64,000 nt of DNA from Antedon mediterranea (lineage: Eukaryota; Animalia; Echinodermata): contig NC_092674.1 of NCBI RefSeq assembly GCF_964355755.1, positions 14,694,001 through 14,758,000 on the forward strand, in the 5' to 3' direction. The position numbers and the translations under genes were made by a program. Of the stretch, positions 1 through 64,000 are shown one piece after another (the first letter of the stretch is position 1; each line of letters opens with the position of its first letter). The notes below the pieces were generated by a model. It did not search any database and was not told the origin of the DNA. It saw only the letters and a list, made by a program, of their open reading frames with translations.

Positions 1-1312
1 TATATATATTTGTGTGGTATTTATGAACTGTTTTTGTTTGAACCTACCATATTTTATTTACAATGACAATTTTAGTACAATATACATCCTTAGTAATACT
101 ACTACAGTACTATAGACTAGTAAGGATTAGGTGCCGTATTCGGCCACCTCGCGATTGATATGGACTGTACCATTATTATTATAGGTGTGTGGTGTATTGT
201 GTTTTATGTAGAGAAGGGTGTCTATTGAATTAAATGGGAAGACAATACAATTGTTCTGTTATGTAACTTAGACAGTAAAAACTATAAGGAACAATACAGA
301 ACATAAACTAGCAAGCATGTACTTTTGATAAGGTATTTTATTATTACAGTAGATACTGTGTTACGGAATGCTAAGATTTTGTAACAATATTACTATCTAA
401 TATACTTAGTACTATATATAAACTAAAGTAAATATTACAGTTTAATCAGAATCAAAACATATTAATTTAATTAATATTTATTGGAAGACACCAATCATCC
501 TCGTCATGGCGATATTATTAGTTCCGTTTTGCATTCGTTATTATAAAACGTTTTGATGCAAATACTGTTCAATTTTTTTAGAATCTGTATTTGTATTAAA
601 TCTCTATATATATGTAACAAAGGACGTAATTGTTTTAAATCGTTGCCGTTGGTGAAAAATGTTTTTGGTGATTGTGGTATTCGAATGGAAACTTTTGTTG
701 TCAATATAAAGATTTGAATGGTATATTTTAAATTTAAAACGAATTGAGCTCAACAGAAAGTCATTTCAACACAAATTGACAACGCAAGCTTTGTTGTTAA
801 GAGCAATCTCTACGCTCAAAATTCGGAAAAAACTGGTCAATATTGTAATTGAATATGACAATTGTGTTTATCTTTTGTATCCGTCAATTTTTCTATTTTT
901 ATTACTGAGCTAATTAAATTCATTATATGATGTGTGTACTATAAAAATATAGCCTGCTAATAGTTTATGACCGTGTTCGTACGGCGATTGAAATACACGT
1001 TTATTTGGTTTTTACCCTTGGGGTAAAACCCATACGACGTTCGTACGAATAAACAAAGTACCGGTAAGCTGACACGAAACCAATTAAGATCGGAATTCTT
1101 AGGTCAAAAAGCGCCCTCTGTGCGTCGACCCATATCAATTGACATGGCGTGTTGACAAATTCAACTGGATATTGCATGTCGTTTCGCGCGCGAATCGTTC
1201 AATTATTATTTTTCAATCGACAACCAGACCTATATATTTATAATACATCGAATACAATTTACTTTTTAAATAAATAATGATCGAAAATCCTGCTAACGTA
1301 TGTTGTTTGTTG

Positions 1313-1570
1313 ACCACGTGTGTTTATCGTGCGAGCCGAACTATTGTTGTGGAAATTCCATTTAATGTACACGCACTGTACCCCTCTTGTAAAAATCACC
1401 ACGTGTATTTATCGTGCGAGCCGAACTATTGTTGTGAAAATTCCATTTAATGTACACGCACTGTACCCCTCTTGTAAAAATCACCACGTGTATTCATCGT
1501 GCGAGCCGAACTATTGTTGTAAAAATTCCATTTAACACGCACTGTACCCCTCTTATCGTGCGAGCCGAAC
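1313..1570. repeat. Tandem repeat, 85-bp unit, about 3 copies
   Basis: ACCACGTG...TCGTGCGAGCCGAACTATTGTTGT...CACTGTACCCCTCTTGTAAAAATC recurs at 1313, 1398 and 1483, with a partial fourth copy. Confidence 0.9.
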
Positions 1571-2560
1571 GGTTGATGTGGTAATTCACAGACACCAGGC
1601 TACCACAATACAGAACTCCCTGACGTTACATGTACATTATAAGCCACCGATTCGCAAGTTCAGGTCACCGGAAAAAAACCAACGAGTTGATTATTTATAT
1701 ATAATTTTACAAAACAATAGATACATTCGCATTAACGAAAAAGAACATTTTAAACAATAATTGTTAAACAATCAGAAAGCTTATTTGAGGTCGCGATTTG
1801 ACATGATCCCGTTAACGCTTGATTAATTATACCCCGAGGCAGCGTGTAATTGGAATGGGATTGAAATAACCAGTAAAGTTGGTGGATTTTTCGTCCAGAT
1901 GGTTTTCTAATTTTTTATAGCCAGAGGCGTAAGTTAATTGCCACACGCGACCTCACAGTTGGAAGTACACGGTAGTTTCAGTCCCGTCCGAACGGGCCCT
2001 ATGTAATTATAATGTGTTGGTAGTCATAAAGGTTATATTATTTAAATAAAAAGAGCCAATCATTGTATAATTGTACATGTGGGTGGCGTTACAGGAAGTA
2101 TCACTGTAGGCCTACTGATTTGAAGTAAGTTATTATTTTATAGTTGAATTCTTCATCAGAAAATTGGTTAACACTTGCTTCTGCGTGGATGTAGCTTAAT
2201 AGTGTATGTGTTTTTTCTAATAGTCCTTTGTTTATTTTGTTACATGTTAAAATATTAACAGATTGGAAAACAAATATATTTTCTTTTATAAGTTCTTGGT
2301 TATTTAAGAAATATACTGGTAAAAAGGCTAGTAGTATTTGGTAGAAGATATTAGTCAGTTGGTGTGAAATAGATTAGAGAAAAATGTTGTTTATAATTTT
2401 TTGTTTGTTTTTGTGAAAGTATATAATAATTGATTAGGGAATACTATATTATGTCTTATAGGTTGTTGGCTTTTGGACAGTAACTGGGCCAGAGTTCAGT
2501 AGTGTTTATAGGTTTTTGTCAAAAATAAACACAGTTGGTAAGAAGTTAATATAAATGTAA

Positions 2561-3642
2561 GGGTGTCACGAAACCTAAGACCACGAAAGCTAAGACCCCC
2601 TAAGACCTAAGATCACGAAAGCTAAGACCCAAGACCTAAGATTACAAATATTTATCTTTCGCACCTGCCTTGTATTTTAACTCCCAACATTTATTCTGAA
2701 TACCACACCTTAGAATTGGCACTTTTATGAAAAAGAATCACATAAAAAGTAACAAATACATTTTTAAATTGATGATTTTACAGACGTTTTTCTCGCACAC
2801 AAACTGTTTGCGAATTTCGCATGACTAGCCAGTACAGTAGCAGTTGTTGGCCTACCATGTTCAATGTTTTTGTTTCTATGGAACGTCAAAAGAGCAAAAA
2901 TTATATAGAGGGCTGAAAACTCTGTGGAGTCTATCTACAGTGTAGATAGAACAATGTAAAATTAAAATTGTAATGATAATAGTATAATCATGCAAGTACG
3001 AAGAAATAAATACTGGCAAATAAATTTTAATTTAAAAATCATGATTTGTTTCGTTTTCTTTCTGTTTTTATACTTGTACTATTATTGTTGCTCTTTTGGC
3101 GCTCCATACAGTAGAAAGAAAAACATTGAGCATGGGGGGAGCTCGATGAGTTACAGTATACAAAGAAACATGTCTGTAAAATCATCAATTTAAAGGATTT
3201 ATTTATTTGTTTTTATGTGTTTCTCCGTCTGAAAGTACTTATAAATCCTAATTTTAAAGTGTGGTATTCAGGATAAAGTTATTCAACAAATTTGGAGTCA
3301 AAATACAAGAAAGGCAGGTGCGTAAGAAAAACATCCTCTGAACCAACACAATGGAGTAAATATATACCAACAAACAACCCGTCAAGTTTGTTTGTTGTAA
3401 AGAAAAAAATATACATTTACTCAATGGGCAAAAATAATGTGAGTTTATCTATGTTTTGCGGTAGTATTTAATTATTGTTATGGTAATAAATGAAACCTAC
3501 TGTGTTAAAAATTATGTATGGATAAACAAGTATTGTTTTTAAGCTGTAGTATATCTTAGAATTTTTAGTCTTGGGTCTTAGCTTTCGTGATCTTAGGTCT
3601 TAGGGGGTCTTAGCTTTCGTGGTCTTAGGTTTCGTGACACCC
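2561..3642. mobile_element. Non-autonomous TIR element (MITE), Mutator-like by TSD length
   Basis: ~80-bp TIRs GGGTGTCACGAAACCTAAGACC... / ...GGTCTTAGGTTTCGTGACACCC; 10-bp TSD ATAAATGTAA at 2551-2560 and 3643-3652; a second copy starts at 63688. Confidence 0.9.
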
Positions 3643-4400
3643 ATAAATGTAATTACTGTATAGCAATAACTATCTTTTGAAATTGAGTAAATGATGTTTT
3701 TGAAACGGATTTTGAATTGTTATAGCATTAACCAAATTGTTGTCAATACCACTAGTATATTTTTTAATATAGGGGTTGTCGCACGACTATTTAAAGCGGG
3801 GTTACCGAAAGAGGTCAGGGATGTTAACACTAAATATTTGAGTTCATTTTGTTAATTGACACCCCTAGATGGTTGGGAACTCTTGCGTAAAAATCATGAT
3901 AAATAGTACCTCTTGTTTGCTGGTAATGTCACTTCATGGTGCGCTCAAATAGGCGATTGTAGCCTATTTCTGAACCACACATAGTTAACAATATGATAAC
4001 ATTTTTTGCATATGCGAATGAGGGGAAATTGCTGATGAAACCTGTGGTACGGTAATGCATTTTAATAATTAATCAATTAATGTGAAAATGATTGTTATAT
4101 AAATAAATTGAGCAAAATGTTATGTTCTATTATTTAATGCTAAATAAAGTCGCTAGTTAAAACCACATTTTCCAAATTTCATTTATATTTTATCCATCAT
4201 TTATACTTATAGCTTATATATTTAAACCAGACTTAACATTTAAACGAAGTAAAGAATGATAGGAATTTGGTAGAAAGTACCATACTTTTCTCTTCTACTG
4301 GTATAACACTGTTATTTCAAAGTTCAGAACGTTCATAATTACTACAGAAATTTGGCGTAATATTTTGGATGAACAGCATTGAAATTGAACAGGGTACTAC

Positions 4401-6165
4401 TGTAACCCTCCAAATATACAAGACATAACGTCCGATAGAGGGCGGCAGAGAAAGAAGATAAAATAAGACCGAGCACATGTGTAGATATTATAGTATATAT
4501 TATATATTATATGTTATATTGGTGTCGTGACCAGTTTTCTTGTAATTTACATCGGCAAGACTACATCGAATCGCTGTAGCCTGACTCCAAACATTCACGC
4601 CACACAACACAGCACGGACTACGCCGTACGTTCGCTGTCTGTGGAGCCGTTCCGATACGCCGTACGGATAGTATACTCAGCTTGTCAGAATTTCATTTTA
4701 TTTATTTCGGATTGTCTACAATTAACGGTACAGTATATGATTTCATTCATACTTCGATCATCTTGTTACTGCAGTTACATACAGACATTAATTATTCGAG
4801 TACTGTGTAAGATTAAAAACGATCGACGTGTTTATACTTGCCCAGCCATAACCATGTGGGTAAGATCCTGTTCATTTTATATACTGTACATCGACACACG
4901 TTGCATTTTGAACTATTAGCAATGGCTACATCAAAAGAAGAGAATTTACCTCATATTCAACAGGATACCAAACAAATGCATTGCTCTGTTCCTGAAACCA
5001 CAAGATGTGGTAGAGTTGTTAGATTACCGAAAAGTTTTTAGAGTAACGGTTACTCTACAGTTTTATTTATTTATTTGTTTATTTCTTTATTCATTTTTTT
5101 TGCGCGGATGCAGATAAGGACAAGATATACGCAGAGGGTATGATTTTGCCGTGCGCGCGCGTAATTTTGTTTGCACAAGTGTTTGTTACAGTAGAACTAG
5201 AATAGATTTGTTTTATCCAGGTTTTTAGTTAGTGGTTGGGGGCCTCCTCCTGTTCCTGTTCAGTCATCGATCTACATTTACAGTCAAAATATGTTTTCAT
5301 CAGCCTGATTATTCCAGAATATTTTGAGATTGTTTATTGTGTTTTTATTGATTATGTTTGAAGATGGCCTGTACTGTATGCTGTTCATACAGTATGTATG
5401 TGTATGTTTTATTGATTGTCAGTTTATAAGGTACGCTGTTCGTATGTTATTTAGACAGAGAATGAGTTTGAATGAATGTTTTGTTTTGTTTCGTATGCAG
5501 TTCATATGTTGCAGGTAGAGGTGCTGATGTACGCTTTCGTATATTATATGATTGGAGTTTTTATTTTTATTGTTGCAGGGAGTGATAGATTTTTTTTTTT
5601 TGTGGAGAATGTAGAATTGGTAGAGAGACTTTTATTTTAGATTGAGACCAATCAGATGTTACCAAGTAACCTACCAATTTACCAATCACCACACCTACCA
5701 ATAAAGTTAGCAAGTTACCAATCACCACACCTACCAATCAAGTTAGCAAGTTACCAATCACCAAACACGTTTACCAATTACCAATCCTTTGACACAGATG
5801 TCCACTTGATGTTATTTAATATACAATTGCTAAAATAACCTATATCAAACTATTCATAATATGGATTGGATATGGATAAGTACTAATTTAATGTTCCGAA
5901 TAATACTGTAATTATTCTTTCATTTGAAGAAGTGGGACACTTCTCAGTGAGAGGGGGAATAATGTAACCCTCCAAATATACAAGACATAACGTCCGATAG
6001 AGGGCGGCAGAGAAAGAAGATAAAATAAGACCGAGCACATGTGTAGATATAAAAGGAGTGAGAATAAAACATCTAAGATCACTATACATATTTGAAGTGT
6101 GTATTTTCATTATTATTGGAGTCCGGAACATAACATAAAATATCAAGTATATATTATATGTTATA
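4401..6165 (+). mobile_element. Internally deleted, non-autonomous Gypsy-like LTR element (TRIM-like)
   Basis: LTRs at 4401-4518 (internally deleted) and 5963-6165, both TGTAACCC...GTTATA; 4-bp TSD CTAC; PBS-like TGGTGTCGTGACC at 4520; PPT GAGAGGGGGAA just before the 3' LTR; integrase C-terminal-like remnant TTRCGRVVRLP at ~5000. Confidence 0.85.
5657..5790. repeat. Short tandem repeat (~39-bp unit, ACCAAT-rich) inside the LTR element
   Basis: ACCAATCACCACACCTACCAAT(A/C)AAGTTAGCAAGTT repeated. Confidence 0.75.
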
Positions 6166-7107
6166 CTACTACTATACAGAAATACCAAACTATATGGAAA
6201 ATTTTGTTTTTTGGACAATCAATTAGAAAAAAAAAAGAAGAAAATTAGGAAACCTCTGCCCGCTAAAATGCAATCATTATGGATAAATTGATTTTTCCCA
6301 TATGATGAGATTTTGGGAAACACAAAGTGTGTTGGCCTCCTTATTAATGGTGCAGCACAAGCATTCTGTGTATCGATACATGCCTGGTATTGGTCTGGTG
6401 TTGAATTTTTACGCTGTAGTATGCCAATTTACTAATAAATTGAGGACGGTACTAAAATTTGGTAATATGTTGTCCTTTTTTTTGTAGAGTCAGTGGAAGA
6501 ACAGATACTGCCCTGTGAATAGTGAGGATAAAGAAGACTACAGTATCTGTGATTAAAATACATTGTGGCTCATTTCTGTGAGTGTAGGATTGTTATGTTT
6601 ATTGCAGTGATGTACTATTAATTTAGTGTGCGTCAACTTTTTTGTGGGTGGTATTTTGTGGTCTATGAAACTAATGTCTACTTATATTTGTTTCTATGTT
6701 TCCTTTTTTATTTACTTAAAGTTAATTTTAAATATTTGGAAACTTGGATGAAATGATTAATAATTTGTTCAATGTAGAGTGTGAATGGATATTGTATACA
6801 AACTAAATTTCAATTTACTATAGTAACAGAGAAAACACCCGCCCCTGAAATACTCAAAATTTGAATTGGATGATGACTAAGTATTAAATGTTAAATACTT
6901 TTGAGTTTGGAAACATGGATGAAATTATTAATGTTTTGTTCAGTGTAGAATGTGAAGTGGTAAAAGCCTCATTTTTTGCTGGTCTGTAAAATTGCTTCAA
7001 GATTTTGTAATCTTACATTGAGTTATAATGTGTTTTTGTATTGTTTGTCTAAAGGACATTTTTATGTTTATTTATATGTTGACAGTTATTTTTTTTTTTT
7101 TTTTAGA

Positions 7108-8516
7108 TTCCTGAATGTGAAAGTAACAGCAATAGCCACATTTAATTGCACAATTTGCTAAAATTTCATAGCATAATTGTGTAATACGTTTAAAAGGGAC
7201 TAAATATTTCTTGGAATACTTAAAAGATAGAAATTATATAGTGGAATTTGATTAAAAGGTATAACTAGATTTATTAAATTTTGAAGACTATAAGTATTTA
7301 ATCAATATAATTTGGAAAACATATACAAAGATAATATTATAGAGAAATAGATCTTGAAATAGATGAATATACTATAAATTTGAAATAAATGTAAAAATTA
7401 GACATTTCTTTATATCTGTTTGGTGTAGAGCAATAAATTGGGAATATTTACATACAGTAAATAATAATAATATTGAAAAGAAAATTTTAAGCAGAAGTTT
7501 GATTAAAGAATATTAGACAATATTTACAAAATTACTTTTCAGAAGTAAATTTGAAGCAGAAGCTTTACAGATAAAAATTAATAAGAGAATAACAAAGCTA
7601 AAATTGACAGAAAATATTTACAGAAATACTTTCCAATAAAGTTCGAGCAGAAGCTTGAGAGAAGAAAATTAATAAGAGAATATTACAGACAAAATTTACA
7701 GCATTTCTTTGCAGAAGCAAAGTTCTAGCAGAAGCTTAAGAGAAGAGAAATAATAAGAGAACATTACAGAGAATTTTTACACAGAATTGTTTTGCAGAAG
7801 CAAATTTAAAGTAGGAGTTTGAAAGAAGAGAAATAATTATTAAAACAATTTAAAAAAAATAAGAAACACTAAAAAAAGATCTGAAAGAAATAAAAGACAA
7901 AATCACAAAATTCGAATGAGGATGAAACGTTCAAATGAAACTACACAGAATGTGGAAAAGAAACAGAAATTAAAGAAACATGATAAAGTGGATGCACAAC
8001 GAAATGAATATCAAAATGATTCTGTATATAAAGAGGATAAGAAACGTAAAAGTAAAGAGGCATACAAAATAAAATATGTTAATGACGATTCTAAATGTTA
8101 TAAAAGAAAAAGAAATAGAGAAAGACAAGAGAAAGCGTACAGATGTAATCCCAATTATAATCTCAAAATACGAAATAAGGCGAGACAAAATTACAAAATG
8201 AATTTGGATTATCGAACAACGAAAAAATTCTAAAGTGTTGAGAACTATAAAAAAAAATGAAAAATTTAGCCAAAAATTAAGAGAAACAAGGAAAAACAGA
8301 TATCACAATGATTTAATATTTAGAGAAAACTTTAAAAAAAAGAATAAACAAAACATGGCACAAAAGTATCGGAATAATTTACCATTCAGAAAAAACCTAA
8401 GTAAAAAACTAGCAGCAAAGTATCGAACTAATTCAACTTTCAGACAAAACCTGCGTAACAAACTAGCACAAAAGTATCGTAATAATTCCACATTCAGACA
8501 AAACTTGAAGCAGAGT
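7108..8516 (+). pseudogene. Helentron polyprotein N-terminal K/R-rich repeat region (degraded)
   Basis: Repeats such as KLAQKYRNNSTFRQNL; the frame continues across the 8517-21087 insertion (NLKQS|GSQRITDKHQRDIKFKQNMNRRFTNKYHSDSVFRKN); start position approximate. Confidence 0.7.
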
Positions 8517-8650
8517 GAGTGTTGACAAAGTGCGAGGCAGCGAGGCACGCCAAATATTTGTGCGAGGCATCATTTTATCATTTCCAAAAGTTCGAGGCAT
8601 GCGAGGCATATAGTTTACAATTTCAAAAAGGTGCGAGGCATATCTTAACG
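8517..8650 (+). repeat. Outer left TIR with tandem (T)GCGAGGCA motifs
   Basis: About 6 CGAGGCA motifs; inverted match to 20960-21087. Confidence 0.9.
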
Positions 8651-9532
8651 TGCTATTATGCTATATTACAGGTCTAATAATCAATCGATACAAGCGTATC
8701 TAAATAGATTCGTGTATACACTCATCATGTTGTTTATTTTTATAATATCGTGTCAAATTTTACTTTTACAAAAGTGCCCAAACTACGGTTCAAAAATCTG
8801 AACGACAGTCTTCAACTTTCGATAAACAATAATTGTTATAGCGACACACTCATCAAATGACTGCAATGTTTGTTGGCATTTCGAGCGTGTTCACTCACAT
8901 GTCTCTCGAACATAGCAGAGTGAAAATAATATTTTGTCACACCCCTGCGCCTAGATCCGGTAGACCCGAGAGATGGAAAATCCCTCTTTACTATTTAGCA
9001 GGTAGCGGGATTCAGCCCTCAGCTCAGAGGATTGTGGTGCATTCCCCTCCTATAGCACGTGGTTTCAGCAGCAACGCACAGACTTCTCTCTGAGCGGCGT
9101 GCCAAAGACATTTTTGACATTCCGTTCTCTAGGAACAACACGTGTACCTCTCTCGCAAATAAGGTGAACAGCGATTACCAGGACAAGTTCAATAACTGGC
9201 GGTGAATAAAAGGTAACTGATATGCCGATCCAATAACATGCCGCAAAGAAAAAAATTGCAACAGAATTCTGGAGCGCGTGTGAAAAAAGACTTACGTCCG
9301 ACAATTGTAATACTAGGCCTAAAATTAAACTTTAGCTAATATGCTTAGCCCTAACCTAGATAAGAGGCCTATGTAGAAAATAATTTAATCAATTTTTATA
9401 TAATAATAATTGGTGTAATATTTAATAATGATACACTATTCCTGTTTTAGTAAGCTAGGTATATTATGAACGATTTTTATTTATTGTTGTCCATGTACGT
9501 ACTAATAAACCTGGCGCTATCTTTCTTCCTTC

Positions 9533-9670
9533 GAGTGTTGACAAAGTGCGAGGCAGCGAGGCATGCGAGGCAAGCAGAATATTTGTGCGAGGCATCGTTT
9601 TATCATTTCCAAAAGTGCGAGGCATGTATTTTAAAATTTCAAAAACGCGCGAGGCATATCTTAACATGCT
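9533..9670 (+). repeat. Second (inner) left TIR of the Mutator-like element
   Basis: GAGTGTTGACAAAGTGCGAGGCAGCGAGGCA..., near-identical start to 8517. Confidence 0.9.
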
Positions 9671-10319
9671 ACTATTTATTAATAGATTTTTATAACATAG
9701 GCCTATGCTATATCATTAGAAATAAAAATGAATAAATAAATAAATATTAATCATGTTGTCAAATTATTTGTGTTCATTTTTACAACAGTGCCCTAAACTG
9801 TTCTCAAGTTGTGTGTGGATAGCTGCCATCCGTATGTGCCTTTTTTTTATTCACCGACAGTATTTCGACGATTTCTGTAGTTGCTATATACTATAGTAGA
9901 ATAATCAACCTTAAATGACTCAGTGCTTATTATTGGCATGAGGTCGTATCGGTTATCATACGGACATGCTTCGTGCTCCCAGTTTTTAAAATTTCCTCTA
10001 GAGTTACCAAAAAAGTTAAAATGTTTTGATATTTCTTTATGTACGCACGGTGCTGGTCTTTAAAGAAAACAGCACGTGTTATTAACACTGTCCGGCCATA
10101 TGCGGGAGAATATTTATTGATTATTTTTTCCTTACTTCACAATGATTTTAGTTTCATATTGGTTAGTCCGGGTAATAACCTCCAAAAGCAACCCGACCCA
10201 CCTCCCTTTTAACTTCAGCATGTATGGGAACGCAAAACCATGGCGGCGGCGAATAATGGTAACCGATATGCCGATCAAAGAACATGCCGCAAAGATTAGA
10301 AAGAGGCTAATGATTGGCG

Positions 10320-11659
10320 ATGGCGAATAAAAATGTCTGCGCGAAAGAACTCCGGAGCTCTGAAGACCGTCATTTCATAATACAAGGTCGATATCCGAAG
10401 ATGTCTAACCGGGTGTTGTGCCTTCTCGAAGCAAAAGAGCGAGGACTTACTTTGAAAGCTGACCCACCGGGGAATGAAAACCGGTGTTTTTACCAATGCT
10501 TAGCTGCACTTTTTTCGATAGAAAAAGAGGAAGTTTTTGATTTAATTCGGGACTACCTTTTACAAAATCGGTATGTCAATTCAATTGAAAATGTAAGTGT
10601 GTCGTGCTTTCAGTTTTATTTTATTAATAATATAATTATTTATTTAAATTATACTGTATTCATTCGGCGGGGATGAAATTATTGCTATTGGCTTATGGAA
10701 CGCCTGGGTGTGTTCATAATGTATTTAACATGGTCTTTATTGAGAACAAGAGGCTTAAGGAGTACCCAGGCTTATGGAGTACCCAGGCTTATGCCAGCTT
10801 TACTGACCATCCTCTTTTACTCATTGCCTAGATTAGTAGTAGCCGATTTTTTGTTTGTAAAAATCAGGGAAGAATTCAATGTATTTTAAAGGTTTCATCA
10901 ATTTTATTTCAATGTTCAATGCATAACATAGGAAAAAAACTTGAATCAAAATAAATATATATAATTAAATAAAATGAGATAATTAGTGACTTTTTAATTG
11001 AACATAGGGCACATGCAGTTAAGCAAGACCTTCTGCAATTTTTTTCAAATGCTGATTTTCCAAACTTGGAAGAATGCCCATGTACATGGGAAGATTGTGT
11101 GATAGGCCTGTGTCAGCAAATGGCTAACCATGTTGTCATTAGAGCTGCTGCAACAATATTTTGCATTAATTGTAAAATTGTTGATTGGAAAGGGGTATGT
11201 GTATAGACATTTTTGCTTTCTAAAAATTAATGTATCAAACAAATCTAAATAATAAATATAAAATTATACTTTATAGGGCATGTATTTAACATGATAAGAA
11301 ATTGTTAAAAAAATTAAATTAAAAAAATTATAATGTACAGAACAAAATTGTATTTAGTTTATTGCATTTAAACACTTTTGCTAATATCCAGACAAACTCA
11401 TCAGGCATTCTTAAATCTGTTTACTTGCTGAAAAGTAATGTTGTTTCTTTTAATTAGTTTGTTTTATTCTTGTTATCAGATTTTATTTTTAATTACTTTT
11501 TCTCTTCTTCTCAATAGAGAATGACAGTTGCAGTTCCATTTGGTAACCTTGGATGTGGAAACTCAGATGTTTACTTTGCATATACTGGGAATCATTACAT
11601 GTTGCTAACAGAAGTTGGGTGTCCAGTTGTATCCAAATGTGACGAGGGAAACCGTGCAG
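10320..11659 (+). CDS. Spliced OTU-like cysteine protease domain (exons ~10320-10570, 11008-11194, 11518-11659); 5' part of the MULE gene
   Basis: In-phase GT-AG joins give PPGNENRCFYQCL (Cys box), WEDC..QMANHVVIRAAATIFCINCKIV and VYFAYTGNHY (His box), the OTU motif order. Confidence 0.7.
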
Positions 11660-12015
11660 GTTAGTCTTAAGTTTTAGAATTTTTATCTACGATTATACTG
11701 TGTGTAATAATATTAAAAAATGTACTGACATTTCTTAAAGTCTTACAACATCCAATAGAACAGAATGAATGATATTGAGCTGAATAATATGATTGTATAG
11801 TTTATATACATTAAACACTTTTTGAATTATTTTTTTAACTATTATCTACAATTTCAAGACAGAGATTAAAAATTAGCACTGATGAAGTCAGCAAATCTTC
11901 TTAAAGTTACGAGTATTTAAAAGATAATTGTCTTATGAATTGCCTATATTTTTACTTTTTTAGGCCAACTTTAGAAATTGTTATGGGATAATATTGTATG
12001 TTTTTGTATTTACAG

Positions 12016-13641
12016 AATCTGTGGAAAAACACACAAAAACAGAGAGGCACAAAAAAGCCAAGATATTTGAGCATTTTGGTCCAGAAGAATACAATCCTGG
12101 TCTCAGTGTTTTTAAAGGCAGGGCATTAGTGGTAAATTTTGTAATTTTGTGTTTATTTGGTTTATGAATAATTGCTTTTGAAAGCCCAGATGCAGATAGG
12201 CCTATAAAATTGAAAATACTGATATAAGATGATATTGATTATGAGTTTCCAAAAACGTTTTTGTTGTTTTCTTTAAGATACAGTGTAGCTTTTAGAACAT
12301 TTACAAATGTGTCTTTTTGTTTATTAGTGTACAGTATGAATTTTTTTGGTAAATTTACCAGGAAGGAGAGAAATTAGTTTTGTATAATACAGTATGCATA
12401 CTTTTATCATATTTCTAAATACCTTATGTATTTATTTCACACATACCCACTATTGAAATATTCATAATCTGTCTTTATCTCTCGAATTTATATATTAATG
12501 TACTATATTACATTTTTTTAAATCGAAAACTTGGCTTATTTTGTATTTTCAGCTTGATGAAATATTAATATCAAGTGGAGATGAAAGTGTTTGTGATAGT
12601 GTAAATCAGGTAAGTTGCAGTAACTAATCATTGTAATTTTACAATTCATTAATACCACATCTGTACTTAAATTTGTAAATACCCTACCGTATATTTCGGT
12701 GTATAAGTCGCACCTGTGTATAAGACGCACCCCCAACTGAGAGTAAAATATCGGTATTTTTTATATCGTCGATGTATAAGACGCACCTTATATTTCATCA
12801 AAACAATGTTTTTTTAAATTGTAATCAATATTATTGTAATAATATATTTTGTTATATCTACAACGGCGTCCTTTATTTAGGTTTTTTCTTACCTAGGCTC
12901 GGCCGCGCCCAGCCTCAACAAGTTCTTTCTAACTTGTTAGTCATGAGTTTCACCGCAACATCGAGTGCATGACCGTGTAACACGCACGTGTGTGGGCTAG
13001 CCTCGCTCGATCATTTCGAGAGGGCGCACGTTTTCACGGACAATCGTATTCGATTAGTATCTGTGTATCCGAGAAGTGTGTACGCTAGGTCCATGCTATA
13101 ATCACCTGGAGAATATACTAGTCGAATACCGTACACCATGTGCCACCAAAAGAAAGGCTTGCGCTTGGGGTACGGCGATCGTGCGTATAACTACTGTATA
13201 AATACATACTATTCCAATCGTACGACGTAAACGTTTACAAATGAAATTTTATCGGAGCGCCATAATGAACAAATCTTTTCATCATATTTAGAATAACATC
13301 ATGCTAAAATGACTTGAAAACTAGGCCTAGGCAGAAGCAGGTTGCCGTTACGTTAGTTAGTTACTGTAGCTAGGCCTAGGCCTAGCCTACTCAGGCCTAG
13401 CAAACGAGGTGACGATAGCCTAGGCCTATGTACAATCTGTGTGGTGAGGCATTTATGTTCGGTGTATAAGACGCACCCTTAATTTAGAGGTCAAATTTGC
13501 GTGTCAAAAGTGCGACTTATACACCGAAATATACGGTATATAGAATTCTATTGCATTTAGGGATCATATTCAAAATATTCTACTGCAGGGCTATAATAAT
13601 ACAAAGCTAACAATTGCAGTACTGCAATGATAATTTCAGTA

Positions 13642-13672
<31 letters not shown>

Positions 13673-15201
13673 TATAGTTTGTTCGGTATTACTGCAGAAA
13701 CTGAAATATAGTCATTTGGATATGATCCCTAATTATTTAGCATTTATCCCAATTTAAGAAAATGATAAAACTGTATAATATTCCCCTACATCAATGCAAA
13801 CCATTTTGGTCAATATAAATAATAAATACTAAAAACCTATGCCTACTATACTTATCCAAACATGTTATACATTCTTTTTTACACTAAACTACATTCCTAT
13901 TGGTTGTTCAAATATAATTATTTGAAATACAATAATGTTGTGAATTTAAATGTTTTATCGTTGCAGAATGGGAATGATATTGTTTTAATTACCAGTGAAT
14001 CAGAAGATGAGGTAAGTTTAAAAACTGATCAGAACTAAGGAGATTAAGTAGGGGAAGACGGGTTGCCTTTAGATTCGCAATGCATAGCATGGTCAAGTTG
14101 AAAACCTATATACTTTGATTTTCTTTACCATTACTATTAGTTCGCAGTAAATACTTTTGGCAGAAAAAAAACACAAGAGATTTTAATACAGATGATAGTC
14201 AAGATGATACTTTAGGTCAATTGAAGGTTAAGATAATGTTTTTCTAATTTAAATTTTACTAAACTACTGTGCTTTTTAGTCACTTTTGTAGCCTACCTAG
14301 TGTATCTTAGACTAGGCTACCAAAAAGTCTGAAGATGCATTAATTTATTTATTCATTCATACATTTATTCGTGAAGACATTATTGTCAATAAATTTAATT
14401 GAAATAGTTAGGTTGGCAATTGCCACCTATCCTAACTTGCATGTTTTTATAAACAGTAACAATAACCAAAAAATAATAATTATTTATATTCAAGCAAAGC
14501 TAAAATAAACTTAACTTAACTCATCATGTAATGTTATGCTCTATTCATAATATATTGTCATGTAACAGTAACTATCAATATTTAAAATGTGTTTTTGTGT
14601 AGGACACCATACGTAATTCTACTGTAATTTCAAGCAGCTCAGACGATTTACCACCTCTAAGTCTCGGTGATAACAAAGGCAAATAAAAAAAAACGGAAAA
14701 GAAGAAAAACAGAAAATTTTGTAAGTTTATTGATTATACAGTTTTAAATAATGATATATTAAAAACTTCATTCATACTTGGTGATATTTTTGTCACCCTA
14801 AACTGCTTTAATAATATATTTCAGAGTTCCCTCACATATCCAACTTTAATGTTTAAGTTAAGAATTCTTAGTATTGTATTTGCCTCCAAAAACAATATTT
14901 TTTCTTTCTGTAATTGGCAATCATCATCAGGAATCTTAAAAAATAAATTAAAAAATTAGAGTTTAGAATTTTAAAATTATTTTACAAATTAGAATATGTT
15001 TTTAAATGCATGTATTACAAATTCAGTGATGTGTTAAAATAAAGCGAATGTGTGTTTCTTATTTGCTTTCTAGAAAAAGTCCATTGACATTCTGACAAGT
15101 ACGATGAGTGGTTTAAGCTCGGCTGAGTGTACACCAATAAAAAAAAAACCAAAACAATGCAAAAAGGAAGAATGGCACACAGATGTATTGGAAGAAAAAA
15201 A
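12016..15201 (+). CDS. Small linker exons of the MULE gene (12016-12131, 13967-14011, 14141-14226*, 14603-14720*, 15074-15201; * = frameshift or stop)
   Basis: AG/GT boundaries with polypyrimidine tracts; phases are consistent from exon 3 through to the last exon; acidic and basic low-complexity peptides. Confidence 0.55.
12687..13536. mobile_element. pogo/Tc1-mariner-type MITE
   Basis: TIR CCGTATATTTCGGTGTATAAGTCGCAC; TA TSD; near-identical inverted copy at 59413-60265. Confidence 0.92.
13560..13729. mobile_element. Small palindromic MITE (Harbinger-like TTA/TAA flanks) containing (TAT)n
   Basis: GGGATCATATTCAAA ... TTTGGATATGATCCC ends. Confidence 0.55.
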
Positions 15202-15292
15202 GTAAGTTAGTAAAGTAAAAGTTAGACTGCATGGATTAAGAATTTGCCTACAAATAAATAAATACGTAACTGAATGTTATTTACTTTTACAG

Positions 15293-17696
15293 AGATGAGA
15301 TACTAATAAAGAGGGGCTCAAGAGTGTACTTGAATCAAAATGAGGTTGACAAGTTAAAGGCAGAACGAGTAAACAAAGTACCTGATACACCTAATGGAAA
15401 TTTAAGGTATGAAGTTTCCTACAATGAAAACAAACCTCTTATTGGAATCTATGACACATGGAATTGGAGTCGGTCACAACACTGTCCCAGGCGTGAATTT
15501 TGTAAGGGAGGACGACGAACCTTACAGATGTGTGGAGGATCATTTGAATGTAGAAATGTTAAATGTGCATTCAGAAACATAAACCAACATTCTAATAAAG
15601 CAGATTTTAACAGAAGTAAGCATTGTAAACATTGTAATCAAGAAGCAACAAAAATCAAATGCTCTGCCAGAAAGTATGTTGAAAATGATCGTTGTCATAA
15701 CAAATTGACTGTGATTTATATTGGTTTTCATTCCTGCTTTCCAAAAGCTGCTGAAGAAAAGCCCAATGAGGAGGAAGTCAAAGACATTCTAAAACAAAGA
15801 CCAACAATAACAACTGGTCAAATTCAGTTAGAAAAAATTCGACAGGTTTTATTAGATGGTAAAAGTGATAGCAATTCTCTAGAAGATGCGGCTATGAAAT
15901 TTAGTGACACACGTCATCTCCATTATCTTAAAAGTAAGGTTAATGAAAAATCCAGACCAGATGGTTCAGATATTGAAGCTATACGCCTACTTAAAGAAGA
16001 TTTTTGTAAGCGGGGTTTAGATGAAAATTTAATCATGGAAGTTGGTGAAAACTCTGTTTTTCTGTCCAGTGAACAAAAAATTCGTATGGCAGCTCTCATT
16101 ACTCTTGGTAAAATAAATGAACCAGTTAGCCTTGATGGGTGCGAAAGTCTTACAAAAGATTACACAGAAATTGAGCTGACAACATATAATCCTGTTTTGA
16201 GACGGAATGTTAAACTTGTTAGTAGTTTCGTTCCAAAACCTGGTGAAAATTCAGAAAATGTGGCGAGGCTAGTGAGATACTTTGATAAAGCTGTAAACAA
16301 AATTATACCTTCTGTAGCTCTTGAATACAACCTTAAAGCCAATGACTTTCTGGGTAAAGGTCTAGATGCCCATGCCTATGTTGGAGATGAGGGAGGAGCT
16401 CTGTGGTCAGGTCTTTGCAAAGCCAAAGGTAATGATATTAAGACAAAAACTGTTTCAGATTACTTTAATTTTAAGCAAGATATAAATCGGCACAATGTTT
16501 ACTTCAGCTCTGAAAAAGACAAATCTAAATTTCAACAATTTATGGTTGATGCTTATAATGCTGTTACAAATGTTCATGCTGAAGAAGCAGAGACAGCACT
16601 GTTGAAACTAATTTCTACAAAATCTAATAACCCTACAAAAATGATGAACTTTAAGAATTGGTGGTGGAGACGAAAAGCACGTTGGCAGAAGTGGTGTAGA
16701 ATACAATCAAGTAGCTTAGCCTCTTCAGCCGAAGTTTCCAATGCAAAATCTGTTAGTGCATCAGGTTACAGAAAAAGGCTATTGGATGTTGTTATTATGG
16801 AGTGTTCAGCTGCCATTTTAGAGACGGCAGAAATAAAGCGACAGGCTCTTGGTAGAAAAACAATTGGTAAGGGACCCACATCAGCTGAAAGAAGGGAAAA
16901 GAGTGACCAAGAACTGTTTGTTGACATAGATAGGTGTGCATCAGCTGCTCAAGACATTGAAAGACGTCAATCTGAGATACAGGGTGTTGGTTCGATTGAA
17001 ATGGCACAAAATGATTACAGAGTAAATGTTAAAGATAGCCATAGGTCAGATAGAAATAGGAAAGTGCCACAAGCAAGACGAGTTGAGAAGAAAAATCTTG
17101 GTTTTTTCATGAAGAAGGTGAACAATGTTCAGATGGACTTAATGGCAAGTAACAGTAATATTAATGAATTTAATTTTATGATTTTTGACACAATGGGCTA
17201 CTTGGAAAAAATAAAGATGACAAAATATATTGCTACCTGCACATCCATTGGTTGCAAGAGTGGATGTCATCATTTAGTTTGGGTATTTCACAACATTTTC
17301 AATTTTGGAAAACACGATCACTTGATTTACAAAACAAAATTCACACAAGCAGAATGGAAAGAGATAACAAATAAATACCCTGAAAAATTACCAATAACAC
17401 AAATTCCAAAAGCCGTAAATCAAAATTATTACATTAATGTTCGAACTGGATCAAAAGAAGCGAAGTGTGCGATTTGCAAAAGGATACTTCAGTCTGGGGA
17501 CTTGCAAGCTAGTACCACAGGTCCTTATAGAACCATACAACGAAGGTGGATTTCGCGTACCTTTTATTTTTGTCCATGTATTGCTTGCATGTCTAAATTG
17601 CCTAGAAACTCGTACATTAGTACTTATAACTCACCAACAATGCCACTGTACTTTGATGAAAATTTAACAGAATCTCAAAAACAAAGCATTAATTAA
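15293..17696 (+). CDS. Mutator-like transposase, last large exon: GCM-like Zn DNA-binding domain, DDE core, SWIM finger, C-terminal Cys finger
   Basis: 790-aa open frame. WNW..CGGSFEC.N..C..CKHC..IKC..YIGFHSC is GCM/WRKY-like; D in SLDGC (16134), D in VGDEGG (16386), E in SSAEVSNA (16731); SWIM-like CTSIGCKSGCHHLVWV; CAIC...FYFCPCIAC. Confidence 0.8.
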
Positions 17697-19248
17697 CAAC
17701 ATAAAACCAGACTGATTTACAACAGAAAACACTGTTTTTGTTTTGTTCTTTTTCTAATGCAATTTTAAAGCTAAATGTTATTAATAAACTATTATTTTTA
17801 TGCTACAATATTTAAATGTATCTTATCTTTTATGGCAATCTCTCACAATGTGTAATCTTAAAAGTTGAACTAGAAACAATATACATATAAAAATTGATTA
17901 TCTATCTATCATGGCATGTTGGTTATAATAATATGTTTAACCCTGTGTTACACAGTGTAGTATTATGTTTGACATAGAAAGTATTATATTCACTTATTGA
18001 ACTGATTTAATGTAAATATTTGTAAAACAAAGGAAAAAAAACTTTTATTTAAATCAACAATTATATGAAAAATGGTGTTTTATTTGTTCTTTTCATTTTG
18101 GTAACATTCATTAAGATGATTTTGATTGTTTTATAATTTTACAATATGTTGTTTGTTTTCAATTAAAAGGGAGATTTTTCCGTATTAAACACTTGTTTAT
18201 AATTTGTTTAACAGTAATATGCAGTATTTTAGTTGTTCTTTGGTTTTATTATTTTATAAATCGGTCATTTTTTAAACTTAAATTTTGTTCATCAAATATA
18301 GGTCCTACAGTTATGTTATAGGTCTCTGTTGAAAAATGAGGACTACATAGGAAAATTTGGTTAAGTTATAAAGGAAAGATTATATCTTTGGATAAATATA
18401 TATAATTAATGAAACTTGATCAACAGTGTTTTTTTTTCTTTACATTGTAATTTTAAATTGTTTAATCCGTATTGTCAAATTTATACTACTCCTACAAATA
18501 ACTTCCGAAACAGGTCAATATGTTCACACTAACAAATTAGATCGGCGATAAACGTTAGAAGAATACACAATGATAACCGATCTGCTGTTCTCCTATTAAA
18601 GGCACTATGGGCGTGCCATAAATAATCTTGTTTGTTATTGCTGAAATTCATCGTTTTTAACATAAAACCGCACGATTTTTGCGATAAAACTTGGGTTTTA
18701 TTAATTAATGAACAATTATCTACCCTTCTTTGGTGGGTATTCGCAACATTCTGGGCCTCATTTTTGGTCTCGTATGGTGATTATTAGGGCCCTCTTGGGC
18801 TTGGTTCTGAATTACTATTCTGGCAGTCTAGACAGGGTATAGGCTTTGATATGCATTTTATAAGCATAAACAGACCTTTTTTCCCCCAAACTTTCTTTTC
18901 AGAGAGACTATGGGGTAGTAGTAATACTAATACTCTATAAACTACAATATTGTTAAAATATAGGGCCTAAAACATTACCGTAAATGATCTTAATTAGCCG
19001 CGCAGCCGGCCACACGAGCGAATGATATAAACAAATGACACCCTCTGTTGGTCGTTTTGCGAATGCACACTAAACACAGTTTTCGAAATAATAAAATGCA
19101 TAATTTATGATATAATTACATTTTTTTGTAATTTATTTTATATATTATATCGAAAACATTTGCAATATCAATGAAATATGTTATAAAACACCTTTAAAAA
19201 CTTTTTGGTTTGGACTATAAAGTAAGACGTTCGGTCCTAAGTAGGACG

Positions 19249-20919
19249 CAGCCGCGTAACAAGGGGGTCTTGTCAGGGGGGGGGGCAAAGAGGGCCTGAT
19301 CCTTCCCGACACCAAGTACTTGAGCCACAGCCCCCCCATGGTGGGGGCTGTGGCGAAGCGAATTTTGGTAAATGACACCCCTAGATCGTCGGAAATGGTA
19401 CTCTCGCACATAAAATTCATGATAAATGGCGCCTCCAACTATTAGTAGTTGGCCTGGAAATAACACTCCAATTTATTGCACAGCAATCAGCAAAATGATC
19501 GTACATTTTCCACCGTTAAAAACACAGGTGACATAACATTTGAACATGTGAAAACCCAATCTAACATTGGATACGCACCTGGCAAAGGTAGCAATTTTTC
19601 CGGTTAGAAGACTGAAACAGGGCTGTAACCAGGTTTGACGGCGGGGTGGATCGTTAAGTTGTTTAGTGGAACCATACCCTCGAATTTTTTTTTCTCTAAA
19701 GGCCTATGTATGGCCGCAAATCGCATTTCCGGCTAATCTCTTTTGTTTATGAACTATATAATTTGGTGTAATTTCCAGCCCACGAATTTCAATTGCCGAC
19801 CTTATTGCCGACCTTAAATTGTCAGAAGACGGCATTCTCTTGCCGACCACCGAAACAATAGGCTAGATCCCTCCAGGCTCCCTTTAAGCCTCCTAGCAAC
19901 AACATGGTACATTAAGGGATCGTATCATTGAGACTTTAACAGGCATATTCACCATCATGTGGTGTTTAGGTAACAAACCATGGAATTAAGATGATCCCTG
20001 AATTCACTCAACCATTGCATCTTGCACTTGTGTGAGCTGCATGCTTTCTCTCTATACTATCAAGCAGCTGGCTGGGCACGTCACACGCAGCAGAGACCTG
20101 TGTAGGGGAATACCCTTTTATTTCAAGCAAACAACTATGCTCTGTGTACGGCTAGCTCCAGAACCACGATGTTCAGCAGTTATGAAATAGAATTTATCTT
20201 GTAAATTTAGTGTTAGGTTTTTATATCTTAGTTAAAATATACTTTATATTCTTATGTCGATTTATATTAATTAAATTTATTAAGGCTTGACTAGGCCTGT
20301 AGTAAACAATCGTAGTGTTGTGTTAGTATGCCCAGAAAAAAAAGTGGGAGGCCAAGCGGAACTCGCTGTTCAGCAGGGGATACGATTCCCCCGATTCCCC
20401 CCCCCCCCCCCAGGTTACGGGCCTGTGAAAGATTGAGTATTGGAGCGACAGCCAGCCACGAAAGTACGTTCGTTTTGCTGATCGCTAGCGTGTTACATAC
20501 GATCAGTAGGAGTGTATTTTTTTAAGGTGGCCTCACACCCACAGCACAGCGTCACAATTGTGTATGAGATGCCCGCGATGGCGGCTTAGATAAAAGACGC
20601 CAAAAACCACAGTCAACTGACCGCATGTTAATGTACTGATAAGCAGTGCGTCTTCCCACGAGTTGTCAGTCAGGATGTTGTGTATTTCATATCATCTTAC
20701 TTGAATATCATACTGTACTGTACTGTGACTCATTTGAAGCCATATCATATATCGTATATTTTATTCTTATCTTATATTTTCTTTCTTTTCTTTCTTCTAT
20801 CCCTTCTTTGTATTTTATTTTTTTGACTTGTTACCCAGCCCGATCGAACGCTTCTCAACCCGGTAAAATCCGCCAGGGGGGTATTCCGCCCCCCCTGCCC
20901 CCCGCCTGTTACGCCACTG
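19249..20919. mobile_element. hAT-like non-autonomous element
   Basis: Ends CAGCCGCGTAACA / TGTTACGCCACTG; 8-bp TSD GTAGGACG / GTGGGACG (1 mismatch); G/C-rich subterminal tracts. Confidence 0.75.
19618..20425. mobile_element. CAG-terminated MITE with 5-bp TSD, nested in the hAT MITE
   Basis: CAGGGCTGTAACC / GGTTACGGGCCTG; TGAAA on both sides (19613-19617 and 20426-20430). Confidence 0.7.
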
Positions 20920-20959
20920 GTGGGACGAACGTCTCCAGGGCCGAATTTTTTGTTGAATT

Positions 20960-21087
20960 TCATGCCTCGCACTTTTGGGAAATAATAAAATGGTGCCTCG
21001 CATTTTTTGGTGACGGTAAAACGATGCCTCGCATAAATATTTGACTTGCCTCGCTTGCCTCGCGTGCCTCGCACTTTGTTACTACCC
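20960..21087 (-). repeat. Right TIR of the Mutator-like element
   Basis: Six TGCCTCG motifs, ending CACTTTGTTACTACCC and followed by the TSD. Confidence 0.9.
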
Positions 21088-21096
21088 AAGCAGAGT

Positions 21097-24000
21097 GGTA
21101 GTCAAAGGATTACAGACAAACATCAGAGAGATATAAAATTCAAACAAAACATGAATCGAAGATTTACAAACAAATATCATAGTGATTCAGTGTTCCGAAA
21201 AAATGTTATGAATTTCAAATGAGAGGAAGTCCACATGTTCATATGTTGGTATGGGTCGAAAATGCTCCTGTTTTTAATGAAGATGAAGATAAGAAAGTTA
21301 TTGAATTTATTGATAAATATATTTTTTGTTCTGTGCCATATCAAACTGTAGATCCTGAAATGAATGCAATTGTCACCAGTGTGCAGATTCATAGTAAAAG
21401 ATATTCAAAATCGTGTAAAAAAAAGGGAACGAATTGCAGATTCAACTTCCCTAGACAGCCTTCTGAAAGAACATTTGTTATGAGACCTACAATTGTGGAT
21501 AAAAACAATGATGATGATAATGATGATGTTCATGCAAATAAACAAGCGCAAGAATTATTATCGTCAGTAAAAGATGCTTTAACTAAGGAACAAACGTTTG
21601 AAAGTGCGAAAGAACTTTTTAAAAGTTTAAATATTACCCAGAGTGTATATGAGGAAGCAAATAATTGTATAACTACTGAAGAAAAAATTGTTTTAAAGAG
21701 AAACCCTTCAGATGTCTGGGTAAATCAATACAATCCTTCTTTATTGAGAGCATGGAATGCTAATATGGATATTCAGTATATTACCAGTGTATATGCATGT
21801 GTTACGTATGTTATAGGATATATGTCAAAATCTGAACGGGAAATGGGCTTACTTTTATCTCATGCAGCAACAGAAGTGAAAGAAGGAAATGAAAATGCCA
21901 GACAAAGCTTAAGTAAACTTGGTCATGTGTACATGAATAATAGAGAAGTGTCGGCGCAAGAAAGTGTTTATCGTGTTTGTAGTTTAAGATTAAAAGAATG
22001 TTCAAGAAAAGTTGAATTTATCCCAGTAGGACCTAATCCTGTTAGAATGAGTTTACCACTAAGTGTAATTAAAAACAGTGGATGATAATCAAAGTGCGTG
22101 GTTGCCAAATAAATTAGACAAATATAAAGCTCGACCAAATAGTTCTGAATTTAATACAATGTGTCTTGCAACATTTTGTTCTTATTATAGAATATTAAGT
22201 ACATCAGAAATGAAAGGAAAAGCGCAAAGAAAGAACGTATTTCAATTACAAAAGCAATTAGGATTTGTCCAAAAAAGAACAAGGTCTGAAAATGCTATGG
22301 TACCCTCGGTTTCCAATGAATACAGCATCTGAAAAATATTATATGAGTATATTGCAGTTATTTTTGCCATTTCCGACTTTTAAAACATATCAAGAATTTT
22401 ATGAGCTAGGATCAGTCAAATTGTATGGCTGTAAATTACAAAAAGTAAATGAAATAGTTAATAAAAATATGGAAAAGTATGACAAAAGCGCAGACGAAAT
22501 TGAACATGCAGAAGGGGTTTTAGCCAAATTTGGACCACAAGAAGATGCATGGGGCCTATTATGTCCGGAAAGTGAAAGAGAAAGGTTAGAAAATCCAAAG
22601 CCAAATGTAGACGTTGATGATGAAGAAAATGAATTTTCCGTTCCAGATTTTGGGCTTAAAAAAAATGAAACTTTTACAATAGAGTGTAATTTATCTAACA
22701 TTTCAAGACCAGAATTAAACAAAATGATTCGATCTTTAAATGAACAACAACAAAAAATATTTTATAAGACAAGACAATGGTGCTTAGATAAAGTTAATGG
22801 AAAACAACCTGAATCGTTTTATACTTTTATAACTGGAGGTGCTGGCACTGGAAAAAGTCACTTGGTTAATTGTATTTATAATGAAGCAACACATATTCTT
22901 GGAAAAATTATGGAAAATCCGGACGATTTGTCAATACTAAACCTAGCTCCTACAGGAATCGCAGCATATAATATTAAAGGTCACACCATTCATAGTGCTT
23001 TGTCTATTCCCATTCATATTTCACTTCCATATCAACCACTTGGGGAAGAAAAAATAAGTGCACTTCGTAATCAGTTGGGTCAATTGCAAATTGTTATTAT
23101 AGATGAAATATCAATGGTCAATCAAAAGTTACTTTGGTATATCCATGGACGACTACGGCAAATAAAACAAGTGCGTAATGATAGTCCATTTGGTAATATT
23201 TCAATAATTGCAGTTGGTGATTTTTATCAGTTACCGCCTGTTAAAGGTACTTCTTTATATAAAGAAAGTTTGGAAAGCTCATTGTGGAAAAATAACTTCA
23301 CAAAGGTTGAGTTAGATGAAATCATGAGACAAAAAGAAGACAAAGAATTTGCTGTATTATTAAACAAACTACGTACAAAGGAAAAAAGGGACTGTTTGTC
23401 TGATACCGATTTATCTATTTTAAAATCACGTGAAACAGGTGAACAATGTGAAGATGGTGTTCATATATACCCATGCAATAAGCAAGTTAATGAATGGAAT
23501 GAGAAAATGTTGCATAAAACCTGTACAGATAACATATGCATTGAAGCAGAAGATATTATTGTGAACAGCAAGAAACAAGACAAGCACTGTGGTAAACCTC
23601 GAAAATCACTTCAAACTAATTTACTAAATTATTTGTGGATTGCACTTAATGCCAGAGTGATGTTGATTAAAAATGTAGATGTTAAAAAAGGTTTGACAAA
23701 TGGATGTATTGGACATGTTGAAGGAATAATTAAGCCTAGTCAAAACGCTAAACCAATATCAATTAATGTGAAATTTGATAACAATGACATTGGTATTCAA
23801 GCAATTAAAATGTTTCAAGAATCTATTGGACAAAAATACAGTCGTAAGCAATTTCCCCTCAAATTAGCATATGCATGCACAGTTCATAAAGTGCAAGGAA
23901 TGACAATGGATAAAGCATTGGTTTGTCTTAAAAAAACGTTTGCGCCTGGACAAGCATATGTAGGTCTTAGTCGTGTTACATCAATATCTGGACTTAGCAT

Positions 24001-24184
24001 TGAACATGTTAATCCTAAGTTGATTTATTGTAATCCAAACATAAAGGAATATTTAAGCAATATGAATTCATACATACAATGTGATAAAGCAGTTAAAGAG
24101 CTGGCATCTAAATTTTGTATAATGTTACATAACATTGTTTATGAATTCTAGTATCATATGTCTAACTGAAACATGGCTAAATAA
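21097..24184 (+). pseudogene. Helentron Rep (HUH) plus PIF1-family helicase, with frameshifts
   Basis: EFQMRGSPHVH (Rep motif 2), YVIGYMSK (motif 3), GGAGTGKS, DEISMV, GDFYQLPPV, TVHKVQG, GQAYVGLSR; frameshifts near 22080, 22310 and 24140; endonuclease begins at CLTETWL. Confidence 0.95.
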
Positions 24185-24330
24185 AGCCTATTTTCCACTA
24201 GGCGAATTTGTTCGCGCGAATAATATATTTTCGCGGCGAAAAAATTCGCGCTACCTTTTACTTATTTTCCACGCGAGAGCGCATGACTTTGCGATTTTGA
24301 CTGTAGGCCTATGGTGATTAACATTACAGG

Positions 24331-25631
24331 ATGCCGGCTGTTAATTTAAGAAACCTTCTTTTAATCAAAATTAAGTTGTTAAGGCTTTTATTAATTCGAA
24401 GACAGAAACAACGAAGAATAAAATACAGAAAGAGGTTTTGGGTTAGACCGATTTACAGTGAAAGAGAACAAAAAGGAGAATACCACCTGTTAGTTAAAGA
24501 ATTGAAGCTGTATGACGCAGAGTACTTTTTTAGATGCTTTCGAATGTCACCAACAACGTTTGAGGAACTTTTGAGTTTGATTGCACCATTTATAACGAAA
24601 CAAGATACTAAATTAAGGAAATCCATCGGTCCCAGTGAGAGATTAAGTGTTTTCTTAAGATACTTAGTAACAGGCGATGCACAAGTCACAATTGCTGCAA
24701 GCTATGTATGAGTATGAGTCCATCGGTAGTTGGAAGAATAATTGATGAGATGTGTGGTGCTATATGGACAGTCCTAAAAGAGAAAGGCTTCATCAAACAT
24801 CCATCAACAGAGGAAGAGTGGAAAGGTATTTCTAATGAATTTTTCGAGTCATGGAATTTTCTCAACTGTGTTGGGTCTATAGACGGGAAGCATGTAGTGA
24901 TGCAAGCACCTAATAATTCAGGCTCATCATATTTTAATTACAAGAAAACCTTTAGTATTGTACTTATGGCGGTTTGTGATGCGAACTATAAATTTACTTT
25001 AGTAGACATTGGAGACAGTGGACGTCAGAGTGATGGTAGTGTATATGGATGTAGTTATTTGGGACATGCTATAGAGAATAACTTGCTCAACATTCCAGCT
25101 CGAGAGATGCTCCCAAATTCAGACAAAACATTGCCCTATGTGTTTGTTGGAGACGATGCTTTTGGATTAAAGAAGCATATGATGAAACCCTATCCTTCTT
25201 CACATTTAGAAACTGATCAACGAGTGTTTAACTATAGGCTGTCGAGAGCACGAAGAGTCATCGAAAACACCTTTGGTATAGCTGCAAGCAGATTTCGCAT
25301 TCTGAGGCCAATTATTGCCAAAGTACGGAAGGTTGTGCTCATAACGCAGTCTATTGTCGTTCTTCACAATTTCCTAATGAAACAAAATGCATCAAATGGT
25401 AATAAATATTGCCCATTACAATTTGTTGACAATGATGGGCCAACAGGGGTAACGCCAGGTGAATGGAGGCAAGATACCGATATTACTTTGCACGGTGGTC
25501 TACAATCGATACGTCGGATAGGTTCGAACAACTATTCCAAGGATGCTGCTGCCGTCAGAAATGATTATAAAGATTATTTTTACAATGAAGGCGCTGTACA
25601 ATGGCAATGGGGATTAGTTAACCGAACTTAA
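24331..25631 (+). pseudogene. Harbinger DDE transposase (HARBI1-like) with one frameshift near 24705
   Basis: FRMS..TF, GSIDGKHV, YFNYKK, GRQSDG, VGDDAF, FNYRLSRARRVIENTFG, LHNF. Confidence 0.93.
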
Positions 25632-25921
25632 AGAAATACAGTCGGTTTAATATAAAGGAAATCAATACTGTTACATCAATCCGATTTAATTAAAATGTAA
25701 ATAACGGTTTTTGTAGACGTATACAGTATAATACTTATTTGCACTATATAAATAACACTAAACAAATAATTATTTGTTTTAATTACAGTATACTATCCGA
25801 TCCGATTCAATTGAAATGTAAATAACAGTTTTCGTATACAGTATATAATTATTTGCAAAGACGCATTAAATGTTATTAGTAAATGGTAACATTAACAGTT
25901 CTTATGTTAAATATGTCTGTT

Positions 25922-26830
25922 TTACTCCTCGAATTCTATATCAAAAAGCAATTGGCTTATTTTAACCATAGCGAGTCGTTGTCTTCGGCGGTCAAATGCT
26001 GAAACAATTGGGATAAGGCTCCTGAAATGTAGAGCGACTTCATCTTCCTGTTGATTCGAACCCGATATCAAAGAATTAATGGCTTCCGATGTCGTTTCCA
26101 GTTGGTTTATTATCATTGTATCAAGTTCGTCATGTTGCTTTTTCCGTTTTATCGGTACTTGTGGTATCGTCGACACACAGGGATTAATATTCTCTTCATT
26201 AGAAGCATGCCTGGTAGTAGTACCACTACTTGTAGCTTGACAGTTGCTGACAGTTGGCTTGTTGGCTGTTTTTTCATGCAGAAATCTCATCTGTTCAAAA
26301 TACTTGCATTTCGGTAAAGACGTAGCGGCTGCCCCAGACCGTATCATTGAATTTCTCTTGTTTAGGCACTTCTTTAGTGTGTCAAATTATACCGAATTAA
26401 TACTTTAACTTTAATTTTTGTAGGCCTACCTACACGCGAGTAATTTATCCAAAATTGAAAATGGAATGTTCGAATAGGCCTGCCTGCGAGTAGGCTTGCT
26501 AGATAGAGTAGCCTAGGCCTAGCTAGTAGATTAGACCTAGGCTAGCTAGGCATGGCATACTAATTTAATATTAAGATATAGGGGCCTAGGCCTAGCATAG
26601 TTGTAGGCCTAGTCTAACCTAGTCCTAGTAGCCTAGTAGGCTCTACGCCTAGGTTAGCTAGGCTTACTTAGAGTTTGTTTTTACCTTCTCTATTGAAAAT
26701 TTCTCCTATTGTTTTCCAGGCGTTAACTTTAATTGCACGGTTTTTATACTGTTCAGAGTTAACATCCCACAGACATTTGTGTTTTCTGACTTCTTCTATG
26801 AAGAGTTCTTTGTTAAACAGACCTAGGCTT
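25922..26830 (-). CDS. Harbinger accessory MADF/SANT DNA-binding protein (spliced; start not fixed)
   Basis: Minus-strand exon ~26680-26820 FNKELFIEEVRKHKCLWDVNSEQYKNRAIKVNAW; exon 25922-26380 KYFEQMRFL...BESS-like LAMVKISQLLFDIEF. Confidence 0.8.
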
Positions 26831-27251
26831 AGGCCTAAGCTTTCCTCCTCTGCTGGTGGTGGACTGCATGACTCCTGTGGCTGGGGTCCTGTCCCGACGA
26901 CTACGACGCCTGCTTCTGTTGCTCCAGTGCCGGTAGGTCTAGGCCTATTAGTATTTGGCCTAGGCCTAATTCTGTCTCTTCTAGATCTTTCACAGCACCA
27001 TCAATTGTCGGGGGGGCCGCCAGACGATTTGTTGACAACTCATTTCTCGAGCAGCTCTGTGATTGGTTGAGAAGTTTTCGCTTCACAAAAAGTAGAAACA
27101 ATTCGAACTAGTAAATTTCGCTGAAGCGAAAAATCAAAGGAACTAGAATTCGTCGAAGAAGGGAGTATGACAGACAGAAACTCGAATACGCATGCGCATA
27201 GCATGACGCTTTCGATTCGCGCGAACAAATTCGCCTAGTGGAAAATAGGCT

Positions 27252-27791
27252 TAAGGATGATGATTTGTTTGACTTAATTATAGATCCGTATAAATTGTAT
27301 CACAAAACAAGGTATGACTCATATTCTAAAAGAAATGATATCACTCTAAAATTAAAAAATCAGGCTCATGGTGGCGTTGCAGTCTATACCAAGAACAAAT
27401 TTACAAGCAGGTTAGATATACGTATTGACGACATAGAGGTAATTTCATTTGTAATAACATGTCCAATTTCAGTTGCTGTGTCAGTAATTTATAGACCTCC
27501 AAGCTATGATATTAAAACATTTTGTTACAATTTGAGGAAATTAGTAAACAGTTAAATAAATTAAGTACAAAATGTATCATAATGGGTGACTTTAATGAAA
27601 ATCTTTTTAAACAACCTTCTAGAGTGAATGATATAATGTTAGACAATGGGTATCAACAACATGTTACATGTTCTACTACTGAAAGTAATACATTGATTGA
27701 TCATGTTTATAGCAAAGGCCTAGATTCAATACAAGCAGAAGTAATTCCAATCTATTACAGTTATCATGAAGCCATTCAAATAACTTTTTGA
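27252..27791 (+). pseudogene. Helentron AP-type endonuclease (C-terminal part)
   Basis: Rejoins in frame as WLN|KDDD; GGVAVY, IYRPP, MGDFN, TLIDHVY, YSYHEAI; frameshift near 27550. Confidence 0.9.
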
Positions 27792-28172
27792 CTTTAATCT
27801 TTATTATTTTTAGACATGTTTTATTAGCTATTTTTTTAGTATAACGTAATTGCTTTAAAAGAAAACAAACTTGAAAGAATTGAATGTAACAAATATAACT
27901 TAAATAAAAGAAATTCATAAACCAACTTAAAGATGGTAGAACTGTAAAAAAACTGGAAGGAACAAATACTTATAATAGTAAAGTAACATATAAGTGATTT
28001 ACATAGACATTTTCCAGATAACTTTGCTGAAGCATATTTTATTTTATTTATATAATTTGATCTTTGGTGGGGTGCGTACAATTGAGGGACTAGTGCTGTT
28101 CCTCAATAGGTCTACTACGCCGAGAATGTTTAAGGAGTCGCTATCCAATCGGGTTTGAACTATACTTTGAAA

Positions 28173-28245
28173 GGCCCAGTGGTCTAATGATTAGGACATC
28201 TGCGTATACAAGAGGAGGTCCGGGTTCGAATCTCGTTAGGGGAAA
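28173..28245 (+). other. tRNA-derived sequence (Pol III A and B boxes); not an intact tRNA
   Basis: TGGTCTAATG A-box and GGTTCGAATC B-box; acceptor stem does not pair. Confidence 0.65.
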
Positions 28246-30968
28246 CTTTTTCTCATTCTCATAGATTTCATCATTTTATAGTTTCAAATGAATTCATACA
28301 TTTTTACAGTATATCACCGGACGGGTTAGAATTAATGTTTATTGCCTGTTGGGTTTATATATAAATCCAAAGGCAAACAATACTGAAAAGTGACAGTGCT
28401 GTGGGTATCAGTGGCTGGATACCCACAGCATTGTCATTTTGTTTTTATGGTCTCATTGTATTTTCTTTTTTATTAAGATGATAGTTAGCCTATATAATGC
28501 AATTGAGTGTTCCGGTTTTCAAGTTTAGTCAGAAGAGATGAACACATGTCTGTGGTTACACAAAATGGGTTCCAAAAATGGAATATATTGTGTAATATAC
28601 TAAAAAAAATTTTGTTGCAATACAACTATCTCACAACAACAATGTACCACTTATACGTACGCCTATCTTGTTCTCGGGCTATTATATTGTATAGAAATAC
28701 TTTTATCTTATCATCATTTGAATATCTTGTTAATATAATAGATAATTATATTATTATTCTGATATCATGATACTTTTTACATTCATACTATTTGGCTAAT
28801 ACAGTTTTGAAAATTTTTCTTTTAGATTAACTCTCTCTTTTTTTGTTGCTATTTTATAATAATTATTGTATTTATTGATTTTTTAGCCACTCGGTATGTA
28901 CTTTAGGTTGGTATGCAGGTTGAGTTCAGAACTGAATGATGTGTTCACGTCTAAAATTAAAAGCCTTGTGAAAGAAAATTTGGTCACCATTTCCCCAATG
29001 TACAGTACAATTATTTATTACAGAATTAAGTTTTCGATATTGATATACAATTTGTCATAGACGAATACTTGTGGAAACTAATAAATGAAATGAGATTAAT
29101 TGAGATATTTTTTGTATTTATAACGTCGTCGATTTGTCATACTTTTTAAAGATGAAATAGACATAGGTTTAATAAACAGGACTGACGAGAAACTGATAAC
29201 CAACCAGAAATTGGACTTTAAAAAATGATCATTATAAATCTGTGATTTCACATAGGTGAATAGGCTCTGATGCAGGCAAATTATTGTTTGCTGCCCTCAA
29301 TCACGCCCGTAAGACGTACTACAAATGTTGTGTCACTTAATAAAGTTTTTAGCATGATCAAAATGAAACATGAAAATTAGAAGATAATTGTCTGCGCAAT
29401 GACAACATTAAACGTTGAAGAACTCGATACATAAAATTAAAATGTGCACTAAATATTTTTTGACGCGAAAGGATGAAAATTCAACTATTTATTTCATCTA
29501 TGCAGGATTTATTCTCATTCTTCAGATACAACTGGCTATATGATGGCATCACAGCATCCGGTAACTACAATTTTACAGCTTTCATAATAAGTTTTAATCA
29601 TGACCAGCAGATTCATAATAAATTGTAATCATGACTATCACTTTAAATACAAAGTAGCTATAAGAGATAAAATAAATTGAAATTATTTTTATTCACATTT
29701 CCAACATTATGACGTCATTAACATTAAAATAATTTGTGAGTCATACAAAACATAGAATAGGACCTGAAGAAAAAATGATGTTTGTGTTGAATTCTTTTTA
29801 TTTTGTGTCAGATAGTAACAGTGTATACATACTACATACAGTATAGCCTAGGTGAAATGACTGGATCCTCCTTTTATAAATTTTTTTACATGATGCCATC
29901 AAATGAATTATGAAAATAGCATTTTCAAAAGACGATTGCCTGTCAACATATTGCCATGTTTAGAGATTAAAACATGTAGAATACAGATGCGCGCTCATAC
30001 GTCTAAAAAGTTTGGGCGCGTGGAAATTTTTGACATTTGCAAAATGGCATAATCAGCGTAGAAAGATTAGAAATTAATTTTGTGCATTTTTTAATTTTAA
30101 ATCCGCATGCACATGTAAATTTTGTTAAAATATGCCATTTTTATTCCACAGAAAGTTGACTCTTGATATGAATTAAATTGAAGTGTAAAAAAAAAATTAC
30201 TTTTGGTTATTATATAAATTCACAAAATCGCCCGCAAGTCATGTTGCGCAGCCCTGAGGTCATTTAACAATAGGACACGTAAATGTCGATATGTTGATGA
30301 TGTTTACGATATGTTCTGTTTACAGGTTTTAGAGAAACGCGACACACAAAAAAGAAGAAAGGAAGAAGAATAGATTTGAACTAGTCAGATTGAAGAGTTA
30401 GTAATTTGCACGACAAACACCACATGCATGTCATTCAGAAAATTGTACGCATAAAAATATTATGCCATTATGACCTGGGGAAAAACAATGTGATTAATAG
30501 TAAACTCTTTATTTTGTGTCTAAGTATGTACATTACTATATACAAACTACATCAGTGTAGAATAGGTGAAATTACGGGACCCGTCTTTTATTCCATTTTT
30601 TAACATGATGACGTCATCAAAATGAAACACGAAGATAGCAATGTTGGAAGAACAAAATCAAAGCAAAAACATATCAACATGTTGAAGGGATTCGAACACG
30701 TAGAGTATAGATGCGCGTTCTTTTAAATGTGAAACTTAGACTAATTAGTTATCCACACCACAAACGCCACGCGCACGTACGTTAAGCCTGTCTTAAAAAA
30801 TATAAAAAACATTTATGTGCTACTGTTTTATGATTGATTATATGCTAACCTATAACATGTTATAGGTTACCAGATTTTTAACAGAGGTGAAATGACTCTG
30901 ATAGGAGCAAATTATTGTTTGCCGCCCTCTATCATATAAAAATGCATTACAAATTTTGATATCCCATA

Positions 30969-33900
30969 TAGTCCAGTCCCTAAGGGGAGAAAAAGGGGTG
31001 GGATGTTACCAGACTGGATACAAATTTTTCAGTATAGCAGTTTGGTAGAGTATAGTGTGGAGATGCCAAAACAAAGTTACTGGAAATCTGATTTGACCTC
31101 TGTGACCTCTGACCTCAATTTTTATATTTTTCTATTATATAAATAATAATCGCCATATCTTGACAACGCAGAGACATTTTACATTTATTTTTTTTTCAAA
31201 ATGCTTGGAAGATATATATTTATGTTCGCTATAATGAAAATAATTGTACAAAAATGGCCGCAAAGACTTTATTTTTCAGTTTGACCTTTGACCTTGATTG
31301 CCTAATATCTCAATAACACGCAATCTCAGAGATTTGAGAATGGGCTCAAAATGTTAAGAAAATAAATCTAATATTTAGTCTAATAGAAACTTTTTTCAAA
31401 AAATTACCATAAATTAAGCTTTTTTGACCCTTGACCTCTAATGTTTGAATATGTCAATATCTCGGTAACTATTTGTCCTAAAAAGTTCAGTTTGGTGTCA
31501 AATTGTTTATAATATACACATTTATATTTGCTCTAACAAAATATTTTGTCAGAATTCAATTGGAAATGTCATTTTGAGCTATGACCCATCGTTTTGCATA
31601 TATTTAGCAATTAATATTTAATAATCTATAAAAAGAGATCGAGAGAGGGGAGGGGGTTGGGGTGGATGGAGAGACACATATTTTTGTTACATGTTACACA
31701 AATGTTAAACTCTGTCTACACTATAACATTTTTATGCGACAAAAAAATGTGATGTGCCCATATATGGACACGATGAATGACATATCACTACCATATTTGG
31801 GCACATCACACCTTTTTTGTTAAACTAGTTTATAGTGTAGACAAACATGTAAAAAATATGTCTCTCCATCACCCCAACCACCTCCCCCTCTCTCGCTTTT
31901 CCAATGCTACTGCATGCATCTATACACATCAAAATGACCGGAATTGTACTGGAAAGTTTTTAGCTACATTTGAAAATAAGTCCCAGAGGATGGGTGTATT
32001 GTAATGTTATCAGAATTATGGCAATTGTTTGTAATGGGAAAGTTTTAAAACTACATTTGAAATATTTGCTAATAATATCACATGCTATTAAAGATATACT
32101 TATTTTCCCCCTGACAAAAGTAATTTTGACAAATATTTTTGTTGAATATGCAATTTTAATGTCACACATAATAGTTTCACCAAAAATTGGATTGAAAAAA
32201 AATGATATAGTGCATACCCAAAAAAACTGTAATTCAAAGCAAAAAATAGGCTGGAAGTCAATAGGGGTTCACATGGAACTATGTCTAGAAGAAGTGGATT
32301 TAACAATTTTCTACTAACTGGACTAACCTTGACAAATCCCGTTCTTTGGTACAATTATGTCTAGTTAATTAAATTTCATAAAATCCTGGTATTGGAGATT
32401 TTAAATGCTATTTTATGTAAAAAAAAATCATCTATTTCTTTTATTTATCCCGTATGTTGTTTACTTTTAACTTCTGATTACAAACAATTGGTCATTTTAC
32501 TTTCTGTGTTAAATTTTGTATTCTATTTTTCAGTATAGTAAATATTTTAGGCCTACCATCTTCTAATATCTAATTAGACCTCTGTCCTCGTCATTTAATT
32601 TTTTAGGACATTTTATGGGGTACACAATGAAGAATGACCATATTCTTTGCAATTCAAATGTTAAATATGAAAATGAAATGGGTTACAAAATTCTTCAATT
32701 TCATTGGTGCAAATGAGGCTAAAGGCCACCCGCTGGGTTGTTAATTGGATTACCCTCATAAAATAACTGGCTATCCTTGGATTTACTTCTAAATCCAAGC
32801 AGCAATAATTGTCCAGAAAAAAAACATCATCCGGACATAATTGAGCGTTCACATCCAAATTATGGCGAGATCATGTAGATAATCTACTTAAATTAACTAG
32901 CCATAGTGCGATGTGAACGCCACTATTGTGATTTTGGTTAAATTAACTGTTTATTTTGTCTTTAAAGTGATATTTACTCTATTTTTTAAATTAGCTCTTT
33001 GATTAAACACCTCTTCCAATGTCTTGTCTTACTAATCTTCCTTAACTTCTCTTTGAACGATCGTAATCAATATTTGTTGAGGTATAATATTTCCCTCTAA
33101 TATGGTAATGCCTGTTTTATTGAGTCAAATGCTTTCTGATAATCTCTAAATCAAAGATTTGGTGATATTCATTTCCTTTTTATTTTAGTTGATTGACAAA
33201 CTGTATAAGATGGTCCTACTGTATAAAGCCTTATATATTGGTTTATTTACTTCTAGTCGGTCTCTGATTTTGTTTTTTGATTACTTTTGTAAATTATTTG
33301 TGTACATGTGATAATGTTCGTTTGGTCGGTAATGGTTGATATCAGTTTTGTCATGTTTTTGTGGATTAAAGTATAATTATCATTGCTTCTCTTAATTTCT
33401 TCTGGTTTCAAAGATTTTGTTAGTGTTATGAGCTGGATGTGTTATTGCCTCATTAAGCCAAGATGGTAATTTTGACTGCTCACTGGTTTGTTTTCCTTTT
33501 ATATTCCACTACAAATGTTCTTGAAAAGAAATCAGCTTTGTAATTAATTTGTCTTTGATCCTTTTCAGATTTCTAATATTTTAAACATATGTTTTTCTTT
33601 TCTTCGCTTTTTCCTCACTGTTTCAAACATTTCATTTTTTCAGCATACTTCAAGCAATTAATTGATAATTAGGTCATATGTTTATGAGTATCAAATCGCA
33701 TTGGTTAATTCTTCTTTTCTTTCTTTAAGATCCTGATTTTCATTTTTTTTTTTATTGTTATTTAACTTTTAAGTTTATCTAATTTTTTGTTGATATTAAG
33801 TGTTGCTCTTACGGTGTAGGCCTACCATGCGATGGAATTATATATTGAAATTAAATTAAACATTAAGTTTTAAGAAAATTGTAAAAGGCTAAATAGGATA

Positions 33901-34568
33901 TTGAATGTAGTTCTGGTCCATTAAATCTATATTTTAGGTATATTATTATAAGTATGACACACGCACGCTTAACAGTATATCCTGGTCATACCTCAAACTG
34001 GCATTTCCAGTAAAAATATGATAACATCTTCTATTAGAGCTAATATAAATGTTTACATTTTGAACATTTTGACACCAAGTTGAACTTTTTATGACATTTG
34101 GTTACAGAGATACAGACATATTTAAACATTAAAGGTCAAAGGTCAGTAAATTACATTTCCTGTGGATTTGGAAGAACATGTTTAATTAGAGTATATATAA
34201 ATATGTATGCTCTTAACAATTTGAAACAAATTTCAAGAAATTTTGACCAGTAGTTATTGAGATATAGTAAGCCGAGGTCAAAGGTCAAAACATTGAGAAA
34301 TTACATTTCCGGTCGTTTTTTTGAAAAAAGTTCTATTAGAGCGAATATAAACATGTACCCTCTGATCTATTTGACACCAATATCATTTCAATTGTCAAAC
34401 CCGTTGCGGAGATATGGCTGTTTAAGATAGAAATATAAAAATTGAGGTCAGAGGTCACAGAGGTCAAATCAGATTTCCAGTAACTTTGTTTTGGTATCTC
34501 CATATCATGTTCTATCAACACACTTGTATCCACTATGGTAACATCCTTTCCCCTTAGGGACTGGACTA
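30969..34568. mobile_element. Academ-like non-autonomous DNA transposon (3.6 kb) with long imperfect TIRs
   Basis: Ends TAGTCCAGTCCCTAAGGGGA / TCCCCTTAGGGACTGGACTA; 3-bp TSD ATA; inverted similarity extends ~500 bp; TAG termini and 3-4 bp TSDs are typical of Academ. Confidence 0.75.
31638..31895. repeat. Imperfect ~260-bp palindrome (foldback/MITE)
   Basis: GAGAGAGGGGAGG...GATGTGCCCATATATGG mirrored by CCATATTTGGGCACATC...CCTCCCCCTCTCTC. Confidence 0.75.
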
Positions 34569-34789
34569 ATATACACAGCATATAGCATTAATTCTACATG
34601 ATACAGAGGGCGGCAAACAACAATTTGCTCACATCAGAGCCTATGCTGGTGTATATTGTACTTATTATAATATTATATGACATATTAACTGAATTATGGG
34701 ACCTGCCCTTAATTCAAATATTTAACATGATGACGTCATAAAAAAAAACACAAAGATAGCAATTTCTGAAGAAAATTATTTGAAAACTG

Positions 34790-35330
34790 GTTTTGATGGA
34801 AGTCATACATGATAAATGGGGTCATCAGGTGGTTGAACAAACTACAACACTGTTGATGAAAAGATGTTACTGGCCTGGTTTACAACATGATGTGAAGCAA
34901 TATTCGGAAATGTTTTACCTGTGTACTTCGTAAAGCACCGACGCCAAGTATTACTAAACCGCCAGAGATTCTATGTATTGATTTTATTCACTTCGATCAG
35001 GGTTGAGATTTTGAGGGAAAGTTAATTAAAAAATTGTGCACATTGTATGACATTCAGAAAACCCAAACTAGTCCATATCGACCTTGTGGAAATGGTCAAG
35101 TTGAAAGATTTAATTCTACCTTATGTAAAATGATTCGCTCAGTGGAAATTAATAGACGTAAATATTGGCCAGATTTGTTATTTCATCTTGTTTATAATGT
35201 ATAATACTACTATCCATAAATTACTAATTATACTCCATTTCAATTCAATTCAAAATTCTTTAACGATACCACACGGGGCATTTGGGTTAATGCATGGTCG
35301 GCAACCTAAGATTTTGATTGATCACATTAT
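34790..35330 (+). pseudogene. Gypsy integrase core remnant
   Basis: DQG*DFEGKLIKKLCTLYDIQKTQTSPYRPCGNGQVERFNSTL..MIR..W. Confidence 0.8.
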
Positions 35331-35699
35331 TAAAAATAATACTGATATTGATAATAATTAGGACTGTGATTATGTAGTACATAAGGCTAACTCTATGAAA
35401 TTTGTTAATGAAACACTAATTAAGAACATTAGTAATGCGTATAAAGTAAATAAGCAAAATGATGTACAGGTATATGATATAAAACCTGTAATGGGTGGTC
35501 TTAATAAGAGAGTAAATAGAAGCTTACTGACTACTGACCCAGGGAAGATATGTGTGACCCACCACCATTTTTGTAGACACATACAGTAAGCATACGCCAT
35601 TTTTTCCCGTGAAACAACAAAGCTATACAGTGGTCATGACTTCCCATCACGTGCTGGCAACTTGGTAATACTCCATGCGGGACTATAAGCTTACTCTAC

Positions 35700-36340
35700 C
35701 CTCCTGAAAATACATCAATGACTTGTTACCTTTAGTTAAAAATGGATATATCTGCGCCGGACTTGGCGGTCAGACCTCGGGATTTTAGGAAAAAGAAAAA
35801 TGAAAAAAGTTATCTGATAGTTAATGATCAGACAATTGAACGTGTTCATGAAACCAAATATCTTGGTACACATATTGATGATCAACTTAGTTTTGAAAAA
35901 AATACGGCCGAGATAATTAAGAAAGGTCACCAAAGGTTATATTTCCTAAGAAAGCTAAATAAATTTATGAAAAACAGGTCCTAAGTAAATTAAGTAAAAT
36001 TTTAGAAGATAAGAAACATCCATTACATATGAGATTCAAGTCAGGCCGGTTACGGGCTCCTATAGCTGATACGTCAAGAAACCGACTGTCTTTTGTACCA
36101 AATTCAACTCATATTTTAACTCAAAGATTGTTAGATCATAAAAGCGCACATGCAATATATATTTTAAAGTTTTACTGTTGATGGATGTTTTAATTAATGT
36201 TTTTAAATTGTAAATTTGTTCTATGTATGATGTAATTATGAATGTTTTACCATATTTTTCTGTCGAGGAAAACAATTTTTCCATGTACAATTTATTTTAT
36301 ATGGAACGAATAAAGATTTGATTTGATTTGATTTGATTTC
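35700..36340 (+). mobile_element. 5'-truncated LINE 3' end (CR1/L2/Rex1 group) with (GATTT)n tail
   Basis: IERVHETKYLGTHIDDQLSF...QRLYFLRKL; AATAAA followed by GATTT repeats. Confidence 0.8.
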
Positions 36341-36940
36341 GTAACGGCAAAACGATAGTTTCTATTATTGCAGATGGCGGTGGGGATTTCAACACTGGAC
36401 ACCATACAAAACTTCTGTATTTTGCAAGGCTTTTCCGAAAAACTGGACTGGATGAAATGAATGAAAATAATATGTCATGGTTCGGTGATACTAGTTCAAT
36501 TAATAGCACAATTGATGCTACTGATATCGAGGAAAACATCAAGGAAAACATCGAAGAGCCAAATGTTGCACTTGAATTTAACAAGGAACTGTTCTTGTAA
36601 TGACAGGCTGAAACAAACTGCCTGGGTGAAAATAGGGCAAGTCTTTTAAACAAAGACGGTAAGTAGTACTAGACCTACCTAGCCTAGGTATACTAATTAT
36701 TAATATTAGTATATACAGTATATTAATATTAGTTAATAATCGTGATTTTATAAGTAATAGGTGTCTAACATTCACTGCAGCCATTTTCATTTTGCGCTAA
36801 TCATCGCTAATGGCGCGAAAACTACCGAGCGAATCGAATCACGAATTGCTAGTGTAAAATATAATATACAATCGCGCGAACTTTTTTGCGGCGAAATAAT
36901 TCGCGTCGCGCGAATAAATTCGTCTAGTGTAAAATAGGCT
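36341..36940 (-). mobile_element. Internally deleted Harbinger relative of 24185-27251 (one TIR)
   Basis: TIR TCGCGCGAATAAATTCGTCTAGTGTAAAATAGGCT plus TTA; MAAVNVRHLLLIKSRLL resembles the transposase N-terminus; FNKELFL on the + strand resembles the MADF start. Confidence 0.8.
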
Positions 36941-37267
36941 TTATAGACCTATAAATAATTATATATGCTACTACCAAATATGCATTTGCATTTTTTTGTG
37001 TTAATAAATAAAATAAATCTGCTTGAAATTGTAATTGTTTCTACTTATTTGTCTATACGAAAATAACGTTTAAATCCTGTTTAAAAAAAAATGTTTTTAT
37101 TCAGTTTGTCGACGACATTTTTTTTGGCTTTGATATGAATCAATATCTTTACGATTGACGATTTAGTGATGCTTATCAGCATGTTAACGCGGGTTTCAAT
37201 CGTGACTTGATTCGTGTTAACGCGAATTGGTGCGAAATAGCAAGATAGTAGTATAATGCAACGCAAC

Positions 37268-37438
37268 GATTTACTGTCACTCTCGCTCGCGATCAATTAG
37301 GCTTAGCATCAGGTAAGTTTCAGTTAGTTTTATATTTTGCCAGAGACATATGATTTACTGTCACTCTCGCTCGCAATCAATTAGGCTTAGCATCAGGTAA
37401 GTTTCAGTTAGTTTTATATTTTGCCAGAGACATATGAT
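37268..37438. repeat. Tandem duplication (~85 bp x2) containing a CAG|GTAAGT donor site
   Basis: GATTTACTGTCACTCTCGCTCGC...CATCAGGTAAGTTTCAG...GAGACATATGAT occurs twice. Confidence 0.85.
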
Positions 37439-39140
37439 TATGCGTTTGTGTCGTTTGGAATAATTTGTAGATCACAGGCATGAAATTGTATTGACCCAAA
37501 TCAACACACATGTTTACCAACCGCTGAACGAGCACATGGTTTGTGTATCTAATTACGCATTCATCGTCCTCGATTTGTTTTAGGTTAATTTGTGTACCCC
37601 AAAAAGGACAGTTCGTCGTCAGTCAGTATTAGGCCTAATGTTTATTTTCCAATAAATACATTTTCCAAATATTGAATGTGCATTTATATCAATAAAATAT
37701 CAATTAGTTAGTTTTATAGAATACATCATCCACTGTCAAAAACCTCGTTTGTGGGTTTCCGGCCGTTGTGTGCATAAACTTGTATATGCAGGAAAAGAAT
37801 TAAATATGCAAAAACTATAACTAATAACGTTTGAAGTAGAACACTCAGAACAATCTTTTGTTAAAGTGTGCGCCCTCTATTGTTGTGGTATTTATCCACT
37901 TATATGCAAATTATGCTTATACACTACAGTATGGTCGAAGGCGGTGTTATGTGCGAGGCCTTACAATTTATTATCAGTGTTTCCAGGATATGTATTGCAG
38001 TATCATACGTTATTCAAAGAATAAATCCTGCATAAAAATTAAGCCTTCGTGTACGAGTTATAATAAAGTGTTGCTTTATTACACTTTACTAAACTTTTTT
38101 ATTCGGTGATTTTGCTGGTTCATTGTTTTACAGATTTTTACTGTCATACGATTTACATTATTTCAAATACTTAATTGTTGCATTTCACGATATCCATCAT
38201 TGTCAATCAGGTCAGATAACTTTAATGTTTTCCAGTTAATTCCTAATTTAATGTATTATTTATGCTCCTCCTACAAAATGTTCTTCCAATCAAATGATAA
38301 CCATAATGTTTGATATCTTACAATGCAACTTTTAAATAGTCTTATTTGCTTTTAATTATTACGCATATTAAAAATGTACATTAAATTATTTAAAGTAAAA
38401 TCATTGTAATATGCTGTTATATGTACGACAGGAGTACAATTACCAGATTATGATTTTGTTTATCCTATAAATATATATGATGCAATGTAATAAATATATA
38501 TGTGGACAACATTACAAAATAGCATATTGTTTTTTTTTAATATAATGAAACTGATACAAAGGTGAATAATATGCATGCAATCTGGGGCCTAATCCACATG
38601 TACAATGTTTTCAACTACGACCATAGACCTATCACAGTTTCTCCAACAGTATTCGTTATGGTATGCTATTTGTTATCGTTAGGGAAATGAAACATCAACC
38701 AATGGAGTTTTTAACAATTCCTACAGCACCCAGTAGTACACAAAAACCAGGACAAAGGAAAAGAATTAAATGTGCAAAAACTATAACTGTTAAACGTTTG
38801 AAGTAGAATACTCTAGTACAATCTTTACTAAACTCTGATAGATAGTTTTTTTGTCACTCGGTATTATGTTATTTATGCTATTTGTTATGTTATTGTTACC
38901 GATTTTGACATAGGAAACATGATAAAAATTAACATAATGACAAATGGAAGAAATCGCGAGACTCATTCGTTTCGTTGCTATTATGGTTATCAAACGCATT
39001 CGGTTCTGGAATACGACGGCAAGAAATTCAACTTTAAACTTCAATTTTATCAGTTTCTGAAAGAATTAAGCTTTGAAATTTACAAAATACCACTAATCAA
39101 ATAATAAATAAATAAACAAAAATCAAGATGGATATTTTTT

Positions 39141-40153
39141 CGCCGTGGCTTAAGAAGATACGGTACCGTATCCTAACTTCTGTTTGCTAAAGGTACGGTA
39201 AAATTGCATTACGTCATAATCAGCCAATGGGGTGGTGGTACTGTCTGTGTGTGACGTCATTGTATAAGGACTTTGGATTTGTTTTATCGTGAAAACAGTG
39301 ATATTACCGCTTAACATTTTCTTTATGCTTAATTTATCGCTATTATCACCGTCGTGTGTGACAAAAACTAAATGTAGCCTGCGTCTGTTACTATTTTGAA
39401 AAGCCAAAACATGTTGATTTTTAATTCTAGAATACAGAAAACCGTTTCAAAAGAGGCCTACTACGTACTATAACCTCATTATATGAGTTTTGTTTGTGTA
39501 GGGAAAGCGGCGCCAGGCTGGGGCCAGCTGCATTTCTCTGAATTCTGTGACTCAGCCCTGGGGCTGTCTAAATCATAGTATTTGCTTGTTGTTTATGGTC
39601 ACCATCTAAACAAAGTTTAATAAAAAATATAGAATATAAATATATATATGGAATAAAAATAAAACCTCATATACTATATGGACGAATGAACTAGGTGCAA
39701 CACAATTTCCAACATTGAATTATAATTCCTTTACTTCTAATTTGGCTATCAACATATCGGATTATAATACTACTACCTGTAATCATGGAGGTATTTATAC
39801 CTCCATGCTGTAATTATATTGTATAATGAAATAATACTTGTTTTAAACGCTGTATGTAACGTCCACCAACCACATGAACTTGCTCTATTACTTTAGCCTC
39901 GACATTGTCGTCCGTTATTAAACTTCTGGATTCAACATTTGCTAGATCTAGCCCCGGTGCTGAGTCACAAAATCAGCGCACACATCCATGCAGCCTGCCG
40001 ACATTCTCTACATACGCGATATGAATAAAAAATCCAAAGTCCTTATACGATGACGTCACACACGTACCATTGGCTGATTATGACATAATGCAATTTTACC
40101 GTACCTTTAGCAAACGGAAGTTAGGATACGGTACCGTATCTTTAGCCATGGCG
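39141..40153. mobile_element. MITE with long TIRs and 9-bp TSD (Mutator-like)
   Basis: CGCCGTGGCT..AGATACGGTACCGTATCCTAACTTC...CAGCCAATGG inverted at 40068-40153; TSD ATATTTTTT at 39132-39140 and 40154-40162. Confidence 0.85.
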
Positions 40154-40439
40154 ATATTTTTTAATGGCAGTGTCACACCAAAATCAGTCCGGGCCAAAAT
40201 CGGTCCGGCGGACCAGTTTTTTGGAGGGAAATTAATGAAAAGAAGAACAAAAAAAAAGAGAGGAAAGAAAAAAATAAGAAAGAAAAAGAAAGGAAAAAAG
40301 AGAAGAAGGAAAAGAAAAAAGAAAGGACAAAAGAATTAATTAATTAATTAATACTATTATTAGTACTTCTCTGGCTTTCATAATTGTTTATGGTAATTTA
40401 ATTACTGACGAACATAACCCTTTTGTTTACTTATTAAAG

Positions 40440-40905
40440 TCCGAATCGGCAGACAATATCATTACCTTAACACCAATCCAAAGATTTGTTGAGGAGGAAG
40501 AACATCAATGCTATTCAGATTCTAAACAAGAGTCGGATGGACAATCATCATCTACTGCACAAACTGGCGGAGAAGGAGTAGCATGTAATGCATGGGAAGG
40601 GAATGAGGAAGTGAAGGAGATTGTATTACCAAAAACTAATTTCTTCAATGCATTTAGAGGAAAACTAGGATTTAAAAACAACAATACGTACGGCCAACAC
40701 CATCAAATTTACAATAAGTATAACATTTTAAAAAAGCTTATTGATTTAAAATGATGACTTAAATATTGGTAAAACTATTTATATTACCTATTCTATTTAG
40801 GATAACTTTGATGATATATTTAATGAAAATATTGAGTCAGTGCCCCGCCGTAGAGCAGTCTTAGGACATTCTTCAACACTTTTAAACCAAAGAGATGCTG
40901 CTGGG
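40440..40905 (+). other. Possible host-gene exons (40440-~40717 and 40801-~40903), product unknown
   Basis: AG-preceded, stop-free, more purine/GC-rich frames: SESADNIITL...HHQIYN and DNFDDIFNENIESVPRRRAVLG; no recognisable domain. Confidence 0.35.
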
Positions 40906-42624
40906 TTTGGTGGTGCTTTTATTAACTTACTTTTGCTGATGTGAAACATTGCAAATTATATGAAGGAAATTACATCTAATTGGAGAGTTAAATAAAAAAT
41001 GTCTTTAATATCATAACATGACATAAAAGGCATATTGCAGAATTATGCATATTGGTTTTTTAAGGTCTTAATGCAGACATCATGCAGCATGCAGTGCATA
41101 TCATTTGTTAGTTAACAACATATACAAATCTGTTTTGGAATGCTAAAACGTTTTTACCAGGTGAACTAAAGTTTACAATGTACAACATCAGTACATATTA
41201 TTTGTTAGTTGAACAAAAATGAATCTCATCATTATATTCATAGTGCCAAACGGTAGGAATTTTGTGACGACTAAGGTTATTTGTCATTGCAGAATGTACT
41301 GGGAAGAGCTACCATCAGTGGATGTGTACATGGAAGCGAGTGGTCTATAACCCAATTGTATTTCGAATGCGTAAAGGGTCTGTATCTGCTGTGTCGTGGT
41401 TGGTTAGAGGTGCCTTTATTTTGAATCTCATGGGATTTGTTTGCATGCATTGAAAAGGTTGTTGCATTGCAACTCGACTCGAACACAGAATTAAATCATT
41501 CTGTTAAAGACGCAGGCTTATTGGTACATGCTTAAATATTAGACCAATCAGAGGTTGCGTTAAATGTTGAGTAAATTAGCATCTCTTTTGGGACATTTTT
41601 TTATTTCAGTAATATCGATATTTATTACAAATGGTGAAGTTCTGATTTTCACTAAATATGGTAACATTATGCAATCCCAGAAACACTGACTGAACACATT
41701 GCATCTTAATTTAAGCTTAAATCTTCTGCTAGTCCAATGGCATGTTATCACAAATGAAATAGAAAGGTTTTCTGGTATCGTGTACTGTTGCCGTATTTAG
41801 TAAAACGAACAAAAGGTAAATTCATAATCTGTAAAAGCGTAATTTTTCTATACAAATTGATGCAGTAGGCCTACCATTTCCGATTGCCGACCATATACCT
41901 GTTGTTAGTGTTGCGATCAACTAAACTAAACCGCTTTGTTTTCAGTTTCTTATAGGCCTGATATCATAACAGTATTCTGACTACAACTATAAAAATACCA
42001 GTTAGATAATTGTTGTTAGATAGTTAGTTATTTGGCAACAGATTAAGAAGTGCTGATATGAACTAATTTCTAAATGTACTTACTATTTTCACATACAGTA
42101 ACATGAAACAGCATTGCTGGTAGTTTGGACCTGTGCAGAAGATTGCCTTTCTGACTTATGGTACTGGTACTTAACATCAACGTAACATACTGTGCACAAA
42201 CATAGGAAAAATACATGTATTTATTGCCAAACTTGAAATAGAAAGAGTTTTAAAACATCAACTAAATTCAAACGAAAATTAATATACGGTATAACAAATA
42301 AAACAATAGCCATCATTGTTTTTCTGCTTAATAACATTTAATCAACAAAACAGTTTGTCCTTTTGCTCTGAGCTCTCTTACCGAATGTTTGCTTTTTTCA
42401 CACCCCTACTAAGCAATTGTGTGTTGATAACTGACCATTAAGCCCATCGGCTCGCTTGATTCATTTAATGTCATTTAATTGAATGTCCAAGCTTCTTGTC
42501 TCGGATATTGTCGGAGGGAGATTAATCGATAATTTGTCGAGCTAAAATGAAACCTGCCGTTATATTCATACAAGTTAAACCCACTATACTTGCCGCCTTA
42601 TTTATATATTTAAAGCCACACGTC

Positions 42625-43280
42625 AATGAATAAGGCCAGATGGCTGCAGTCGCGTGCTCAAGTTAGTGTTTACCGACAGACCGACCGAAATTGGTAAACA
42701 TGTTTAAAAAATGTTGAAAATGTTTAAAAACATAAAATGTTTTAATTTACACGTGCGTAGCCTGTCACTTTTGACGTGCCCGTATAACGTAATTTCGAGT
42801 TGAAAAGTGAATCAAATATGATCATATTATTAAAGAAAGGTTGTAAAACAGAAATCGGGCAAAAAGAGTGCATATTAACATTTAACGCGCAGTGCGCGTG
42901 CACAAATTTGCGCATTCATTGCAATTTTTTAAACGCTTAAAATTGCCTGAAACGTACTTTTATTTCATCGAAAATAAATTTGAAAATTTTGAAAATTTTA
43001 AGCGCGCGTATGCATGCGTTACATGCTTGTGAAGATATGATTACAAACGTGATTTAGTTAAATCGTGCGTATAGACAGCGTAATTTTGGATTGTGCACCG
43101 TGAAAAGATAACCACATTGATTCCTAGCTATAAGGAATATACTGTGAAAAAAAAATTGACTTAGCTAGATGAAACTGATATATCAAGACAAGGCCATATA
43201 CAAATTAGTGTTTACCGACCGACCAACCAACCAACCGACCGACATAGTGAGCTGTAGAGTCGCGTTGCACGTGACTAATA
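42625..43280 (-). mobile_element. HINE-like non-autonomous Helentron
   Basis: Minus-strand 5' hairpin TTAGTCACGTGCAACGCGACTC; GCACGCGACT sub-TIR near the other end; (GACC)n tract; core resembles 50560-50830 in reverse. Confidence 0.6.
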
Positions 43281-44129
43281 CATTATTATATATTGTATTT
43301 GAAAATGTCCGTATTTCATTAGTGTTTTTAGTACCACTAATTATTTAAGAATACGCCTGACGGACAGACCAACATAACCGATATAATTTCTAGTATTGAA
43401 GTAGAAAACAATAGATTCAACCGAAAAGCATTATACGGTCCATATTGACTACTGAATGCACAGTCACAAATCAGTATTTTCAACATTTATGATAGGTTTA
43501 TGACAACAACTTCCATTACTATAATATAAACATTATCATTGATTTTCATTTAATGAATGAATTAGCATTTTACTACAATAGTTTACAAGATAGCATTTTT
43601 TTTGTGAGATATTTACCCAAAAAATTTATAAATCCCGTACATATAAAAGCTCTAATTGTAACACAAATTTAAAATTTCTTTTTAAAACCACTTCCATTTA
43701 TAGATAGGGCAGTTTTTAAAAGTTTTCTGAAAAAATGCAAGCATATTCATTTAAATAAAAAAAATTTAATTTACCCAAAAAGTGAGACTATTTTACATAT
43801 ATTTTGTAAAATAATGACTCAAATAACATTTAATGACAATCAATGTGTAGTATGATTCATCAGCGTTACATTGAGCTTAATTCCAAAACAATTGATGCAT
43901 TTCATCAAATACTGTGCCATAAAATAAAGATATTGGTAAAATTGCGTGAAAAAATAGGTCATTGACCTCTGACCCGAAAGTGCATTACCAGAATCACTTA
44001 AAAATTGGATTTTCAGATGTATGTACCAATCAGATGTGACACCGAATCGATTGATTGAATGAATGATTATAATAATTGTTTGTGTATCTACTGTACTTCT
44101 AAATTGTTTATTATAAACTTATTTTTGTT

Positions 44130-44875
44130 AATCAACGTTGAAATTAGGACCCGAGTCGGATCAACGTCTACCCTACCTCATTATCAGTTTGAAGAGTGAT
44201 ACTTCGTGGTCGATATAGCTTTGTCGGTACAACGTCACTATTCAACGATGGAGATCAACCTTGAATTGTTAGACCCTCAACATTGTATCAACGTTAAAAA
44301 TAGTGACGTCATATCGACGATGGTAGATTGACCTTGAATTTTCAGACATCAACCTTGTATTAATTTCAACGTTGATGTCTGAAAATTCAAGGTCAATCTA
44401 CCATCATCGATTCGATGTCACTAAGAGTATTTTAAAAAAAGTAAACAATATTATGAAAGACCCCACTCATCCGTTACATTAATTACTATAACTTATAAAT
44501 AGATCAGGTAATAGGCTACGACCTCCAAGAGCAAATCTTTGTAGAACTAGAAAATCCTTTGTTGTAAAAAGCATTCATATTTTTAATTCTAATGTAAGAC
44601 GATAATGCAATTTTTAAATAGTTTTACATTTTTTTAATTTTTTTTTATTTTTAACTTTTTATCTTGTATTTTAATCTGTTATAATTCTGCACGTTTTAAA
44701 TTGTTGCAACATTTTTTATGTTTGTTTTTTATTGTTGTTTCAATCTACCAAACAAAGTGAATTTCCATTTTTATGGACAAATAAAATTTCTTGAATCTTG
44801 AATCTTAACGTTGATACAATGTTGAAAGTCTAACAATTCAAGGTTGATCTCCATCATCAATACAACGTCGACTAT
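44130..44875. mobile_element. Palindromic foldback element interrupted by a LINE 3' fragment (~44425-44806, CTTGAAT tail)
   Basis: GATGGTAGATTGACCTTGAATTTTCAGACATCAAC perfectly inverted around 44365; outer arms 44247-44296 and 44808-44855. Confidence 0.7.
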
Positions 44876-45140
44876 AATATTAACTCATGTACCGTAGTTA
44901 TCTCATTCACTTTAGCAGTCTGTGGTCAATCATCTTAGTCTGTATATTTTACATTATGGTTTGTTGGTCAAATAAATGAGAATAAAAATGAAAATAATTT
45001 TACGATAGTATTTTTGTTTATTGGTCGCTTGTTTACACCAAAGATTCTTTTTTCGCAATAAAATAAATTAATATACTGCCCTCTTTAGTTACATTCTAAC
45101 AATAGAGTTGCCATTTCTGTCATTTTATGCCTATTATATG

Positions 45141-45807
45141 TCGTACTGTCGCGGGTATAAGCCCACCCCCCTCGAACATGAAATCACGTCAAGTTTGGGG
45201 GGTGGGCTTATACCCGAGGATCCAAAAATGCAGATCGTCAAAAACAGCACATGTACACTGTGTATTCCACCATGCGAGCGAGCGCCCTCACGTGTACGAC
45301 ATTGCTTCTAAATACACGAGGTGTAGAGTGTGGGAAAATTAAGCTTATAGTTCGTCTAATTTATCGTAGAATATCTTATTTTAAACATCAATTTAACAAG
45401 AATTTATCAAGCAGAAAAGCAAGTATACAATATTCGTTAAATAGAAATGTACCAAAGAAATTTAATAAGCTTGTTTATGGCAGCCGATACCAAATAGTGG
45501 TTTTCCATTTTGGCGACTTGTAGCGTCGTGTGTAAAGCGATCTTCGACCGCGATGGAGTGTAAACAAAACAGGACCGCTAGGCCTCATATGGCCTAGCGT
45601 ATATTAGCCTAGTTTGGTTATGATCAAAGGTAGGTGTATTCGGTGTATGGACGTCGCCGAATACAAAATATTGTATTACGACACACACTGTAGATCTTCA
45701 AATTAATGGGTGGGCTTATACCCGAGTGCCTCATTTTTCAGGAAAATTAGTCAAAAGTCGGGGGTGGGCTTATACCCGAGTATGGGCTTAACCCCGCGTC
45801 AGTACGG
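45141..45807. mobile_element. pogo-like MITE
   Basis: CGTACTGTCGCGGGTATAAGCCC / GGGCTTAACCCCGCGTCAGTACGG+TA; internal GGGCTTATACCCGAG repeats. Confidence 0.75.
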
Positions 45808-46073
45808 TATATATATTAATATATTCGCATTATTTGGAGGCCCACGGCAATGCAGAGGCATTATTTAGCCGTTTTTAGCATAGGCCCCCTAATCTGGCAT
45901 AATTTTATGTTTTTTTAATTGAACAGCCAAAAAATTAATATACCAAAGAAAAATAATATTATGGTATGTATGTATATAAAATATGTATCATTATTTCGAT
46001 TAAATCAACGTTAAAAATGACAGAGTGAAGGGATTGCAACAAATTATGGAACGCCGTTTACGCAAGTTTAGGC

Positions 46074-46240
46074 GATGATAAAATTGCATCGATGTAATGA
46101 AAATCGCGTCGATGCAACGAAAATTGCGTCGATGTGATGAAAATTGTGTCGATAAATAAAATATCGATTTAATGAAAATTACGTCGATGTGATGAATATT
46201 GCCGCGATGAAAATTGCGTCAATGTAATGAAAATTGCGTT
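46074..46240. repeat. Minisatellite, ~21-bp unit
   Basis: ATGAAAATTGCGTCGATGTA-like unit, about 7 copies. Confidence 0.85.
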
Positions 46241-46259
46241 TAAGGTGCACTATAACTCA

Positions 46260-47430
46260 CGGTCCTGAACTAGATTTAATAGTTGGAGTAGTATACAGAA
46301 ATCCTAATAACACAAGTGAAATGAATGAACAATTAAACAGTGTCTTACAAAGTCTTAATAATGACACAAAAGATATTATGATAATGGGTGACTTCAACTA
46401 CCCGTGATATCAATTGGATCACAATGCAAGCGGAATCTAGTAAATCTGATGCATTTCTAGATGTTATATTGAAAAACATAGGGTGCAACATGTAATCAAT
46501 CCAACTAGAAAAGATTCCTTACTTGACCTAGTCTTCACTTCAAATCCAGACATGATTGATAATGTAGAAGTACAAGAACATTTAGGAACAAGCGACCACT
46601 GTATGTTAACATGGGAAATTAACTACTTCATTGAACCCAAGTCATCAATAGAAAAACGCGACTACCAACGAGCAGACTATAACTTGATGAGAACCGGTTT
46701 TGACAACATTGACTGGCAAACAGAACTAAAAAATTGTACAACAGAAGAGATGTGGAAAAAAATGAATACTACACTCAACAACTTGATAACTGATCATGTG
46801 CCAATAAAACAAGCTAAAAGAAAGAAATCATGATGGCTTACAAAGAGAGCACTGAAATTTACAAAGAGGAAAAAACGAGCTTGGAGAAAATACCAAAACC
46901 AAATAAAAAGCACTACAAGAGAAAAGAAAAAAACAGAAAGAAGCAAACAGAAGTTAGGTACACAAATACATGTTTGAAAAGAAATTGGCCTATGTCCGCT
47001 CCAAACAGAAAAATAAATATGCTATTGGACCACTAAAGGAGGATACAGGAGAACAATTACCGGAAGTTCAAGAAACCGTGAATGCCTTAATAATTGTTTT
47101 GCTTCAGTATTTACAGAAGAGCAGGGCGAGATACCACAGATGAGTAGGCCTACAAAAGAGAAATAAATGAGAAGCTCTGTATTATTGACATCACAAAGGA
47201 ATGCGTCAAGATAAAGCTTGCACTAGACCCAACCAAGGCAGCAGGACCAGACGACGTATACCCGAGAATTCTAAAAGAACTGTCAAGCCAATTATGTCAT
47301 CCCCTAGCTTGCCTGTATAACCAATCCATATTTGAAAGCTACGTACCCGAAGACTGGCGCACAGCACGTCCAATATTCAAGAAGGGTTCACGGTCCAGGC
47401 CTGAAAATTATAGACCGATAAGCCTAACGT
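46260..47430 (+). pseudogene. CR1-type LINE ORF2 fragment (endonuclease to start of RT)
   Basis: GVVYRNP, IMGDFNYP, PTRKDSLLDLVFT, LGTSDH, KAAGPDDVYPRILKE, NYRPISLT; stops and frameshifts. Confidence 0.9.
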
Positions 47431-47959
47431 ATCAGAAAAACCAAAAACAATTTTTTTTTCCTATACTTTTTTTCCGCAAAATTTGTAATGCACCCGGCAT
47501 ACCTGTATACTATATCACGCAAGCCATTAGTGGAGATATATAGTGTCATCCATCAGGCACCGGCGACAGAAATGGAAAAAAACACATTGTTTGCACCTCT
47601 TCTCCTCCTCTATACGCGCCTCGTGTGCACCAAACTGCCAGAGCAAAAAATAGTATGCAGCATGCCCATCATCAGCTAAACTTACACAACAGAGGACACT
47701 GGCCGGGCCGTGGCGATAATTTACCACCAAAATAGTAGCAGCAAGTAGTTCAAGCAGGGAAAAAGTTTTAAAATTGTATAATTAGGTGTTATTTTTTACA
47801 ACATAACCTACTAGGCTAGGCCTAGCCTAGTACTGCTAGGCCTAGCAGGCTCTCTTAGACTAGGTTAGAAGGTAGCCTAGGGCCATGCCTATTATTCAAG
47901 CATAGCCTAGCAGGCCCTTAGCCTAACTCTAACCAGGCGCGGATTTAGGCAGAGACTAA

Positions 47960-49690
47960 ACAGGCTTTATTAGCACCCCAACCCTAATTGGGTTAAGAAC
48001 ATTGTATGAACATAGATTAAATACGCCGCTGGGTTAAGAAAATTATATGATCATAGATTAAATACGTTAAATACCTTGGCACCTCTATATGATAAGCTAC
48101 GTTTTTTGTAGTTTGTTTTTGGTTTTGGTACTATTAAATTTGGCTTAGTTCTAATAATATAGTAATTGTTTTTGATATTGAACTTATTTAATAAATATAT
48201 GGAGATGCAAGGTTGTTCTATATCTTAAACATAATAATAGCTTCATATATAATCTTTCATCTAAGTTCATCCAATTTAGACTTTTTAGAGCTTGAGTACT
48301 AGAGTCGGTTTGAGATTTGTTTGTTATAACTTTTGCTGCGCGATTTTGAAGAACTTGTAGTGTCTTACTTTGAGCTATATTTGAACGTCCCCAAACAACA
48401 TGGCAATACTCAAGATGAGAAGCCATAAGTGATTTGTATAGTTTGAATTTAATTTCTTTTGGAAATATATTATTAGTCTTTTTTGAGTAGTACAAGCTCT
48501 GCAAAGCCTTAGATTTTACATTATCGATTTGTGAGCACCAAGAAAGATTATTATCTAATGTCACACCAAGGTGTTTACATTTATTTACACGAGAGATTTG
48601 TTCTCCATCTATGTTAATGTTGACTTGTAATTCAGATACTTACTAACCTCTGTCTCATTCCAATTAACATAAATTCTGTTTTTTTAACATTTAGGCTAAG
48701 TTTGTTGCATATGAGCCATCTTTTATTAACATAAAGGAGAAATATTAATGATCCTAGGATACCCCTGAGGGATTCCACATATACTGTGACTTTCATCAGA
48801 AAAATCTCCATTTACATTGGTTATATGTACTCGATTATGCAGGTAGTTTCCAAACAACTTAATAAAATTTGAATGAAAATTGAAAGATCGAAAGCCTTTT
48901 TCAAGTCTATCATTACTAGCCCAATGTAATTTCCTGTGTCAATGGCTTCTAGCCAGGCCTCTGTGATATTAAGCAATGCAGGCGTAGTTGAGCAGCCTGG
49001 TCTAAACCCATATACATAGCATTTTGTTTAGATTTAGGAAATCATAAAATTGTTCAAATACAACTTTTTCAAGAACTTTTGATAATATTGGGAGAATAGA
49101 AATTGGCCTATAGTTATTACATTCTTTTTTATTTCCACCTTTAGGAAGAGAGCAGATCTTGGCCCTCTTCCATTGTTTTGGAAAACTTAAATTTAAAAAA
49201 AATAAATTACGGTAATTACATATGTCATTGGGTAAACAATTTCATCGATAGCAATTTTTAGTAGATTAGCTTGTATTTCAGTTCCAGTAGCTTTTTTGAT
49301 GAAAGTGAGTTAAGAAGTTTATGTATGTCTTTTGTTTATTAATATTTAAAAGTTAATTTGTTGTCAGTATTATTTACATCATTAGCAAAGTTAGAGAGTT
49401 GATGAGTAGATTAAATACTTTGAGCTAATGTTGGACCCACATTGGCAAAATACTTATTTAATACATTTGCAATATCTTTAGAATTAGTTACTTTATCATT
49501 TTCTTCATCATTTGTGGTTTTAATACTGGTTATATTCATGCTATTAGTTTTGCCAGGAATAATTAATTTAATATTTTCCCATATCTTTTTCTGATCTTAT
49601 CTTATCTTAGTATTGAGTTGTTCAGAAAAACAGTTCTTACTTTTTCGAAGTTCATAATTAATTCTCGGAGTGCCGTTTTATAGTTACATA
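47960..49690 (-). pseudogene. L2/Crack-type LINE ORF2 remnant (RT region)
   Basis: Minus strand: NYRPISILPILSKVLEK, DLKKAFD, GIPQGYP, KHLGVTLDNNLSW, LQVLQNRAAKVIT. Confidence 0.85.
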
Positions 49691-49879
49691 ATTGATTTTA
49701 GATCCCTCTCAAATGGTTGAAATAACAGTTGTTTTCTTGACACAAAATACGAAATATACATTTTCACAAATCACTAGATTTATGATGCAAAGTCAGAAAT
49801 TGCATGATGTCACTTTTATTGTTACTCCCGGGAGATCGCTTGTAGCAGTTGTTGTAAAACTTTGATAGATGATAAGCAC

Positions 49880-51502
49880 TTGTTGGTTATCCGCCTCAAG
49901 CGGATAACCTTTGTTATTGTAGTGTTACTTTTTTTTTTTATTATTCTTCTTTCTTTCTCAGATTTTGTGTACGCGTTTTCTCTTGAACGTGTTAACATAA
50001 CATTTTGTAACTTGGTCAACATATAGACAATTAACTGAAGATGTACTGCGAAGCTTTTGAACAATGTCAGATCCGCGTAGCGTAAGTTACGCGCGATTTT
50101 CTGAAAATCTTAAATCGGTCATAACTTCGAAACCGATAAATATTTTTTAACGAAATTTTCAGCCACGTTTTCTTCACATCAATGTCTAACTTTTGGAATG
50201 TTTAACAAATTTTTGGAGATTAGAAAGTTTTCGCGTAAATTGCGTTTGAAATATTTTACTCTTCTTATTTTGTGCACGCTGTTTCTCTTCAACGTGTAAA
50301 CATAATATGTTGTAACTTGTTCAGCATTTAGACATTTTACTGAAGTTGTCCAGCCAAGCTTTTTGACGATGTCAGAGCCGCGTAGCGTAAGGTACGCGTG
50401 ATTTTCTGAAAATCTTAAATTGGTTATAACTTCGAAACAAATGAATATTTTTTAACGTCATTTTCAGCCACGTTTGCTTCACATCAATAGTTAACTTTTT
50501 TAACGCTACCGCAATTTGTAACATTAGAAAGTGCGCGCGTAAATGGCGTTTGGAATTTTAAAATGCTTCAAATCAATTTCTGATTAAATTAGAGCACGAT
50601 TCAGGTCATTTTAAGCGTTTAAAATATTACCACTGGTGCGCACATTTTTACGCGCGCACGGCGCAGGGAACGCGTATGAGCATTTCTTTTACACTATTTG
50701 TGTTTTTAAATCTTCGGTTAACAATTTTACGTTATTTTATTCACTTTTCAACTTGAAATGGCGTTCTACGAGCACGTTAAACATGACAGGTTGAGCACGA
50801 AAACGTCAACAAATTGTGAAAATGTTGCAAAATATGTCTACTTTTAAAAATGAAACAGTTCATCAGAATGCAAGGTTACCCCCATTTTTTATTTTAATTT
50901 CTTGCAGTGTATGAATCATAGGTCTGATTTATTATAGTGTTGAATGCTAAAACGTGTTTGATGGCTACATTATTTGCATATTAAATATAATTTTTGAAAT
51001 ATTTATCATCAAACAAACATAAACTTATTCAAAGAGCAAAACAATAAACATAACATTTATCTTTTTTCTTTACATGTTAATATATAAAACTTGAAAGTAT
51101 GTACTTTCATAAAATATCAGCGTTTCAAATTTTTGAAGATTTCATCATAGTAAAATTTATGATTTAAGTTTGATATGTAATAATCAACTTGCATCGAGGG
51201 GGTTCACGACATACCGAATGAACGAGGACTCTTTCTTCGGATTTTCGTCAGCAGGTGGTCATATGGCTCGATGTGTAATGCAACCGACTTTGATATCAGA
51301 GGTACCGGGTTCGAGTCCCGTCACGGGAAAACAATTAATTAAAAAGGTTTAGTTGGTTATTACACTGAGAGGGCAGTTTTAATTTTGAATAGCCTACTTT
51401 TTTTGGAAAAGTCATAACTTGGAAGTACTTGAATACGCAAGATACGCTTTGTTGCTGGCGGATAACCAAACTCGTCCTCAAGTGACGAGTTTAAGTTCTA
51501 GT
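49880..51502 (+). mobile_element. Complete HINE-type non-autonomous Helentron
   Basis: 5' sub-TIR TTGGTTATCCGCC (49883) within a hairpin; 3' inverted GGCGGATAACCAA (51457); hairpin AAACTCGTC/GACGAGTTT then CTAGT; two ~300-bp internal tandem units; tRNA-like segment at 51257-51328. Confidence 0.85.
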
Positions 51503-52199
51503 TTATATTCATGATGTACTGTATTGTAAGGAGAATATGCAAAGACATATTCTTCTTATTTTTAAAGGCAAAAAAGGTGTTTGGTGAAAGGATTTATCTT
51601 TTCAAGTGTCATAGTGACCCAGCATTGAAAATACTACAGTATTATGATGATAATAAAAATAATGATGATTTTTGCTTCTTATACATACAGTGGATTTTAC
51701 TGAAACCAATGAAAACAAAAAAGCCAGAAGACAAAGAAAACTACAATTTAAAAATGTGAATTTTTTAAGCTGCCTTAAAATTAACAATTGCCTGATTATA
51801 AACACAAATATATAAGTATTCCAGAAAGGAAGACAGGAGGACCAAGAAAAAGATACTGTAATGATTTGAGCAGATGAATAGAACGAGCAAATACAACTAG
51901 AACACACCTCTGGAATATTTTGGATGAATGTACTAGCCATAGCTCAACACAATAAACAATAAATTTCAACTGTGAGGATACAACCACACACTGTTCCTTA
52001 ATTAACTGTTACAATTATTGATGATGGGAAAATATTAAAACAACCATTGTACAGGAAGCGTACACGTTTCGAAACCCATCACCATCGTTTACAGTAGAAC
52101 AGTTAAATTGTGTGAAAGAAACACTAAATTACCATAAATATGCATCATGAATAGAGGCGACATCTTGTACAATCTTTCCACGATTTACAACAATCTGCT

Positions 52200-54427
52200 A
52201 AAGCCCTAGCCATTCTGCCGATTATCAAGAACTGTAGTACATCACATCGCAATGAATTTGTAATAATTAACGACGTAAGCGTCCGCGTCTGTCGCTTTCA
52301 ACTGGTCAATGTGTCTTTTCCACACTCGGAAAAGTATGATTTTGTACGTATGATTTTGGAGCGGTACGTTCTATCACGGTACCTGGCCACCACTTTCCCT
52401 CTTGTCGGAAATCTTTCACTAATATACCATTTCACCTGGGTAAAATTCTCGTAGATCTTTTGTTTTGTCGTGATGAAGCTTCTGATCACTCTGCTTGTTC
52501 AGTACCTTGTTTTCTGTACTGGGATGTAAAAGTGATACTCGCGTTCTCAACTCACGGCCCATGAATAACTTCGCTGGCGTTTTTCCCGTAGTTGCGTGTT
52601 TTGTTGTGCGATACGATAAAAGAAATCTGTCCAAACATTGTTGGAAATCCTTCCCATTCGCTCAGCTTGCCGCTAACGATCTTTTGAAAGATTGAACCAT
52701 TCGTTCCGCTGCTCCGTTGCTTGCGGCGTGTTGCTTTAAGAAGAATTCAAATTCGTCGCTAACAAATTGAGGTCCATTATAGCTTACAAGTTGAACAGGC
52801 AATCCGTATCTACTGAACAACTCTTTGATGGTCGTTGCACTCGTCGTACTGTTCATTTGAACGACTTCTGGCCATTTCGAATATGAGTCAACCACTACTA
52901 GATAATCTCGTTTATCTTTCTGCGCATAGTCAATATGTATTCATGTCCAAGGCTGATTTGGCCAGATGCAGGGCATCATTGGTGCTACGCTTGGTCGACT
53001 TTGTGTTTGGTGACATGCTTGACATTGCTTCACCAATCGTTCAATGTCGGAATCTATCTGGGGCCACCAGACATGACTTCGCACAATCTCTTTCATACGC
53101 ACGATTCCGGGGTGAGCACAATGAAGCTCCTCCAGAACTGCCCCTCTGAGTTTCGGTGGAATCACTACCCTGTATCTCCACAGCAAACAGTCCTGTTCTA
53201 CACTCAATTCGTCTCTTCGGTGTAGGAATGGTTTTCGATCTTCGTCGTTTTCTGACTGCCATAAACCTGTCTGTACCATGTATAACACTTTGCTCAATAG
53301 CGGGTCTTTCCTGGTATACTGTTGTACGTTCGTACTCGTGACTGGCAAATTGTCTAATGTATGCCCCGCTATGTTGTATACTGCATCGTCTTCCCGTCCT
53401 TCGTCTGGCATTGGGAGACGTGATAGTGCGTCGGGAATTACGTTCTGTTTTCCAGGAATGAACTTTAAATCGTATTCGAACGCTGACAGTACGATTGCCC
53501 ATCGCTGTAATCTCTGTGCGGCCAGTGTCGGAATAGCTGATTTAGGTCCTAGAATGCGTTCAAGTGGCTTATGATCAGTTCTTATTGTGAATTTCCGTCC
53601 GTGTAAGTATGTTCTAAACCTTTGAAGTCCAAACATGATGCTTAGGGCTTCCTTGTCTAGTTGTGCATAAACCTTTTCGTGTTTATGCAGGCTTCGCGAT
53701 GCGTACGCGATCGGTGTTTTGATATTGTTCTCATTTACGTGGCAAATGACTGCGCCAACTCCGTATGGTGATGCGTCCGTGTATAGTTCCAGTGGTTTTA
53801 ATGGGTCATAATGCGTCAACATCATGTCTTCGCTAATAATTCGCTTTACCGCGTTAAACGCTTTACTACAGTCGACAGTCCATGACCATGGTTTGCTTCC
53901 CAACAGCTCATTCAAAGGATGTATCATCGTCGATAATCGTGGAATAAATGACGCGTGATAGTTAACTAGTCCTAACCAGGATCTTAGTTCTGTTGCATTC
54001 TGTGGTGCTCGTGCATCCTTGATGGCTTTCACTTTATCGTTTGTCGGTTGAATTCCTGCTGCTGATAGCTTACGTCCCATGTAGACTACTTCCTTTTGTA
54101 CAAACGCGCATTTCTCAGCTTTCACTCTGAGACCATACTTGTTAAATCTCTCAAATAGTTTCTCAAGATTACTAATATGCTCTTTATCAGACGCACCTGT
54201 AACAAGAAAATCGTCCATGATCGCACATGTTCCTTTAAGTCCTGCTATCACCTGTTCTATGAATCGCTGCCATATGGCTGGACTGGACGAAATACCAAAC
54301 GGTAACCTCGTGTATCGATATAATCCGCGGTGCGTGTTGATCGTTACCAACTCTTGTGCCTCGTCTTCCAGTACTAATTGCTGGTAAGCACATTTCAAAT
54401 CAATCTTAGAGAATCGCTTACCCAATG
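52200..54427 (-). pseudogene. Gypsy/Ty3 pol fragment (RT, RNase H, integrase), 5'-truncated
   Basis: FSKIDLKCAYQQ, LPFGISSSP, MDD, TDASPYGVGA, TDHKPL, H..HPG..RM..C..C, VDSYSKWPE, SNGAAERMVQ; frameshifts in the integrase. Confidence 0.95.
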
Positions 54428-54829
54428 TGCGCGTGCATATACTACATAGCCAAAAGCCTATAGGATCATATAAGCACTATTGTCAAAAGGCTATAGGTGC
54501 CCATATAGACAAGCAGCCCAGAGACATTTGGTTAGATGAGCTAGGTGCCAATATCTGACTATTTAAGTGTGTTGGGGGTCACTTGAAGTCAATGAAAATG
54601 GGAGTCTGCCGGGTACCCCCTGCTGCGTCTAGACCCGAGGGACCCCGAAAGGTGCTAAAAAATCGGCCCAGGTTAGATGAGAGAGATACCACCTAATTTT
54701 ACCACCATGGGATGGGGTGGCATAGATGAGTGAGGTACCACTCAAAATTAATGCCAAATGAACAAGTTGTGTTTATACAATACTAAATGGATAACAACAG
54801 ACTAATTGTCTGCTGCACTGCAAGTGCCA

Positions 54830-55310
54830 GACACCCTAAAGTTAGACTAGAGACCCCCCTTCCCCAACTAGCCCAGCTTAGATATTGTAGATACCACCAG
54901 CAACCAATGTTATGATTTAGCACATTGTAAGCAATACCAAATGACCTATTACAGACTTTATGTACACTGCCTTGGCCCTGGCAGACCCTCTAAAGTTAGA
55001 CTAGAGACCCCCTTCCCCCAACTAGCCCAGCTTAGATATTGTAGATACCACCAGCAACCAATGTTATATGATTTAGCACATTGTAAGCAATACCAAATGA
55101 CCTATTACAGACTATATGTACACTGCCTTGGCCCTGGCAGACCCCTCTAAAGTTAGACTAGAGACCCCCCTTTCCCCAACAATACCAAATGACCTATTAC
55201 AGACTATCTGTACACTGTCTTGGCCATGACAGACTCCTCTAAAGTTTGACTAGAGATCCCATTTACCCCAAGTATAGCCTACCTTAGATATTGTAGATAA
55301 CACCAGCAGC
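54830..55310. repeat. Tandem repeat, ~155-bp unit, 2 full plus partial copies
   Basis: AAAGTTAGACTAGAGACCCC at 54838, 54992 and 55149, degenerate at 55241. Confidence 0.9.
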
Positions 55311-55931
55311 AAAAAAAAAAAAAAACCAAAACAACATGTTTAATTGAATAAAGTTTAACTTCAATCGAACTAACACAAAACAATTGAAAATACATCACAT
55401 CAATGACGATAAAATGACCATTACCATTCTAAAAGAGAAAAATAGTTTAAGAGTTTCACTTAAAACTTATATTAGCCAAATAACAAAAACTTGGTTGGAA
55501 TGTACCCAAGACATATTTTACTGACTAAACGCTGTAGTTTTACAGAAATAACTTTAAATACCTTTTTTCTAGGGACAGTACAACATATTGAACTATTTAT
55601 AGGCCTACTGTACATACAATTTTAAGTTAAAAAAAACCGATCTGTTGCCCAATGCTTTTTAGAAGAGTATAATAATTATTATTTGTAACATAATGTGGTT
55701 ATTATGTACTATTAACATTTAAACATAAAACCCAGTAGTACTAAATAAATAACCTTTACAATGAAAGTTTTCTTTTTATTTAAATAGTTCTTTGTTTTAT
55801 ATATAAATCCAAAGGCAAATTACTGAAAAAATTACAATGCTGTGGGTATCAGTGGCTGGATCTCAATGGAGATACAAAAAAAAAGCGAAAAGCTAAATCA
55901 AAACGATAAAGTAAAACAGCCAGAAAAGTTA

Positions 55932-55968
55932 GCAGAGCTTTCGGGCAACACTAATCCTTCATCAGTGC
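55932..55968 (-). ncRNA. Minimal type I hammerhead ribozyme motif (Penelope/retrozyme type)
   Basis: Minus strand GCA-CTGATGA-AGGATTAGTGTTGCCC-GAAA-GCTC-TGC: canonical core, palindromic AGCT stem III and short stem I; stem II imperfect. Confidence 0.65.
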
Positions 55969-56959
55969 AAGTGATTTATGTATATAAAGTACATTAACAG
56001 TTTGTAAGTGAAAAACTGAAGTACTGTAGCCCAATGCTTATTATAAAAGATTATGCTAATTTTGTTTAAATACCTTTTTTAATAGATACAGTACTACATA
56101 TCTATAGCCCAATGCTTATTAGAAGAGTATATTAATCATTATTTTGAACAAAGTTTGTGTATTATATAAATAACTATTACAATAAAAGTACTGTAACCCC
56201 ATGCTGATTAAAATAGTATATTTAATATATTTATAATGGAATCTACTATAACATTAAATGTGTTAAAATATGTTTAGATGTACATATTACTGACCAAACT
56301 CGGTTAAAAGTATTTAAAATAATAATTATTGTGTTTAATATATTATTTTTCTCTCTCGAAATATTGGATATTACTATGTAAACGTATAGGCCTATGTTAA
56401 AGAAAATATTATATTGTAGCCCTTGCTGCATTAGTGAGAGTTGGAAAATTGTATTGACATGGACATATAAACATTTATATTAAATAAAAAGTATAAAAAC
56501 GGTAGAATTATGAAGTATTCTGTAAATTTCTAATTTCTAAAAACAGAACATCTCAATTTCACTGTCAGAGTCATCGCTCCATTCCGACCCAGAACTTATC
56601 ATCTTCGTTGGTTTCGCTAACGCTCACAGGTACATCTTCAAAAAGTTTTTCGGGTAATGCCGATTCTGGAAACCAGTTTATTGTAAAAGTTATTTATTTA
56701 ATACACAAACTTTGTTCAAAATAATGATTATACTCTTCTAATAAGCATTGGGCTAGATATGTAGTACTGTATCTATTAAAAAAGGTCGATACGAAAAACT
56801 TTATTGTCACAAAGGCAAAAATATACAGCTATGAGATATGGGTCCTTAAGTACACTCAAGTTAGTATAAATATAACCTAAATAACAAGACTAAATAAAAA
56901 AATAAAAAGGGAAATGTAATCAAATTTATTTTATTTTTACTATTTAAGTTCAGTTCGTA

Positions 56960-57675
56960 ATATACAGAGCTGTGTGCCAGGAATATTGCGGGAATATACC
57001 ATTACCATGCCGGTATGGTTTTCTGTGAGAACGGGCCGTCTTGGCATCATACCGGCATCATGCCGGCATCGACATGACCTGCTTTAGACCTAGTAATATC
57101 CCAATGCCAGACGGGCATTCTGTGAGAACGTAACGCCGTTATATTCCGGGGTTATATTTAATTCCCCGTCGAGGCTTTGACACCTTGCGCGGTCAAGTGT
57201 ATCACTTTGGAGCCGATTCAATTCAATTAGGCCTAACAATAATAATGTCGAACTGGAGGGATAATGAGAGCTGCTTAAAATAAGGGGACAAGAAGAAATT
57301 TGTAGCATAATCTATAGACATAGGCCATTCATAGCTATTTGTTTGTTGGTGCCTGACCCTTCGTCGCCTTGCCTTGTAAATTGTACAGCCTTCTAAGGTG
57401 TTTTACAGATTGCTGATGACGGCTAATTAATTGCTGTACCTGTATAATATATGCACAATATACTGTACATAGCATGTATTTCATAAATATGCTATAAAGG
57501 AAGACTTTTTATTGGCCGAATATGCCCGACTCCTTTCTCACAGAAAGCCGGTATATTCCGGTTATATTTCCGGCACGACAGTCCGATGAGAATGGGTATA
57601 TGCCGGTAACGATACCGGCATGGCGCCAGCATCATACCGGTATATTGCAGGCACATCTGTGAGAAAGGGGCTAAA
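56960..57675. repeat. GC-richer repeat/MITE remnant with CCGGCAT and TGTGAGAA inverted/direct motifs
   Basis: Recurrent TGCCGG, CCGGTATA and TGTGAGAA motifs in both orientations; no TSD resolved. Confidence 0.45.
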
Positions 57676-57829
57676 GTGAAAGAGCAGATTGTACAACAGA
57701 AATGTAAACATAATATGTAAAATTGAATTTAACATTAAATTTTCTCATTCTACGTAGAAAGTACATTCTTTTATTACATTTGGTAGCAAGCTTATCCGCG
57801 TCGGTCAAAAAGATATCTCACGCCTTTTG

Positions 57830-59170
57830 GAAGGCTTACTACTGTAAAATTTCTAATTATTCCAAAAATAAATCACATAATTCTAACCATGCCAAAACCC
57901 AATAAATGTTTTATTGCAAAGCTCAATACATTACTTTTTTAATTTATTTGGAAATCTAGTGAGAAAATAAGTAGAAAACAAATTTGTAAAGATCACAGTC
58001 AAGGTGGTTTTAATATAGTTCAAATAGAAGTTTTTTTCAGTCCTTAAAGTTAACATAAAGAAATCTCTTTCTAATTTTGTTGTTCTTCTTATGAGTGGTA
58101 TAATATCGGGAAAAAGTGTTTTTTTAACTTCTGAAAGAAATGCCTTTTAGAATGATGTTGTAACTGTCTGGAATAATCTGAATCAAAGTAATTACCCAGA
58201 AACAAATATAGATATCCCAAGAATATTTTTGTGGGGAAATAAGTAAGTTTTAAAAACTGGTATGAAAAGGGAATAGTTCATGTTAACGATGTATTGCGTT
58301 CAGAAAAAAATTGGGAACACTTCAAAATACATTATAATATTCATTGTAACTTTTTACAGTACCAAGGTATAATTAATTCAATAAAATATAGTTACAATAT
58401 AAATAATTTGACTAAACTGCAAACACCAATAATTCCTTTTCATTTAGATATTTTTTATCAAAAATCAAACAGGGTGTAAAGCTTTTTACAACAAATTTAA
58501 AGAAAATGTTTTTGTCAGACCGAAAAGTATGAGAAAATAGAAAAGAAAAAATGAATGTCAATAAAACAGATGAGGAACTGAAACAAATGTTTCCTTCCTG
58601 TCGGACAAACAAACCTACAATTAGTTCCAATATAGAATAATTGCAACAAATGGTTTTTTGACAAAAATTGGTATTCGACAAAATGAAGCATGTACTTTCT
58701 GTGACAATGTACCTGAAACACTTCCTCATCTGTTTGTAAGCTGCAAGAATATGTAAAACCACTATGGTCAAATATAGAACACAAAATTAGTATTTCCTTT
58801 AAAAAAAATAACTTTTACAATTGATTCGATTTTGTTTGGAGATATTTCGCAATGTTTTTCTGTTAATACAATTATTATTCTTACAAAGTATCTAATTTAT
58901 AAATGTAGAATTGGTAAAACTCTGCCACGTATTAAGTCTTTAAATATTTGTTTAAGAAATTTTTTATTGATTTTAAGGTATATTGCAAGGCAAAATGGAG
59001 AATCAAATGATTTTGAGAAACAATGGTTTAGACTTTATTAATTTATTGTAATGCTAATCTTTTTTACTGCTTGTTTATAGACAAGTCTTTTTGTTTGTTT
59101 GTTTTTTTCTTTTTTTCCTTATGTGTTTCTCTGTATGAAATATGAATAAAAAAACAAAAACAAAAAAAAC
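57830..59170 (+). pseudogene. L1/Tx1-type LINE 3' end with A-rich tail
   Basis: FIWKSSEKISRKQICKDHSQGGF, CTFCDNVPETLPHLF (CCHC), AATAAA plus A-rich tail. Confidence 0.8.
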
Positions 59171-59174
59171 TTAT

Positions 59175-59410
59175 AGCCGCGTTAAAATTCCAATTTAGTT
59201 TATCGTCAATATAATTGTCAAGATATTTATTTTCTTTAACAATTTCCACCTCTTTACCATTGATCAACAGACACTCTTGGTTATGATAGCTTTCCTGAAG
59301 TCAACAACAATTTCTTTAGTTTTTTCGAGATGATTTTGAGGACACCAATTGACAAAAGAATTAACATATTCCTTATATACATCTAAGTTATTATTGTCAT
59401 CGATTGAACC
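59175..59410 (-). pseudogene. LINE (Rex1/L2-like) RT C-terminal fragment, continuing at ~60268-60370
   Basis: KTKEIVVDFRK, INGKEVEIVKENKYL...IDDKLNW; KFAEDT on the far side of the MITE. Confidence 0.7.
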
Positions 59411-59412
59411 TA

Positions 59413-60265
59413 CCGTATATTTCAGTGTATAAGTCGCACTTTTGACACGCAAATTTGACCTCTAAATTAAGGGTGCGTCTTATACACCAAACATAAATGC
59501 CTCACCACACAGATTGTACATAGGCCTAGGCTATCGTCACCTCGTTTTCTAGGCCTGAGTAGGCTAGGCCTAGCTACAGTAACTAACTAACGTAACGGCA
59601 ACCTGCTTCTGCCTAGGCCTAGTTTTCAAGTCATTTTAGCATGATGTTATACTAAATATGATGAAAAGATTTGTTCATTATGGCGCTCCGATAAAATATC
59701 ATTTGTAAACGTTTACGTCGTACGATTGGAATAGTATTTATTTATACAGTAGTTATACGCACGATCGCCGTACCCCAAGCGCAAGCCCTTCTTTTGGTAC
59801 GGTGGCACATGGCGTACGGTATTCGACTAGTATATTCTCCAGGTGATTATAGCATGGACCTAGCGTACACACTTCTCGGATACATAGATACTAATCGAAT
59901 ACGATTGTCCGTGAAAACGTGCGCCCTCTCGAAATGATCGAGCGAGGCTAGCCCACACACGTGCGTGTTACACACACGGTCATGCACTCGATGTTGCGGC
60001 GAAACTCATGAATAACAAGTTAGAAAGAACTTGTTGAGGCTGGGCGCGGCCGAGCCTAGGTAAGAAAAAACTTAAATAAAGGACGCCGTTGTAGATATAA
60101 CAAAATATATTATTACAATAATATTGATTACAATTTAAAAAAACATTGTTTTGATGAAATATAAGGTGCGTCTTATACATCGACGATATAAAAAATACCG
60201 ATATTTTACTCTCAGTTGGGGGTGCGTCTTGTACACAGGTGCGACTTATACACCGAAATATACGG
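59413..60265. mobile_element. pogo-like MITE; inverted copy of 12687-13536
   Basis: Same TIRs, TA TSD, near-identical interior. Confidence 0.92.
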
Positions 60266-60399
60266 TACTAAACAAGTGTCCTCTGCAAATTTAATAGAGA
60301 AGCATATAGTTTGGTCAATAACAGGTATAGGCCTATATGCATTATTTTTACAAAAGTCAAAAATTGCAGGTCTAGTTTCTTTAAGCTCTTATAATATGT

Positions 60400-60765
60400 G
60401 CTGATACTGCTAAATATATTTATTATGACAAGCTGTAAAGTTTAGCTAAGCTGCTAATATATTCTGAAATGCTGTAATGTGTTGCTTAAGCTGCTAAAAC
60501 TGCTAATATTTTCTGACATGCTGTTATTGGTGCTTAAGCTGCTAAAACTGCTTATATATTCTGACATGCTGTAAAGTGTTGCTTAAGCTGCTAAAACTGC
60601 TTATATATTCTGACATGCTGTAAAGTGTTGCTTAAGCTGCTAAAACTGCTAATATGTTCTGACATGCTGTAAAGTGTTGCTTTAGCTGCTAAAACTGCTT
60701 ATATGTTCTGACATGCTGTAAAGTGTTGCTTAAGATGCTAAAACTGCTAATATATTCTGACCTTC
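60400..60765. repeat. Minisatellite, 49-bp unit, about 7 copies
   Basis: GCTTAAGCTGCTAAAACTGCTTATATATTCTGACATGCTGTAAAGTGTT. Confidence 0.92.
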
Positions 60766-60779
60766 TCAAAAAATTTCAT

Positions 60780-62720
60780 CTGGTTTCAAATGGATATTTA
60801 ATAAATAAATGTTAACTTTTTAGTTAAACCAGTTGGCAAGTACTTACTTGCTACGTTTCAGCTACTTTCAGTAGCCTTGGTCACGCTAATGACGTTGACA
60901 TGATGTTCTGTCATTCGTCATAGTTCGGTGAATAGCGCCATCTCTCGTCTGATGTTCAACATTCAGCCATACATAGCCTAAAAAGAGACAAAAACATCAT
61001 GATCTTACTGGCTGATAAAGGCAGAGCTACGGTGATCATGAACACCCCAGATTACAAACGTAAGCTAAACACCATGATGAAAGATGGGGATGTGTACGAA
61101 AAACTTAAAAAGGATCCTACAAAGAAATACAAGAGAAACCTTGTGGAAATCCTAAACAGATTACTAGAAGAAAAGAAAATAACATATCAATGGAAAACCA
61201 AACTCTTCCCCACTGCAGAAATCATCCCACGATTATACTGCACACCTAAAATCCACAAACAGAACAATCCATTACGTCCAATCGTAGACAATATTAACAC
61301 AATATACTATGAAGTCTCCAAATTGCTCTCAAAATTATTATCACCTTTGGTTGGAAACACAGAATTCCATGTGGAAAATTCCAAACAATTAGCAGTCGAC
61401 ATAAAAACATGTTATATCGTTATTCACACCTATAAAACCAACAATCAACATAACACACAACACTTTACTGAAAGAAACCAAGATCCTGGAACAAGTTCAA
61501 AGAAAATTAAACACCAATTTGAAAACGGAGGACATCATGGAGCTGTTAAGCCTAGTTCTTAACACAGCATATTTCACATTCAATGGTGATATTTACAGAC
61601 AAAAAGAGCTAGGGAATGGCAATGGGCACTCCTGGCAGCCCCTTAATGGCAAATATATTCATGGAAGACTTGGAACAACGTGCCACAGAAGCAGCACCAT
61701 CACATATCAAACCGATTTTCTGGCGCAGATATGTAGACGATGTCCTGGCAATTGTACCAATTGGATTTGAAGAAGAATTCCTCCAACATCTAAACACCAT
61801 TGACCAGACAGGCCAAATAAAATTCACCATGGAGAACATGAAAAACAACGCCATCCCTTTCCTCGATACTCTAATCACTATCCAAGACAATGGTAACATA
61901 AAAACATCAGTGGTACAGAAAATCGACACACACAGACCAATACCTGCACTTTCAATCAAAACACCCACTCGAACACAAACTTAGCGTAGTCAACACCCTA
62001 GTGGACAGATGTGAATCCATCGTACGTATCAACAGAAGAAGGACAAAAACAAGAAATGAGTCATAAAAGCAGCTTTATCAACATGCGGATATCCAGACTA
62101 GAGTTTTAAAGAGTTAAAGACAAAAGGGAACATAGAAAAGCAAACAAAGACAAAGAAATAACAACAGATAAAGAAAAATCCAAAGTCAACATTGGTTTAC
62201 CATATGTCGAAGGAATGACTCAAAGGCTAAGAAGAACATTGAAACAGCACAATATAAATACATATATCACTCCCAAAAACAAATTAAGAGAAAGTCTCGT
62301 TCATCCTAAAGACAAGATTGACAAAGATCAACAGTGTGGTGTAGTCTACCAAGTAGGTTGCCACAACTGCAAGAAGGTATACATAGGGGAAACGGGCAGA
62401 GCATTAAAAACAAGAATAATAGAACACAAAACAGACGTGGAAAAAAATACGGTAGGGACAAGAACCAGGACCGCTCGCCATTAACAATCTAAAATTCTAC
62501 ACAAATCAGCTATCACAGATCACGCCACAATAGAAAATCACATACCGGATTTTGAAAATACAAAAATATTAGACAAAGAACAACACTACTTATCAAGAAA
62601 AAAAAATAAGCCATTTGGATAAGAAAAACGAATATGAACATCATCAACAGAGACCAAGGAGGACATGAACTGAGCCACATCTACGATAACTTAATAAAAA
62701 GGGACACCCAAGCATCCATT
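60780..62720 (+). mobile_element. Penelope-like retroelement (RT plus GIY-YIG), 5'-truncated and frameshifted, with a probable inverted pLTR at ~60780-60960
   Basis: ADKGRATV, PKIHK..PLRPIV, AMGTPGSP, RYVDD, PFLD, GVVYQVGCHNCKKVYIGETGR..RIIEH. Confidence 0.93.
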
Positions 62721-63687
62721 CAGGCCTGAAAATTAACCTTGAAACCATAGTGGATAAACACCTCCCCCCCCCCCCCCCCCCCCCATGCCGGGCACAAAAA
62801 ATGTATACTGTACCTCTCCCCTAATCTAAAATCCCCAACACCCACCACCTTCACACACAATATTTTTCGTGGGGATCGTATTATTCTACAGTAAAAAAAC
62901 TCGAGCCAATTTTTATGGCCTGGGTAGATTGGGTTTCAGGATCCTGGAGAATCCTGTCCTGGCCAACTATGCCTTTTTATTTACTTTAAGTTTTAGCCTA
63001 TCTATAGGCCTAGCTTTTCTAGCCTAGCTTGTTGGCCTAGAAATCAGACAGAAAACTTGAAAAGTATTTACCTGAAATTCATAAATTATACAATTCTAAC
63101 ATGGAACAGCCATTAAAATATTGATAATAAGTTACAAAGTGTCATTTTAAAATAATTAAGAAAGATATTTGATCGTGTTTACATGTGTCACACATGGGCG
63201 CACGCACAATAGGGGAGGGCTGAGCGAGAGGAGAGAGCTTCTATTCTAGAAGATGCTGACGTCACACGTCAGCACGTGTTTTGAGGAGGATTTGAGTGAC
63301 CAAAATTGGTTAGAACTTTAAGAAATAGTCCATCTTCAAAATGACATAAATATAGCAACTAAGCTTTTTAAATAATAAACATTATATTTAGGCCTCCTAT
63401 ATCAATGTTTCCTTTTAGAATTAAATATATTTTATTAACTCGTTCCATAAAAACATGTCGTAAGCATAAAAGGAAAAATTATTGGTTGGGACATGTGCTT
63501 CCTGTAAAGGAGGTGTTTCTATGACACCGTACTGGTTGCACTATGAGGCGATGAAGTAAACTCGCCATTGACTGCAGGCAGCAGGGGAATCCCCTTTGTT
63601 GGTACCTCGCACTGTGAGATGGAGCGCGATTAATTGCTCTCCTTTATTTTCCTTAAAAACGAGGGACTGCCATATAGGCTTGTAGGC

Positions 63688-64000
63688 GGGTGTCACGAAA
63701 GCTCAGACCACGAAAGCTCAGACCCCCTAAGACCTAAGATCACGAAAGCTAAGACCCAACACCTAAGATTACAAATACTAAGATATACTACAGCTTAAAA
63801 ACAATACTTGTTTATCCATACATAATTTTAAACACAGTAGGTTTCATTTATTACCATAAATATAATTTAATACTACCGCAAAACATAGATAAACTCACAT
63901 TATTTTCGCCCGTTGAGTAAATGTATATTTTTTCTTTACAACAAACAAACTTGACGGGTTGTTTGTTGGTATATATTTACTCCATTGTGTTGCTTCAGAG
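63688..64000. mobile_element. Second (inverted) copy of MITE 2561-3642, running off the window
   Basis: GGGTGTCACGAAAGCTCAGACC...; interior is the reverse complement of ~3335-3560. Confidence 0.9.

Follow-up and report, generated by a model that had tools for sequence, protein, structure and literature searches.

A Mutator-like transposon of Antedon mediterranea with a predicted OTU domain at the N terminus of its transposase

Transposon-borne OTU domains and GCM-type transposases

The pairing of Mutator-like elements (MULEs) with OTU domains is already published, and so are MULEs with a GCM-type DNA-binding domain. In the available excerpts, transposases of Medicago MULEs combine a WRKY-GCM1-fold domain, a DDE core, a SWIM finger, and an OTU domain in one protein (Babu et al. 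2006, PMC1702500), and the animal element MuDR-6_HM of Hydra (group 14) has a single ORF with an ‘Ovarian Tumour Gene’ (Dupeyron et al. 2019, PMC6446971). MuDRF, which belongs to the MuDR branch, is described with a two-zinc GCM DNA-binding domain, a DDE core, and a 9-bp target-site duplication (Cantu et al. 2011, PMC3164196).

Similar modules occur on other transposons. The excerpted account of Ginger1, a group of intron-containing animal DNA transposons, lists OTU and Ulp1 proteases as alternative modules (PMC2836005); OTU and VTD deubiquitinases are interchangeable module classes of the rolling-circle Helentrons (PMC9741609, PMC6431247). The VTD deubiquitinases of Helitrons have been shown to be active, which sets a precedent, and according to the same excerpt the OTU domains of transposons had not been tested for activity (PMC9741609). 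A role of transposon OTU and Ulp1 domains in deubiquitination was proposed earlier (PMC2836005, PMC9741609).

The window, i.e., the whole 64-kb stretch of Antedon mediterranea DNA analyzed here, contains a 12,571-bp Mutator-like transposon (8517-21087) with a perfect 9-bp target duplication and a predicted N-terminal OTU domain. Compared by description only, it differs from MuDR-6_HM, which is listed at 5,227 bp with neither a TIR nor a zinc finger (the excerpt of PMC6446971 does not say where in the protein its OTU lies), and from MuDRF of Basidiomycota and Naegleria, for which the excerpt of PMC3164196 mentions neither a protease nor a SWIM finger. The Medicago proteins are from a plant, carry their OTU domain at the C terminus, and have an insert-type single-zinc domain. 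The 9-bp duplication, the MULE core, and the N-terminal OTU rule out membership in Ginger1, which has a Gypsy-integrase core, a 4-bp CCGG/CCGT target, and a C-terminal protease (PMC2836005, in excerpt). The same subfamily and architecture are encountered in two Porites proteins (P0208 and P0210, from P. evermanni and P. lobata; 50% identity), automatically named ‘OTU domain-containing protein’ in UniRef; the record shown carries no description as a transposase.

An initial sequence-only reading did not recognize an OTU domain fused to a GCM-like transposase from described families, a novelty that is overstated in view of the OTU-MULEs (PMC1702500, PMC6446971) and GCM-MULEs (PMC3164196) in print, as far as their excerpts go. 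In a search of the literature, none of the papers found describes this two-zinc MULE clade with an OTU at the N terminus, and the widespread N-terminal-OTU version in marine invertebrates appears to be undescribed. New are the clade-wide N-terminal OTU slot, the splice evidence, and linker motifs resembling SUMO-interaction motifs, which amounts to moderate novelty.

Insertion into a Helitron

Target-site duplications of Mutator elements and MULEs measure 8–11 bp, typically 9 bp. The identical 9-mers that flank the element (Table 1) have a chance of matching at fixed positions of ~1e-5, computed from base composition. The TIRs of ~140 bp are composed of GCGAGGCA repeats, an 8-mer that is present in 11 forward and 6 reverse copies in the 64 kb, all within the element ends. 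The element is inserted into the reading frame of a Helitron: excision of the element with one duplication in silico yields an unbroken Helitron-like frame from 8202. The boundaries proposed from the sequence, a perfect 9-bp duplication and TIRs enclosing 12.57 kb, are confirmed by these findings. Long unbranched contigs of run X1 suggest that there are few copies of the element, contig depth not being equivalent to copy number. The MITE-like insertion of intron 5 is absent from other samples and has a 97% copy at 59411-60267. No Rfam match was obtained within the window.

Table 1. Coordinates of the element, its gene, and its surroundings in the window
Feature	Position	Strand	Evidence or remark
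Host Helitron, interrupted by the Mutator-like element	7844..24151	+	repeat-rich 5' frames; Rep fragment 21186; Pif1 helicase 22262
Left target-site duplication	8508..8516	.	9-mer identical to 21088-21096
Outer left TIR, GCGAGGCA repeats	8517..8659	+	~76-82% alike to right TIR and inner copy
Filler of high-copy repeats separating the outer and inner left ends	8660..9520	.	contig depth hundreds to thousands; loose ends at 9519
Inner second left TIR	9533..9675	+	82% identical to outer left TIR; without own target duplication
Coding exon 1	10320..10592	+	two candidate starts, 10320 and 10401; codon of the OTU catalytic Cys, 10485-10487; inferred donor, 10593
Coding exon 2, OTU helical part	11008..11194	+	joint to exon 3 present in X5
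Coding exon 3, OTU His codon 11593-11595	11518..11659	+	both joints GT..AG in X5
Coding exon 4	12016..12131	+	segment conserved as far as corals
Coding exon 5, 57 nt, SIM-like motif	12553..12609	+	both joints in X5; motif scan
MITE-like insertion in intron 5	12685..13538	.	skipped in X1, X6, X8
Coding exon 6, 45 nt, SIM-like motif	13967..14011	+	X5 joints; motif scan
Coding exon 7	14603..14720	+	Ser/acidic stretch, then basic NLS-like run
Coding exon 8, conserved SGLSS motif	15074..15201	+	database model P0001 starts here
Coding exon 9	15293..17696	+	two-zinc DNA-binding domain, DDE core, SWIM, terminal Cys4 finger
WRKY-GCM1-fold-like domain, 8 Cys/His ligands	15465..15737	+	GCM-like by pattern
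DDE triad	16134..16733	+	D 16134, D 16386, E 16731; Mutator transposase 6xg8 match
D-x-x-H motif, His = Asn in window copy	16458-16469	+	alignment
SWIM finger	17238..17273	+	MEKK1 SWIM match, alignment
Terminal Cys4 zinc-finger-like motif	17466..17589	+	conserved in alignment A7
Right TIR	20962..21087	-	motif and terminus recur at 3' end of relative L008
Right target-site duplication	21088..21096	.	9-mer identical to 8508-8516

Gene structure and splice joints

The transposase gene has nine coding exons and encodes a protein of ~1,150 residues. RNA evidence comes from a single run (X5), which is taken as RNA because of its splice joints; no run is recorded as RNA, and the kind is a guess. Seven of the eight joints are present in X5, six of them GT..AG at the predicted places and the seventh fitting with a one-base shift, whereas this run shows no joint between exons 1 and 2, the one through which the catalytic Cys is linked. 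In the X5 contigs, every joint between exon 2 and exon 9 is present in succession, which is not proof of a single transcript, and the contig carrying the joint of exons 2 and 3 keeps the end of intron 1. An X5 contig (15293-17836) is gap-free over exon 9; the DNA-like runs read through the introns unbroken.

The seven phase-consistent exons of the sequence-only reading do join in phase, but two further exons evident in X5 (12553-12609 and 14603-14720) had been missed, and the large last exon, which indeed comprises a Cys/His domain, D-D-E motifs, and a SWIM finger, encodes 800 residues instead of 790. Judging from the alignment to P0018, a crinoid relative, the most likely end of exon 1 is 10592 rather than the earlier 10570: with the donor at 10592/10593, the OTU domain aligns over 159 columns without gaps, compared to 7 gap letters with the donor at 10570. 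The latter only compensates for the additional base in exon 2 of the window copy. Homology to relatives starts at Met 10401.

The postulated fusion of OTU domain and transposase is substantiated by the joints of exons 2 to 9 and by the alignment of the nine-exon model to the coral protein P0208 in one piece (residues 29-945, 933 columns, 50% identity). P0018, P0033, and P0210 show the fusion as well. Counted by species, gene models of four species other than A. mediterranea carry it, and so do distant metagenome gene calls. It is highly improbable that the OTU exons belong to an independent passenger gene, or to the surrounding Helitron, and were joined to the transposase by a gene-model artefact. 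Helitrons do carry OTU domains (PMC6431247, in excerpt), the protein annotated in this genome (P0001, ‘uncharacterized’) starts in exon 8 and lacks the OTU, and the first joint is missing from X5; however, both the chain of joints and the recurrence of the fusion in other species contradict such an artefact, as does the location of the OTU exons inside the TIRs.

Lesions of the window copy

Relative to the sequenced samples, the window copy has three damaging sites, namely a frameshift, a stop, and a lost His. An extra base at 11013 (exon 2) is missing in X5; a stop and an extra base are located at 14685-14686 (exon 7); and a His has been replaced by Asn at 16467, where 57 of the 58 aligned rows keep the His. 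All four runs compared differ from the window copy at 14685 and 16467. As written, the window model has its first stop at residue 95, and the window copy itself would yield no working protein. Variants without these lesions exist in other samples; X5 also contains broken variants, with deletions of 10146-10410 and 10617-11342 and indels at 10558 and 12125.

The transposase

Sequence comparisons support an assignment of the element to the Mutator/MULE superfamily. The RNase H-like MULE core predicted at the outset is upheld by matches to MULE clusters of the Atlas (TM up to 0.70, normalized by the shorter protein), a weak match to the Mutator transposase 6xg8 (E 0.078), and the conservation of the catalytic residues among aligned rows (D 62/66, D 56/60, E 44/46). 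Pfam MULE gave weak matches in 5 of 75 members, Pfam searches of the window's frames gave nothing useful, and a single-sequence fold of the transposase (pLDDT 32) provided no usable model. Yuan and Wessler are said to have described, in 2011, a C/D-x-x-H motif after the second Asp in Mutator/MULE transposases; across the present family, the first position is C or D in 58/58 rows and the last is H in 57/58. A SWIM finger after the core is common in MULEs but not required; here, it is indicated by a match to the SWIM domain of MEKK1 (E 4e-4) and by Pfam SWIM matches in 6 of 75 members.

In the GCM domain, the WRKY-GCM1 fold has acquired a second zinc site by insertion of a zinc ribbon (the insert is described in the excerpt of PMC1702500), and the zinc ligands follow a particular order. 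Of the eight ligands of the zinc domain, none is present in fewer than 56 of the 57-64 rows, and their order is GCM-like, which makes the GCM label plausible by ligand pattern. No GCM profile match was obtained for the zinc domain that the earlier reading called GCM-like, and a profile search found no solved structure; Pfam WRKY matched weakly in 7 of 75 members. The profile of the terminal Cys4 finger had no match among solved structures, and a PARP-type finger would be an unsupported guess.

The OTU domain

The OTU fold proposed for the N-terminal domain is supported by structure prediction and profile comparison. AlphaFold2 folds residues 1-168 of P0018 with a pLDDT of 91 and a pTM of 0.86; the fold was computed for this relative, and distant OTU rows in its alignment favour an OTU fold. 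The predicted domain resembles OTUD3, OTUD5, and OTUD1, and all nine Foldseek PDB matches at E<=0.001 are OTU domains. The window model shares 59% identity with P0018 in this domain. Atlas features reach 0.93 to OTU clusters with single-sequence input, HHalign gives 91.9% to the OTU of the relatives, and the family profile matches OTUB2 at 1.5e-8. A profile built from five distant relatives did not match the window at E<=1, and an enlarged OTU profile reaches it at E 0.007. Pfam OTU had no match in the window, P0018, P0033, or P0208; a search with residues 1-170 of P0018 found only the query itself though P0033 was in range, which indicates low sensitivity.

The third residue of the OTU triad is Asp or Asn at His+2, but this is not universal. 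Most distant relatives have Asp at this position; the window, P0018, and P0208 have Met. With its non-canonical third residue and unusual Cys loop, the OTU of the window subfamily might be catalytically weak or dead and retained as a ubiquitin-binding module, all the more as the relative P0124 has lost both the catalytic Cys and His. We consider this improbable, because the Cys is present in all complete rows of alignment A4 and the His in all rows that cover it, including deep branches, and a solved viral OTU (7y5m) likewise has Met at His+2.

Distribution of the N-terminal module

Of the non-redundant proteins that extend N-terminally by at least 120 aa, 20/29 carry an OTU and 9/29 do not, and the carriers occur on many different branches in the tree of transposases. 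With nine relatives that lack the OTU and the lost Cys and His of P0124, parts of the clade can evidently do without it. Among 33 relatives scanned, two have a kinase in the same N-terminal slot. The second domain of P0098 and P0099 shows, by eye, a Cys and an Asp-x-His as in VTD deubiquitinases; searches with it gave no match. None of 55 pattern matches in viral contigs was confirmed as a relative. No upstream OTU exon was found in 23 metagenome loci, most of which have little upstream DNA; one (L001) has a weak match resembling exon 4.

The linker

SUMO-interacting motifs (SIMs) consist of a short hydrophobic core next to Ser or acidic residues and bind SUMO. The linker between OTU and transposase is disordered and contains hydrophobic-acidic motifs. 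A SIM-like pattern, chosen after inspection of the sequences, is enriched over shuffles; a stricter pattern gives p 0.07 for the window. Crinoid and coral proteins share a short conserved SGLSS motif ahead of the transposase. It would suit an OTU with a processing function, which would release itself or the linker from the transposase in the manner of the OTU-fold polyprotein proteases of viruses; such a function was suggested for the OTU of Medicago MULEs (PMC1702500, in excerpt), and viral OTU domains are among the fold matches. It is nevertheless decidedly improbable, as the best fold matches are cellular deubiquitinases and there is no Gly-Gly in the linker of the window model or P0208.

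Possible roles of the OTU domain

The reading that we regard as moderately probable is that of a damaged MULE copy with a nine-exon gene for one protein, in which a disordered linker connects a predicted OTU deubiquitinase to a DDE transposase. In this reading, the OTU likely removes ubiquitin from the transposase, or from the complex that the transposase forms with DNA, and thereby prevents degradation. From established MULE biology, the zinc domain would bind the repeated TIR motif, the DDE core would cut and paste the element, and a 9-bp staggered cut would create the target duplication. The basic run in exon 7 suggests a nuclear protein. The OTU would be active and act in cis, allowing the transposase or transposase-DNA complex to escape degradation, and the hydrophobic-acidic motifs of the linker may dock the protein on SUMO.

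Alternatively, but unlikely in our view, the OTU acts not on the transposase but on ubiquitin of histones or repair factors of the host at excision and target sites. This was proposed for the proteases of Ginger and Mutator elements (PMC2836005, in excerpt) and agrees with the fusion to a DNA-binding protein; the kinases in the same slot would speak for signalling over self-protection. Sequence analysis does not separate this role from protection of the transposase.

A bolder extension of the preferred reading, protection of the transposase from degradation, is rather doubtful. It envisages a whole clade of MULEs in marine invertebrates, so far undescribed, in which GCM-like two-zinc domains are combined with a swappable N-terminal ‘counter-modification’ slot; the slot would hold an OTU, a protease-like domain of the tegument type, or a Ser/Thr kinase. 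The OTU and the tandem SIM micro-exons of the window subfamily would form a SUMO-targeted deubiquitinase that defeats SUMO- and ubiquitin-dependent transposon control, and the clade would link transposases to the GCM transcription factors of animals.

The family represents a large animal MULE clade that was missed by Pfam and by the annotation of this genome. Domains that cleave ubiquitin or SUMO are found repeatedly on transposons that are not related to one another, and the gain from deubiquitination is an old question that becomes testable here: the natural relatives supply small predicted OTU domains that fold confidently, splicing is documented, and the module has been swapped or lost in sister lineages.

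Fusion of a predicted OTU domain to a Mutator-like transposase

The join between an OTU domain and a transposase proposed by the sequence-only reading recurs in gene models from Anneissia (P0018) and Paramuricea (P0033) and in those from two Porites (P0208 and P0210); P0208 and our nine-exon model share 50% identity across 933 aligned columns. It is very improbable that the fusion is an artefact. Among 33 long distant relatives picked by length and represented by ENA, JGI, or Logan gene calls (assumed to be uninterrupted frames), Pfam assigns an OTU domain to 5, of which 2 exceed the curated cut-off, and a kinase to 2. A profile built from these 5 has 12 further matches and none to the window or P0018, and profile–profile comparison ties the distant OTU group to the window/P0018 group at 91.9%. 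With the joint profile, OTU is found in 20 of the 29 non-redundant proteins that have at least 120 N-terminal residues (14 of the 20 had contributed to the profile; 5 cluster duplicates were left out). The OTU-bearing rows are scattered over many separate branches of a 42-row quick tree; the domain is either an ancient feature with subsequent losses or was gained repeatedly.

The OTU fold is borne out on P0018, whose residues 1–168 yield a confident AlphaFold2 model from an alignment containing distant OTU rows; the protein cluster resource Atlas assigned OTU from a single sequence alone. All 9 PDB matches of this fold at E ≤ 0.001 are OTU domains (best: OTUD3, OTUD5, and OTUD1), and OTUs of large DNA viruses rank first in a viral library. 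The OTU Cys and His are retained, and position His+2 is Met instead of Asp; there is a slim chance that the domain is a ubiquitin-binding-only module, and a slimmer one that it performs self-processing.

Transposase core and linker

Pfam finds no match to the transposase in the window. In Atlas, both features (0.93) and structure put P0001, a database protein model starting in exon 8, among MULE clusters, and the family profile matches the SWIM domain of MEKK1 (E 4e-4) and, weakly, the bacterial Mutator transposase 6xg8 (E 0.078). A search of protein representatives gave 467 matches at E ≤ 0.001, of which 150 are listed. The DDE triad is conserved (D in 62/66, D in 56/60, and E in 44/46 rows). 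The N-terminal zinc domain of the transposase has eight near-invariant ligands, in agreement with the GCM description (a WRKY-GCM1 fold with inserted zinc ribbon) in the accessible part of PMC1702500. Because Pfam WRKY matches are weak (7 of 75 members) and profile comparisons gave no GCM match, “GCM-like” is a pattern call; of the proposed GCM-DDE-SWIM layout, the latter two parts hold, and the first goes by its ligands.

The short exons 5 to 7 encode hydrophobic-then-acidic motifs, which we take to resemble SUMO-interacting motifs, and after these a basic run. When a broad pattern, defined after the sequences had been seen, is applied, the window has 2 matches (shuffle p 0.003), P0018 has 9, and P0033 has 2; at least one motif is present in 8 of 21 linkers (shuffle mean 2.1; 1 of 1000 shuffles reaching 8) and none in the other 13. 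By eye, the P0208 linker has one. Under a stricter pattern, p is 0.07 for the window. These putative motifs are a lead only.

Gene structure and damage

The seven exons of the sequence-only reading join in phase, but X5, a single run guessed to be RNA from its splice joints, supports nine, with 7 of 8 introns seen (see table) and the exon 1–2 joint not among the joints listed. The 3' introns are read straight through in DNA-like runs. An exon-1 donor at 10593 gives an alignment to P0018 with 0 gaps over 159 columns, versus 7 gap letters for the earlier model, and X5 lacks base 11013, which brings exon 2 in phase with this donor. At 14685 (a stop in the window) and 16467 (Asn), all 4 runs examined differ from the window; the latter codon is His in 57 of 58 aligned rows. 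Because of the extra base, the stop, and the Asn, the window's copy is broken in three places, through mutation or assembly error. Over the last two exons, this copy has 100% identity to P0001, which its source assigns to Antedon mediterranea. Against the last exon, the X5 contig shows 10 substitutions and 0 gaps; none of the 8 substitutions listed creates a stop. X5 also contains deleted and frameshifted variants; its spliced pieces are therefore not assignable to one intact copy.

Features in the window
Feature	Position	Strand	Remarks
Splice joint, GT..AG	11194-11518	+	run X5
Splice joint, GT..AG	11659-12016	+	run X5
Splice joint, GT..AG	12131-12553	+	run X5
Splice joint, GT..AG	12609-13967	+	run X5
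Splice joint, GT..AG	14011-14603	+	run X5
Splice joint, fits given one-base shift	14720-15074	+	run X5
Splice joint, GT..AG	15201-15293	+	run X5
Harbinger/PIF element	24184-27252		DDE_Tnp_4 transposase on +, MADF protein on -; 38-bp perfect TIRs
Further long inverted-repeat pairs	31042-34518, 39155-40142, 42752-50799, 44186-44855, 56133-56730		probably other TIR elements
Non-LTR retrotransposon fragments	46450-48639	both	endonuclease match
Gypsy-like RT, RNase H, integrase zinc-finger fragment	52941-54476	-	
Penelope-like fragments	60936-62484	+	RT + GIY-YIG

Element ends and insertion history

As proposed, the element has a perfect 9-bp target duplication, the 9 nt preceding 8517 being identical to those following 21087, and TIRs, which are made up of GCGAGGCA repeats that in the window are confined to them. 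A relative (L008, 59%) terminates in the same TIR motif. At 9533 is an inner left end that lacks a separate target duplication; on the simplest reading, the element once lay within an older non-autonomous copy, or next to one, and was then mobilised via the outer end. The insertion target was a Helitron, because in-silico removal of the element restores an unbroken repeat-rich frame, with fragments of Helitron Rep and Pif1 lying downstream of it.

Coding-like tandem repeats (81–91 bp and 54 bp) lie in the Helitron 5' frames (7515-8504), and the element is inserted where the 54-bp array ends; the Harbinger/PIF element directly follows the Helitron helicase frame. Filler behind the outer TIR (9198-9249) shares an 88% repeat with 10245-10295, directly before the first ATG, and high-depth repeats (18282-20451) are nested in the 3' non-coding portion. 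A very high-copy MITE-like repeat is present in two 97% identical copies (12685-13538 and 59411-60267), the former, intronic one being missing from three other samples.

Relatives with other domain combinations

In P0098 and P0111, a Ser/Thr kinase (Pfam E 1e-29 to 1e-35) occupies the slot of the OTU in other relatives; this kinase–transposase fusion may merit separate study. An OTU-slot domain of P0098 and P0099, with Cys and Asp-x-His, resembles tegument-type deubiquitinases by eye, and searches with it gave no match. The Actinostola gene model P0193 has the same OTU (39–47% identity, His strand missing), and its C-terminal part does not match the window's transposase family, resembling another SWIM-bearing transposase by eye; it represents either a portable OTU module or a chimeric gene model. 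P0153 (2,001 residues) has an OTU and apparent extra zinc-domain copies ahead of the transposase.

Prior art and proposed role

In the accessible parts of the sources, a Medicago MULE carries its OTU at the C terminus, unlike the N-terminal one of the window's family (PMC1702500), MuDRF combines GCM with DDE (PMC3164196), and MuDR-6_HM is tabulated with “Ovarian Tumour Gene” (Table 1 of PMC6446971), a likeness by description. The parts available of PMC6431247, PMC5751038, and PMC6875170 hold nothing further on the question. In the literature searched, with most subscription papers and Repbase Reports outside its scope, no MULE of this clade is described as having an N-terminal OTU. The OTU-MULE, initially considered unfamiliar, is real and better supported than sequence alone allowed, but less new than first thought, with MULE-OTU and GCM-MULE combinations in print, and sits in a broken copy.

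Ginger1 carries OTU/Ulp1, and the ubiquitin pathway has been linked with transposition (PMC2836005, in part); Helitron VTDs, a class of deubiquitinases, are active, and transposon OTUs are untested, according to the available portion of PMC9741609. It is unlikely that the predicted OTU targets host chromatin or repair proteins. We somewhat favor a role in cis, in which it removes ubiquitin from the transposase or the transposase complex. MULEs move by cut-and-paste steps, and transposition of this family would proceed as for MULEs generally.
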